Notes: a model not told the origin generated them from the letters alone. Positions 1 to 64,000 are shown, numbered from the stretch's first letter. The stretch: DNA of 64,000 nt from Mobula hypostoma (GCF_963921235.1 NC_086110.1:496001-560000); one strand, 5' to 3'. A program made the numbers and translations.

Positions 1-515
1 CCAAAATGATAGGAGAAGACAGGAGGGGGAGGGATGGAGCCAAGAGCTGGACAGGTGATTGGCAAAAGGGATACGAGAGGATGCCTCCAACCTGATGGCA
101 TGAACATCGACTTTTCTAACGTCCGCTAATGCCCCACCTCTCCCTCATACCCCATCTGTTATTTATTTTTATACACACATTCTTTCTCTCACTCTCCTTT
201 TTCTCCCTCTGCCCCTCTGAATATACCCCTTGCCCATCCTCTGGGTTCCCCCCTCCCCTTGTCTTTCTTCCCGGACCTCCGGTCCCATGATCCTCTCGTA
301 TCCCTTTTGCCTATCACCTGTCCAGCTCTTGGCTCCATCCCTCCCCCTCCTGTCATCTCCTATCATTTTAGATCTCCCCCTCCCCCTCCAACTTTCAAAT
401 GTCTTACTCACTCTTCCTTCAGTTAGTCGTGACGAAGGGTCTCGGCCTGAAACGTCGACTGTACCTCTTCCTAGAGATGCTGCCTGGCCTGCTGCGTTCA
501 CCAACAACTTTGATG
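1..515. mobile_element. Penelope-like element terminal repeats in inverted arrangement
   Basis: Positions 1-80 are the reverse complement of about 290-368; 420-515 carries the tgacgaagggtctcggcctgaaacgtcgac...gatgctgcctggcctgctg terminal motif. Confidence 0.6.
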
Positions 516-529
516 TATGTCAAAGTAAT

Positions 530-2360
530 AAGACGGCACCGAGAAAATCGTAGATTTTATGTAGAAATGAATGGAATTAAGAGTAGAATGCGTCCACAAA
601 TGAACCGACTACCATAGGGATCAGTCCTGGCACCTCTACTATTTAACGTCTACACAAATGACCAACCAACCTTTCCTAACTCACGCAGGGTTATCTATGC
701 AGATAATTTATGCATAGCAACACAAGTTAACTCCTTCCAAGAAGTTGAAGTACGAGTTACAGCAGACCTCGAAGTAATGAAGCAGTATTATGAAAAATGG
801 TTTCTGAACCCAAATCCATCAAGAACTCAAGTGTGTGCATTCCACCTGAGGAATCGACAAGCAGCTCGGAAACACAACATCTTCTGGTGTTGGAAGTAGC
901 TCGAACACCACCCGACTCCAATTTGCCTGGGCGTGACACTGGATAGAACGCTCTCATTTGCCACCCACAACTAAAAAAATGGGAGGTGATGCAGCGCGCT
1001 CAGCTCTCTGGTGAAATGATATCGTATTTATAAGTAGTATGCCACGCACAATTCTGATCTGATGTAGACAAACGTGAGAAGCACTGAGGAACATCTGGAG
1101 AAACTTCTGAAATGCCCGGTTCGCTGCCGCTGCTACTGTGCGATCGGGAATCTCCGGAGGGAAGGCCCCAAATTCCCGGCTTTGCCTGCTACTGGCGACC
1201 GAGGCTGGGTTCGAAGCGTTCAGCAGAGATGGTGCTCGTTACTCGGTGTCGGAGGGCTGGTCGGAGGCTCGAAGTTTTCGGACGACTCAGAATCGGACTG
1301 TGGTCGGGCATGGCAGGGAGAGTTTTCTTTCTTCTCCCATCTGCGTGAGGTGTGGGACTTGCGAGAGACTTTGAACTTTTTAACTGTGCCCATGGCCTGT
1401 TCTTCAACAAGTTATGGTATTGTTGCACTGTTATAACTATAAACTATAATTATGTGTTTTTTGTTAGTTTTTGAGTCTTGGTTTGTCCTGTGTTTCTGTG
1501 ATATCACACCGGACGAATATTATATCGTTTCTTAATGCATGCATTACTAAATGACAATAAAAGAGGACTGCGTGTCCTCATAATCTAATATCTAATCTAA
1601 ACACTCCGAGGGAAAGTTGGTTCTCGCAATTCTCTCTTGATAAAAATAGCCGGCACGAAATGGGGAGCTAATGCTCACACACTTAGATCAACTGTCCTAG
1701 CACTCCGCTATGCACCTGCAGAACACTGTGCACCTGTGTGGGGCAGATCAGCCCATGCGAAGATAATAGACCCGTTGCTTAACGAAGCCTGCCGAATAAT
1801 CACAGGCACCCTGCGCCCCACACCCACTAACATCATTTACAGACTTGCAGGCATTGCTTACTCAGAGATCCGAAGACACACTACAACAAAAATTGAAAAA
1901 AAATAAACAGAACTGGGATCCACGGCACCCACTACATTTTCATGTGCAGTTTCTAACCGCCTAAAATCGAGGAAAAGCTTTGCTACAGTGGAGGAACCAT
2001 CGCAAGGAACATTTCCCCAAACATACAGGATCCACCTCTGGAAACAAACAGAAACCAGAACCCCACCAAACAATACAGTGCCAGACCCCACAGAAACGTT
2101 GCCAGACGGGGCACTGCTTGACAGACGGAAGTGGTGCACTCTCAGCAGAGCGAGAGCGGGAGTTTGTAGGACAGGAGGCAATATGGTGAAGTGGGGTTTA
2201 AAGACCAGCAAATCCTTTGAGTGTGGCGAAAGGGTGCAGAACATTGAACACGTTCTGCGCAACTGCCCACAATCACCTGATTCAGCTGACACTGACCTGC
2301 TCAACATCAACCAAACAACCCTAGAGTGGCTGGCTGTCTGGTGTGACAAGCTATGATGAC
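530..2360 (+). mobile_element. RTE/RTEX-like non-LTR retrotransposon 3' part, interrupted at about 975-1600
   Basis: RT remnant (GSVLAPLLFNVYTND, IYADN), post-RT TKWGANA...LRYAPAEHCAPVW and C-terminal ECG...EHVLRNCP motif; frameshifts and stops. Confidence 0.7.
975..1600 (+). mobile_element. Non-coding SINE-like retroposon with (TAATC)n-like tail, copy 1
   Basis: Splits the RTE ORF; shares its 3' about 250 bp with 12900-13407, ending gaggactg..cataatctaat. Confidence 0.6.
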
Positions 2361-3032
2361 AGCACTGCCGAGCTTCGGGAGCGAGAGAAAGGGTATAAGA
2401 GGAGCAGATGCGGGTACGGCCGATGAGGCGTAAACACAGCAGCATATGAAAGGATAGCTACTGCTGCAACGGCATTGTCGGAGGATACCAGTGAGAGAAT
2501 GGAAATTCGTTGGCTTAACAGGCGTCTGCGTATAGTTTCGAAGAGGGCAAAGTAGTCAGAATGAAATGCTCCTCCCGTCAATTGTGCGAATTCAGAATAA
2601 ACGACGGTGAACTTGATGACTACATGAACGAAACCCCACTCAAATTCAGCTCGTCACTCACCAGGTATTGGCGTTGGAGCTGGATTTGGATGTACTCAGG
2701 ATCATTCGGGAGGCCGACGTCATTATAGGTGAGGCTTTTGATAAGTTCCTTACACCCAGAGCACAGACTTCGGACCGTAGTTGAGTAGCCTCCACCAATG
2801 ACATCGGCAGAAGACGGGGAACAGATCTCATGCAGTGAGCAGATAGACCTTGGAAAAAGGCTGAATGAATGATCTCCAGTAGAAATCTCCGGATTACTCT
2901 TAGTGCCACGGGCTTGTGAGGTAGGAATCGGCTGAATGAGTGGACGAGGGGATGGTGCAGGGGAGAGGGTTTCAAGTTCTTTCATCAATAGAACCTCTTC
3001 TGGAGAAGGGGTGTCCTATACAAAAGGGCTGT

Positions 3033-3097
3033 TGGCGTAGTGGCTTCAGCGCTGGACTTCGGGGTGAGAGGTCACGAGTTCGATTCCATCCGGCTCT
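3033..3097 (+). mobile_element. tRNA-derived SINE head
   Basis: Pol III A-box TGGCGTAGTGG and B-box GAGTTCGATTCC with tRNA-like spacing; no cloverleaf closure. Confidence 0.5.
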
Positions 3098-3551
3098 CTT
3101 TCACGCTCTCCATCCGTGCCTAGGTTGAATGTCGAGTGTAAAAAAAAACTATGGAAAGGTGTGTGCTCGTCCAGGTTTCAGATGCCCAGGACACTCCGTA
3201 CGATGAGCACACCAAAACAATCGGTTCAAAAAGCTTGCCGTGACGGCGGACTGACGTAAACCCGAACTGGAGGGGAACCCATATACTGGCCGGGAGATTT
3301 GTGAATGCTATGAATACTACTCAGTTCACGGTTAAAGTTGTTTTGCTGTGCGGGAGTGGTGCGGGTCAGCTGGGAATCGAAGCACCAGATCAGTAAGTGA
3401 ACCATCAGACCGGAAGGTAACTGCCAGAGCAAGTACTAAAAGGCAAAATCGAAATAACTTGTTTGATGGGTTCAATAGTTTGAAGTGTGTGTATTTCAAT
3501 GCTAGGAGTATTGTAGGTCAGGGGGATGAATTTAGAGTGTGGATCAGTACT

Positions 3552-4790
3552 AACTCAGCTGCGAAACAAGCTGCTCGTACTGGCGCACTGATCGTTTGCT
3601 AAGTGATGGATCGCCGGGGAAAAACTGCATTCCCCGTTTTCGAATCAAAAGTTATACCTTGAATTGCGTGATTTAGAGGGACACCTCGGCAAAAGAGAAA
3701 TCCACCTGGGAATTGGCTGGATGTTTTTACTCAGCGACCAAAGACATCGGGCTTACTCGTGCACGTCAAGTCTGCGTACCTGAAACTATACTGGGCAATA
3801 TTGCAGATTTTGTACATACTAATACTCACCTTGACAAGTAGGGAGTGGTAAGACAATGTTTGGAATCGTGGTGGAGCCCGGATCCGGAGAAAGTAGCAGA
3901 TAATGTTGCCAGACGATGTCTGATATGCCAAAAACATAATCCAGGAAAAAACATCCCATGCCCAAAAGGATATACACCGTTGCCAAGGTACCCTTTGTGC
4001 CAACTACAACTCGATTTTATCCAATTACTGCGCGTGAACTATTATAAGTATTCTTGTAATTCTTGATGTGTTTAGTAAATAGATTGAAGCATATCCCACC
4101 ACAGATAGCAAAGCCGACACCGTGGTGCATATTTTGTTGAAGCAAATCATCCCCAGATTCGGGGTAACTGAGCAAATTGTATCTCAAAATGGCCCTCATT
4201 TTGTGGATTTGATTAATACCCAACTATGCCAGGCTCTGTGTATTAAACAAACATTCCATTTCCCCCACAGACCGTAGGCCGCCGGGCTGATTGAAAGGGC
4301 TATAGGGATGCCGAAAAAAAAAACTGGCCCAACTAGGGCATGAAACCTGTCAAAATTGGTTCAAAGTGCTAACAATAGTCTTGTTCCAGATGAGAGCTCG
4401 TTATCAGATCAAACATGGTCTGCCAGGAGCCGAAATAGTGTATGGCACACCGTTAAGAACTCCGTGGAAGACTGTCTTTCTGACCCCGAAATGAGCTGAG
4501 ATGGACGTGAATCAATGTCGAATGAAATTATAGGGTATATCCTGGCACGAACCAAATCTCTCCAGGTCTTGGATTCGCAAGTGAAGGAGGTCCATCCGGA
4601 AGTAGGGGAACTGGAAAATGAACTTCGAGTTCGCCTAGAAGACTTTGTCCTCGTAAGAACCATCTTAGAAAGATGCTTGAACCTCACTGGAAAGTACCCT
4701 ACCAAGTGTTACTGACCTCTCCGAAGGCAGTCAGGCTACAAGGACTTCCGAAATGGATATATCTAGGACGCGTCAAAACTGTGCATTCAT
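3552..4790 (+). pseudogene. pol: Endogenous retrovirus pol remnant (RNase H end + integrase)
   Basis: AAKQAA RNase H tail; RCLICQKHNPG zinc-binding CxxC, QLQLDFIQ, LDVFSK*IEAYPT, IIPRFG..IVSQNGPHF; ends KWIYLGRVKTVHS*. Confidence 0.85.
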
Positions 4791-5166
4791 GACTAAACTA
4801 TTACTGTCTATACTTGTAATCTTAAGCACTTGTATCCAAGCCAAACACCTTCCTGTCGCTTTGCAATAGTTATGCTGGGAAAACAAACTTAACTGCCTGC
4901 TGGGTATGTGCAGCGATACCTCCCCATGGGTGGATAGGTGTTCCCCTAATAGCCATTAGGCTGAACAGCAATGAACAACGGTCACTCTGGTCCTTTTCTA
5001 ATGACACTCAGACTAGTGAGGCCTAAACTTGCACCAGTGATGTGATTGGACATTGTGATGATGGTGACACTTTCGTCCCCCTCCACTCCCTGCTGGAAAA
5101 AGCCATTCGATTGGGAGGTCAGACAATATGGCCCTGCGTCATTATCAGATCTGACTAACCAGCGAA

Positions 5167-8079
5167 TAGAAACATAGACACATAGAAAATAGGTGCAGGA
5201 GTAGGCCATTCGGCCCTTGAGCCTGCACCGCCATTTATTATGATCATGGCTGATCATCCAACTCAGAACCCCACCCCAGCCTTCCCTCCATACCCTCTGA
5301 CCCCCGTAGCCACAAGGGCCATATCTAACTCCCTCTTAAATATAGCCAATGAACTGGCCTCAACTGTTTCCTGTGGTAGAGAATTCCACAGATTCACCAC
5401 TCTCTGTGTGAAGAAGCTTTTCCCTAATCTCGGTCCTAAAAGGCTTCCCTCAATCCTCAAACTGTGGCCCCTCGTTCTGGACTTCCCCAACATCGGGAAC
5501 AATCTTCCTGCATCTAGCCTGTCCAATCCCTTTAGGATTTTATACGTTTCAATCAGATCCCCCCTCAATCTTCTAAATTCCAACGAGTACAAGCTCAGTT
5601 CATCCAGTCTTTCTTCATATGAAAGTCCTGCCATCCCAGGAATCAATCTGGTGAACCTTCTTTGTACTCCCTCTAAGGCAAGGATGTCTTTCCTCAGATT
5701 AGGGGACCAAAACTGCACACAATACTCCAGGTGTGGTCTCACCAAGGCCTTGTACAACTGCATTAGTACCTCCCTGCTCCTGTACTCGAATCCTCTCGCT
5801 ATAAATGCCAGCATACCATTCGCCTTTTTCACCGCCTGCTGTACCTGCATGCCCACTTTCAATGACTGGTGTATAATGACACCCAGGTCTCGTTTCACCT
5901 CCCCTTTTCCTAATCGGCCACCATTCAGATAATAATCTGTTTTCCTATTTTTGCCACCAAAGTGGATAACTTCACATTTATGCACATTAAATTGCTTCTG
6001 CCATGAATTTGCCCACTCACCCAACCTATCCAAGTCACCCTGCATCCTCTTAGCATCCTCCTCACAGCTAACACTGCCACCCAGCTTCGTGTCAACCGCA
6101 AACTTGGAGATGCTGCATTCAATTCCCTCATCCAAGTCACTAATATATATTGTAACCAACTGGGGTCCCAGCACTGAGCCTTGCGGTACCCCACTAGTCA
6201 CTGTCTGCCATTCTGAAAAGGTCCCGTTTATTCCAATTCTTTGTTTCCTGTCTGCTAACCAATTCTCCACCCACAATACCTTACCCCCAATACCGTGTGC
6301 TTTAAGTTTGCACACTAATCTCCTGTGTGGGACCTTGTCAAAAGCCTTTTGAAAATCCAAATATACCACATCCACTGGTTCTCCCCTATCCACTCTACTA
6401 GTTACATCCTCAAAAAATTCTATGAGATTCGTCAGACATGATTTTCCTTTCTCACAAATCCATGCTGACTTTGTCCGACGATTTCACCACTTTCCAAATG
6501 TGCTGTTATCACATCCTTGATAACTGACTCCAGCAGTTTCACCACCACCGACGTTAGGCTAACTGGTCTATAATTCGCCGGTTTGTCTCTTCCTCCTTTT
6601 TTAAAAAGTGGGGTTACATTAGCCACCCTCCAATCCTCAGGAACTAGTCCATAATCTAACGAGTTTTGAAAGATTATCACTAATGCATCCACTATTTCTT
6701 GGGCTACTTCCTTAAGCACTCTAGGATGCAGACCATCTGGCCCTGGGGATTTATCTGCCTTCAATCCCTTCAATTTACCTAACACCACTTCCCTACTAAC
6801 ATGTATTTCGCTCAGTTCCTCCATCTCACTGGACCCTCTGTCTCCTACTATTTCTTGAAGATTATTTATGTCCTCCTTAGTGAAGACAGAACCAAAGTAA
6901 TTATTCAATTGGTCTGCCATGTCCTTGCTCCCCATAATCAATTCACCTGTTTCTGTCTGCAGGGGACCTAAATTTGTCTTTACCAGTCTTTTCCTTTTTA
7001 CATATCTATACAAGCTTTTACAGTCCATTTTTATGTTCCCTGCGAGTTTTCTCTCATAATCTTTTTTCCCATTCCTAATTAAGCCCTTTGTCATCCTCTG
7101 CTGAACTCTGGATTTCTCCCAGTCCTCAGGTGAGCCACTTTCTCTGGCTAATTTGTATGCTTCTTCTTTGGAATTGATACTATCCCTAATTTGCCTTGTC
7201 AGCCACGGGTGCACTACCTTCCTTGATTTATTCTTTTGCCAAACTGGGATGAACAATTGTTGTAGTTTATCCATGCAACCTTTAAATGCTTGCCATTGCA
7301 TATCCACCGTCAATCATTTAAGTGTCATTTGCCAGTCTATCTTAGCTAATTCACGTCTCATACCTTCAAAGTTACCCCTCTTTAAGTTCAGAACCTTTGT
7401 TTCTGAATTAACTATGTCACTCTCCATCTTAATGAAGAATTCCACCATATTATGGTTACTCTTACCCAAGGGGCCTCTCACGACAAGATCGCTAATTAAC
7501 CCTTCCTGATTGCTCAAAACCCAGTCCAGAATAGCCCGCTCTCTAGTTGGTTCCTCGACATGTTGGTTCAAAAAACCATCCCGCATACATTCCAAGAAAT
7601 CCTCTTCCTCAGCACCTTTACCAAATTGGTTCACCCAATCTACACGTAGTTTGAAGTCACCCATTATAACTCCTGTTCCTTTATTGCACACATTTCTAAT
7701 TTCCTGTTTAATACCATCTCCGACCTCACTACTACTGTTAGGTGGCCTGTACACAATTCCCACCAGCGTCTTCTGCCCCTTAGTGTTACGCAGCTCTACC
7801 CATATCGATTCCACATCTTCCCGGCTTATGTCCTTCCTTTCTATTGCGTTAATCTCTTCTTTAACCAGCAACGCCATCCCACCTCCCCTTCCCTCATGTC
7901 TATCCCTCCTGAATATTGATTATCCCTGAATGTTGAGCTCCCATCCCTGGTCACCCTGGAGCCATGTCTCTGTGATCCCAACTACATCATAATCATTAAT
8001 AACAATCTGCACTTTCAATTCATCCACCTTATTACGAATGCTCCTTGCATTGACACACAATGCTCCTTGCATTGACATA
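5167..8079 (-). mobile_element. CR1 LINE (EN + RT, 5'-truncated, frameshifted)
   Basis: ORFs 7314-7877, 6432-7313, 5263-6393 give endonuclease and RT ([16 protein letters not shown]); (CATAGAAA)-type tail at 5167. Confidence 0.95.
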
Positions 8080-8775
8080 CTACTTGGTACTCTAATTTCA
8101 AAGTTAGTGGGCTTACTTTTTGGGTAATAGCACTTGCGTCATTTATACAACGGCAGAACCACCGCGCCCGCTGACAATAACTCAATGGGTTTGCGGGGAT
8201 AGGGTTCTGCTTGTGCCTCACAGAAGAGACAGCTAGCCGATGGGACACCCAACAAGGGAGCAGAAATTGGATGGGATGCTGCTTCCTGGCTTACCTTGTA
8301 GCCCACGTGCGAATGCTGAAAACCCTGGACCAGCATTCTTCCCTCCCACAGCAAAAGCGAGGAATCTCACAATCCGAGCGCTTCTGGATGGTAGCTTTCC
8401 CCTTCTACAGGGCGGCTTGCTAGTCAAAGGAATTTATCAACCTGGCCTTAGTTTTGGAGGAGATGGCCAATAGCACCGCTAAGGCCATGGATGGCGTCCA
8501 GGATCAGGTGAGGGCCATCACCGCTGAAATGATGGCGCTACGACAGACTGATTTACAGAGCCGACAGGCCCTCGATTTTGTTCTGGCTGGAAAAGGAGGT
8601 GCATGTGCCGTTATAGGACAAAAGTGCTGCATCAACATCCCAGATGAAACAGAGAACATTACCTATCTCTCCGATCACAATCAAAAGGCGGAAAATAAAA
8701 TCTGGAAAATCGGCGTTGACCTACATGGCTTTAGCTCAAATGGAGGTTGTTGCCCTTCAGTGGCATCTTTGCAGG

Positions 8776-9403
8776 ATGGAGAGGTATAATTCGACATTGC
8801 GCTATCATCATACCAGCATGGAGAGGTATAATGCGACATTACGCTATCGTCATCGCGGGATGGAGCGGTATAATGCGACATTACGCTATCGTCATCGCGG
8901 GATGGAGCGGTATAATGCGACATTACGCTACCGGCATCGCGGGATGTAGCGGTATAATGCGACATTACGCTACCGGCATCGCGGGATGGAGCGGTATAAT
9001 GCGACATTACGCTACCGTCATCGCGGGATGGAGCGGTATAATGCGACATTACGCTACCATCATCGCGGGTTGGAGCGGTATAATGCGACATTACGCTACC
9101 ATCATCGCAGGATGGAGCGGTATAATGCGACATTACGCTACCATCATCGCAGCATGGAGCGGTATAATGCGACATTACGCTATCATCATCGCAGGATGGA
9201 GAGGTATAATGCGACATTACGCTATCATCATCGCAGCATGGATAGGTATAATGCGACATTACGCTATCATCATCGCAGCATGGAGCGGTATAATGCGACA
9301 TTACGCTATTATCATCGCAGGATGGAGAGGTATAATGCTACATTACACTATCATCATCGCGGGATGGAGAGGTATAATGCGACATTACGCTATCATCATC
9401 GCG
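8776..9403 (+). repeat. 42-bp minisatellite, about 15 copies, inside env
   Basis: Unit ggagcggtataatgcgacattacgctatcatcatcgcgggat; three open periodic ORFs with 14-aa period. Confidence 0.95.
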
Positions 9404-9698
9404 TGAGTACTCATACTTATTGCACTTTTCCTATGTATATGGCCCCTCGTCAGCCGGTGCTTTTGCCCTACACCCACAGGGATATTTCTACAAACAGTCC
9501 CCTGGAAGGAAGGGGGACCTCAGGAAGACCGAAGTGCAAATGATGAGGCTGGAGACTACGGTGACACGGAAAGCCCATCGGCTTATCCCAAGGGTTACTA
9601 TGCACCCTTCTTACACGACTATGAAATTTAGGATGGACAATAATCCCGACATTGATCATCTTAGTTGTCATGGAATGACAAAGGAGCGAGAGAGGAAT

Positions 9699-10026
9699 TA
9701 TACGCAGAATAACAAGGGTAAATCCTCACTGACTTACTGGCAGCTGGACAAGTCGTGCTTTGAGAATACTGCATGAACAAATCAGTGTTTGCTGCACGAG
9801 GAAACTTCTCTGTCTACACTTATCAAAGTGCGGCAGATAACGAATTGTTTAACGGCAGCTCCACACAGTATTCGGGGTGCACTTGGGTTGCAGATTTTCC
9901 CTGACTTTGTGAGGGGGCTGAGACACAAGTTCGCTAATAAGCAGTATGTACTTCTAAGTAAACTGTGTTTGACAATTATTTCCTTGGTCTGAACCTAAAT
10001 CCCTCTGGTAGAGAAGCGGATCGACA
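9699..10026 (+). mobile_element. Putative ERV 3' LTR
   Basis: Follows purine tract aaaggagcgagagaggaa (9680-9697) downstream of the env stop; no second LTR in the window to confirm. Confidence 0.4.
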
Positions 10027-10711
10027 CCTGGGCCTCTGTGCCTCCCTCTACAACTGGATTTCATACTTCCTCCTGGAAGACCACAATCTGTACGGATCAG
10101 AAATCACATCTCCACATCAATGATAATGAACACTGGCGCACATCAAGGATGTGTGCCTTACTCTCTCTACACCAATAAGTATGTAACTAAGCACAGCTCT
10201 AATCCCATCTATAAATTTTCTGACAGCACAACTATTGTTGGTAGAATTTAAGACGTTGACGAGAAGGCGTAAAGGAGACAATTATGTCCGCTAGTTGAGT
10301 GGCGTCACAGCAGAAACCTTGCACTCAACATTAGTAAGACCAAAGAACTAATTGCAGACTTCAGAAAGGGTAAGCCCAGGGAACATATACCAGTCCTCAA
10401 AGAAGGATCAGCGCTGAAAGGGTGAGCAATTTCAAGACCCTGGGTGTCAATATCTTTGAGATATTATCCTGCCCACATCATATCTAGACGGGTATATGGA
10501 GGAATCTAAAGTGGGGGCTTTTATGGGAAGCAGGGTTTGAGGGTCGGCACAACATTGTGCGCCGAAGGGCCTGTACTGTGCTTTACTATTCTATGTTCTA
10601 TGTCCTATATCGATGCAGTTACAAAGAAGACATGGCAGAGGTTATATTTGATTAGGAGTTTGAAGAGATTCGGCATGTTACCAAAGACACCAGCAAGTCT
10701 ATACAGATATA
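10027..10711 (+). mobile_element. Rex1/Babar-like LINE RT fragment (host of the Tc1 insertion)
   Basis: Degenerate NTGAHQGCV..YKFSD.TTIVG..NLALNISKTKELI.DFRK sequence. Confidence 0.6.
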
Positions 10712-12331
<1,620 letters not shown>

Positions 12332-12479
12332 TAAAGTCTTCCACCCTGTATTTATCAGTCTTTACAATGTTGTCTCTGTGCTACTAGAAGTTAAATTCTT
12401 ATGCCTTCCTAAACATTTATTCTTCTTTTATTATTCTGTAGACTTCCACAGTCTCCCACCCCTTAATTTGATCCCTAAT

Positions 12480-13620
12480 TCTCAAAAAGCTTTGAAACAC
12501 ACCAGTAAACACACCACTAGTTTAACGCCCTAGCCACAGACCTACTTATGTGATTCGACAGGATCCTGGACCCAACATAGCTCAAGCGGAGCCTATCACA
12601 TCGAATAAGCTCCTTCCTTCTCAAGTATTGGTTCTAATACCGCAGGAATTTAAACCTACTCGAAAATACCATTCTTTGAGCCACGCATATAGTTCTGAGA
12701 AATTATTTACCCTGTGCAAATTATCACTAACTCAAAGAAGTATTCAGTGTTTACACGAGGCAGACAACACAGAGCGTAATTTTCTCCATAGCTGAGACAG
12801 AGTATTGTACCTATCCCCATAACTATACTATCCCTAATTACAACTACATTAGATATCTGTTATCTGTCAAGTAGGGGACGGTGCACAATTCTGAATTGAT
12901 GAAATCAGAACAGACGTGAGAGTACGGAGGAACATCGGAACCGGAATCTCCAGATCTGAAGGCCCCGAAATCCTTGGCTTTGCGTGTTTCAGCGGCCATG
13001 GAGAGGTCGAAGGCGCTCGGCATGCTGTATTGGAGATACTGGTATGAAGCTCAATGTTTTCGGACGGATGGACTCAGTGTCGGCTGTGGTCGGTTGCTTC
13101 CAAGGTATCGGCAAGTTGACGGTGCCTGGAGGTTTATGGCAGGTGGTTTCTCCCTGCTGCCACCTGCTATCGGGGACTCGGGAGTCGATCGAGTCGGGGC
13201 TTTGATACTTTTTTTTTACTGTGCCCATGGTCTGTTCTTCATCAAATTATGGTATTGCTTTGCAGTACTGTAACTATATGTTATAATTATGTGGTTCTGT
13301 CAGTGTTAATCTTTGGTTTGTCCTATTTTCTGTGATATCACTCCGGTAAAACATTGTATCATTTCTTAATGCATGTATGCATTTCTAAATGACAATAAAA
13401 GAGGACTGAGCGTTTTCATAATCTAATTTCTCTTCTCCGTTTCCTCTTAATAGGATCCATGATCCACAGGAAGGGTTCGATTGCTTGTCCATCCTACTGC
13501 ACTCACTCACATCCTCAAAGTGATCAGTAGTCTTCAGCCTTTTGGACAAGCACAAGTGCTAATCTCCTCCAGCGCTACCTCTTTGATGCCCGGCTGCCTC
13601 AGTCGCAGTCCCACTTTCTT
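12480..13620 (-). mobile_element. Old CR1 ORF1 (SGNH-esterase-like) relic, interrupted by SINE-like copy 2
   Basis: Minus-strand VVIRDSIVMGI...LCCLP resembles the VIGDSIVRG...CCLPGA motif of the CR1 ORF1 copies at 25411 and 27962. Confidence 0.5.
12900..13407 (+). mobile_element. Non-coding SINE-like retroposon, copy 2
   Basis: Shares 3' body and tail with 975-1600. Confidence 0.55.
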
Positions 13621-14412
13621 GGACTTGGCCACGGACTGAATTTGAAGTAGTTCATGTAATGGTCTCGATTTTTTCCTGAAGACAACAAGTCAAGGTGCAG
13701 AAATCTGTGTATGTAAAGCAAAGTAATATCGTGAGACTAACGAAGACTAATTGCAATGAATTGGCATAATTGCAGTTAGTTCGACGCAGTCGGTTTTAAC
13801 GCGAGAAGTATCAGTACAAAAGTGATGAAACTCGAGCATGAAACTACAATATTGTGTCCATTAGTGAGTTAAGGTTGTCACAATGGCAGGGATTCTGCTG
13901 GATGTCTCGGGGTCTTGATGTTTGAGTGGGCGGTAAAAGAGATGGAGGAGATACATAACCAGTTAGGTATTTTATCTAAAAAAGTGTTCGTAAACTGAAT
14001 CGGAGTGGGTGAAAGTCCTTACCCGGAAAGGTGCCATCACTTTTTTTAGGAGTACGCAAAAGATATCGCCACTACCATCAATAGCAACAAAGGCACCGAG
14101 GTGTAGATGAGAGGCAGATTTTGGAAAGATGGAAAATTAACAGGGTTGTTGTCATGGGTTAGTTCAAATTTCATCCTATTGACTGGCATCTACACAGTGC
14201 AACGGATTATATGGGATAGAATATCTACGTATGTTGAGGAAACTAGTACATACATAGGCCAACTAGAGAATACGCCATATTGGAACTGGTACGAGGCAAT
14301 TAACCCGGTCAGATGTCAGATCTCTTGGTGGGTGATCATTTCGGGGTTAGCTATAACTCCCCAACCTTTACATAGTCTTAAAGAGCAGTATGAATAGACG
14401 GTGTAAGACAGT

Positions 14413-16060
14413 ATTTAGAAACATAGAAGCATAGAAAACCCACAGCACCATACAGGCCGTTTGGCCCACAAACCTGAGCCGAAGATGTCCTTACCTCAGA
14501 GATTACCTAGGGTTATCCATAGCCCTTTATTTTTCTAAGCTCCATGTACATATCCAGGAGTTTCTTAAAAGACCCTATCGTATCCTCCTCCACCACCGTC
14601 ACCGGCATCCCTTTCCATGCACTCACCACTCTCTGCGAAAAAAAAACTTAACCCTGACATCTTCCCTGTTCCTACTTCCAAGCACCTTAAAGCTGTGCCC
14701 TCTCATGCTAGCCATTTCAGCCAGAGGAAAAGGCCTCTGACTATGCACATGAAGAATGCCACTCATCATATAATACACCTCTATCAGGTCACCTCTCATC
14801 CTCCGTCACTCCAAGGAGAAAAGACAGAGTTCACTCAACCTACTCTCATCAGGCATGCTCCCCAATGCAGGAAACATCCTTGTAAATCTCCTCAGCACCA
14901 TTTCTACGGCTTCCACATCCTTCTTGTAGTGAGACGACCAGAATTTAGCACAGTACTCCAAGGGGTCTGAACAGGGTCCTTTATAGCTGCAACATAACCT
15001 CTCGGCTCCTAAACTGAAACCCACGATTGATGAAGGCCAATGCACCGTATGCTTTATTAACCATAGAGTCAGCATGCGCAAAAGCTTTGAGTATCCTATG
15101 GATTCAGACAAAAAGATCCCTCTGATCCTCCACACTTCAAGAAGGCTTGCCATTAATAATATATTCTGTCATCATATCTGACCTACCAGAATGAACCACC
15201 TCAGACTTATCTGGGTTGAACTCCATCTGCCTTTTCTCAGCCCAGCTTTGCATCCTATCAATGTCCTGCTGTAAACTCTGACAGCCCTTCATACAATCCT
15301 CAACATCCCCAACCTTTGGGTCATCGACAAATTTGCTAATTCAACCCTCCACTTCCTCATCCAGGTCATTTATAAAAATCACGAAGAGTAAGGGTCCCAG
15401 AACAGATCCCTGAGGCACACCACTGGTGAACGACCTCCATGCAGAATCTGACCCGTCTACAACCACTCTTTGCCTTCTGTGGGCAAGCCAGTTCTGGATC
15501 CACAAATCAATGTCCCCTTGGATCCCATACCTCCTTACTTTCTCAATAAGCCTTGCATGCGGTACCTTATCAAATGTCTTGCTGAAATCCATATACACTA
15601 CATCCACTGCTCTACATTCATCAATGTGCTCAGTCACATCCTTAAAAGATCAATCAGGCTCGTAAGGCATGATCTGGCTATGACAAAGCTATGCTAATTA
15701 TACCTAATCATGTATTGCTCTCCAAATGTTCATAAGTCCTGCCTTTCAGGATATTCTCCATCAACTTGTCAACCACTGATGTAGGACTCACTGGTCTATA
15801 ATTTCCTGGGTTATCTCTACTCCTTTTCTTGAAAAAGGGAACAACATCCGCAACCCTCCAATCCTCCGGAACTTCTCCCATCCCCATTGATGATGCAAAG
15901 ATTATCGCCAGAGGCTCAGAAATCTCCTACCTCGCCTCCTATAGTAGACCGGGGTATATCTCGACCGGTCCCGATGACCTATCCAACTTGATGCTTGCCA
16001 AAAGCTCCAGCACATCCTGTTCCTTAATATCTACATGTTCAAGCTTTTCAGTCCACTGTA
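14413..16060 (-). mobile_element. CR1 LINE 3' portion
   Basis: RT fragments ([25 protein letters not shown]) and catagaa tail at 14413-14440. Confidence 0.85.
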
Positions 16061-16698
16061 CGCAGAACCATAGAACCATTGAACGTTACAGCAGAGAAGC
16101 AGGCCTCTTGGCTCTTCTTGGCTGTGCTGAACCATTTTTCTGCCTAGTGTCACTGACCTGCTCCTGGACCATATCCCTCCTTACACCTCTTATCCATGTA
16201 CCTGTCCAAATTTTTCTTAAATGTTAAATGTGAGCCCGCAATTCCCACTTCATCTGGCAGCTCATTCCACACTCCCACCACTCTCTGTGTGAAGAAGACC
16301 CCTAATATTCCCCATTAAACGTTTCCCCTTCACCTTTAACCTATTTCCTTTGTTTTTTTTCTCCCCTAACCGCAGTGGAAAAAACCTGCTTTTATTCACT
16401 ATATCTATACACATCAAAATTTTATATACCTCTATCAAATCTCCCCTCATTCTTCAAAGCTTCAGGGAATAAAGTCCTAAGCTATTCAACCGTTCTCTGT
16501 AACTCAGTTTCTCAAGCCCCGGCAACATCGTTGTAAACATTCTCTACACTCTTTCAAACTTATTAATATCCTTCCTGTAATTTGGTGACCAAAACTGCAC
16601 GGAATACTCGAGATTCGACCTCACCAATGCCTTATACAACCTCATCATAACATTTCAACTCTTATACTCAATACTTTGATTTATAAAGGCCAATGTAC

Positions 16699-16765
16699 TG
16701 TGACGGAGTTCTGAATTACCCCTATAAACTGTGCTCGATTACCCCTACAAACTGTGTTTTTGAAA

Positions 16766-16800
<35 letters not shown>

Positions 16801-17640
16801 CGAAGAATAACTTTTGGACTGTCACGTTAGGGCACTGAGCTGGAGCCAAGCAGCTCCTAAGTTGCTATGGTGATCGAGGGTGGCGTTATTTGATGGACAA
16901 TCGACGTTATGGTTTTTCAGCAGTGTGTTGATACTTCCAAGGACATTTGCCTGCTGGTACATTTCTTACACAGACAAAGGAAGGAGGAGTTATTTGGCTG
17001 ACAGTTAGTACCCAGTACGGTGAGATAAATAGAAGGTCAGATAATATAGACCCCAGACACATGTTTCGGACACCGAATGAGCTTTGTTGTGCCCGCAGAA
17101 AAAGTGGGTTTTTGAAGGAACGATCAGGCAGATGGATCAGTGGCTATTGCAGTGAAAAGAAAAGGCAGTGACCAGTGGGGAGTTGTCCATGTGCCCAACC
17201 TTTGCCTGGGTTGATAGCTCCACCACAGAAAACCGTTCCCCTTTGTTGTGGTCACAGTCGGTGAGATTTAAATGATTTCGGAGGACAACAAGAAGATCGA
17301 TGGTGTCAGCTCAACTGAAGACTCAGATCTCTCCCCCTCTCTCTCTCCATCACTACTCAACTCAATACCACGAACTGAACTGAACTTTATTCATTATCGT
17401 AAGACTGTATGTTTTGCCCCTAGACTTAAAGAAGTTTGTTTTGTCATACATATATATTTTTCCCACATTTACTGATTTACTTACATATATATATATATAA
17501 TCATTGCTAACATGTTATCTACATTTATGTTACTGTATTGCGTAGTTACTAATAAATATTAGTCGTTTATAGCAATACTGGACTCCAAAGTGTTTTCTAT
17601 TTCTGCTGGTTTCTTTATCCCCGTCACGGGGTACGTGACA
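16699..17640. mobile_element. Solo LTR (942 bp)
   Basis: TGTGAC...GTGACA termini with 4-bp TSD GTAC on both sides; CR1 sequence resumes across it; contains a (GA)n tract. Confidence 0.88.
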
Positions 17641-18811
17641 GTACCAAAAGCTCTATTTACCAACCTATCTATCTGTGACGCCACTTTTAAGGAAATTTGG
17701 AAGGAGTCCTCAGTGCCTTACCATTAACCCTGTATGTTTTACCTTGGTTTGTCCTTCCAATGTGCAATACCTCACACTTGTCAGTATTAAACTCCATCTG
17801 CCATTTTTTTCAGCCCATTTTTCCAGCTGGTCCAAATCCCACTGCAAGCTTTGAAAACCTTCCTCACTGTGCACTACACCTCCAATCTGTGTATCATCAG
17901 CAAATTTGCTGATCCAACTTACCACATTATCATCCAGATCATTGATATAGATGTCAAATAACAATGGACCCAGCACTGATCCCTGTGGCACACCACTAGT
18001 CACAGGCCTCCACTCAGAGAGCAATCCTCCACTACCACTCTCTGGCTTCTTCCATTGAGCCAATGTCTAATCCAATTTACTACCTCACTATGTATACCTA
18101 GCGACTGAATCTTCCTAACTAACCTCCCATGCGGGACCTTGAAAAAGTCCTTACTGAAGTCCATGTAGACAACATGTACTGCCTTCCCTTCACCTACTTT
18201 CCTGGTAACCTCCTTAAAAAACTCCAACAGATTTGTTAAACATGACCTACAACGCACAAAACCATGAAGACTCTCCCTAATAAGTCCCTGTCTATCGAAA
18301 TACTTGTAGATCCTATCTCTTAGTTCCCCTTCCAATAAGTTACCTATTACCAACATCAACCTTACAGGCTTTTAATTTCCCGCATTTCTTTTAGAGCTTT
18401 TTTAAAACAACGGAACAACATGCGCCATCCTCCAATCCTCCGGCACCTCACCCGTAGATAACGACATTTTAAATACATCTGTCAGAGCCCCTAAAATTTC
18501 AACACTAGTCTCCTTCAAGGTCCGAGGGAATACCCTGTCAGGTCCTGGGGATTTACCTACTCTGATTTGCCTAAAGATAGCAAGCACCTCCTCCTCTTCA
18601 ATCTGTATAGGTTCCATGACCTCACTACTTGTTTGCCTTACTTCCATTGACCCCATGCCACTTTCTTTAGTAAATATAGATGCAAAAAAAAATTAAGATC
18701 TCCCCCATTTCATTTGGTTCCATACATAGCCGACCCCACTGATCTTCAAAATGATCAATTTTATATCTTACTATCCTTTTACTGTTAATATTTGCAAATT
18801 TTATACTCCTT

Positions 18812-21800
18812 TGTTACAGGCTCAAAGGAGATCTGTTTTTTTTGTGAAAATGATGTGATGGTCTTTTGGAGGTCACCTGATGTGATTTTCCCTCCGAAGT
18901 GAGGTCACGTGATGACATGTGGGGGGGCGTGACTATATAAGGGTCGACTCAGGTAACGCAGCAGGTTTTTGAGTTTGTAGGTTTCCAGGTACAACGCGTT
19001 GTGCCTCCGTTTCTGTGTTTCATTTTTAAAACGGAAGGTGCATTCTGTTACAAGATATTGCATTTGGACTGGGAATTTGTAGCTGGAAGTGCCAAATTAC
19101 TCAATTCCGTCAGTTTTGAAGGGAGAGTGAAGAATTCATCGAAGTGAAGCATCGAGAGAAGTCGGCATCGTTTGACAGTTTAATAAAGAATCGACACTAT
19201 TGGGTCTTCGTTGGGGAAGTACCTGCATCGAGATAACTGTTGCAATAGCGCAATGAGTTCATGCAAAATGGTTCGTTCTCTCTCTCGTTCTCTCTCTCTC
19301 CTCTTCCCCACCCCCCACCTCTCTCACTAAAAGGAATTTCAGGTCAGTCGATTTAAACTGTTTATTTTCGTCATCGGGAATCCTGTGGACAGAACCGGCA
19401 GTAAAGGCGCGTCGGTGAAGAAATCGTTCTCCAGATAAGTCTCTCCCGATTGAATGTATAAAACTGTTGAACTTGAGAAGTTATTGCTTTAAGAACTGTA
19501 TCTGACTGCATCTCTTTAAGAACTGCTTTCGCATTTAACGCTTTAAGAAGCAGAGCCGAGTGGAGTTGATGAACGGCTGCGTACCTGTTTAATCTCCGGT
19601 TAAAGTTTTCCTTTGTTTTTTTTGTCTTCCTTATCGTTTATAGGTGTTTAATAAATGTTTGGCTGTCCTTGCAAAACCTGTCTCCATTAATATTCATTGT
19701 TGCCGGTTACGTAACACAATTTTGTGGGGGCTCGTGGGATATGTTCCAGTTTTGAGTTTAAGTGCTGGTAATTGCCATTTTGATTTGGTAAAAGAGAATA
19801 CCCGATTTTGGTTTGATTGCTGTGTGTGTTGTATTCGGCAACAATGGATATTGACGAGTTTTTGAAGACGTCTGACTCGGGATTTTTAGAGACTGCGAGA
19901 AAACCCGTGGTAATGGAGATTGCTAAGAAGTTGGATATTAAAGGAATTACGAGAAATTCTACCAAGGCTCTCATACAAAGGAAAATTGCTGAACATTATA
20001 TTAATTTGAAATGTTTTGAAGAGGAGGTGTTAGAGAAGTATCCAATGAGTAATCTGGAAATGCAGTTGCATCTTGAACAGTTAAAGTTTGAAAGATTTAA
20101 AGTGGAAATGAAAGAAAGAGAAGCTGAAAACCAGAGGAAATTTGAGGTAGAGATGGAGAAAATAAGGTCCGGGAATCAGTCTTCTGGTAACAGTTTATTG
20201 CTAGTCGTGAGGTTGTGTTGGCTCCTCCACTTATTGAAGCTGATGTGGATGCATATTTTCAGCATTTTGAAACAGTTGCTCTGAGTTTCAAGTGGCCGAA
20301 GGACCAATGGCCAGTGATGTTACAAAGTGTAATTAAAGGCAAGGCACAACAAGTTTATACAGCTTTCAATGCTGGGCAAGCACTGGATTATGATATTGTT
20401 AAAGAGAATATATTAAAAGCATAGGAGATGGTTCCAGAAGCGTATAGAGTAAGATTTAGAAGTTTAAAGAAATCGGTGGAAAAAAACTTATGTGGAATTT
20501 GCCTATGAGAAATCTGTGTTTTGAGAGATGAGTTTCCTCTAAAAATGTAAATGGGGTGTATAATAAATTAAAAGAGTTGATTTTGCAGGAGGAATTTAAA
20601 AAAAGCATTCCTGTTGAAGTGAGAACGTACTTAAATGAACAGGACACTGCTACATTGCAGGAGATTGTTAAATTGGCTGATGTGTATGTTTTAATGCACA
20701 AGAATAAATTTTCTCCAGGTAAAGTTTTTAAAAGGAAAACTAACACAGAGTCAAGGTAAATCAGACATTAAGTCTGAAGTTAGTGAGAAAAGTAAGGATG
20801 AAGGGAGACGTGAAGGAAAGACATTTTGGTATTATTTGTAATTATTGTAAGAAACCTGGACATGTAGCGGCTAACTGCTTCCGATTGAAACGGAGAGAGA
20901 AAGAAGTGGCCCCAGGTGCTTGTGTGCAGCATATTGGAAAACCTGTAAAACCACAGGGTTTAGAAAATATTAATGAAGATGTGTCAGTGCCTGACCAAGT
21001 TAAGAAGGGATATGAGGCTTTTATAACAGAAGGATTTGTATCCTTGAAAGAAGGATCCAATGCAGTACCGATAAGGATACTTAGAGATACTTTAGCTTCA
21101 CAATCACTAATATTAGACAGTGTGCTAAGGTTTAGTGATGAGTCTGACATTGGTGAGGTAAATTATATAAGCGGAGTAGGGAGTGCCCTTATGCCAGTAC
21201 ATTTACATAGAGTAAATTTAAGGTCAGGATTAGTTACAGGGGTTGTTAAAGTAGGACCACAATCCAGTTTGCCTGTGACTGATGTTTCTCTTTTGTTAGG
21301 GAATAATTTAGCAGGTGGACAAGTTTTTCCTGAAGTGCATTTGACGATAAATTCAAATTCTGAGGAACCACAGAGGGATCCTAACACAGATTCTTCCTGT
21401 GTTGTAACAAGAGCTATGGCTAAAAAGACTGAGGTAAAGGATGTGGTTGTTACCCATGACAGTTCAAATCAAGATTTGAATTCTGAGGATGAATCAGAAA
21501 CTTTCTTACCTACCTTATTTGATCAGGATTTTGGTGGTAAGTCTGATCAGGAAGATTTGTCTCTATCTCGGAAGGAGATGATAGCAGAGCAGGGTAGGGA
21601 TCCTGAGATAGTTAAATTAAAAGAACAAGCTCTTCCAGATAGTGAAATTGGAGAAGTACCAGATGGATATTATTTTGAAAAGGGGATATTAATGAAAAAG
21701 TGGAAATCACCTACAATTCTTGATAGTGAGGAATGGGAAGCTAATCATCAGGTTGTTGTTCCTAAAATTTACCGAAATGAGATTTTGACTATGACTCATA

Positions 21801-24583
21801 GTATTACTTTGGGTGGTCATTTAGGGGTAAAGAAAACTATGAACAAAGTTTCTAAACATTTTTATTGGCCTAGTTTAAGACAAGATATGGCAACATTTTG
21901 TAGAACATGTCATACATGTCAAATTGTTGGTAAACCTAATCAGGTTACTCCAGTGGCTCCACTGCAACCAATTCCTGTATTTGGTGAGTTGTATTATGAA
22001 AGAGAAGTTGCTACTATGACTGTTGTGATTAATAATGAGTCTGATCTTGATGACAACTTACTAGAGGATTCATCTGAAACTCATTTTAAACCCAACATTA
22101 TTTCAGCCAGGTTGCCAAATTCAAAAATTCTGGAAAACATTGATGAAAAATTAGCTCATTTACAGCCGGAACAGGAGGAACAAATGAAACAGTTAATTTT
22201 TTAATACAGAGATTTATTTCCAGGCGTCCCTAGAAGAACCACCGTAGCTACACATGATGTAGATGTGAGAGATGCAAGACCCATAAAACAACATCCATAT
22301 CGAATGAACAGGGAAATATGTGAACTTGCTGAACAAGAAATTAAGTACATGTTGGAAAATGATATTATTAGACATTCTAATTCGAATTGGAGTTCGCTGT
22401 GTGATATGGTGCCTAAACCAGGCAATACTATTAGGTTTTGTACAGATTATAGGAAGGTGACTGCTGTGACAAAGATCGATGCATATCCAATCCCTAGAGT
22501 AGATGATTGTGTGGATAAAGTTAGACAGGCCAAATTCCTTACAAAAATTGATTTGTTAAAAGGTTATTGGTGTGTTCCATTGACGGATAGAGGTAGAGAG
22601 CTTTCAGCATTTGCAACCCCATCTAGGTTACATGAATATAATGTTCTTCCATTTGGGATGAAGAATGCACTAAGTAGTTTTCAGAGGATGATTAATGGCG
22701 TGATTCAGGGATTAAAAGATACAGATGCCTATATTGATGATCTGATTGCAGGGAATAATACGTGGAAAGCACATATTGCGGCGGTGGAGATATTATTTGA
22801 GAGACTTTCAAAAGCTAACTTAACTTATTAACTTATCCAAAAGTGAATTTGGTCATTCCACAGTGATTTACCTTGGTTATGTTGTGGGTCAAGGGATATT
22901 AGCATCTGTTCAGGCAATTTTGGAAGTACCAACTCCCACTGGTAGAAAAAACCCTCGGAAGATTCTTGGGTATGGTGGGATATTACAGAAAATTTTGTAA
23001 GGATTTTGCAAATATTGCTCTTCCATTAACTAATCTCTTGAAGAAGAATGAGAAGTTTGTTTGGACAGAGTCTTGTCAGGTGGCATTTGATAAATTGAAG
23101 CTATAATATGTAGTCAACCTGTACTTAAATCTCCTGACTTTGAAAAAAACATTTTCGTTAGCTGTAGATGCTAGTGATGAAGCTGCAGGAGCAGTGTTGC
23201 TTCAGAAAGATGATAGTGATGAAGTTGATCGTCCGGTAGCTTATTTTTCTAAGAAATTTAATGCTCATCAAAAAAATTATTCAACAATAGAAAAAGAATT
23301 GTTATCTCTTGTTTTAGCTTTGCAACATTTTGAAGTGTTTGTTGGTTCTACGCAAAAACCGCTCACAGTTTATACCGATCACAATCCATTAGTGTTTGTA
23401 AGTAAGATGAAAAACAAAAATATAAGATTATTAAATTGGAGTCTAATGTTACAGGAGTACAATATTTTGATCACTCACAGCAAGGATAAAGATAATGTGA
23501 TCGCTGACTGTTTGTCTAGATGTTAAATGTACAATGAAAAAAAAATTTGGAGTGATATTTTATCATTTGTAACACTCCTATTGTACATTAGTTTGTAAGG
23601 GGCAGAAAGATAAGATCGTATATATTGTGTATTTTGTACATTTTATACCTTTGTGTTTTTTCTGTATATATTGTTAAATTTTTGTTCTTCAAGAGACCAA
23701 TTTATTTTTGGAGGGAGGTGTTACATACTCAATGAGATCTGTTTATTTTGTGAAAATGATGTAATGGTTTTTTGGAGGTCACCCGATGTGATTTTCCCGC
23801 CGATGAGAGGTCACGTGATGACGTTTGCACCCGTGACTATATAAGAGTCGACTCAGGTGACGCAGTGATTTTTGAGTTTGTAGATTTCCAGGTAGAACGT
23901 GTTGTGCCTCCGTTTCTGTTCCGCGTTTGTTCTTGTGACGCAGTTTCATTTTTAAAACGGAAGGTGCGTTCTCTTGCAAGATATTGTATTTGGACTGGGA
24001 ATTTGTGGCTGGAAGTGCCAATTTACTCAATTCCGTCAGTTTTGAAGGGAGAGTGAAGAATTCATCGAAGTGAAGGATCGAGAGAAGTCGGCAGCGTTTG
24101 GCTGTTTAATAAAGAAGCGACCTTATTGAGTCTTCGTTGGGGAAGTACCTGCCTCGAAATAACTGTTGCAATAGCGCAATCAGTTCATGCAAAAAGGTTC
24201 GTTCTCTCTCTCTATCTCTCTCTCTATCTCTATCTCTATCTCTATCTCTATCTCTCTGTTTAAACTGTTTATTTTAGGTATCGGGAATCCTGTGGACAGA
24301 ACCGGCAGTAAAGGTGCGTCGGTGACTAATGGTTCTCCAGAGAAGTCTCTCCCAATTGAATGTGTAAAACTGTTGGACTTACGAAGTTATTGCTTTAAGA
24401 ACTGTATCTGACTATCGCTTTAAGAACCAGAGCCGATTGGCGTTGATGAACGGCTGCATTCCCGCTTAACCTCCGGTTATAGTTTTCCTTTGTTTTTTTC
24501 CTTATCGTTTATACGTGTTTAATAAATGTTTGTTTTTACAAAACCTGTCTCGATTAATATTCATTGTTGCCGGTTACGTAACA
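18812..24583 (+). mobile_element. Gmr1-clade Ty3/Gypsy LTR retrotransposon, defective
   Basis: LTRs 18812-19716 and 23719-24583 (TGTTAC...GTAACA), TSD CCTT, tRNA-Pro-like PBS tgggggctcgt at 19725, PPT ggagggagg; gag, CCHC knuckle, protease, integrase H2C2, then RT (YIDD) and RNase H. Confidence 0.93.
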
Positions 24584-26559
24584 CCTTAAGCACCTTATTG
24601 GCGCTCTGTTTCCAATACATGTCATACATCTCTCTCTCCTTCTTTATCAGAATTTCAATATTCCTTGAGAACAAAGGTTCCTTATTCTTATTCCCTTTGC
24701 CTTTAATCCTGACAGAAACATACAAACCCTGCACTCTGAAAATTTCTCCTTTGAAGGCTTCCCACCTACCAATCACATCTTTGTCAGAGAACAGCCTGTC
24801 TCAATCCACGCTTTTTAGATCCTTTCTCAATCCTTAAAATGTGGCCTTTTTCCAGTTTTGAACCTCAAACTGAGGACCAGATCTATCTTTATCCACGATC
24901 AAGTTGAAACTAATGGTGTTATGATCACTGGAACCAAAGTGTTCCCCTGCACACCCGTCCGTCACCTGTCTTAGCTCCTTTCCTAATAGGAGATCTAATA
25001 TTGCCTCCTCTCTAGTTGGTACCTCTATAAATTGATTTAGAAAACTTTCCCGAACTATTTTTACCAATTCTAACCAGTCTAGACCTTTAACAGTATGGGA
25101 GCCCCAATCAATATGTGGAAAATTAAAATCCCTTGCTATGACAACCCTGGAATATTAAGCTGCCAGCCCTGCCCCTCCTGCAGCCAAGTTTCACTAATAG
25201 CTAGAATGTCGTAATTCCACCTGTCAATCCACGCCGTCAGTTCGTCAGCCTTCCCCACAATACCCCTTGCATTGAAATAGACACACCTCATATTATTACC
25301 CCCACACACAACCCTTCTATTTGTGAGTTTGCATGAACTTTTGACATCATTAATTTTCACCCCCGGTCCGCTATCAGCTCTGGCACTCGGGTTCCCATTC
25401 CCCTGGAAATCTAGTTTAAACCCTCCCCAACAGCGCTAACAAACCTCCCTGCAAGGGTATTGGTCTCCTTGTAGTTCAGGTGCAACCCGTCTCTGTTGTG
25501 CAGGTCCCACCTGCCCCAGAAGAGTTCCCAATAATCTTGAAATAAGAATCCCTGCCCCCTACAGCCGCTCCTCAGCCACGCACTCATCCGCCAGAGCATT
25601 CTATTCTTACGCTCACTGGCACGGGGCACAAGTAGCAATCCTGCGATTGCAACCCTCGACGTCCTGCTTTTTAACTTCCTACCAAGCTCTCTATACTCAG
25701 TCTTCAGGACCTCTTCACTCTTTCCTCCTACGCCATTGTCACCGATGTGCGCCATGAAATCTGGCTGATCATCCTCCCACTTCAGAATGCTGTGCACGCG
25801 ATCAGAAACATCCTTGACCCTGGCACCGGGGAGGCAACAAACCATCCGGGAGTCTCTGTCATGACCACAGAACCTCCTGTCTGTACCTCTAACTATCGAA
25901 TATCCTATCACTACCGCTCTCCTCTTCTTCCACCCTCCTTTCTGCACTGCAGAACCAGACTCAGTGCCAAAGATCCGAGTGCCGCAGCTTGTCCCAGGTA
26001 TGTCATTCCTGCCGCAACAGTATCCAAATCGGGATACTTGTTGTTGAGGGGAATGGCCACAAGAGAACCCTGCTCCGTCTGCCCTTTCCCCTTCCATCGC
26101 CTGACAGTTACCCAATTACATGTGCGCTGCTCCTTTGGCGTAACTACCTCCCTGAAGCTACTATCCATATACACCTCATCCTTCCGAATGATCCGGAGGT
26201 CATCCAGCTCCTGCTCCAGTTCCCCCACGCGGTTTGTTAGGAGTTGCAGCTGGATGCACTTCTTGCAAGTGTCGTTGTCAGGGAGACCAGAGGTCTCCCT
26301 GACTTCCCACATCCTGCAAGGGGAGCGTTTCAACACCTTGCCTCGCATTCTCTCTACTCTAAACAAACAAAACTTACCGGAACCTACCCTCGCCTGTGCC
26401 TGTTCACGCTGTAGCCTGTTGAGACAAAGCTGTCCCACTCTGCTCCATCTCACTCCACTGCCAGCTGTATATGGTGGTGATTTTTTAAACCATTGGCGCT
26501 CTACGTCACGCACCTGCGCAATCTAGCCTTTTTACCCCGAGCAGTGAAAAAAGATGACT

Positions 26560-29170
26560 TCTCTCCGAGATTCATTACTCCTTCATTCTCGGCCTCTTGC
26601 CTTGATTGTAGTCATTCCTACAATCGCCAAGATCCTTTTCCATAGTGAATACTGAAGCAAAGTATACATTTAAGTACCTTTGTGATCTCCTCCCGTTCTA
26701 TACACACTTTTCCACTGTCACAGTGGATTGGTCCTATTCTCTCACGTCTTATCCTTTTGCTGTTCACATACTTGTAGAATCCCTTGGGGATTGCTTAATC
26801 ATGTCCGCCAAGGCCTTTTCATGGTCCCTTCTGGCTCTCCTAATTTCTTTCCCAAGCTCCTTCTTGCTAGCCTTATAATTTTCTAGATCTCTATCATTAC
26901 CTCGTTTTTTGAATCTTTCGTACGCTCTTCATTTCTTCTTGACTAGATTTACAACAGCTTTTGTATACCACGGTTCCTGTACCCTACCATATTTTCCCTG
27001 TCTCATTGGAACGTACTTATGCAGAATTCCACGCAAAAGTCCCCTGAACATTTGCCACGTTTCTTCCGTACATTTCCCCGAGAACTTCTGTTTCCAATTT
27101 ATTCTTCCAAGTTTCTGCCTGATAGCCTCATATTTCCCCTTACTCCAATTAAACGCTTTCCTAAATTGTCTGTTGCTATCCCTGTCCAATGCCTTGGTAA
27201 AGGAGATAGAATTGTGATCACTATCTCCAAAATGTTCTTCCGCTGAGAGACCTGACACCTGACCAAGTTTATTTCCCAATACCAGATCAAGTACAGCCTC
27301 TCCTCTTGCAGGCTTAGCTACATATTATGTCAAGAATCCTTCCTGAACACACCTACCCCACCTAAACCATTCGTTCTAGGGAGATGCCATTCGATATTTG
27401 GGAAATTCAAATCTCCCACCACAACAACCTTGTTATTATAACACCTTTCCAGAACCTGTCTCCCTAACTGCTCCTCGATGCCCCGGTTACTATTGGGTGG
27501 TCTATTAAAAACATCCAATAGTGTTATTGATCTCCTCTCCTTCCTAACTTCATCCACAGAGAGTCCGTAGACAATCACACCATGGCTTCATCCTTTTCTG
27601 CAGCCCTGAGACTATCTATGATCAACAGTGCCACGCCCCAACCTCTTTTGCCTCCCTCCCTGTCCTTTCTGAAACATCTAAAGCGTGGCACTCGCAGTAA
27701 TTATTCCTGCCCCTGAGCTATCCAAGTGTTTGTAATGGCCACGACATCATCACTTCCAGTCCAGATCCACGCTCAAAGCTCAATCGCTTTGTTCATAATA
27801 CTCCTTGCATTAAAATAGACACATCTCAAACCATCGGTCTGAGCGCATCTCTTCTCTCTCACCTACCTATCATCCTTGCACTGTCTCCAAGATTTCTCTA
27901 TTTGTGAACCAATCGCCTCTTTTTCCGTCTCTTTAGTTCGGTTCCCAACCCCCCAACAATTCTAGTTTAAACTCTCCCCAATAGCCTTTTCTTCCAGCAT
28001 GTTGGTCACCCTGGGATTCAAGTGCAACCCGTCCTTTATTTGAAGGTCACATCTGCCCCAAAAAAGGCCCTGAAGATCCAGAAAACTGAATCTAAGCACT
28101 CTGCTCCAATTCCTTAGCCACGCATTTATCCTCCACCTCATTCGATTCGCATACTCACTGTCACGTGTCACAGGCAGTAATCCCGAGATTACTACCTTTG
28201 CGGTCCTGCTTCTCATCTTCCATCGTAATTCCCTGTAGTCTCTTTTCAGGACCTCCTCCCTTTTGCTCTCTATGTCGTTGGTACCAATATGTACCCCGAT
28301 CTCCGGCTGTTCTCCTTCCCACTCAGGCGCGGCTGTGGGCGCGATCAGAAACATTCCAGACCCTGCACCTGGGAGGCAAACTACCATCCGTGTTTGTCTC
28401 CTGCGTCCACAGAATTGCCTGTCTGACCTCCTAACTATAGAGTCCCCTATCACTGCTACCATCCTCTTCCTTTTCCTACCTTTCTGATCCACAGGGCCAA
28501 GCTCTGTGCTGGAGACGCGGCCACTGTTACTTCCTCCAGGGAGGCTGTAGCCCCCGACAGTACTGAAACAGGAGTGCTTATTGTTATGGGGGTCAGCCAC
28601 ACTGGTACTCTCTAGCATCTGCCTCTTGCCCTTTCCTCTCCTGGCTGTTACCCGCTTATCTGTCTAGCGAGGCCCCAGTGTGACCACCTGCCTATAGCTC
28701 CTGTCTGTCAGCTCCTCACTTTCCCTGGCCAGACGAAGGTCGTCGAGCTGCATCTCTAGTTCCCTAACGCGGTCCCTAATGAGCTGTAGCTCGCCGCAGC
28801 TGGTGCAGATGTGGCTGTTCGGGAGGCTGTGAGTCTCTAGGACTTCCCAGATTTGACACCGAGCACAGAACACCGGTCTCACACACATACTTCTTGTCTA
28901 GATTCTACACAGATAACCTACCTCACCTCGACCTGTTATCGCTGAAGCTTCGTTAAGCCAAAGCATTCCTACCCTGTCTCCCTCTACTCCGTTGGACGCT
29001 CCTCGAACGCCCGCAGTATATAGCTGTCTGCTTTTAAACCCTTCTCGCTGTTCTAACTGGCTGGCTTCCATGCGCTTACGGAGTCGTACCCCGATCTAAC
29101 CACTGCAGTAACCACCGTCTCCTTTAAACTCTTCTCGCTGTTCTACCTGGCTGATGTCCACGCGTTGACG
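26560..29170 (-). mobile_element. CR1 LINE 5' portion (ORF1 + endonuclease)
   Basis: VIGDSIVR...VCLPG..VHIGTND..DGLHLN SGNH-like ORF 27962-28618; zinc/coiled-coil ORF 28664-28888; EN fragments. Confidence 0.85.
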
Positions 29171-29189
29171 CCGTTATGCCCTGATTAAA

Positions 29190-31400
29190 TTCGGGGAGGG
29201 ACAATTATAGTGCTATTAGGCAGGAACTTGAGAGCATAAATTGGGAACACATTTATTGAAGGAAATGCACAACGGGAATGTGGAAGTTATTTAGGGAGTA
29301 CATGGATGTGTTTCAGGATAGGTTTGCCCACTGAGGTAAGCAATGATGGTAGCGCCAAAGAATCATGGTCGAAACGTGATATGGATTATCTGAACAAAAA
29401 CGAAGAAAGATGCCTAGTGAAGGTTTAGACAGAACTGTTGAAAATTATAAGGTAGCCAGGAAAGCTCTTAAGAATGGACTTATGGAAGCTACTGACGAGC
29501 ATGAGAAACCCTTGGTGGAAACGCCTTTAAGGGAAATCCAAAGACGTTCAACAGTTAGCTCAATGACTAAAGTAATGACAGGGCTGATCAGAGCTAAAAG
29601 AGGAAAAATGTGTCTGGAGTCGTTGGAGGTAGAGGAGTGTCCTTAATGAAGACTTTGCCTCAGTACTCACCATTGAGAAGGACCTTGATGAATTTCAGGT
29701 TGGCATAGAACAGACAGAAACACCGAAGCATGTCGGCATTAAAGAAAAAGTCGTGCTGGAAGTTTTGACCAAAAATCATAAGCAGGGATAGGAAGCAACA
29801 CACAAGAAATGTTGTGAGACTTCGATAGATCAGGCAGCATCTATGGAAATTAATATACAGTCGACGTTTCGGGTCTGCAGAGGGGTCTTGGCCAGAAACG
29901 TTGACTACTTATTCACTTTCACAAATGCTGCCTGACCTGTTGAGATCTTCCGGCATATTGTGGTTGTTGCTTTGAATTTTCAGCATCGTGTTTATGATTT
30001 ACATATATGTTTCTGGGACGGAACTGGATATATCATTGTTCATCGTTTGCTACGGCAAGCGAGGGAGGAGATTCGTGGACCTTGCATGATGATTTTTTTT
30101 TGCGGTCTTCTTAGTGATAGCGTTAACCATGGGAATTATAGATAATGAGTGGTACGGCAGTGGTGCGTAATCTATTGGAGAGGCTTCAAAGAGAAATCTT
30201 TTTGAGGATTTGGAGAAGAAGAGTCTGATTAGGGTTAGTCAACACAGCTTTGTGACAGCAGCTGGAGCCCCACAAGCCAGACTGAATTCTTTGAATAGGT
30301 GTCCAAACATATTGTTGAAGACAGAATGCGGATGTAGTGTATATGGATTTTAGCTGGGCGTTTGACAAGATTCACTGTGGTAGACTCAGAAGATTCACCG
30401 AGTCACCGGAAACCTAGCTGCGTGCCCACAGAAGGTAAGGGCTACTAGTAGCTGGAGTCTCTTCTGCTAGAGGTCCGTTCTGCGAGAGCTGCTCTATGAC
30501 TGTTGGATGGGGAATTACATGGGTGGTTTAGTAAGTTTGCAGGTGGAACTAGAGTTGGTGGTATTTTGGATAGAGTAGAAGATTGTCGTAGGGTGGAAAG
30601 GGATATTGGTCGTGCGCAGAACTAGGCAGGGAAATGGGAATAGGAGTTCCATCACAAAATAAATGTGAAGTGATTCACTATGGAATCAAATTTTAAGACA
30701 GAATACAGAGCTAATGGCAGTATTCCTAACAGTGTTGAGGAACAGAGGGATATTGAGGTTCACGAATATAAAACCCTCAGAGCTGCAGTGCAAGTTGGTA
30801 GGGTGGGCAAGACAGCATGTGGTGTGCTGGTTAGTTGGGACACATTTAAAGAGCCACGAGATAATGTTGCAACTCTATGAAACTCTGGTTAGATTATAGT
30901 TGCAACTCTATGAAATTCTGGTTAGACTATACGTGGAGTTATGTGTTTATTTCTGGTCATCTCATAATAGGAAGGATGTGGAAACAATAGACATTGTGCA
31001 GATGTGATTTACCGGGATTCTGCTTGAATTTGGGAGCATGTCCAGGAGGAAAGATTGAGCGAGCTGGGGTTTCTCTCTTTGGAGAGACGGAGACGAGTGG
31101 TTATTTGATAGATGTTTACAGCATGTTTTGAAATACAGATACAGTAGATTGGACATTTTTCCGTGGTGGAAATGACTTATAAGTGGAGGCATCGCTTCAA
31201 GGTAATTGGCGAAAGTCTGAGTTAGAGATTCTTTTTACACAAATCATGGTGGGTACGTGGAATGCTCTGGCAGGTTTGGTGGTAGAGCACGATATTTTAG
31301 GGACATTCAAAATAGTCTTTGTAGCACCTGGATGAAAGAAAGGAAATGAGTATTATGTCGGAGGGACGGGTATGTGGTTCTTGGAGTAGTTAAATGGTGG
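29190..31400 (+). mobile_element. Heavily decayed CR1 ORF2 with an internal palindromic Penelope-derived insert (about 29797-29960)
   Basis: Recognisable RT and 3' UTR fragments with many indels. Confidence 0.7.
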
Positions 31401-31634
31401 CAAAACGTCGTGGCCAAAGGACCTGTACTGTTCTGTTCTGTTTGGAGTTCTACAGTATTTTCTCTCTAAGAGACTCCAATATGCCTAATTTTATTCGCTT
31501 CATTACCCACTGTGACTGTGTCTCCAAAGCGCCCATCATCCTCTGTATAATTTTTTGCCCTGCATATCTCATTTTAACTTTTCCTTCTCCATGAAAATCT
31601 GTTCATACTGATTGCACTTGCTAGTGTAACGAGA

Positions 31635-32165
31635 TACACTCGGTGACATATTTTTTAGATACTCCTGTATACTTGCTGGTAAACACAGTCATCACGTGAC
31701 AGCAACTCAATACTTAAAAGCATGCAGACAAATTAAAAAGGTAAAATTGTTGTTGAGACCAAACATCAGAATAGTGGAGTTATGTGCTGTAAGTAATTCT
31801 GATTGTGGAATGATTGTTGGTGCCAGACGTGTAGCTCAGAAGCTGTTGATCTGTGATGTTTACGCACAGCAGTTCCCAGAGGTAATAGAGAATGATGCGA
31901 AAAATAAACATCAACAGAGTGTCAGTCTATGGGAAAAATCTCTTTATTAATGGGAGACTTCAGAGGAAAATGGCCGGAGTGTTTGATACTGACAGGAATG
32001 TGACAGTAACTCAAACAACCACTCGTTACAACAGTGATGTACAGAAGAGTATCCCTGAATGCACATCAGGTTGAATATTGAAGTGGATGTGCTACAGCAG
32101 CAGAAGACTACGAACATATACATTCAGTCGCCACTTTATTAAATTCTGGAGGTACTGAGTATAGA
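31635..32165 (+). mobile_element. Decayed non-autonomous Tc1-like element
   Basis: tacactcggtgaca../tacattcagtcgccactttatt termini; GMIVGARR..., VTQTTTRYN HTH-region remnants. Confidence 0.6.
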
Positions 32166-33024
32166 TTTTAACACTTTCCTATAACAGCTACACTTTCCAT
32201 CTTCCGGATACCCAGGCAGCCCTTTCAATGAAGCACTGAACGTGAAATTCTTGAAACACCATGCATTGGATTCTGATCACAGCAAGTAATGTAATTTACA
32301 TTCTGCAAATTCCCTGCATTGAGAGCATAGAATAAGTTTCGGCCTTCCACTTTTTTACCATTGTACTCCAACTTCTATTGGTCTGTCTGACTTCTGTGTC
32401 ACTGTCTTGTTATACTAATCTATTAGCACCGTATATAAGCATAGACACTGTATATTCCATCCAGGCTTCTGGACATAACGCTGAATTCTACAATTTAATT
32501 CAATAGCTTTATCTATTGCATCGGAACTCTCCAGATCGGCTGCAGTTAATCCATCTATAATTTTCACGGGATTTTAAATTTTACATTGATATTGTCGGAT
32601 CTGCTTGACGTTTCCTACAAGTGGCACCAACAATTTAGGTTCTTAAAAGTTTATTACTCTGCTATAGTATTTCTAAATAACTGCTTAACTCGCACACCCG
32701 GTGACTTCACTAACGCTGTGCCACATCTTAACAGAGACAATCCCTTTATTTAAGTTATTATTTACACAGCCTGATTTTGTTTTCTCTCATTTACACAGTG
32801 CAGAAATGTGGCTTCATTATGTGGCATTATCTTTGTTTTCCTTCACACATACTCAGTGTTATCTTTGTTTTCCTTCACACATACTCAGTGTCCTGTTCCA
32901 ATCAAGATACTTCTTCTAAGGTTAAAAAAAAACACGCAGATAGGAGATGTCTTTGAAGATGTTAATAAGTCTTTGGAATTCTCTGCCCACGAAGAGAGTT
33001 TTGGAGACTGGGTCATTGGAGGTA

Positions 33025-33387
33025 NNNNNNNNNNNNNNNNNNNNNNNNNNNNNNNNNNNNNNNNNNNNNNNNNNNNNNNNNNNNNNNNNNNNNNNNNNNN
33101 NNNNNNNNNNNNNNNNNNNNNNNNNNNNNNNNNNNNNNNNNNNNNNNNNNNNNNNNNNNNNNNNNNNNNNNNNNNNNNNNNNNNNNNNNNNNNNNNNNNN
33201 NNNNNNNNNNNNNNNNNNNNNNNNNNNNNNNNNNNNNNNNNNNNNNNNNNNNNNNNNNNNNNNNNNNNNNNNNNNNNNNNNNNNNNNNNNNNNNNNNNNN
33301 NNNNNNNNNNNNNNNNNNNNNNNNNNNNNNNNNNNNNNNNNNNNNNNNNNNNNNNNNNNNNNNNNNNNNNNNNNNNNNNNNNNNNNN
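33025..33387. other. Assembly gap (363 N)
   Basis: Run of N. Confidence 1.
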
Positions 33388-33830
33388 TCATGTTGAACAG
33401 AAGGTCATAGAAGATGGAAAATCTAGCGTCCAATCTAATGGCATAAACATCGATTTCTCGAACTTCCCATGATACCCCTACCTTATTCGACATTCTCCGT
33501 TCCCATTTACCTCCTTGCCTGCCCATCACCTTCCTCAGGTGCTCCTCCCCATTTTTTTCCCATAGCCTTCTGCCCTCTCCTATGAAATTCAAACTTATCC
33601 AACCCTATATCTCTTTGACTAATCAATTTTCCAGCTCCTACTTCACTTCACCCTCACCTCTTTCCGATTTCACCTATCGCCTGGTGTTTCTTCCAGTCCT
33701 ACCCCACCTTCTTACTCTTGATTCCTCATTTTTTTCCAACCCTGATGAAGTGTCTCCGCCCGAAACTCGACTGTACTCTATTTCATAGATGCTTACTGGC
33801 TTGCTGTTTTTCTACACTATAGTGTGTGTG
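33388..33830 (+). mobile_element. Penelope-like terminal fragment
   Basis: Pyrimidine-rich tail plus cctgatgaag...cgaaac motif at 33741-33766. Confidence 0.6.
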
Positions 33831-33849
33831 GTGCTTGAGTAAACTGTAA

Positions 33850-34980
33850 ACAGCTGGCTGTCCTAGCGACGGAACACCGGCGGTGCAATGGTATTCATTT
33901 GACTTACTGCCTGAGAGAAGAAGTAATTATCCACTCTGGCAGACCTAGTCCTGATGCTACTGTACTTCGTTCCGGACTGTAACGTGTCCAGGAAATTCTG
34001 GGATTTGTGGTACAAATACTCAACAATGATTCTTTGTCTGCAAAGCTCCCGATAAACGGTGATGGGAGGGGGATGGAAACCCCGGTGATCCTTCCAGCGT
34101 GTTTTGCTATCCACTATCGGGTCTCGTCGACCGATACCTTGCTGTTTCCGTTCCACATAAGCACAATCACGATGGTGCTCCTGCAGAAAGTTGTTATCAT
34201 ATGGTCAGGTAACCTTGCATGCGTCAATCTATTCAGAATATATAGTCGCCGCTGTGCCTTTTCGACTCGTGAGGAGGTGCTGTTGGTCCGCTAGAGCGTT
34301 CGTCATGCGCATGCCAAGGAACTTGGTGCACGGTCTCTTTCCAGAACAGAACCATTGATGTTCAATGGAGCGTGGTCGATCTGTGCCTTCCTGGTCCTCA
34401 TTCATCTCTTTTGTCGTGGGTGTTGAGACTCACATTGTTGTTCTCGCACTATTTAGCAAGCATTCGTACACGTCCTGTGCACCCCGATTCATCATCGTTG
34501 CTGATCAGACAAGCCACGTATATCATCAGCGAACTTGATGTGCTTTGAGCTGAATGTGGCAGTAGGTCATCAGTCAGCAGCACGAACAGCAGCCGGCTGT
34601 GCACACAGCCCTGGCGGACACCTGGGCTCAGCTGGATGGAGCTTGAGATGTTGCTACCAACTTGGACGTACTGTGGCCTTTCCCTCAAGAGGTCGACGAT
34701 TGAGTTACGGAGAGGCACAAGGAGTTCCACGGAGGACAGTTTTCTGATCAGCCTCTGAGGGATAATCGTGATTTCACCGAGCTGAAGTCAATGAACAACA
34801 GCCTGCCCTGTGATGCATTGTTTTCTCGGTGGGACAGGACGGAGTGAAAGGCCGTGACTGGAATCATCTGTGGACGGTAAGAAAACTGGAACTAAGAGGT
34901 CCAATGGGATTTCCATGATCCATTGCCAGAACCTCACAGTAGCCGTCAAGAAGTGCTTTGATGGTATCAGTTTCCGACAG
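33850..34980 (-). mobile_element. Rex1/Babar-like LINE fragment
   Basis: Minus-strand SPGVRQGCVHSRLLFVLLTDD RT motif (ORF 34449-34730). Confidence 0.6.
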
Positions 34981-35099
34981 TATCTCCTGAGCAGAAGAAT
35001 GATGCTGCCTGCCTTACAGTCTCCAGAGGCAACAAACTGCTTCAAATAGATATTACAATGTCAATTAAGTGCTCTGTGTGCTGGGCCGCATACCCCCTG

Positions 35100-35340
35100 A
35101 GCACCTGACCAGGCCTGATCCCCCGTCCACAGCTTCCTGTGCGTTTACCCTGGCGCGGGACTTCCACACCTCGGCTGCGGCCAATCAGGCTGTCTGTTCT
35201 TCACGAGAAGACGGGGCTTTCCTTCATGTTACTTCATTCAATGCGTTAACTCGTGCATATGAGAAATCGGTTATGGCCTGTATACCTTGCCACATGCGCT
35301 GCGTGTTCCTGGTGTCAGAAATGTCTGAATTTCCTGTGCG
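35100..35340 (+). promoter_or_regulatory. Candidate immune enhancer/promoter motif cluster upstream of the receptor gene
   Basis: E-box CACCTG 35102, Ets-like CTTCCTGT 35133, kB-like GGGACTTCC 35157, CCAAT 35181, consensus kB GGGGCTTTCC 35213; motif matches only. Confidence 0.3.
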
Positions 35341-35904
35341 CGCTCCCGTTTGCCTTCCTGATGGCACAAGACAGCGCGGCTGTCGCTGAACTGTCCTCTG
35401 ATCTGAAAAGAATATCCCGAGCTCTATGCTGTGTACCATCCTCCGCAGTCAGGCATAATTCTGATATGCTCTGAAGCTGTAGAGTTTAATTATGGTAACA
35501 TCCTTAATTCATTTTCGTATACAGCCAGTCACTGGTTCATTACTGTTGACTATCACCCTCAATATGCTCGAGTCCGCACTCTCGGAGCAGTCCTGCAGCG
35601 CTCAGAAGACAACTTCTGGTCTAGTCCTGCTCTTCGTGTAAACAAGGTTTGCCTTGCTTAAAAGGTGTCTATATCCATGGTTAGCAAAATCGATATGTGG
35701 TCTGAATACCTGAGGTGAGGATGGGGGCGGCAGTAGAGGACAGCCCTACGGGCTCAATGAACGTTGGTATACACCAGGTCCAATATATTCTTTCCTCTAG
35801 TTTCGAAGTTGAAATGCTGGTAGAAGTGTGGCAGGAACTTCTTAGAACATACCCTGCACATTGCATATCCTTAGGCCCATGGCTGTGCCGACCATGTAAC
35901 CTAC

Positions 35905-36300
35905 TTTCGAAACTGCCTAGAATTTAGCTAACACATAGCCCTCTATTTTTCTATGCTCCATGTACCTATCTAAGAGGCTCTTAAAATACTCCATTGTATC
36001 CGCCTCCACCACCGCTGGCAGTACATTCCGCGCACCCACCACTCTCTGTGTGAAAAAACTATCCTTGACATCCCCTCGGTACCTATTTCCAGGCACCTTA
36101 AAACTATCTCCCTCGTGTTAGCTATTTCAGCCCTGGGAAAAAGCCCCTGACTATCCACACGATCAATGCCTTTCATCGTCTTATACACCTCTATCAGGTC
36201 ACCTCACATCCTCCATCGCTCCAAGGAGAAAAGGCCAAGTTCACTCAACTTATTCTCATAAGCTACGCTCTCCGATCGAGGCAAAATCCGTGTAAATCTA
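35905..36300 (-). mobile_element. CR1 3' end fragment
   Basis: MKGIDRVDSQGLFPRAEIANTR C-terminal RT-tail motif and CR1 3' UTR. Confidence 0.8.
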
Positions 36301-37237
36301 ACTCAAAATGATTGAAGACACCAGCAACATCGAAAATACCATCGGGGTGAACAGCTTGGAGATCGCAGACGGCGGTTCTGCTCTTTGCTCCTCCGTGCTT
36401 TTCCAATTTTGGAGTTGTTTTGATTTTTTTTTGTATTATCTTGTAGTCTTTTATCTCAACGTGGATGAGTTCAGAATACTTTTACCAATGCTTGCTAAAT
36501 GTATTAAAATTCAGCTCACTGCAAACTCAGGAGGAATCAAGATACCCGGAGGCTGACTAAATTTCAATAATCCTCTAACAACTATAGCTCAAATGCCCGC
36601 GGAAGGCCGCCTACTTACATGTACTGTGGGTCTGCCCTCTGAGGCGGTGGTGGAAAGATATTGTTCTTATGTACGCCCGTTTTTTTTTGCCAGTTGCGAC
36701 CGCAGGATGTACAGGTCGCCAATTACAGCAAGCCTATCAATTCCAAAATGAGTTCAACTGTGCAATCCTCTGACAGAGTGTATGCCTCACAACAACATAG
36801 GCTGACGATGTTGCAAGAAGAGTAGGCGAGGCGGTCGTGGTGAAGTGTTTTTGTACTTGCTTTTCGGAAGGCTGACTGGAAACTGTTGGTGCATTCAAAA
36901 AAGAATGTACCAGCGAAATGTCACGGGATTTCCATAATCAGTCCTTTCGGACAGGATACTCGTAACAGCCAGCGTGAGAGCATTGCACAATGGCAATCGC
37001 AGCCACAGCAAAAAAAAAGGTAAAAAGATTTGTCTTTCGCGCAGCATTTGGAGACGCGTGAGCAACCAGTAACTGAAAAATTAAAGTGTGTTGTTGCGTA
37101 GAGATGTAATTAATATGTGTGCAGATTTGAAGCCGGACACGCCCACTGGAACCAAACCTTACTGGTAGCACTCCTCTCGCTGTTTATTTGTCACTTCGTT
37201 CATTCAACTGTTTCTTTCAGTTTTGTGCTGTGAGATA

Positions 37238-37283
37238 ATGAGACTCTTGCTGCCTTTGATCATCCTGAATGTCAGCGGCACCG
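37238..37283 (+). CDS. Leader exon MRLLLPLIILNVSGT(+1 nt)
   Basis: ATG with A at -3, hydrophobic 15-mer, phase-1 donor G|GTATAC 194 bp upstream of the V exon; typical split IgSF leader. Confidence 0.75.
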
Positions 37284-38215
37284 GTATACTTCTCTCTCGC
37301 TACAATCTTATTTTATATTCAACTGATTAATATTTAATATTGCATTTCATTTGTTATTTTCTATCAACGTAGCTGTATTTTTCTGTTTTTCGTTGAAAGC
37401 CAATTTCATATGATTTGCTTAATCATCCGTGTATCATTTGGACTAGATGTTTCATTTTGTGTTTAAAGCTTTCCCAGCAGCCAAAGGTAATTCTGCGTTC
37501 ACCTTGAGGCAAGATCCCGAGGTTACGGTGACGAGAGGTGACACGGCAAAACTTTACTGCATCTTTCCAATTTTGCCTCATAAATACGTGAGAGTGCATT
37601 GGTGGAGAGACGGGGAAGACAGTTTCCTGGACGAGAGACTCGACAGAAGAATCTATTCATATTTCCTAAACCAGGGAGGTGCTATCTTACAGATTAATGC
37701 TGTGACAGCAGAGGACGCCGGGGTTTATTTCTGCCGGTTGATACATGCCACAGTTTCAAATGGGACAGGTACAAAGCTGATGGTTTACGGTGAGTGCCAG
37801 ACGACCAGGCGAGATCTGTCTGTCCCATTCGCTCGCTCCCCTTGTGTAAAATCTTTTGTGCTTTCTCTATCTAATGGATTTGGGCGTTACTAGGAAAACC
37901 AACATTACTGTCACTGCCGAGCTGATTTAGTGATGCATGATTGTTAGAAGCATACTATGTAGCTAATGGGTAACTTCCTAAATTCTCAATCAGCGATCTG
38001 GGTCAGAACTGATAGTGCTTGATCAGTAAATGCGGCATGCCTTTCCTACCCTGGATAGTAAAATGACTGCAGTCTGTGGCAGTTTTAATCGTATTGATGA
38101 AATGCTAATAGAAGGCTGTTGTAATATCCAATGGGCACACGATAATCAACCTGTCGACGTTGTTGAAAGAGGTTCTATTTGCGGTGCCGAATATGCTAGC
38201 GATCACTGAGACTGA

Positions 38216-38274
<59 letters not shown>

Positions 38275-41200
38275 GTTATTAACTAATTAATTAATTGAAG
38301 TGCATAGAATGACGAATCGTAGACGTGTCGTACAAAGACATTGTCCCAGCTGAATTTGATTTGGCTGATTTCGGTTTATACTCGCCCGAGCCTTCCCATC
38401 AAGTTTCGGTACAATATACTACTGTGGCACCAGCCTCTATGTGGGACAAAAACGAACCCATAACGTTTCTAAATTTCCGCCGTTACAAAGTGCCTTTTCT
38501 TTCTGGACTCACCTGCCACAGGATAGAAAACGAGAATTCTGACCATCCGGCCTATCTCAGCCTCACATAAATCTATAAGACCAAGATTCTTTTTCCATCC
38601 AGACTTCTGATATCATCTCACAAGTACAGCGCTTCTTTCACTGTGTGCATTTCTTCTGGACCAGATTCATTGCTGCCACTTATTTTCCTGAAGTGTATGA
38701 TTTGATCACACTCTTGTTTTTTTTTTCCTGGAACATGCTGGGACTTGAAAGACTGAATGATTGACAATGCAATGATGATCGATCAATTTTATGACATGGA
38801 TCATTCTTTTTGAATGAGCCTTCCGTTTCGCCCAATGTTTTAGTTTCAGAATGGGAAACGACGGTACGATCACTCATAAAGAGTGAGGATTGTAGGCGCA
38901 AATTTATTTGAGTCTTTGCACCTCAAGCTCACATTCTGCGTGAACCATTGTAAATGGAGTTGAACAATAATAATCCATGATGGGAGTACTAATTCAAAGA
39001 GCTTTGGACCTTTCACATAGTCTGAAAAATATCTGTGGCTGTATTTTTGGTTCGGTAAATTGTTTTCGAATTTCAGAAAGTTTTTCTTTCTCACTTTGAT
39101 AAACTTGATTCTAAAGAGCAGGGTCCCTCTTGGTTCAGATTTACATTGTTTAATGCAATTGTTCTTACTCAACCGTGTTCTTCATCTCATTTTACTTTTG
39201 AATAATCCTTGTCCCCGGGTTACCTACTCAAATTAACAACCAAATACCTACTCAAATGAAAACAGGTTGAGTGAAATCAACCTTTTCTCCTTGGAGCGAC
39301 GGAGGATGAGAGGTGACCTGATAGAGGTGTATAAGATGATGAGAGGCATCGATCATGTGGATAGTCAGAGGCTTTTTCCCAGGGCTGAAATGGTTGCCAC
39401 AAGAGGGCACAGGTTTAGGGAGTAGGTACAGAGGAGATGTCAGGGGTACGGTTTTTACACGGAGAGTGGTGAGTGCGTGGAATGGGCTGCCGGCAACGGT
39501 GGAGGAGGCGGATATGTCAGGGATGTACAAGTTGGCGTGACCCATAAAAACAAAGCATTCAACAATCAATTAAAAAAAAACGCAGTTTGGTTTTTGAGGG
39601 ATTGAATCTCACAGAGAAAACAAGTTAAATATTTAAATAAAAAGTTCGAAACTTGTTGCAGAAGACTGAAAGACAATTGTCATTCCATTAAGATATTTTG
39701 ATGCTGCAATGTAATTTGCTTCAAATTTGTTAAAAGCTTTGTGTTGCTAAAACTAAACCATTTTATTTCTAGATCCTCCAACCCCGCTGCGTCTGAAGGT
39801 TATGCTGCCTAAGAACGAGTCAGTCACCCTCGCTCTTATTTGTAACACCGCTGCGTTTTTCCCGCAAGGTCTGAACATAACTTGGTACAAGAATGGGTCG
39901 GATATTATACCTGAGGTTGAGCCAATCAAAACAAAGACAACTGCAGGATTGTACGAGGCTTCAAGCTGCCTGACTGAGACTGAGCCTGTGAATGACGGGA
40001 CAATTTATACCTGCCAGGTTTCTCACATCGCTCTTCCAAACCCTGCCAACATCAGCTACATTTTCTATAACCCAGGTAAGATCAGCTATGCAGCTCCGTG
40101 TATTTTAGTCTCCAAGCGGTTCACACTAAACAACCTTCAACATTTTCAGAATTTAAAAAGAATCGAAACAGTCCATCACCAAGAATGATAATAACTGAAA
40201 GGTAAAACATTTCATAGCATATGTATTATAGCTGTCATCCATAATTTATGAAAATACATTATGGTTATATAACACCACATAAAGTCAGATACATAGAAAC
40301 GTAGAAAATAGGTGCAGGAGTAGGGCATTCGGCCCTTCGAGCCTGCACCGCAATTTATTATGATCATGGCTGATCATCCAACTCAGAACCCCGTCCCAGC
40401 CTTCCCTCCATACCCCCTGAGCCCTGTAGCCACAAGGGCCATATCTAACTCCCTCTTAAACATAGCCAATGAACTGGCCTCAACAGTTTCCTGTGGCAGA
40501 GAATTCCACAGATTCACCACTCTCTGTATGAAGAGGTTTTTCCTAATCTCGGTCCTAAAAGGCTTCCCCTCTATCCTCAAACTGTGACCCCTCGTTCTGG
40601 ACTTCCCCAACATCGGGAACAATCTTCCTGCATCTAGCCTGTCCAATCCCTTTAGGATCTTATACGTTTCAATCAGATCCCCCCTCAATCTTCTAAATTC
40701 CAACGAGTACAAGCCCAGTTCATCCAGTCTTTCTTCATATGAAAGTCCTGCCATCCCAGGAATCAATCTGGTGAACTTTCTTTGTACTCTCTCTGTGGCA
40801 AAGATGTCTTTCCTCAGGTTAGGGGACCAAAACTGCACACAATACTCCAGGTGTGGTCTCACCAAGGCCTTGTACAACTGCAGTAGTACCTCCCTGCTCC
40901 TGTACTCAAATCCTCTCGCTATAAATGCCAGCATACCATTCGCCTTTTTCACCGCCTGCTGTACCTGCATGCCCACTTTCAATGACTGGTGTATAATGAC
41001 ACCCAGGTCTCGTTGCACCTCCCCTTTTCCTAATCGGCCACCATTCAGATAATAATCTGTTTTCCTATTTTTGCCACCAACGTGGATAACTTCACATTTA
41101 TCCACATTAAATTGCATCTGCCATGAGTTTGCCCACTCACCCAACCTATCCAAGTCACCCTGCATCCTCTTAGCATCCTCCTCACTGCTAACACTGCCAC

Positions 41201-44200
41201 CCAGCTTCGTGTCATCCGCAAACTTGGAGATGCTGCATTTAATTCCCTCATCCAAGTCATTAATATATATTGTAAACAACTGGGGTCCCAGCACTGAGCC
41301 TTGCGGTACCCCACTAGTCACCGCCTGCCATTCTGAAAAGGTCCCGTTTATTCCCACTCTTTGCTTCCTGTCTGCTAACCAATTCTCCACCCACACCAAT
41401 ACCTTACCCCCAATAGCGTGTGCTTTAAGTTTGCACACTGATCTCCTGTGTGGGACCTTGTCAAAAGCCTTTTGAAAATCCAAATATACCACATCCACTG
41501 GTTCTCCCCTATCCGCTCTACTAGTTACATCCTCAAAAAATTCTATGAGGTTTGTCAGACATGATTTTCCTTTCACAAATCCATGCTGACTTTGTCCGAT
41601 CATTTCACCGCTTTCCAAATGTGCTGTTATCACATTCTTAATAACTGACTCCAGCAGTTTCCCCACCACCGACGTTAGGCTAACCGGTCTATAATTCCCC
41701 GGTTTCTCTCTCCCTCCTTTTTTAAGAAGTGGGGTTACATTAGCCACCCTCCAATCCTCAGGAACTAGTCCAGAATCTAACGAGTTTTGAAAAATTATCA
41801 CTAATGCATCCACTATTTCTTGGGCTACTTCCTTAAGTACTCTGGGATGCAGACCATCTGGCCCTGGGGATTCATCTGCCTTCAATCCCTTCAATTTACC
41901 TAACACCACTTCCCTACTAACATGTATTTCACTCAGTTCCTCCATCTCACTGGACCTTCTGTCCCTTACTATTTCTGGAAGATTATTTATGTCCTCCTTA
42001 CTGAAGACAGAACCAAAGTAATTATTCAATTGGTCTGCCATGTCCTTGCTCCCCATAATCAATTCACCTGTTTCTGTCTGCAGGGGACCTACCTACCGAA
42101 GACATAAGGAATGGGACCTCGATGTTTCTTTGAATCCAAGTGCCTTTTCTGTCTTTCTACATAACTACATCTTATATGTCACCTTCCCGCCAACCTTTCT
42201 GCGCTAACATAATGCTGCATGATTCCATCCAAATCTGTAAAACTGACCGATGTCAAAGTCAAAGTACAGGTTATTCTGTTATTCACACGTGCATGGGCGC
42301 AGAGGTGCAATGACAATTTAACTTGCAGCAGCATCGTGGGCTCATGGCACCAGATACACAACAATACAAAAAAAAAAATCAACCTATCTTACAAAATTAA
42401 TCAAAAAGAAACACAATTGTATTTAAAAATAATCCATCTGAGTGTGAAGTCGTCATGTGCTTAACTACAGTAATTGCAGTTCTGTGGTTTGGTCCAAAAA
42501 GCCAAATGGTTGAAGGGAAATAGCATTTCTTGCACCAAATGGCGAAGAATTTCTGCCTTCTTTTTCAGTTGACGACTGGTATCTGTGCAAGGATGGCGTG
42601 ACCCGAATGTCGGGGTACCCGATTATGGATATTATCTTCCTGAGGAAACGTCTCCTGTAGATACCTGGAGATTGCAGGGATTAGTCCGTAATGTACTTGG
42701 CATAGTCCACCATTCTACAGCTTCTTACATTGCCACACCAGACCATGGCAAAACAAGTTAGAAAACCTTCAAATGTACATCCGTATATGTTTCCCAACGA
42801 ACCGCGGATGCATGTTTCCCCAGATGATGCTGTCTACAGGATGGCTTCCCTCTCATGATTAACATTAGACAGGGGATAAACATATCTTTACCTCACCCCT
42901 CCCCCGCCTTCCAAAAGGATCCCATACTCCGTGAATCCCTTGTCTATACGTCCCTCCTGACTATTTTCCCTCTAGACACTTATTCGTGCCAGCGACCTAA
43001 GGGCTACACTTCTCAATTCACCTCCGTCCTCAATTCCATTAGGGCCCCAAACTACCCTTGCAGATGAGTAAACACCACCTGCCAATCTGCTGGGGATCTC
43101 GAGTGTATCTAGCGCTCCCGATGCGGCCTTCTCTGTATTGTTGAAGCTCGTCATTACTGGGCCTCTGCTTCTTTGACCACTTATGCTCCATTCACCAAAA
43201 GCGGGAATTCCAAATTCCATTCCCGTTTCAACATGTCGGTGCATTGTCTGCTCTAGTTCCAAGATGATGCAACATTTGGAGTGGAGGAGCAATGCCTTAT
43301 ATTCTGTTTGAGTAGACTCCAACCTGATGGCATGATTATCTATGTCTCCTTCGGGTAAAAATATTTTCCCTCCCGGTCCCCTGTTCTACCATCCCAATAC
43401 CACCCAACTTTTTATCCTACGGCCAACTCTCCCCTCCTATCAGATCCTTTCTTCTTCAGCCCTTTACCTTTTCAACCAACCTGGCTTCACCTGTCACCTT
43501 CTAGATATCCTCCTTCGCCCTCCCCCCACGTTTTTATTCTGGAGTCTTTCCTCTTTATTACCAGTACTGAAAATACTGGCGTCTTGGACCGAAACGTCGA
43601 CCGTTCCTTCATTTCCATAGAGGCTTGGTGCCCTGTTGAGTTCCTTCAGCGTTATGTGGGTGTTGCTCTGGATTTCCAGCAGCTGCAGACTTCCTGGTGG
43701 TCAGGAGGCACAGAAGCCTGAGGTCCAGCACGGCCGAGTTTCGGAAAAGCCGTTTCTTTTCCGGCATTCCGTTCATGAACTAGCCTTGAAAACTCTGATT
43801 GGTACAGTATAGGCACACTCTGAACACTTTGATCTTCTGCATCAAACAGAACGCGTTTGGTCTTCTCTTCTGTATTGTAAAAACTGTGTATAATTTATAT
43901 TATGTTCTTCTTTTCTTGTGAATGCTGAATACACAGTCACATGCCGTCCGATGCTGCTGGGAGTATACAGTGCTTCTTCTGCACCTGTAGATACATGTTC
44001 CTTTGCAAAGGACAATAATTTCGACGGATTTTGGACCTTCGGTGAGAAGGCAAGTCACTTAACCTCCTAAGAAGTTAAAGCTGCCCTTGCTCCTTCCTTG
44101 TGATTGCATCTAAATAGTCGGCCTTGAACTCATATGGCAGCGCCTAGGAATTGTCATCAAGATGGCAACATTCGTCCCTTGATTTTGAAAATTTGATAGC

Positions 44201-47200
44201 TGGTTCTAAACCGCAACTCTTCCCGAAAGAAATCTAATACGCTGGGGTCATGTTATCAATCCTGCGATGTAGTTTTGTTTTGACGTCGATGGCGTTGCTC
44301 CTCATTGGGATGCAAAGGTGTCGTGAACCACGGGAAGCAGATTTCTGAAATAAGAATGATACCGAGAAGATGGGTTTCCTTGTGTAAGTGAGATAGCTCA
44401 GAAACCTTCACTGGTAGTTATCTGAAAGCAGGACGTCGTTTTGGTGGTGATACATGCTTTCTGCAGCGCAGAAATCCATAGTATGAGTGAGCAGCCATCA
44501 GTATGCACATCTAGGTATTGTACTACCTAATCAGCTGTCTATATACATCGCAACGTTGAGGCCTTTCTGATGTCCCCGTTGGACTGGAGTAGGTTTGTGC
44601 GCACAACTTCACCAAAGATACGTGTGAATATTGCCCCAAAACATTGCATAGTTAATGTAAGTTAACAATACCTCTGACAAATTCGGAATTGATTCATTGA
44701 TTTGAATTAGTAACATAAATCAGCGAATGAGCCTGCAGTCTGCGGGAATGACCGTGAAGCTCTTGCAGTGTACAACAACCCCACCTCTAACCCCGTAATA
44801 CTGTCATGGTCCGGTCCGTGAAGTCCGTATTCCGGTTCATGGTCCAGTCCATAACTCCTTATTCCACTGTTTCTGGTTTACCCCAATTTCTGCTGTAGGC
44901 ACATGATTCTCTCTTTTTTTTTTGCCTGAGATGTAAATACCTCCGCAAACCAGGGATTCCCTGCTGGACTGTTCTGTTCCCTTCCTTGTCTTTCCCCCCT
45001 CGCCTGACTCTCTGCCTGGATACCGTTTGCTGCTACCTAGTGTTGGGAAATGTTTCTGTGTCCACGCCTTCGCTTGGTGAGTCCGGCCGTTTGCCGCCAC
45101 CTTGAGCTGTATCTGTCTCCTCATGTTCAGCGTTCTGTGTATGAGTCCCGGCCCTACGTCCTGTTCCCAAGGAGGGGTCACGGCTCTGTGTTCCGTGCTT
45201 CCGTCTCTTCTCGTCCAAGGCTCCGTGCTCCCGTCTCTTCTAATCCAAGGCTCCGTGCTCCCGCCTTTTCTAGTCCAAGGCTCCGTGCTCCCGTCTCTTC
45301 TAGTCCAAGGCTCCGTGCTCCCGCCTTTTCTAGTCCAAGGCTCCGTGCTCCCGTCTCTTCTAGTCCAAGGCTCCGTGCTCCCGTCTCTTCTAGTCGAAGG
45401 CTCCGTGCCCCCGTCTCTTCTAGTCCAAGGCTCCGTGCTCCCGTCTCTTCTAGTCCAAGGCTCCGTGCTCCCGTCTCTTCTAGTACAAGGCATCGTGCTC
45501 CTGAAGGCCCTCATCCAGTCCATGCCTAGTCCCGTCCTATCAGAATCCTGTCCATGTGACTTTACCTGTCCTTGTGGCTCTCCCTACACAGGTGTTCCTC
45601 ACCCAAGCCACGTTCAGTCCTGTAGCCTCGTCTTGTCCTCGTCTAGTTCTGGAGTCCGAGCCTGAGTCAAGTCCCAGGTTCTGGGTCCTTGCCCAGTCTC
45701 TGGCTCGGAGTCCATACCCAAGCTTCGAAGTACCCTAGACTCAAGACCCAAGGCCTGTCTCGAAGCCTCAAGCCTCAAGACCCTAAGCCTGTCTCCAACC
45801 CTCAAGCCTCAAGACCACAAGCCTGTCTCCAAGACTCAAGCCTCAAGACCCCAAGCCTGTCTCCAATCCGCAAGCCTCACGAACCCAAGCCTGTCTCCAA
45901 GCCTCAAGCCGCAAGACCCCAAGCCTGTCTCCAAGCTTCAAGCCTCAAGACCCCAAGCCTATCTCCAATCCTCAAGCCTCAAGACCCCAAGCCTGTCTCC
46001 AAGCCGCAAGCCTCAAGACCCCAGCCTCCCGTCTGGTAGCCATGTCATGACCTTGCTTAGTACTGGGGACCGAGCCCGAGGCAAGACCGAGTTTCTGGGT
46101 CCTTGTCCAGTCCAAGCACAGGCTACAAGTCCATGGTTCCTAGTCCTGCTCCCGCTTTCCCATGCCCAGACTCCTAGTTTATAGTTATTTACCCTTGTCT
46201 GTATCCTGCCACGTCCCAGCTCTAGTCAAATCATTTTCCTTGTACTTCAGTGTCCGTGTCTTCCATTTGGGTCCGCCATCAAGGCCCCCCGCCCCCCTGC
46301 ATTGTGATGGTTCATTATCCATCTTTCCATCTTCTCTACGGACTACTTCGAAGATGTTCCGTTATGATATCAATGCCTAAATAAACAAAGGTAACCGATA
46401 TTAATTAGTGGGGAAAAAAAAACTTACTACCATTAGATCAGCAGTTACGAATTCCAAATTAAAAAAAAATCAGCGAAGCCCTGAATAATAAAAGGTAAAG
46501 CGAAGAAATGGGAGTTCCGAACAATATATAAACTCAGTTGTAACTGATAACACGTTGTTACACTTCCAAGAGTGTTACACAGTGTTAAAATCAAGATCGA
46601 ACACAGCTAGATTAAGTATGAGCTACATTCAGATCGTAATGCTCGGACACACCTAAAAAACAAGGAAATTTATGTTGGACTGTTGTTTCCGGATTTCACT
46701 TCGGCTTTCAACACTGCTGCCCCGCAGGCTTGGTGAACACTATCCTACCTCTCAGTCTAAATAAACAACTGCGCAATTATGTGTTGAACTTCATACACTA
46801 CAGACCTCAGGTAGTCAAGTTGCACAACTGTTTCTCCCTCCTCATCATCCTCAACAACTGTGCCCCCCCCCCCACCTTCCCCAGGGCATTGTCAGGTTCT
46901 TCGATATAACGACAGTGTGGGGCTCATAACCAACAACGATGCAACGGCATACAGAAATGAAGTGGAAGAGCTCGAGGCCTGCTGCCAGGCAAATAACTTC
47001 TTCCTCTATGTCACTTAGCAAGGAAGATGGTTGTCGACTTCTGGAGAACTCGCACCCTCTGCATCGGCGGCTCAGTACTGGTAACTACGAGCAGTTTGAA
47101 ACTCCTGCGAGTGCACATCTCAAACACATCTCATGACCCCAGAACACATCCTACACAATTACAAATGTTCGCCAGTGCGATAGGGAGCTGCAGCATGGGA

Positions 47201-50200
47201 AAGTAGCTTTGTATGTTTATTCGCCCGAACAGTCATAATCCAATATTAGATAAAGTAATGCGACAAGCATGAAATATTTGCTGTATTACAATTTAAATCA
47301 CGTGTACAATATAAAGCTCACCACTAAATTAATTATTAACATTACAGATTCTGGGGAGTACAATTCGTTTGATCAACGGATTTATGGCTACCTGGGAACA
47401 GGAATAATATTGTTCCTGACTGTCATTTTCATTGTGATAGGCAGAGGTAAGATTCTGGACATTTTTTTCATCTTGGGTTAATCATATATTTAACCATTTG
47501 AATTAAACAATACTATGCATTTGGCTACTTGTTCGGATACTATATATCTGTTCGAATAATCGAAAATTAGACGACCTGTGACACATCATACCCATCTCCT
47601 TGAGTGCAGCGTCTCCCGAAAGTTAACCTCTGCATTAGTGTCCGACTGGTTGGTGAACGGTCTGTGCTGGGAATTGTTGGTCCAGATTCGGAAATAAGGA
47701 AGGGTAACTGTTTATAACGGAAAATATAGTGGTTAAGAATTGATCCGAATATTTACAAACTGAGGAAAACTCTTAATACTTACATTTTAAATAATCAATC
47801 GTGATGCTAGTTGTACAGTATAGGAGTAAATAAAGACAAAGTGAAAAAGTGAGGAAATTATAATATTTTCATGACTTTGAATATGGGCTAGCGGGTTTCC
47901 AGCAACAACGCTTCACTGCCACGGACGAAAATGAATTAAGTCTTATCCTTCTTAATCACATCCACTCTAGGAATGCGCAGGATGTCGAATGGGCGCGACA
48001 ACACCAGGGTAAGGATCTTCTAATGCAGTATATATATTCAAAGTATGCTGGGCAATTTCACCTAAATATTGCATTCGCTTGACCTTCCAAATACCATTAT
48101 ATACATTTCTGTTCGCTGTATGATCAAATTCAACGACAATATTAGGACAACTGATATTAGGTATTATTATCATCACATGCAAGCACAGTGCAGAGAGCTC
48201 CTGAATATTAGTTGACATGAGAAGCGGAATCACGGATATTGACGTAAGATAGAAGCAGATTGGCTTGTTTGCTGGTACAATATAATCTAAATTCAATTCC
48301 CTTTTCAATGCACTCCCAATATACCCCAATCCATTAGGCTGTTATTTAACCTCCGCGCCATTCTCTCGGTCTACAACAATATCTGCACAATTTTGAACAT
48401 ATTTACTAAACTGGATTCCAAGGACTGTAGATCTAATGCTATTTACACTTCGGACAGCTGTGTACACTGCCCATCATTTCAGGGTAACCAAGCTCCATTC
48501 CATAGACTCTGTCTATACTTCCCACCGTACGCAACAACAGTCAAATGTACATTTGTCTTTTGTACTGCTACCCCGCCCGTCAACAAATGGAGGATACAAA
48601 CACCTGGAAGCATGGATCACCAGATTCAAGCACAGCTCTTATCCCGCGCTTCAAAGATAATTTGAAGCTCCCTTAAAATGATAAAGTGGGCTCTTGACCA
48701 CACAGCCTACCTCGTTATGGCATCTTGCTGTTTCCCCGCACTTTACTCTGCATCTTGTTGTTTGCCCGCACTTTACTCTGCATCTTGTTGATTTCCCGCA
48801 CTTTACTCTGCATCTTGTTGTTTCCCCGCACTTTACTCTGCATCTTGTTGTTTTCCCGCACTTTACTCTGCATCTTGTTGTTTTCCCGCACTTTACTCTG
48901 CATCTTGTTGTTTTCCCGCACTTTACTCTGCATCTTGTTGTTTTCCCGCACTTTACTCTGCATCTTGTTGTTTCCCCGCACTTTACTCTGCATCTTGTTA
49001 TTTCCCCGCACTTTACTCTGCATCTTGTTGTTTCCCCGCACTTTACTCTGCATCTTGTTGTTTTCCCGCACTTTACTCTGCATCTTGTTGTTTTCCCGCA
49101 CTTTACTCTGCATCTTGTTGTTTCCCCGCACTTTACTCTGCATCTTGTTGTTTCCAGCACTTTACTCTGCATCTTGTTGTTTCCCCGCACTTTACTCTGC
49201 ATCTTGTTGTTTTCCCGCACTTTACTCTGCATCTTGTTGTTTCCCCGCACTTTACTCTGCATCTTGTTGTTTCCCCGCACTTTACTCTGCATCTTGTTGT
49301 TTTCCCGCACTTTACTCTGCATCTTGTTGTTTCCCCGCACTTTACTCTGCATCTTGTTGTTTTCCCGCACTTTACTCTGCATCTTGTTGTTTCCCCGCAC
49401 TTTACTCTGCATCTTGTTGTTTTCCCGCACTTTACTCTGCATCTTGTTATTTCCCCGCACTTTACTCTGCATCTTGTTGTTTGCCCACACTTTACTCTGC
49501 ATCTTGTTATTTCCCCGCACTTTACTCTGCATCTTGTTATTTCCCACACTTTACTCTGCATCTTGTTGTTTTCCCGCACTTTACTCTGCATCTTGTTGTT
49601 TTCCCGCACTTTACTCTGCATCTTGTTGTTTTCCCGCACTTTACTCTGCATCTTGTTGTTTTCCCGCACTTTACTCTGCATCTTGTTGTTTCCCCGCACT
49701 TTACTCTGCATCTTGTTGTTTTCCCGCACTTTACTCTGCATCTTGTTGTTTCCCCGCACTTTACTCTGCATCTTGTTGTTTTCCCGCACTTTACTCTGCA
49801 TCTTGTTGTTTTCCCGCACTTTACTCTGCATCTTGTTGTTTTCCCGCACTTTACTCTGCATCTTGTTGTTTTCCCGCACTTTACTCTGCATCTTGTTGTT
49901 TCCCCGCACTTTACTCGGCATCTTGTTGTTTCCCCGCACTTTACACTGCATCTTGTTGTTTCCCCGCACTTTACACTGCATCTTGTTGTTTCCCCGCACT
50001 TTACTCTGCATCTTGTTGTTTCCCGCACTTTACTCTGCATCTTGTTGTTTCCCCGCACTTTACTCTGCATCTTGTTGTTTCCCGCACTTTACTCTGCATC
50101 TTGTTGATTTCCCGCACTTTACTCTGCATCTTGTTGTTTCCCCGCACTTTACTCTGCATCTTGTTGATTTCCCGCACTTTACTCTGCATCTTGTTGTTTC

Positions 50201-53200
50201 CCCGCACTTTACTCTGCATCTTGTTGTTTCCCCGCACTTTACTCTGCATCTTGTTGTTTCCCCGCACTTTACTCTGCATCTTGTTGTTTCCCCGCACTTT
50301 ACTCTGCATCTTGTTGTTTTCCCGCACTTTACTCTGCATCTTGTTGTTTCCCCGCACTTTACTCTGCATCTTGTTGTTTTCCCGCACTTTACTCTGCATC
50401 TTGTTGTTTTCCCGCACTTTACTCTGCATCTTGTTGTTTTCCCGCACTTTACTCTGCATCTTGTTGTTTTCCCGCACTTTACTCTGCATTTTGTTGTTTG
50501 TCCGCACTTTACTCTGCATCTTGTTGTTTCCCCGCACTTTACTCTGCATCTTGTTGTTTCCCCGCACTTTACTCTGCATCTTGTTGTTTTCCCGCACTTT
50601 ACTCTGCATCTTGTTGTTTTCCCGCACTTTACTCTGCATCTTGTTGTTTCCCGCACTTTACTCTGCATCTTGTTGTTTTCCCGCACTTTACTCTGCATCT
50701 TGTTGTTTTCCCGCACTTTACTCTGCATCTTGTTGTTTTCCCGCACTTTACTCTGCATCTTGTTGTTTGCCCACACTTTACTCTGCATCTTGTTGTTTTC
50801 CCGCACTTTACTCTGCATCCTGTTATTTCCCCGCACTTTACTCTGCATCTTGTTGTTTTCCCGCACTTTACTCTGCATCTTGTTGTTTCCCCGCACTTTA
50901 CTCTGCATCTTGTTATTTCCCCGCACTTTACTCTGCATCTTGTTGTTTTCCCGCACTTTACTCTGCATCTTGTTGTTTCCCCGCACTTTACTCTGCATCT
51001 TGTTGATTTCCCGCACTTTACTCTGCATTGTGTTGTTTCCCCGCACTTTACTCTGCATCTTGTTGTTTCCCCGCACTTTACTCTGCATCTTGTTGTTTTC
51101 CCGCACTTTACTCTGCATCTTGTTGTTTTCCCGCACTTTACTCTGCATCTTGTTATTTCCCCACACTTTACTCTGCATCTTGTTATTTCCCCGCACTTTA
51201 CTCTGCATCTTGTTGTTTTCCCGCACTTTACTCTGCATCTTGTTGTTTTCCCGCACTTTACTCTGCATCTTGTTGTTTCCCGCACTTTACTCTGCATCTT
51301 GTTGTTTTCCCGCACTTTACTCTGCATCTTGTTGTTTTCCCGCACTTTACTCTGCATCTTGTTGTTTTCCCACACTTTACTCTGCATCTTGTTGTTTGCC
51401 CACACTTTACTCTGCATCTTGTTGTTTTCCCGCACTTTACTCTGCATCTTGTTATTTCCCCGCACTTTACTCTGCATCTTGTTGTTTTCCCGCACTTTAC
51501 TCTGCATCTTGTTGTTTCCCCGCACTTTACTCTGCATCTTGTTGATTTCCCGCACTTTACTCTGCATCTTGTTGTTTTCCCGCACTTTACTCTGCATCTT
51601 GTTGTTTGCCCGCACTTTACTCTGCATCTTGTTGTTTCCCCGCACTTTACTCTGCATCTTGTTGTTTTCCCGCACTTTACTCTGCATCTTGTTGTTTCCC
51701 CGCACTTTACTCTGCATCTTGTTGTTTCCCGCACTTTACTCTGCATCTTGTTGTTTTCCCGCACTTTACTCTGCATCTTGTTGTTTTCCCGCACTTTACT
51801 CTGCATCTTGTTGTTTTCCCGCACTTTACTCTGCATCTTGTTGTTTTCCCACACTTTACTCTGCATCTTGTTGTTTTCCCGCACTTTACTCTGCATCTTG
51901 TTGTTTGCCCGCACTTTACTCTGCATCTTGTTGTTTGCCCGCACTTTACTCTGCATCTTGTTGTTTTCCCACACTTTACTCTGCATCTTGTTGTTTCCCC
52001 GCACTTTACTCTGCATCTTGTTGTTTCCCCGCACTTTACTCTGCATCTTGTTGTTTTCCCGCACTTTACTCTGCATCTTGTTGTTTCCCCGCACTTTACT
52101 CTGCATCTTGTTGTTTCCCCGCACTTTACTCTGCATCTTGTTGTTTTCCCGCACTTTACTCTGCATCTTGTTGTTTTCCCACACTTTACTCTGCATCTTG
52201 TTGTTTTCCCACACTTTACTCTGCATCTTGTTGTTTTCCCGCACTTTACTCTGCATCTTGTTGTTTTCCCGCTCTTTACTCTGCATCTTGTTGTTTGCCC
52301 GCACTTTACTCTGCATCTTGTTGTTTCCCCGCACTTTACTCTGCATCTTGTTGTTTCCCCGCACTTTACTCTGCATCTTGTTGTTTTCCCGCACTTTACT
52401 CTGCATCTTGTTGTTTCCCCGCACTTTACTCTGCATCTTGTTGTTTCCCCGCACTTTACTCTACATCTTGTTGTTTTCCCGCACTTTACTCTGCATCTTG
52501 TTGTTTCCCCGCACTTTACTCTGCATCTTGTTGTTTCCCCGCACTTTACTCTGCATCTTGTTGATTTCCCGCACTTTACTCTGCATCTTGTTGTTTTCCC
52601 GCACTTTACTCTGCATCTTGTTGTTTTCCCGCACTTTACTCTGCATCTTGTTGTTTTCCCGCACTTTACTCTGCATCTTGTTGTTTCCCCGCACTTTACT
52701 CTGCATCTTGTTGTTTTCCCGCACTTTACTCTGCATCTTGTTGTTTTCCCGCACTTTACTCTGCATCTTGTTGTTTGCCCGCACTTTACTCTGCATCTTG
52801 TTGTTTCCCCGCACTTTACTCTGCATCTTGTTGTTTCCCCGCACTTTACTCTGCATCTTGTTGTTTTCCCGCACTTTACTCTGCATCTTGTTGTTTTCCC
52901 GCACTTTACTCTGCATCTTGTTGTTTCCCCGCACTTTACTCTGCATCTTGTTGTTTCCCCGCACTTTACTCTGCATCTTGTTGTTTGCCCGCACTTTACT
53001 CTGCATCTTGTTGTTTTCCCGCACTTTACTCTGCATCTTGTTTCTGCCTCTTGTTGTTTCCCCGCACTTTACTCTGCATCTTGTTGTTTCCCCGCACTTT
53101 ACTCTGCATCTTGTTGTTTCCCCGCACTTTACTCTGCATCTTGTTGTTTCCCCGCACTTTACACTGCATCTTGTTGTTTCCCCGCACTTTACTCTGCATC

Positions 53201-55839
53201 TTGTTGTTTTCCCGCACTTTACTCTGCATCTTGTTGTTTCCCCGCACTTTACTCTACATCTTGTTGTTTTCCCGCACTTTACTCTGCATCTTGTTGTTTG
53301 CCCACACTTTACTCTGCATCTTGTTGTTTCCCCGCACTTTACTCTGCATCTTGTTGTTTCCCCGCACTTTACTCTGCATCTTGTTGTTTTCCCGCACTTT
53401 ACTCTGCATCTTGTTGTTTCCCCGCACTTTACTCTGCATCTTGTTGTTTCCCCGCACTTTACTCTGCATCTTGTTGTTTGCCCACACTTTACTCTGCATC
53501 TTGTTGTTTCCCCGCACTTTACTCTGCATCTTGTTGTTTCCCCGCACTTTACTCTGCATCTTGTTGTTTGCCCGCACTTTACTCTGCATCTTGTTGTTTC
53601 CCCGCACTTTGCACTGCATCTTGTTATTTCCCCGCACTTTACTCTGCATCTTGTTGTTTTCCTGCACTTTACTCTGCATCTTGTTGTTTTCCCGCACTTT
53701 ACTCTGCATCTTGTTGTTTCCCCGCACTTTACACTGCATCTTGTTGTTTTCCCCGCACTTTACACTGCATCTTGTTGTTTTCCCGCACTTTACTCTGCAT
53801 CTTGTTATTTCCCCGCACTTTACTCTGCATCTTGTTGTTTCCCCGCACTTTACTCTACATCTTGTTGATTTCCCGCACTTTACTCTGCATTTGTATCTGT
53901 TTTACCTTTCTGGCATGCTAAATACAATTTTATTTTCACAGTAGTCCAGTACATGTGACAATAATTCTCAAATGTACCAACTTGCCTGCTTAATGATAGG
54001 GAGTTATAGTTGAACTATATAAACTATATTGTTCCATTTACTCTGGACAGCAAAGGGCAATTGATGCTCTCCTTAGATTCAGAATCGCTTTTTGAATTGT
54101 TACCTAATCTATCATAGCCACTCTAGCCTTACTTTTTCAGCTGTAGACTCTGGAAGTTATTTTCAAAATCAGATACCTTATTCTCCAACTCAATAAAGAG
54201 TTAGACTGTGCTATGGCGGGCCTTCAACACGGGACCGCACACAACACGACTGCTTATTACTGCGTTCCATTTGCATTCCATTGAATCATGAAAGTCCCGT
54301 TCTCTGGACGGTTACGACAAAAACGGATTCGTTATGTCATCACGAATGCACCCCAGCAGCTCTCCGTTTACTGCATTACAGTATATGACTATTGAGTTCA
54401 GGCATGATTATTATGGTACAGTCACACCCGTCTCTGACTTCCATTGCTACATCCACACTAAGGACATAATAGTTTTTAAAAAGCTCACAAGAACACAAGT
54501 GATAAAAGCAGCAGCAGGCCACCTTGCTCGTCGAGCCGACTGCGTTATTCAGCAGCATCATGACTGATCTAGCTGTGATCTCAGATTCAGCTAATCTGTC
54601 TCGTAAGCCTTAATATTCTCGCTGTGCAAAAATCTAACTGTGTCCTAAATAGATTAAATAAGGTAGCCGAAAATGCTCCCCAAGCATAGAATTCGACAAA
54701 AAAAAACTCCTAGAATAGCAGTTTCTGCTCATTTTTGTCCTTAATTCCTCCTCCGAATTGGGGTTATGGCTCCTAGTTCTTCAATATCTGTACCTTACAT
54801 ATATCCCTCCCATTATATTGTATGTTTCCATAAGATATCAGCCCATGCTTCTGAATTACCGCGTACATGCAACTCCCATGCAACTCAATCTATCCCAGGA
54901 GTAATTCACTCCTCTCTGGAATAAAACTTTGAATCTTCATTGAATCGCCTCCGATGCCAGGTTATCCATTCTCAAGTAAGAAAACTACAATTGCACGGTG
55001 TACTTCGGATGCGTCCACAGCCGTGTCATGTGCAATTACTGCTGTTAAATACAAGCCCTCTCTCAACAAAGGAAACCATACCGTTTGCCTTCTCGATAAC
55101 CTCTCTCGTCAGGTAACCAATATCTTGCGATACATTCAAACACTCTCAAGGCCCTCTGTAAAACAGCATGCTGAAACTTTTCAACGTATAATTAATACTC
55201 GATATTCAGTTTTTTTTTCCTTTGAAAGTTGATGATCTCTCATTTGCTAAAGTTGTACACCATCAGCCAAACATTTGCCCGCTTTCTTAAATTTGGGCTT
55301 CTCTGTCGAAAAGAGAAGATTGTTGAAAATTGACTTATTCAAAATTGAGGCGCTCCGTTACCATCTTCACAGGGCATCAAATATTATTTGTATTAACTCA
55401 AGTTATCAATATTTTTTGTTTTGTTATTTTCGATGCGCAAGCCAAGTCTTCTCCATTTATGACTAGAGATCGGTAGAAGAGGATAAAGCAGTTTTACTGT
55501 TTGGTTGCTTCATCAAAGGAAACGCAAGATTTAAATTATAACTGACTTTTCAAAGCTGTCGGCACTTTGTGCGTTGCTGTCATATACAGTACGATGTTCC
55601 TTTTGGGCTATGGCCAAATATTTATTGCAAAAACATACATTTTATTGCTGGAAAAATTATAACAGATTGTTGATGATTTTCAGACAAAGCAATCCGAAGA
55701 TGATCAAAAGCTAACATACGTCACTCTAAATATGGCTCGGGCCAATACGTCCACTATAGTCAGAGATTCTGAACAGAATACAATATATGCCCAGGTATGT
55801 AGAACGAGTAAATTCATCGAGGAACTAGCAAATCAATGA
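37238..55839 (+). CDS. Spliced gene: non-rearranging VJ-C1-TM-ITIM/ITSM Ig-superfamily receptor (SIRP/NITR/PRARP-like), about 317 aa; exons 37238-37283, 37478-37789, 39773-40075, 47348-47446, 47971-48008, 55684-55839
   Basis: Six GT-AG-bounded exons with intron phases 1,1,1,1,0 that join in frame (46+312+303+99+38+156=954 nt) with no internal stop; recognisable leader, V, C1, TM and tyrosine-motif segments. Confidence 0.82.
37478..37789 (+). CDS. Ig V-set domain exon with J-like G strand
   Basis: B-strand Cys (LYC, 37558), C-strand Trp (HWW, 37600), LQINAVTAEDAGVYFC (Cys 37732), NGTGTKLMVY; acceptor ttcccag, donor G|GTGAGT. Confidence 0.93.
38215..38274. repeat. (TATC)n microsatellite in the V-C1 intron
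   Basis: About 14 tandem TATC units. Confidence 0.95.
39255..39535 (+). mobile_element. CR1 3' fragment in the V-C1 intron
   Basis: RMRGDLIEVYKMMRGIDHVDSQRLFP motif. Confidence 0.8.
39773..40075 (+). CDS. Ig C1-set domain exon
   Basis: LICNTAAFFPQGLNITWYKNG ... GLYEASSCL ... YTCQVSH motifs of C1 domains; acceptor ttttatttctag, donor G|GTAAGA, phase 1 both ends. Confidence 0.93.
40292..42090 (-). mobile_element. Young 5'-truncated CR1 with uninterrupted 559-aa RT ORF, in the C1-TM intron
   Basis: ORF 40383-42062 (SKFADD); near-identical to 5167-6968. Confidence 0.95.
42850..43700 (+). mobile_element. Penelope-like element 3' fragment (GIY-YIG remnant + terminal repeat)
   Basis: Decayed RS.CGLL.I.E.R GIY-YIG-region sequence and terminal gaaacgtcgac motif. 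Confidence 0.6.
44802..46309 (+). mobile_element. TG..CA-type LTR-like element with internal tandem repeats
   Basis: Starts tgtcatggtccgg; 30-bp repeats 45192-45490 and degenerate about 46-bp repeats 45740-46020; related to 56879-57768. No clean TSD. Confidence 0.55.
46640..47200 (+). mobile_element. Rex1/Babar-like LINE RT fragment
   Basis: Decayed LF.DFTSAFNT, VRFFD..TV.GLITNND.TAYR.EV motifs. Confidence 0.6.
47348..47446 (+). CDS. Stalk + transmembrane exon DSGEYNSFDQRIYGYLGTGIILFLTVIFIVIGR
   Basis: About 21 hydrophobic residues with no charged residue; acceptor attacag, donor G|GTAAGA; phase 1 matches the C1 exon. Confidence 0.82.
47971..48008 (+). CDS. Juxtamembrane cytoplasmic mini-exon (G)MRRMSNGRDNTR
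   Basis: Pyrimidine tract + CTAG acceptor, strong donor AGG|GTAAGG, 38 nt converting phase 1 to phase 0 as needed; basic residues after the TM. Confidence 0.7.
48719..53890. repeat. 30-bp satellite array, about 170 copies, in the last coding intron
   Basis: Unit catcttgttgttt(t/c)cccgcactttactctg with sporadic 29-bp variants. Confidence 0.98.
55684..55839 (+). CDS. Signalling exon with ITIM LTYVTL and ITSM TIYAQV
   Basis: TKQSEDDQKLTYVTLNMARANTSTIVRDSEQNTIYAQVCRTSKFIEELANQ*; phase-0 acceptor ttttcag (in-frame alternative at 55666); Tyr residues 23 aa apart. Confidence 0.72.
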   Translation, partial: TKQSEDDQKLTYVTLNMARANTSTIVRDSEQNTIYAQVCRTSKFIEELANQ

Positions 55840-56589
55840 TAAAATAATTTTAAACAATGGTCATTGCTGTATTTATGATTTTGTGTTTTTCCATGTAACA
55901 GAATGCAGTCTCGCGCATTTAAACACGCTCACTTTGTCTCTTTAGTTTTATTGCAATTGATTGGTGCTATTCGATGTCGCTGGCCGGGACAGACTTTATT
56001 GCCTATTATTTCCATTGAGTAGGTGTTGGTGGCAGCCGCCTTGAACAGTTTCAATCCATCTGCTAGGTTCACCCTGCTATTGGGAGATAGTTTTCAATGT
56101 ATGGCATGTGACGATGGAGAAAATGATGGAATACACCCAACATAGGGCAGTGAGAGTTTCTCATACCTCCCATGACGAGAGTGAAAACATAGGTCAATAG
56201 ACTAATAATAATGACATGGTTGTTTTACATTGAATTGTGCTAATTTTCTGGAGAGTTGTCGAAACTGCACTTACCTGAAGCAGTGAAGTTAATTCTGCCA
56301 CGCCATATTTATGGTTTGGAGAAAGAGGAAAGATTTTGCAATGTCTGGAGTTGAGTCGCTTACTCCAAGGTTTCCAAGTTTTGAAACGCTATGATATTTA
56401 CGTGGCTAGTCCAGTCAAATTAATAGTTCGTGATGACCATCAGGGAGTTAATTTCACCTGGTTCAGATATGGCTTTGGTGCGGAGTGAGAGACATTAAAG
56501 CGGGACGATAGTTCACAAACTTTAAGACCACGATATATAGAACAGATTTAGGCCATCTGGATCATCATGTCTGTTCCACCAGTTCATCT

Positions 56590-59230
56590 TGGGGTCAGGG
56601 GGTATGGAGGGAAGGCTGGGGCGGGGTTCTGAGTTGGATGATCAGCCATGATCATAATAAATGGCGGTGCAGGCTCGAAGGGCCGAATGGTCTACTCCTG
56701 CACCTATTTTCTATGTTTCTATGTTTCTCCCTAAATCCCTTCATGCCTTGACCAATTAAGTTCGATCAAACTTTGCCTATAAATATGAATAAGGATATGG
56801 CCTCCACAGTTGCCTGTAGCAAAGAAATCCATATGTTCACCAGTCTCTGGCTAAAGAAATTCCTCCTTATCTCATTTCTGTTACACGTGCGGAGCAAGGA
56901 TGGACCCAAATACAGGACACAAACACGTTTAGTAGGGTTAACTAAATTGAGGTCATTCCTCGTTACAAGGAGAGCAAAGCGGAAGTGGGAATAACGTAAT
57001 GGACAAGGACTCAAGGTCCGGGCTAGGACTCGGAACACGGACCCCGGAGCCAGGACTTGATACTTGGAACCCCGGAGCCAGGACCTGATACTTGAATCTC
57101 AGAGCTTGGAGTTGGAACTCAAACACAAGACAATGAACACCGAGCCGGAGCTCCTGCTTTGACACAGGATATGGAGCCAGTACTCATCTTATTTATTGGA
57201 CAGCCTCAGACACAGGACGTAAAACACTGAGCCGGGAATCCTCCTTAGACACAGGACAGAGTCTGGACTCTTCTAGACACAGGGTCAGGATCCTTCTAGA
57301 GTACAGGGCCACGACCCCTTTTTAGACACAGGACATGGATACGGAGACGACACGACGATAGGCAGTACTATTAAAGGCCACAAATTTCGCTCCAAGCAGC
57401 GGCGAGCTCTTGACTTATCCCGGCGGGTTAAATTTGACGGACCCGCTTTGGCAAGGGAAGGCGGCTTGCTGGCACTTACTTCGGTAAGACAGTTATCTTG
57501 CTTGGGCAAGAAACTTAGTTGGCTCCGGCCAGATGTCATTTGCTCGCACTAGCTTCGGTGATTTCGTTAAAGCCCCAGAAAGCTCTCGCGCCGAACGGCA
57601 AAAGTCCGAGACTTATAAATTGCCGGTTCAGTTGAGAGTAAATTGCCTTTAATCACCAAGCCCGAGGGACACGGGAAAACAGGGAATTAAAGGGAAACAG
57701 GGAGTCAACGGTCCGGTTCGTAAAACAAAGAAAGTAAATTTAAAGTGAACGTGATCCGGACCATGCCAGTTCTAAAAGCACGTCCTTCTATTCTGTAGTT
57801 ATGTCCTCTGGTCTTAGATAATCCCACAATAGGAACTATCTTCCCCAGGTCCACACCAACGAGCCCTTCCACCATTCGGTAGGTTCCAATGAAGTCTCTC
57901 CTCTTTCTTTTGAATCCTGGTAAATACTGGCCCAGAGCCATCAAGCACTCTTCACATGATAAGCCATTGAATCCTGGAATCATTCTTATTAACCTCCTTT
58001 GAACCCTGTCCAATTTCAGCATATGTTGTCTAAGATAAGGGGCCCAAAGCTGCTCACTATATTCCAAGTGAGTCCTCACTAGTGCTTTATAACATTTCAA
58101 AATCACTTCTTTTCTTTTATATTCTAGTCCTCTTGAAAGAAATGTTAAGTTTGCATTCGCCTTCCTCACAAAAGACTCAACCTGCAAATTAACCTTTATG
58201 AAATCATGTACAAGGACGACCGAGTCCTTTTGCACATCAGACTTTTCTATTTTCTCTCCATTTAGAAAATGTTCAGCCCTTCCATTTCCTCTAGCAAAGA
58301 GCATGGTTATGCACTTCACAACACAACTGTCTTCAGTTTCTTTGCCCATACTCCTAATCTGTCAGAGACCTTTTGCAGCCTCTCTCGGTCCTCAAAATTG
58401 TCTGCATCTCCACCTATCTACATATTGTCTGCAAATTTTGCAACAAAGCCATATATTCTATCATCCAAGTCATTGATATATAATGTAAAAATATTTGGTT
58501 CCATCACAGACCCCGTGGAAGATCACTAGTCACCGGCAGCCTGACAGAAAAAAAAACTCCTTCATTCTCACCCTTCATCTCCAGGCAATCAGCTACTGCT
58601 TTATTCATGCTAGAATCTATCCTGTAATACCATGGGCCCGTAGCTTGTTTAGCAGTCTCATGTGTGCCACCTTGTCAACGGCTTTCTGATAGTCCAAGTA
58701 CACAACATCAATCGATTCTCCTTTGTCTATCCTGCTGGTTATTTCTTCAAAGAATTCCAGCTGATTTGTCAGGCAATTTTCCCCTTGGGGAATCAATGCT
58801 GACTACGATCTATTTCAACATGCGCCTCAAGTAACCTGAGACCTCATCCTTAGCAGTGAACACTAACATCTTCCCGACCAATGCTGTCAGACTAACTGGC
58901 CTATAGCTTCCCTTTTTTCAGCTTTTATTCCTTCTTCAAGAGTGAAGTGACATTTGCAATTTTCTAGTCTTCTGGAGCTATTCCAGAATCTACTGATGCT
59001 TGAAATATCATTATTAATGACCGTATAATCAACTCAAGCACCTCTTTTAGAACTCTTGGGTGTGCGCCATCTGAGCCATACTTATCTACATAAAAACCCT
59101 TCAGTTTCCCAAGGACCTTCCGTCTAGTTATTGTAACTTCACAAACTTCATGCCTTTTGACATTTGGGACTTCTACCATACTGATAGTGTCTTCCACAGT
59201 GAAGACTAATGCAACGTATTTATTATGGGT
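56590..59230. mobile_element. CR1 3' end (+, 56590-56730) abutting a CR1 RT fragment (-, 56730-59230)
   Basis: First part is the reverse complement of the 5167/40292 tail; second part gives the decayed RT ORF 57705-58349. Confidence 0.8.
56879..57768 (-). mobile_element. LTR-like element related to 44802-46309, inserted in CR1
   Basis: Minus strand begins tggcatggtccgg and ends gtgtaaca; CR1 ctcat..tctg / ttctaaa resumes across it. Confidence 0.6.
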
Positions 59231-59639
59231 AGTTAATTTGAATGTCCCCTTAAGTTCATTGTCCAGTTTTGCCTGATAACACTGACATTTACATTCCTAT
59301 AAGTTGGGCTTTGTGTCCATGCTTGGACCATTGCTAAGATGAGTTTTGGAGCCAAACGTATCTGGCGATACAATGGGATAAACCGGTGAGCAGATTGCAA
59401 GTGAGTAAGTGAATCTTTCATAGCTGTCCTAATGACCAAGAACCGAATGGTTTGTTGGAAGTTAGCCTTGTTGTATTTTGCCACGGCTTCTGAAAAGGGT
59501 AATTTTAACATTGTTACCGTTTGAAGCCAATATAATAACTGCACAGTGAACGCTTGGCTGTACTTTGGATTATATTTTCTTCCCATGTATTCCTCTATTC
59601 TGAGACTATTGGATACTGGCAGTAATCTCGGCATCATTG

Positions 59640-62290
59640 CCTGTGCAACGTGACAGTGCAGGAATAGAATAAGTGGAGGATAAATGCGTGGTTCAGGGAT
59701 TGGAGCAGGCGGCAGAGATTCAGAATTCTGGATCACTGGGAACTCTTCTGGGGCAGGTGTGACCTGTACCAAATGGACTGGGTTGCATTTGAATCTGAGG
59801 GGGACCGACATTCTGGCGGGAAGGTTTGCTAAGGCGACTGGGGGGAGTTTAAATTAGATTTGCTGAGGCGTGGGAACCGAGCAGAAGTGATGGAGAAAAG
59901 GGAGGGTGGCTCATAAATAGAGAAAGCGTGGAAACAATGTGAAAAGGAGGCTAGACAGAGAAGGGACGCGCTCAGACCGATATTTTGAGATGTGTCATTT
60001 TAATGCGAGGAGTATCATGAATAAAGCGGATGAGCTTAAAGCGTAGATCAGTACTTGGAGGGATGATGTTGTGGCCATTACAGAGACTTGGATGGTGCAG
60101 CGGCAAGAATGGCTACTTCAAATGCCAGGCTTTAGATGTTTCATAAAAGAAACAGGGAGGAGGCAGAAAAGATGGGGCGTGGCACTCTTGATCAGAGAGT
60201 GTATCACGGCTGCAGATAAGGAGGAAGTCATGGAGGAGTTGTCTACGGAATCTCTGTGGGTGGAATCTAGGAATAGGAAAGGGGTCAATAACTCTACTGG
60301 GTGTTATTATAGATCACCCAATATTAACAGGCACATCGTGGAGCAGAAAGGGAGACAGGTTCTGGAAAGGAGTAATAATTACAGGGTTGTAGTGGTGGGA
60401 GATTGCAATTTCCCAAATATTAATTGATATCTCGCTAGACTGAGGGGTTTAGATGTGATAGAGTTTGTTAGGTGTGTTCAGGAAGATTTCTTGACAAAAT
60501 ATGTAGATAAACCAACAAGAGGAAAGGCTGTACTTGATCTGGTAGTGGGAAATGAACCTGGTCAGGTGTCAGGTCTCTCAGTGGGAGAGCATTTTTGAGA
60601 TAGTGATCACAATTCTATCTCCTTTACTATAGCATTGGAGAGGGGTAGGAACAGCCAAGTTAGGGAAATGTTTAATTGGAGTAAGGGGCAATATGATGCT
60701 GTCAGGCAGGATCTTGGAAGTTGGAAATGTGGCTAACGTTCAGGGGATATTTGCGTGGGAAACTGCATAGAGCCTCTGGCAATGATCTTTGCATCATCAA
60801 TGAGAATGAGAGATGTGCTGGAAGTTTGGAGGGTTGCGGATGTTTTTCCCTCATTCATGATAGTGAGTAGGGATAGCCCAGGACATTATAGGCCAGTGAG
60901 TCTTTTTTCAGTGGGTGCTAAGTTGATGGAGAAGATCCTGAGAGACAGGTTTTATGAACATTTGGAGAGGCATTATATGATTAAGAATAGGCAGCATGAC
61001 TTTGTCAAAAGCAGGACGTGCTTTACGAGACTGACTGATTTTTTTGGGGGTATGTGACTAAACACATTGAAGGTAGAACAGTAGATGTAGTGTAGATGGA
61101 TTTCAGCAAGGCATTTGATAAGTTACCCCAAGCAAGGCTTATTGGGACAGTAAGAAGGTATCGGATCCAAGGAGACATTGCTTTGTGAATCTAGAACTGG
61201 CTTGCCCACAGAAAGCAAAGAGTGGTTTAGACGATCATATTCTGCATGGAGGCCCGTGACCAGTGGTGTGCCTCAGGGATCTGTTCTCGGACCCTTACTC
61301 TTTGTGATTTTTATAAATGACCTGGATGAGGAAGTGGAGGGATGGGTTAGTAAATTTGATGATGGCACAAAGTTTGAGGGTGTTATGGATATTGCGAAGT
61401 GCTGTCAGAGGTTACAATGGGATATTGATAGGATGCTAAACTGGGCTGAGAATTAGCAGATGGAATTCAATCCAGATAAATGTGAGGTAGTTCATTTTGG
61501 TAGGTCAAATATGAGGGCAGAATGTAGTATTAATGGTAAGAGTCTTGGCAATGTTGAGGATCAGAGGGATCTTGGGGTCCGAGTCCAGAGGTAATGTTGC
61601 AGCTATATAGGACCCTGGTCAGACGCCACTTGGAGTACTGCTCTGAATTCTGGCCGCTTCCCGACAAGAAGCACGTGGAAACCATAGAAAGGGTGCACAG
61701 CAGATTTACAAGGATGTTGCCTGGATTGCGTAGCATACCTTATGAGAATAGATTGAATGAACTCGGCCTTTTCTCCTTGCAGCGACGAGGCTGAGAGGTG
61801 ACCTGATGCAGGTGTGCAAGATAATGAGATGCATTGATCGCGTGTAGAGGAAAAGATTTTTTCCCAGGGCTGAATTGGCTTGCACGAGAGGGCATAGTTT
61901 TAAGGTAACACTCACATCACGCTGGAGGAACTCAGCAGGTCGGGCAGCATCCGTGGAAACGTCGACTGATCGACCTGCTGAGTTCCTCCAGCGTGTTCTG
62001 AGTTTTGCTTTGACCCCAGCATCGGCAGATTATTTTGTGTTTATAGTTTTAAGGTGCTTGGAAGTAGGTACAGAGAGATGTCAGGGGTAAGTTTTTTTAC
62101 ACAGAGAATGGTGCGTGCGTAGAATGGGCTGCTGGCGGTGGTGGTGGAGGCGGAAACGACAGGGTCTTTTAAGAGACTGCTGGATAGCAGCATGGAGCTT
62201 AGAAAAATAGAGGGCTATTGGTAAACCCTAGGTCTTTCTAAGGTAAGGACATGTTCGGCACAGCTTTGTGCTGTATGTCTCCAATATTTC
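59640..62290 (+). mobile_element. Decayed CR1 ORF2 with internal deletions
   Basis: EN (FNARSI, AITETW, VGDCN) and RT ([14 protein letters not shown]) fragments, 3' UTR. Confidence 0.85.
61907..62042. mobile_element. Short palindromic Penelope-terminus-derived insert with 13-bp TSD
   Basis: 24-bp perfect inverted repeat 61919-61942 / 61971-61994; ATAGTTTTAAGGT duplicated at 61894-61906 and 62043-62055. Confidence 0.8.
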
Positions 62291-62349
62291 TATGTTAATA
62301 TCGAATTTGACACAGTTTCTGTGATGCCGCGAGTAATTTGGAGGATTTC

Positions 62350-64000
62350 ATAGAGTCATTGGGTCGGAGAGTTACAGAAAACTACAGCACAGAAACGAAC
62401 CCTTCGGCCCATCCAGATCACTCAAACGATTTAAACTGCCTCGTCCCAATTGACCCGACCTCCTGATAATAGCCCTCCACAGTTCTCTCATCAATATACC
62501 TGTGCAAACTTCTCTTTAACGTTGAAGTCCATGTGGATAACATCTACTGCCTGGCGTTAATTAACGTTCCTGGGAACATCCTCGAAAAACTCTGTAGGAT
62601 TATTTAGGCACGACCTGCCAAGGACAAAGGCATGCTGATTACTCCTAATCAGTCGCTGTCTATACAAATACTTATATATCCAGTCTAATAGAATGCCTTC
62701 AGATAGATATCTCTCTATTGGTGTTAAGCTCACCAGCCTAAAATTTTCTGTTTTATTTTCGATCCTTTCTTAAACATGGAACGACATTAGCTGTTCTCCA
62801 ATTCTCCAATATCTCGCCTGTTCCTAAGGATGATTTAAATATCTCTGCGAAGACCTCTGGAGATTCTAGACTTGACAAGGGAAAACTTTGCATACCCTGG
62901 TGGTTTTTCCTTTCTAATTTGCCTCAAGACGGCAAACACTTCCTCTTTCTTTGTAAGGTGCACAGGATTCATAACCTCGCTGGTGCTTCGCGTCACTTCT
63001 ATAGACGCCGTATTCGTCTCCCGAGCTAATAAAGATGTTAAACCTCCATGCAAAGTCTCACACACCCATTTTGGCTACAGGCAATGACTATTATTCTGAT
63101 TTTTCAAAGGACGAATTTTATCCGTTGCAGATATTTTCTCTTAACGTATCTGCAGAAGACCCTGAAATTCTCCTTCACCTTGTCTGCTAGAGCACTCGCG
63201 TCTTCCTTAAGCCATCCTGATCTCTGTCTTGAATATCCCCTTACATTTCTTAGACTTCTCAAGCACTTAATTCACTCCTACCTGCCTATAGTTGCCTTAC
63301 ACTTCATTTAGTGCTCTGCACTTTCTTTATTTTATTTAACTAGGTCCTCAATATCTCTGGAAAACCAAGGTTCTCCAAACCTGTCATCCTTGGCCTTTAT
63401 TATGACAGACAATGGAAATTTCAGTTTCGAAGTATTATCACTTACCACGTACAGATTTGCCAGAAAGCAGCGAATCCCAATCCATACTTGTCAGATACAT
63501 TCGGAGTGGCAAAGGCGGCTTTTCTTCTGTTTAAAATTTCAGCCCAAGCAACAGACCCATCCCCTTTCTATAACTGCATTTAAACTAATGTCATTATGAT
63601 CATAGTGTTCCCCGATACAAACTTCTTTCACCTGCCGTGTATCTTTCCCTAATGGGATATCAGGAATTGGACACTATATCACACAAATTTCTAGAGGAAC
63701 TCAGCAGTCGAGGCAGCATCTATGGAAAAGAATACAGTCGATGTTATTGGCCAGCTCTCAGCTCAAAACGTCTACTGTCCTCCAGCATTTTGTCTATATT
63801 GCTTGGATTCCAGCATCTGCAGATTTTCTCTTGTTTCTGACTACACAGCATCTCGTTGGGATTTCCATGCAACGATTGAGGAGACGCCCTTGAGCACATT
63901 TCACAAACTGAATCCAATCTAGTGCTTTTACAGTATGGGCGTCCCAGACAATATGTGGAAATTGAAAATCATTTACTGTCGCAGCCTTATATTTCTGGCA
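62350..64000 (-). mobile_element. Decayed CR1 fragments with another palindromic insert (about 63676-63830)
   Basis: CR1 tail at about 62370, EVMNPVH..KEEV.AVLRQI motif, EN remnants at the window end. Confidence 0.7.

Follow-up and report, generated by a model that had tools for sequence, protein, structure and literature searches.

The window, that is the whole 64,000-nucleotide stretch of Mobula hypostoma DNA analysed here, probably carries exons 1 to 6 of an intact germline VJ-C1 type I receptor gene with an ITIM tail, a gene that continues past 55794 and belongs to a paired-type chondrichthyan family. Outermost in the encoded receptor is a V domain, followed by a C1 domain, a short stalk and an uncharged transmembrane (TM) helix; a basic stretch for stop-transfer then leads into the cytoplasmic ITIM tail. 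In the mechanism proposed for such a protein, the V domain would bind ligand, a Src-family kinase would phosphorylate the ITIM tyrosine, and phosphatases of the SHP-1/SHP-2 type would dock on the phospho-ITIM, damping activating signals in the same cell. The recruitment of SHP by the tail is an inference, as would be any link to the pre-RAG precursor.

Exons, borders and transcripts

Features of the locus, in window coordinates:

37150 to 37237, plus strand: 5' UTR, from the M. birostris contig (run X3) aligned upstream of the ATG
37238 to 37283, plus strand: exon 1, split leader MRLLLPLIILNVSGT, phase 1; ATG, donor CCG/GTATAC
37481 to 37789, plus strand: exon 2, V-set domain whose J-like G strand (NGTGTKLMV) is joined in the germline; Pfam and RNA joints
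39773 to 40075, plus strand: exon 3, C1-set domain; Pfam, and joint from 37789 to 39773 in runs X1, X6 and X3
40383 to 42062, minus strand: LINE reverse-transcriptase ORF of 559 aa in intron 3; Pfam RVT_1, 8e-34
47348 to 47446, plus strand: exon 4, stalk and uncharged TM YLGTGIILFLTVIFIVIG; X3 contig
47971 to 48008, plus strand: exon 5, 38-nt basic juxtamembrane exon MRRMSNGRDNTR; joint from 47446 to 47971 in X3 and X4
48720 to 53894, no strand assigned: 30-bp minisatellite, 172 copies, in intron 5; Tandem Repeats Finder score 8965, 94% matches
55684 to 55794, plus strand: exon 6, cytoplasmic, with ITIM LTYVTL, ending ...TIYAQ, phase 0 at both ends; RNA, donor CAG/GTATGT
55795 to 55839, plus strand: originally predicted C-terminus VCRTSKFIEELANQ and stop; most likely the start of intron 6

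Besides the LINE ORF, the remaining long ORFs of the window are transposon-derived.

Each of the six exons lies at its predicted position, with AG/GT at every border and a reading frame that stays continuous after joining. The original prediction, in which leader, V, C1, TM, linker and tyrosine-motif exons join in frame, is confirmed by these borders together with a single 1574-nt RNA contig (run X3, M. birostris) that carries all five junctions. C1 is thus joined to the TM and ITIM exons in one transcript; the five junctions are all seen in RNA, but in that of M. birostris and not of the Mobula hypostoma copy. Translation of the contig's variants gives M. birostris protein P0157 exactly. At its upstream end, contig positions 96-228 correspond to 37150-37282, which places the transcript start at least about 95 nt farther upstream, and contig record 16 extends across the upstream edge of the aligned stretch. 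Exon 4 occupies contig positions 839-938, directly after the C1 piece, and the loose end preceding it matches the end of the C1 exon. For the tiny fifth exon, 47971-48008 is the sole stop-free candidate among basic 38-nt AG..GT segments, and the loose ends of X3 and X4 past 48008 are identical to 55684-55713. As had been claimed, the leader, linker and signalling exons lie outside every ORF that reaches 50 aa. No other exon of the V-C1 family was found in the window on either strand.

Alternative acceptors add some variety to this model. The V exon has extra in-frame acceptors at 37469 and 37478, and the choice among the three sets the joined frame at 320, 317 or 316 aa; the leader joins from 37283 to 37481 in X3 and from 37283 to 37469 in X2, 37481 being the acceptor used by the M. 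birostris contig and P0157. Similarly, an internal acceptor in exon 3 provides an alternative start at 39869, so that the exon's initial 32 aa are lost and the first Cys with them, and the joint from 37789 to 39869 is present in X1, X2 and isoform P0002.

Same-species RNA was rejected as support for the window copy. The X1 and X2 contigs over V and C1 carry variants that translate to P0004, a paralogue: it comes from the same species, is 94-98% identical, shares an identical leader and a 94% identical C1 part, and has an Arg-bearing TM (FGYVARGV...) and a short tail. The near-identical P0157 served as query in place of the full spliced protein. Database searches surfaced no predicted protein of the window copy. 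The description of the gene as hidden is apt for the Mobula hypostoma protein set alone; for M. birostris, two isoforms of the orthologue have already been predicted under the name 'NCR3LG1-like'.

The 3' end and the tail motifs

Exon 6 closes with the consensus donor CAG/GTATGT between 55794 and 55795, at which the M. birostris and Hypanus orthologues splice into another exon (peptide TIHGQNESQTEEINVNADYSIKT). Both observations oppose the view of exon 6 as a terminal exon with its stop at 55839; all six exons of the predicted gene are real, but the gene has at least seven and its end lies beyond the window. A read-through C-terminus was considered as the main form and rejected in view of the strong donor, the splicing of the orthologues, the absence of RNA over 55800-56300 in any RNA run, and the lack of a poly(A) signal after exon 6 before 56494. 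Most likely, 55795-55839 with its stop is intron sequence, translated only when the donor is skipped. The downstream exon was sought in 55797-64000 with the Mobula and Hypanus peptides; neither tblastn (word size 2) nor an exhaustive BLOSUM scan gave a match, and motif scans of the interval were equally negative. The M. birostris orthologous gene spans 27.3 kb, and the missing exon is consequently expected at or just beyond the window end.

Behind a TM without any charged residue, LTYVTL in exon 6 fits the ITIM pattern [S/I/V/L]xYxx[I/V/L] and is kept in orthologues as LTYVTL, VTYVTL, LTYLTL or LKYVTL, and this part of the prediction stands. The predicted ITSM, TIYAQV, probably does not. Because the exon-6 donor is strong and the orthologues splice there, TIYAQV most likely results from read-through, as does the stop at 55839; the motif is present only in the unspliced reading, the orthologues reading TIYAQ/T at this position and then a further exon, and no RNA run covers the read-through stretch. 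With TIYAQV set aside, a single conserved ITIM, LTYVTL, remains.

It is quite improbable that the window copy is silent or decaying, with the M. birostris orthologue and neighbouring paralogues as the working genes. Such a state would account for the want of any X1 or X2 contig on its TM or linker exons, for V and C1 contigs that are the paralogue's, for the protein that failed to surface in databases and for a terminal exon absent from the searched part of the window. However, open reading frames and consensus splice sites are retained in all of its six exons, Logan contigs lose rare transcripts so that absence there may be false, and the 27.3-kb span of the orthologous gene places the missing exon just past the window. 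About 10 of 18 differences from M. birostris in V and C1 change the protein, and the rough dN/dS (our own estimate) is near 0.4, that is, below 1.

Ectodomain and the chondrichthyan V-C1 family

The ectodomain of the proposed germline receptor has the two domains that had been predicted, Pfam finding both a V-set (5.3e-9) and a C1-set (4.3e-11). V and the J-like strand share one exon, a separate J segment is absent, and neither an RSS heptamer nor a nonamer occurs in 37201-38100; the claim of a non-rearranging germline VJ is upheld by that single RSS-free exon. Among PDB matches of the C1 exon, IgM Cmu4 is best (8.7e-18), with SIRPalpha (3e-12), MHC alpha3 and UrIg2 lower, and SIRP is absent among the top 60 PDB matches of the V exon alone. 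An AF2 model of the ectodomain has a pLDDT of 93 and two Ig domains. In Foldseek the lambda light chains, at about 24% identity, are its best PDB matches, and its structure matches to CADM, BTN, SKINT, B7-H6 and SIRPalpha are equal, near 1e-13. The predicted monomer is extended like B7/SIRP (TM-score 0.76-0.81), as against the bent light chain (0.41-0.47). As judged from this model, structure search is without power to separate SIRP, B7, BTN, CADM and Ig light chain. The ray protein has no conserved membrane-proximal Cys; sharks have one at the TM start, and rays an extra one in C1.

Orthologues were found in M. birostris, Hypanus, Leucoraja, Heptranchias, Heterodontus, Chiloscyllium and Callorhinchus. 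The orthologue of the sister species M. birostris is about 97% identical, and identity to orthologues is 96/60/58/59/42% in V and 95/72/55/60/53% in C1. In a quick IQ-TREE run on 65 ectodomains, the window protein falls in a clade of seven rows with 99% SH-aLRT, the others being from Mobula, Leucoraja, Heptranchias, Heterodontus, Chiloscyllium and Callorhinchus, and branching within the orthologue clade follows the species tree. The predicted cartilaginous-fish origin is supported, and the clade runs from chimaera to rays. The window gene is well supported as the ray member of an orthologue lineage spanning chimaeras to rays, inside a clustered chondrichthyan V-C1 family.

Several features define that family. 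The motifs WW[RK]xGE, NGTGxxLxV, PPTPL, N[IL]TWYKNG and YTCQVSH are all in the window protein, and their columns are invariant or near-invariant in alignments A1 and A2. Within each species, family members share one chromosome-scale contig, and all 30 of the 30 clusters looked up are chondrichthyan. Automatic database names are inconsistent (SIRPalpha-like, Ig lambda-like, tapasin-related-like, NCR3LG1-like), and no dedicated literature on a shark/ray V-C1 ITIM family was found. The suggestion that the gene might belong to an uncharacterised family thus holds as regards a large clustered family for which no dedicated literature was found, but the gene is not a singular one. Given that members carry either ITIM tails (consensus LTYAxL...TEYAQL) or an Arg in the TM together with a short tail, the family resembles a paired inhibitory/activating system.

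Relation to SIRP, antigen receptors and PRARP

The window gene may tentatively be regarded as the cartilaginous-fish SIRP counterpart, a SIRPalpha-like inhibitor with a SIRPbeta-like activating twin and one C1 fewer, which would make it a divergent representative of a family already characterised, although this reading is rather unlikely. SIRPalpha and SIRPbeta likewise have an N-terminal V with a J-like strand followed by C1-set domains in a type I membrane protein. SIRPalpha has an ITIM tail that recruits SHP-1/2 and a near-identical activating twin with a basic TM residue, and the Arg-in-TM paired forms of the ray family are similar to SIRPbeta. The SIRPalpha tail carries ITIM pairs, of which the family tail consensus is reminiscent. 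Many family members bear the automatic name 'tyrosine-protein phosphatase non-receptor type substrate 1-like', an alignment of the ectodomain profile with SIRPalpha V-C1 (2wng, 1.1e-30) runs over its full length and SIRPgamma is aligned as well, and SIRPalpha clusters are the language-model neighbours that come next after the family's own (score 0.96). Against this, the RNA contig and all orthologues have one C1 domain where SIRP has two, and SIRPalpha has four tyrosine motifs whereas the window gene has one canonical ITIM. The same profile ranks UrIg2 (7e-36) and Ig heavy chains (IgA heavy chain, 2e-39) above SIRPalpha; the V exon alone leaves SIRP outside its top 60 matches, the C1 domain is nearer to IgM Cmu4, and structural matches favour SIRPalpha no more than CADM, BTN, SKINT or B7-H6. 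V and C1 here are no nearer to SIRP than to Ig, UrIg2 or MHC domains.

The germline VJ-C1 receptor proposed here also shares much with rearranging chains. Ig lambda and TCR have the same V-then-C1 order, their exon borders are likewise in phase 1, and they share the J motif GxGTxLxV. They differ in that the window gene has no RSS and no separate J and possesses a TM and an inhibitory tail; relative to the Ig light chain, moreover, the V-C arrangement is predicted to be extended here and bent there. NITRs are similar in being a clustered multigene family of germline V(J) receptors, some with an ITIM and others with a charged TM. Their second domain, however, is I-type, unlike the C1 of the window gene, and NITRs are known from bony fish only.

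Fu et al. in 2019 reportedly described PRARP as a pair of VJ-C1-TM-ITIM genes whose range extends from bony fish to birds, and PRARP has been discussed as a relic of antigen-receptor ancestry. It is unlikely that the window gene represents the PRARP lineage in cartilaginous fish, as an antigen-receptor precursor relic that pairs as a disulfide-linked dimer in the manner of Ig or TCR chains. The PRARP architecture (non-rearranging VJ, C1, TM, ITIM) is matched, architecture alone having been compared, and the J-like GxGTxLxV strand with a true C1 domain, the lambda light chains as best PDB fold matches and the retention of the lineage back to chimaeras all fit. However, among bony-fish and tetrapod relatives a word-limited profile search found nothing that scored above a TCR gamma chain (3e-8), the ray protein lacks a conserved membrane-proximal Cys, and the modelled monomer is of the extended B7/SIRP type, not bent as in a light chain. 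PRARP was further reported as a gene pair, whereas here a large family is clustered in sharks, rays and chimaeras. The broader proposition, that the clade may be the cartilaginous-fish branch of an ancient PRARP VJ-C1-TM-ITIM lineage with fast-evolving activating twins, carries a lower probability still. If it were true, an antigen-receptor-shaped inhibitory chain would stand at the base of the jawed vertebrates, a second candidate beside UrIg for the type of gene invaded by the RAG transposon. PMC10751288 cites Fu et al. 2019 for a VJ gene family.

Among the PDB matches of the family profile, UrIg2 (9dmx) ranks first of those that do not rearrange and, like members of the V-C1 family, has been annotated automatically as an Ig light chain. 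UrIg and UrIg2 are non-rearranging genes of elasmobranchs in which a split leader and a germline VJ exon precede the C1-type domains; the number of C domains ranges from 3 to 11 (9-11 in UrIg2), and PMC12227049 treats either as a single gene per species, linked to the MHC or AgRC. A term search of PMC12227049 gave no mention of ITIM. The window gene differs from both in its single C1 exon, its ITIM tail and its place in a multigene cluster.

C1-set domains are rare beyond Ig, TCR and MHC, and germline-joined VJ-C1 genes inform ideas on the origin of rearranging antigen receptors; recent papers on UrIg and UrIg2 indicate that interest in such shark genes continues. For the window itself the gain is modest, namely a corrected gene model for a further member of the family. 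More broadly, sharks, rays and chimaeras possess a large clustered family of single V-C1 receptors, annotated by machine and without a dedicated study that we could find, of which at least one lineage has been retained through the whole of cartilaginous-fish history. This family opens to testing both the origin of SIRP- and PRARP-like receptors and the question whether arms races of paired receptors were under way in the earliest jawed vertebrates.

Gene structure, transcripts and protein

The ray gene, a candidate V-C1 receptor proposed with six exons, is real, and these exons lie where the original prediction placed them, with AG/GT borders throughout, the Ig-type phase-1 pattern preserved and a joined frame that agrees:

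37238-37283, plus strand: exon 1, split leader MRLLLPLIILNVSGT, phase 1
to 37789, plus strand: exon 2, V domain
39773-40075, plus strand: exon 3, C1 domain
47348-47446, plus strand: exon 4, stalk and TM
47971-48008, plus strand: exon 5, 38-nt basic exon
from 55684, plus strand: exon 6, tyrosine motifs

As predicted, the window's ORF list contains no ORF of at least 50 aa over the leader, linker or signalling exons, and the 38-nt exon is the sole basic, stop-free AG..GT candidate of its size between the TM and last exons. Three in-frame AGs cluster within 37467-37480 as V-exon acceptors, of which the second and third make up a CAGCAG pair, and permit starts at 37469, 37478 or 37481. The choice is 37481 in RNA of the sister species Mobula birostris versus 37469 in a paralogue contig; differing choice may shift the mature N-terminus by as many as 4 residues. 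The joined exons encode 320 aa; use of either of the other two acceptors shortens this to 317 aa, about the predicted length, or to 316 aa.

All five predicted junctions are present in RNA of the M. birostris orthologue (run X3), and are real because a single 1574-nt contig covers 37150-37283, 37481-37789 and 39773-40075 and, in continuous numbering, 47348-47446 and 47971-48008, with a loose end beyond 48008 that matches, letter for letter, the opening 30 bases of exon 6 at 55684. The C1 exon is thereby joined to the TM and ITIM exons, and run X4 also carries the TM, linker and exon 6 joints. The X3 variants translate exactly to P0157 ('NCR3LG1-like isoform X1', M. birostris), which identifies this RNA as that of the sister-species orthologue, about 97% identical to the ray gene in DNA and 95-96% in protein. 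Three runs labelled M. hypostoma (X1, X2 and X6) contain V and C1 contigs 94-98% identical to the ray gene. The C1 variants of runs X1 and X2 translate to P0004, isoform X2 of the M. hypostoma paralogue LOC134356408; run X6 has the same V-exon variants, and runs X1 and X2 have no contigs on the TM or linker exons. Own-species expression of this copy consequently remains putative, and protein database searches returned no predicted protein of this exact copy.

Inside the C1 exon, an acceptor AG (39867-39868) gives an alternative joint, 37789/39869, which removes the first 32 C1 residues, the first Cys included. The joint occurs in the paralogue contigs of runs X1 and X2 and matches the 32-residue gap of M. 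birostris isoform X2 (P0002); though recurrent in both species, it should break the C1 fold.

The product is a type I membrane protein with the architecture originally stated: signal peptide, V, C1, uncharged TM, basic stop-transfer stretch and a conserved ITIM. Pfam assigns V-set to the V exon (5e-9) and C1-set, far ahead of C2-set, to exon 39773-40075 (4e-11), in keeping with the prediction. The closest solved structures are antibody variable domains, mostly scFvs and light chains, for the V exon, and IgM Cmu4 (9e-18), IgA, SIRPalpha (3e-12), MHC class I alpha3, UrIg2 and TAPBPR for the C1 exon. The J-like strand NGTGTKLMV is encoded within the V exon itself and no RSS heptamer or nonamer was found nearby, which bears out a non-rearranging VJ exon. 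The mature ectodomain carries six N-glycosylation sequons, with a seventh (NVS) in the leader. Residue C188 of the ray model (exon 3, SSCLTE) is an extra, unpaired C1 Cys found in Mobula, Hypanus and Leucoraja; shark orthologues lack it and instead place a Cys where the TM starts (GCLGAG). These placements may be different routes to disulfide-linked dimers.

The 3' end and the tyrosine motifs

Exon 6 ends ...ACA ATA TAT GCC CAG / GTATGT, a consensus phase-0 donor at 55794/55795, at which the 3' end as originally drawn departs from the orthologues. After TIYAQ, the sequence runs on as TI[HQ]GQ.ESQTEEI.[VI]NADY..KT in the Hypanus sabinus orthologue and in the two M. birostris isoforms, and distant family members continue TKQG... 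with more tyrosine exons. None of the RNA runs, X3 and X4 among them, contains the segment 55800-56300; since about 485 nt of the X3 contig remain past exon 6, that RNA does not read through. No poly(A) signal occurs before 56494. Given the donor, the splicing of the orthologues, the missing RNA and the lack of a near poly(A) signal, intron sequence most likely accounts for the predicted C-terminus VCRTSKFIEELANQ, for its stop at 55839 and for the ITSM TIYAQV. On all four grounds, read-through of exon 6 to that stop is set aside as the main form.

No next exon was found in 55797-64000; the M. birostris gene is 27.3 kb long and, counted from about 37.1 kb, would end at about 64.4 kb, just past the window. 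The single canonical ITIM left in the window is LTYVTL, and it is conserved in orthologues as VTYVTL, LTYLTL or LKYVTL. The predicted ITSM is unlikely to stand: the second tyrosine, in TIYAQ(T), does not fit TxYxx[V/I], and TIYAQV requires that the donor be skipped.

Repeats and other window content

No further Ig-superfamily exons occur anywhere in the window. Also present are the following:

48720-53894, strand not given: minisatellite, intron 5, 30 bp, 172 copies, 94% identity
45192-45501, strand not given: minisatellite, intron 3, 30 bp, 10 copies
45740-46027, strand not given: minisatellite, intron 3, 34 bp, 8.5 copies
27962-28618, minus strand: ORF of 218 aa, GDSL/SGNH lipase-esterase domain (7e-9), amid transposon remains
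20783-22831, plus strand, and 5263-7877, minus strand: retroelement remains, one LTR-type, the other LINE-type

The intron 5 minisatellite has strong strand asymmetry (AT skew about -0.6); the ORFs it produces, several hundred codons long and present in most of the six frames, do not represent genes. The 218-aa ORF may be a LINE esterase ORF rather than a host gene. The LTR-type remnant has an integrase zinc-binding domain and RT, and the LINE-type remnant RT and endonuclease. A repeat in intron 2, 39170-39573, is covered to enormous depth by each of the four RNA runs, with a maximum of about 235,000. It codes for the C-terminal portion of a LINE reverse transcriptase (including LERRRMRGDLIEVYKMMRG), a tail shared with the 559-aa RT ORF at 40383-42062, and seems to be a LINE 3' end family with high transcription.

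A family of V-C1 receptors in cartilaginous fishes

The ray gene is not unique: it belongs to a large clustered family of shark, ray and chimaera V-C1 receptors. A C1-exon search of 1.8 billion representative proteins gave 215 matches below 1e-10; 73 proteins among the best 150 of these cover the whole ectodomain, and all 30 clusters looked up are sharks, rays or chimaeras. Looked-up members share one chromosome-scale contig per species with mostly adjacent accession numbers, and the family is therefore clustered. Its motifs are WW[RK]xGE, NGTGxxLxV, PPTPL, N[IL]TWYKNG and YTCQVSH, and its members are of two types, with long ITIM-rich tails versus short tails behind an Arg-bearing TM. Automatic names are inconsistent (SIRPalpha-like, SIRPbeta-like, Ig lambda-like, tapasin-related-like, NCR3LG1-like, CD276 homologue, MHC class II-like), and the literature found, including the UrIg2 and shark MHC papers, does not describe a V-C1-ITIM family of cartilaginous fishes; the family is large, machine-predicted and apparently unstudied. 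A quick maximum-likelihood tree built from 65 ectodomains groups the ray protein, at 99% support, with M. birostris, Leucoraja, Heptranchias, Heterodontus, Chiloscyllium and Callorhinchus. Branching within this clade tracks the species tree, so the orthologue lineage is as old as cartilaginous fishes. Identity to other M. hypostoma members is only 31-40% in V and 39-50% in C1.

Against solved structures the family profile scores 2e-39 with IgA heavy chain, 7e-36 with UrIg2, 1e-30 with SIRPalpha and 8.5e-28 with SIRPgamma, aligning end to end with the V-C1 of UrIg2 and of SIRPs. The AlphaFold model of the orthologue ectodomain is of high confidence (pLDDT 93). Foldseek places lambda light chains top in the PDB (about 24% identity, TM-score only 0.41-0.47); in the reviewed set it scores CADM2, BTNL9, SKINT, B7-H6, SIRPalpha and Ig lambda alike, at about 1e-13; extended receptors fit better than light chains (TM-score 0.7-0.8). 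The ray protein is thus antigen-receptor-like by domain, with a modelled V-C arrangement like that of B7 and SIRP-type receptors. These comparisons do not discriminate among the families. With one C1, the ray gene fails the domain counts of SIRP and of UrIg (three or more C), and it matches the architecture of PRARP, compared by description only. No relative from bony fish or tetrapods outscored a TCR gamma chain (3e-8) in a word-limited profile search.

The paralogue protein P0004 has a leader identical to that of the ray gene, a retained C1 part 94% identical, a TM reading FGYVARGVMFF... and a tail of 11 residues; by sequence, its TM Arg and short tail fit an activating twin. Compared with the ray gene, LOC134356408 lacks 1 nt close to the V-exon start, at about ray 37493 (contigs of runs X1 and X2), and V-containing transcripts would therefore be out of frame. 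RefSeq isoform X2 (P0004, 128 aa) skips V altogether, and this 'activating twin' may be without a V domain or decaying.

About 10 of 18 nucleotide differences from M. birostris in V and C1 alter the protein; the rough dN/dS of about 0.4 fits a constrained yet fast-moving immune gene. The ray gene is a member of the paired germline V-C1 receptors with ITIM tails, a known kind. By analogy with established ITIM receptors, the V domain would bind a ligand, tyrosine phosphorylation would follow, and SHP-1/SHP-2 would dock on the phosphorylated tail and damp activating signals. From the family pattern, near-identical activating twins may oppose the ray receptor by coupling to an ITAM adaptor through their TM Arg.
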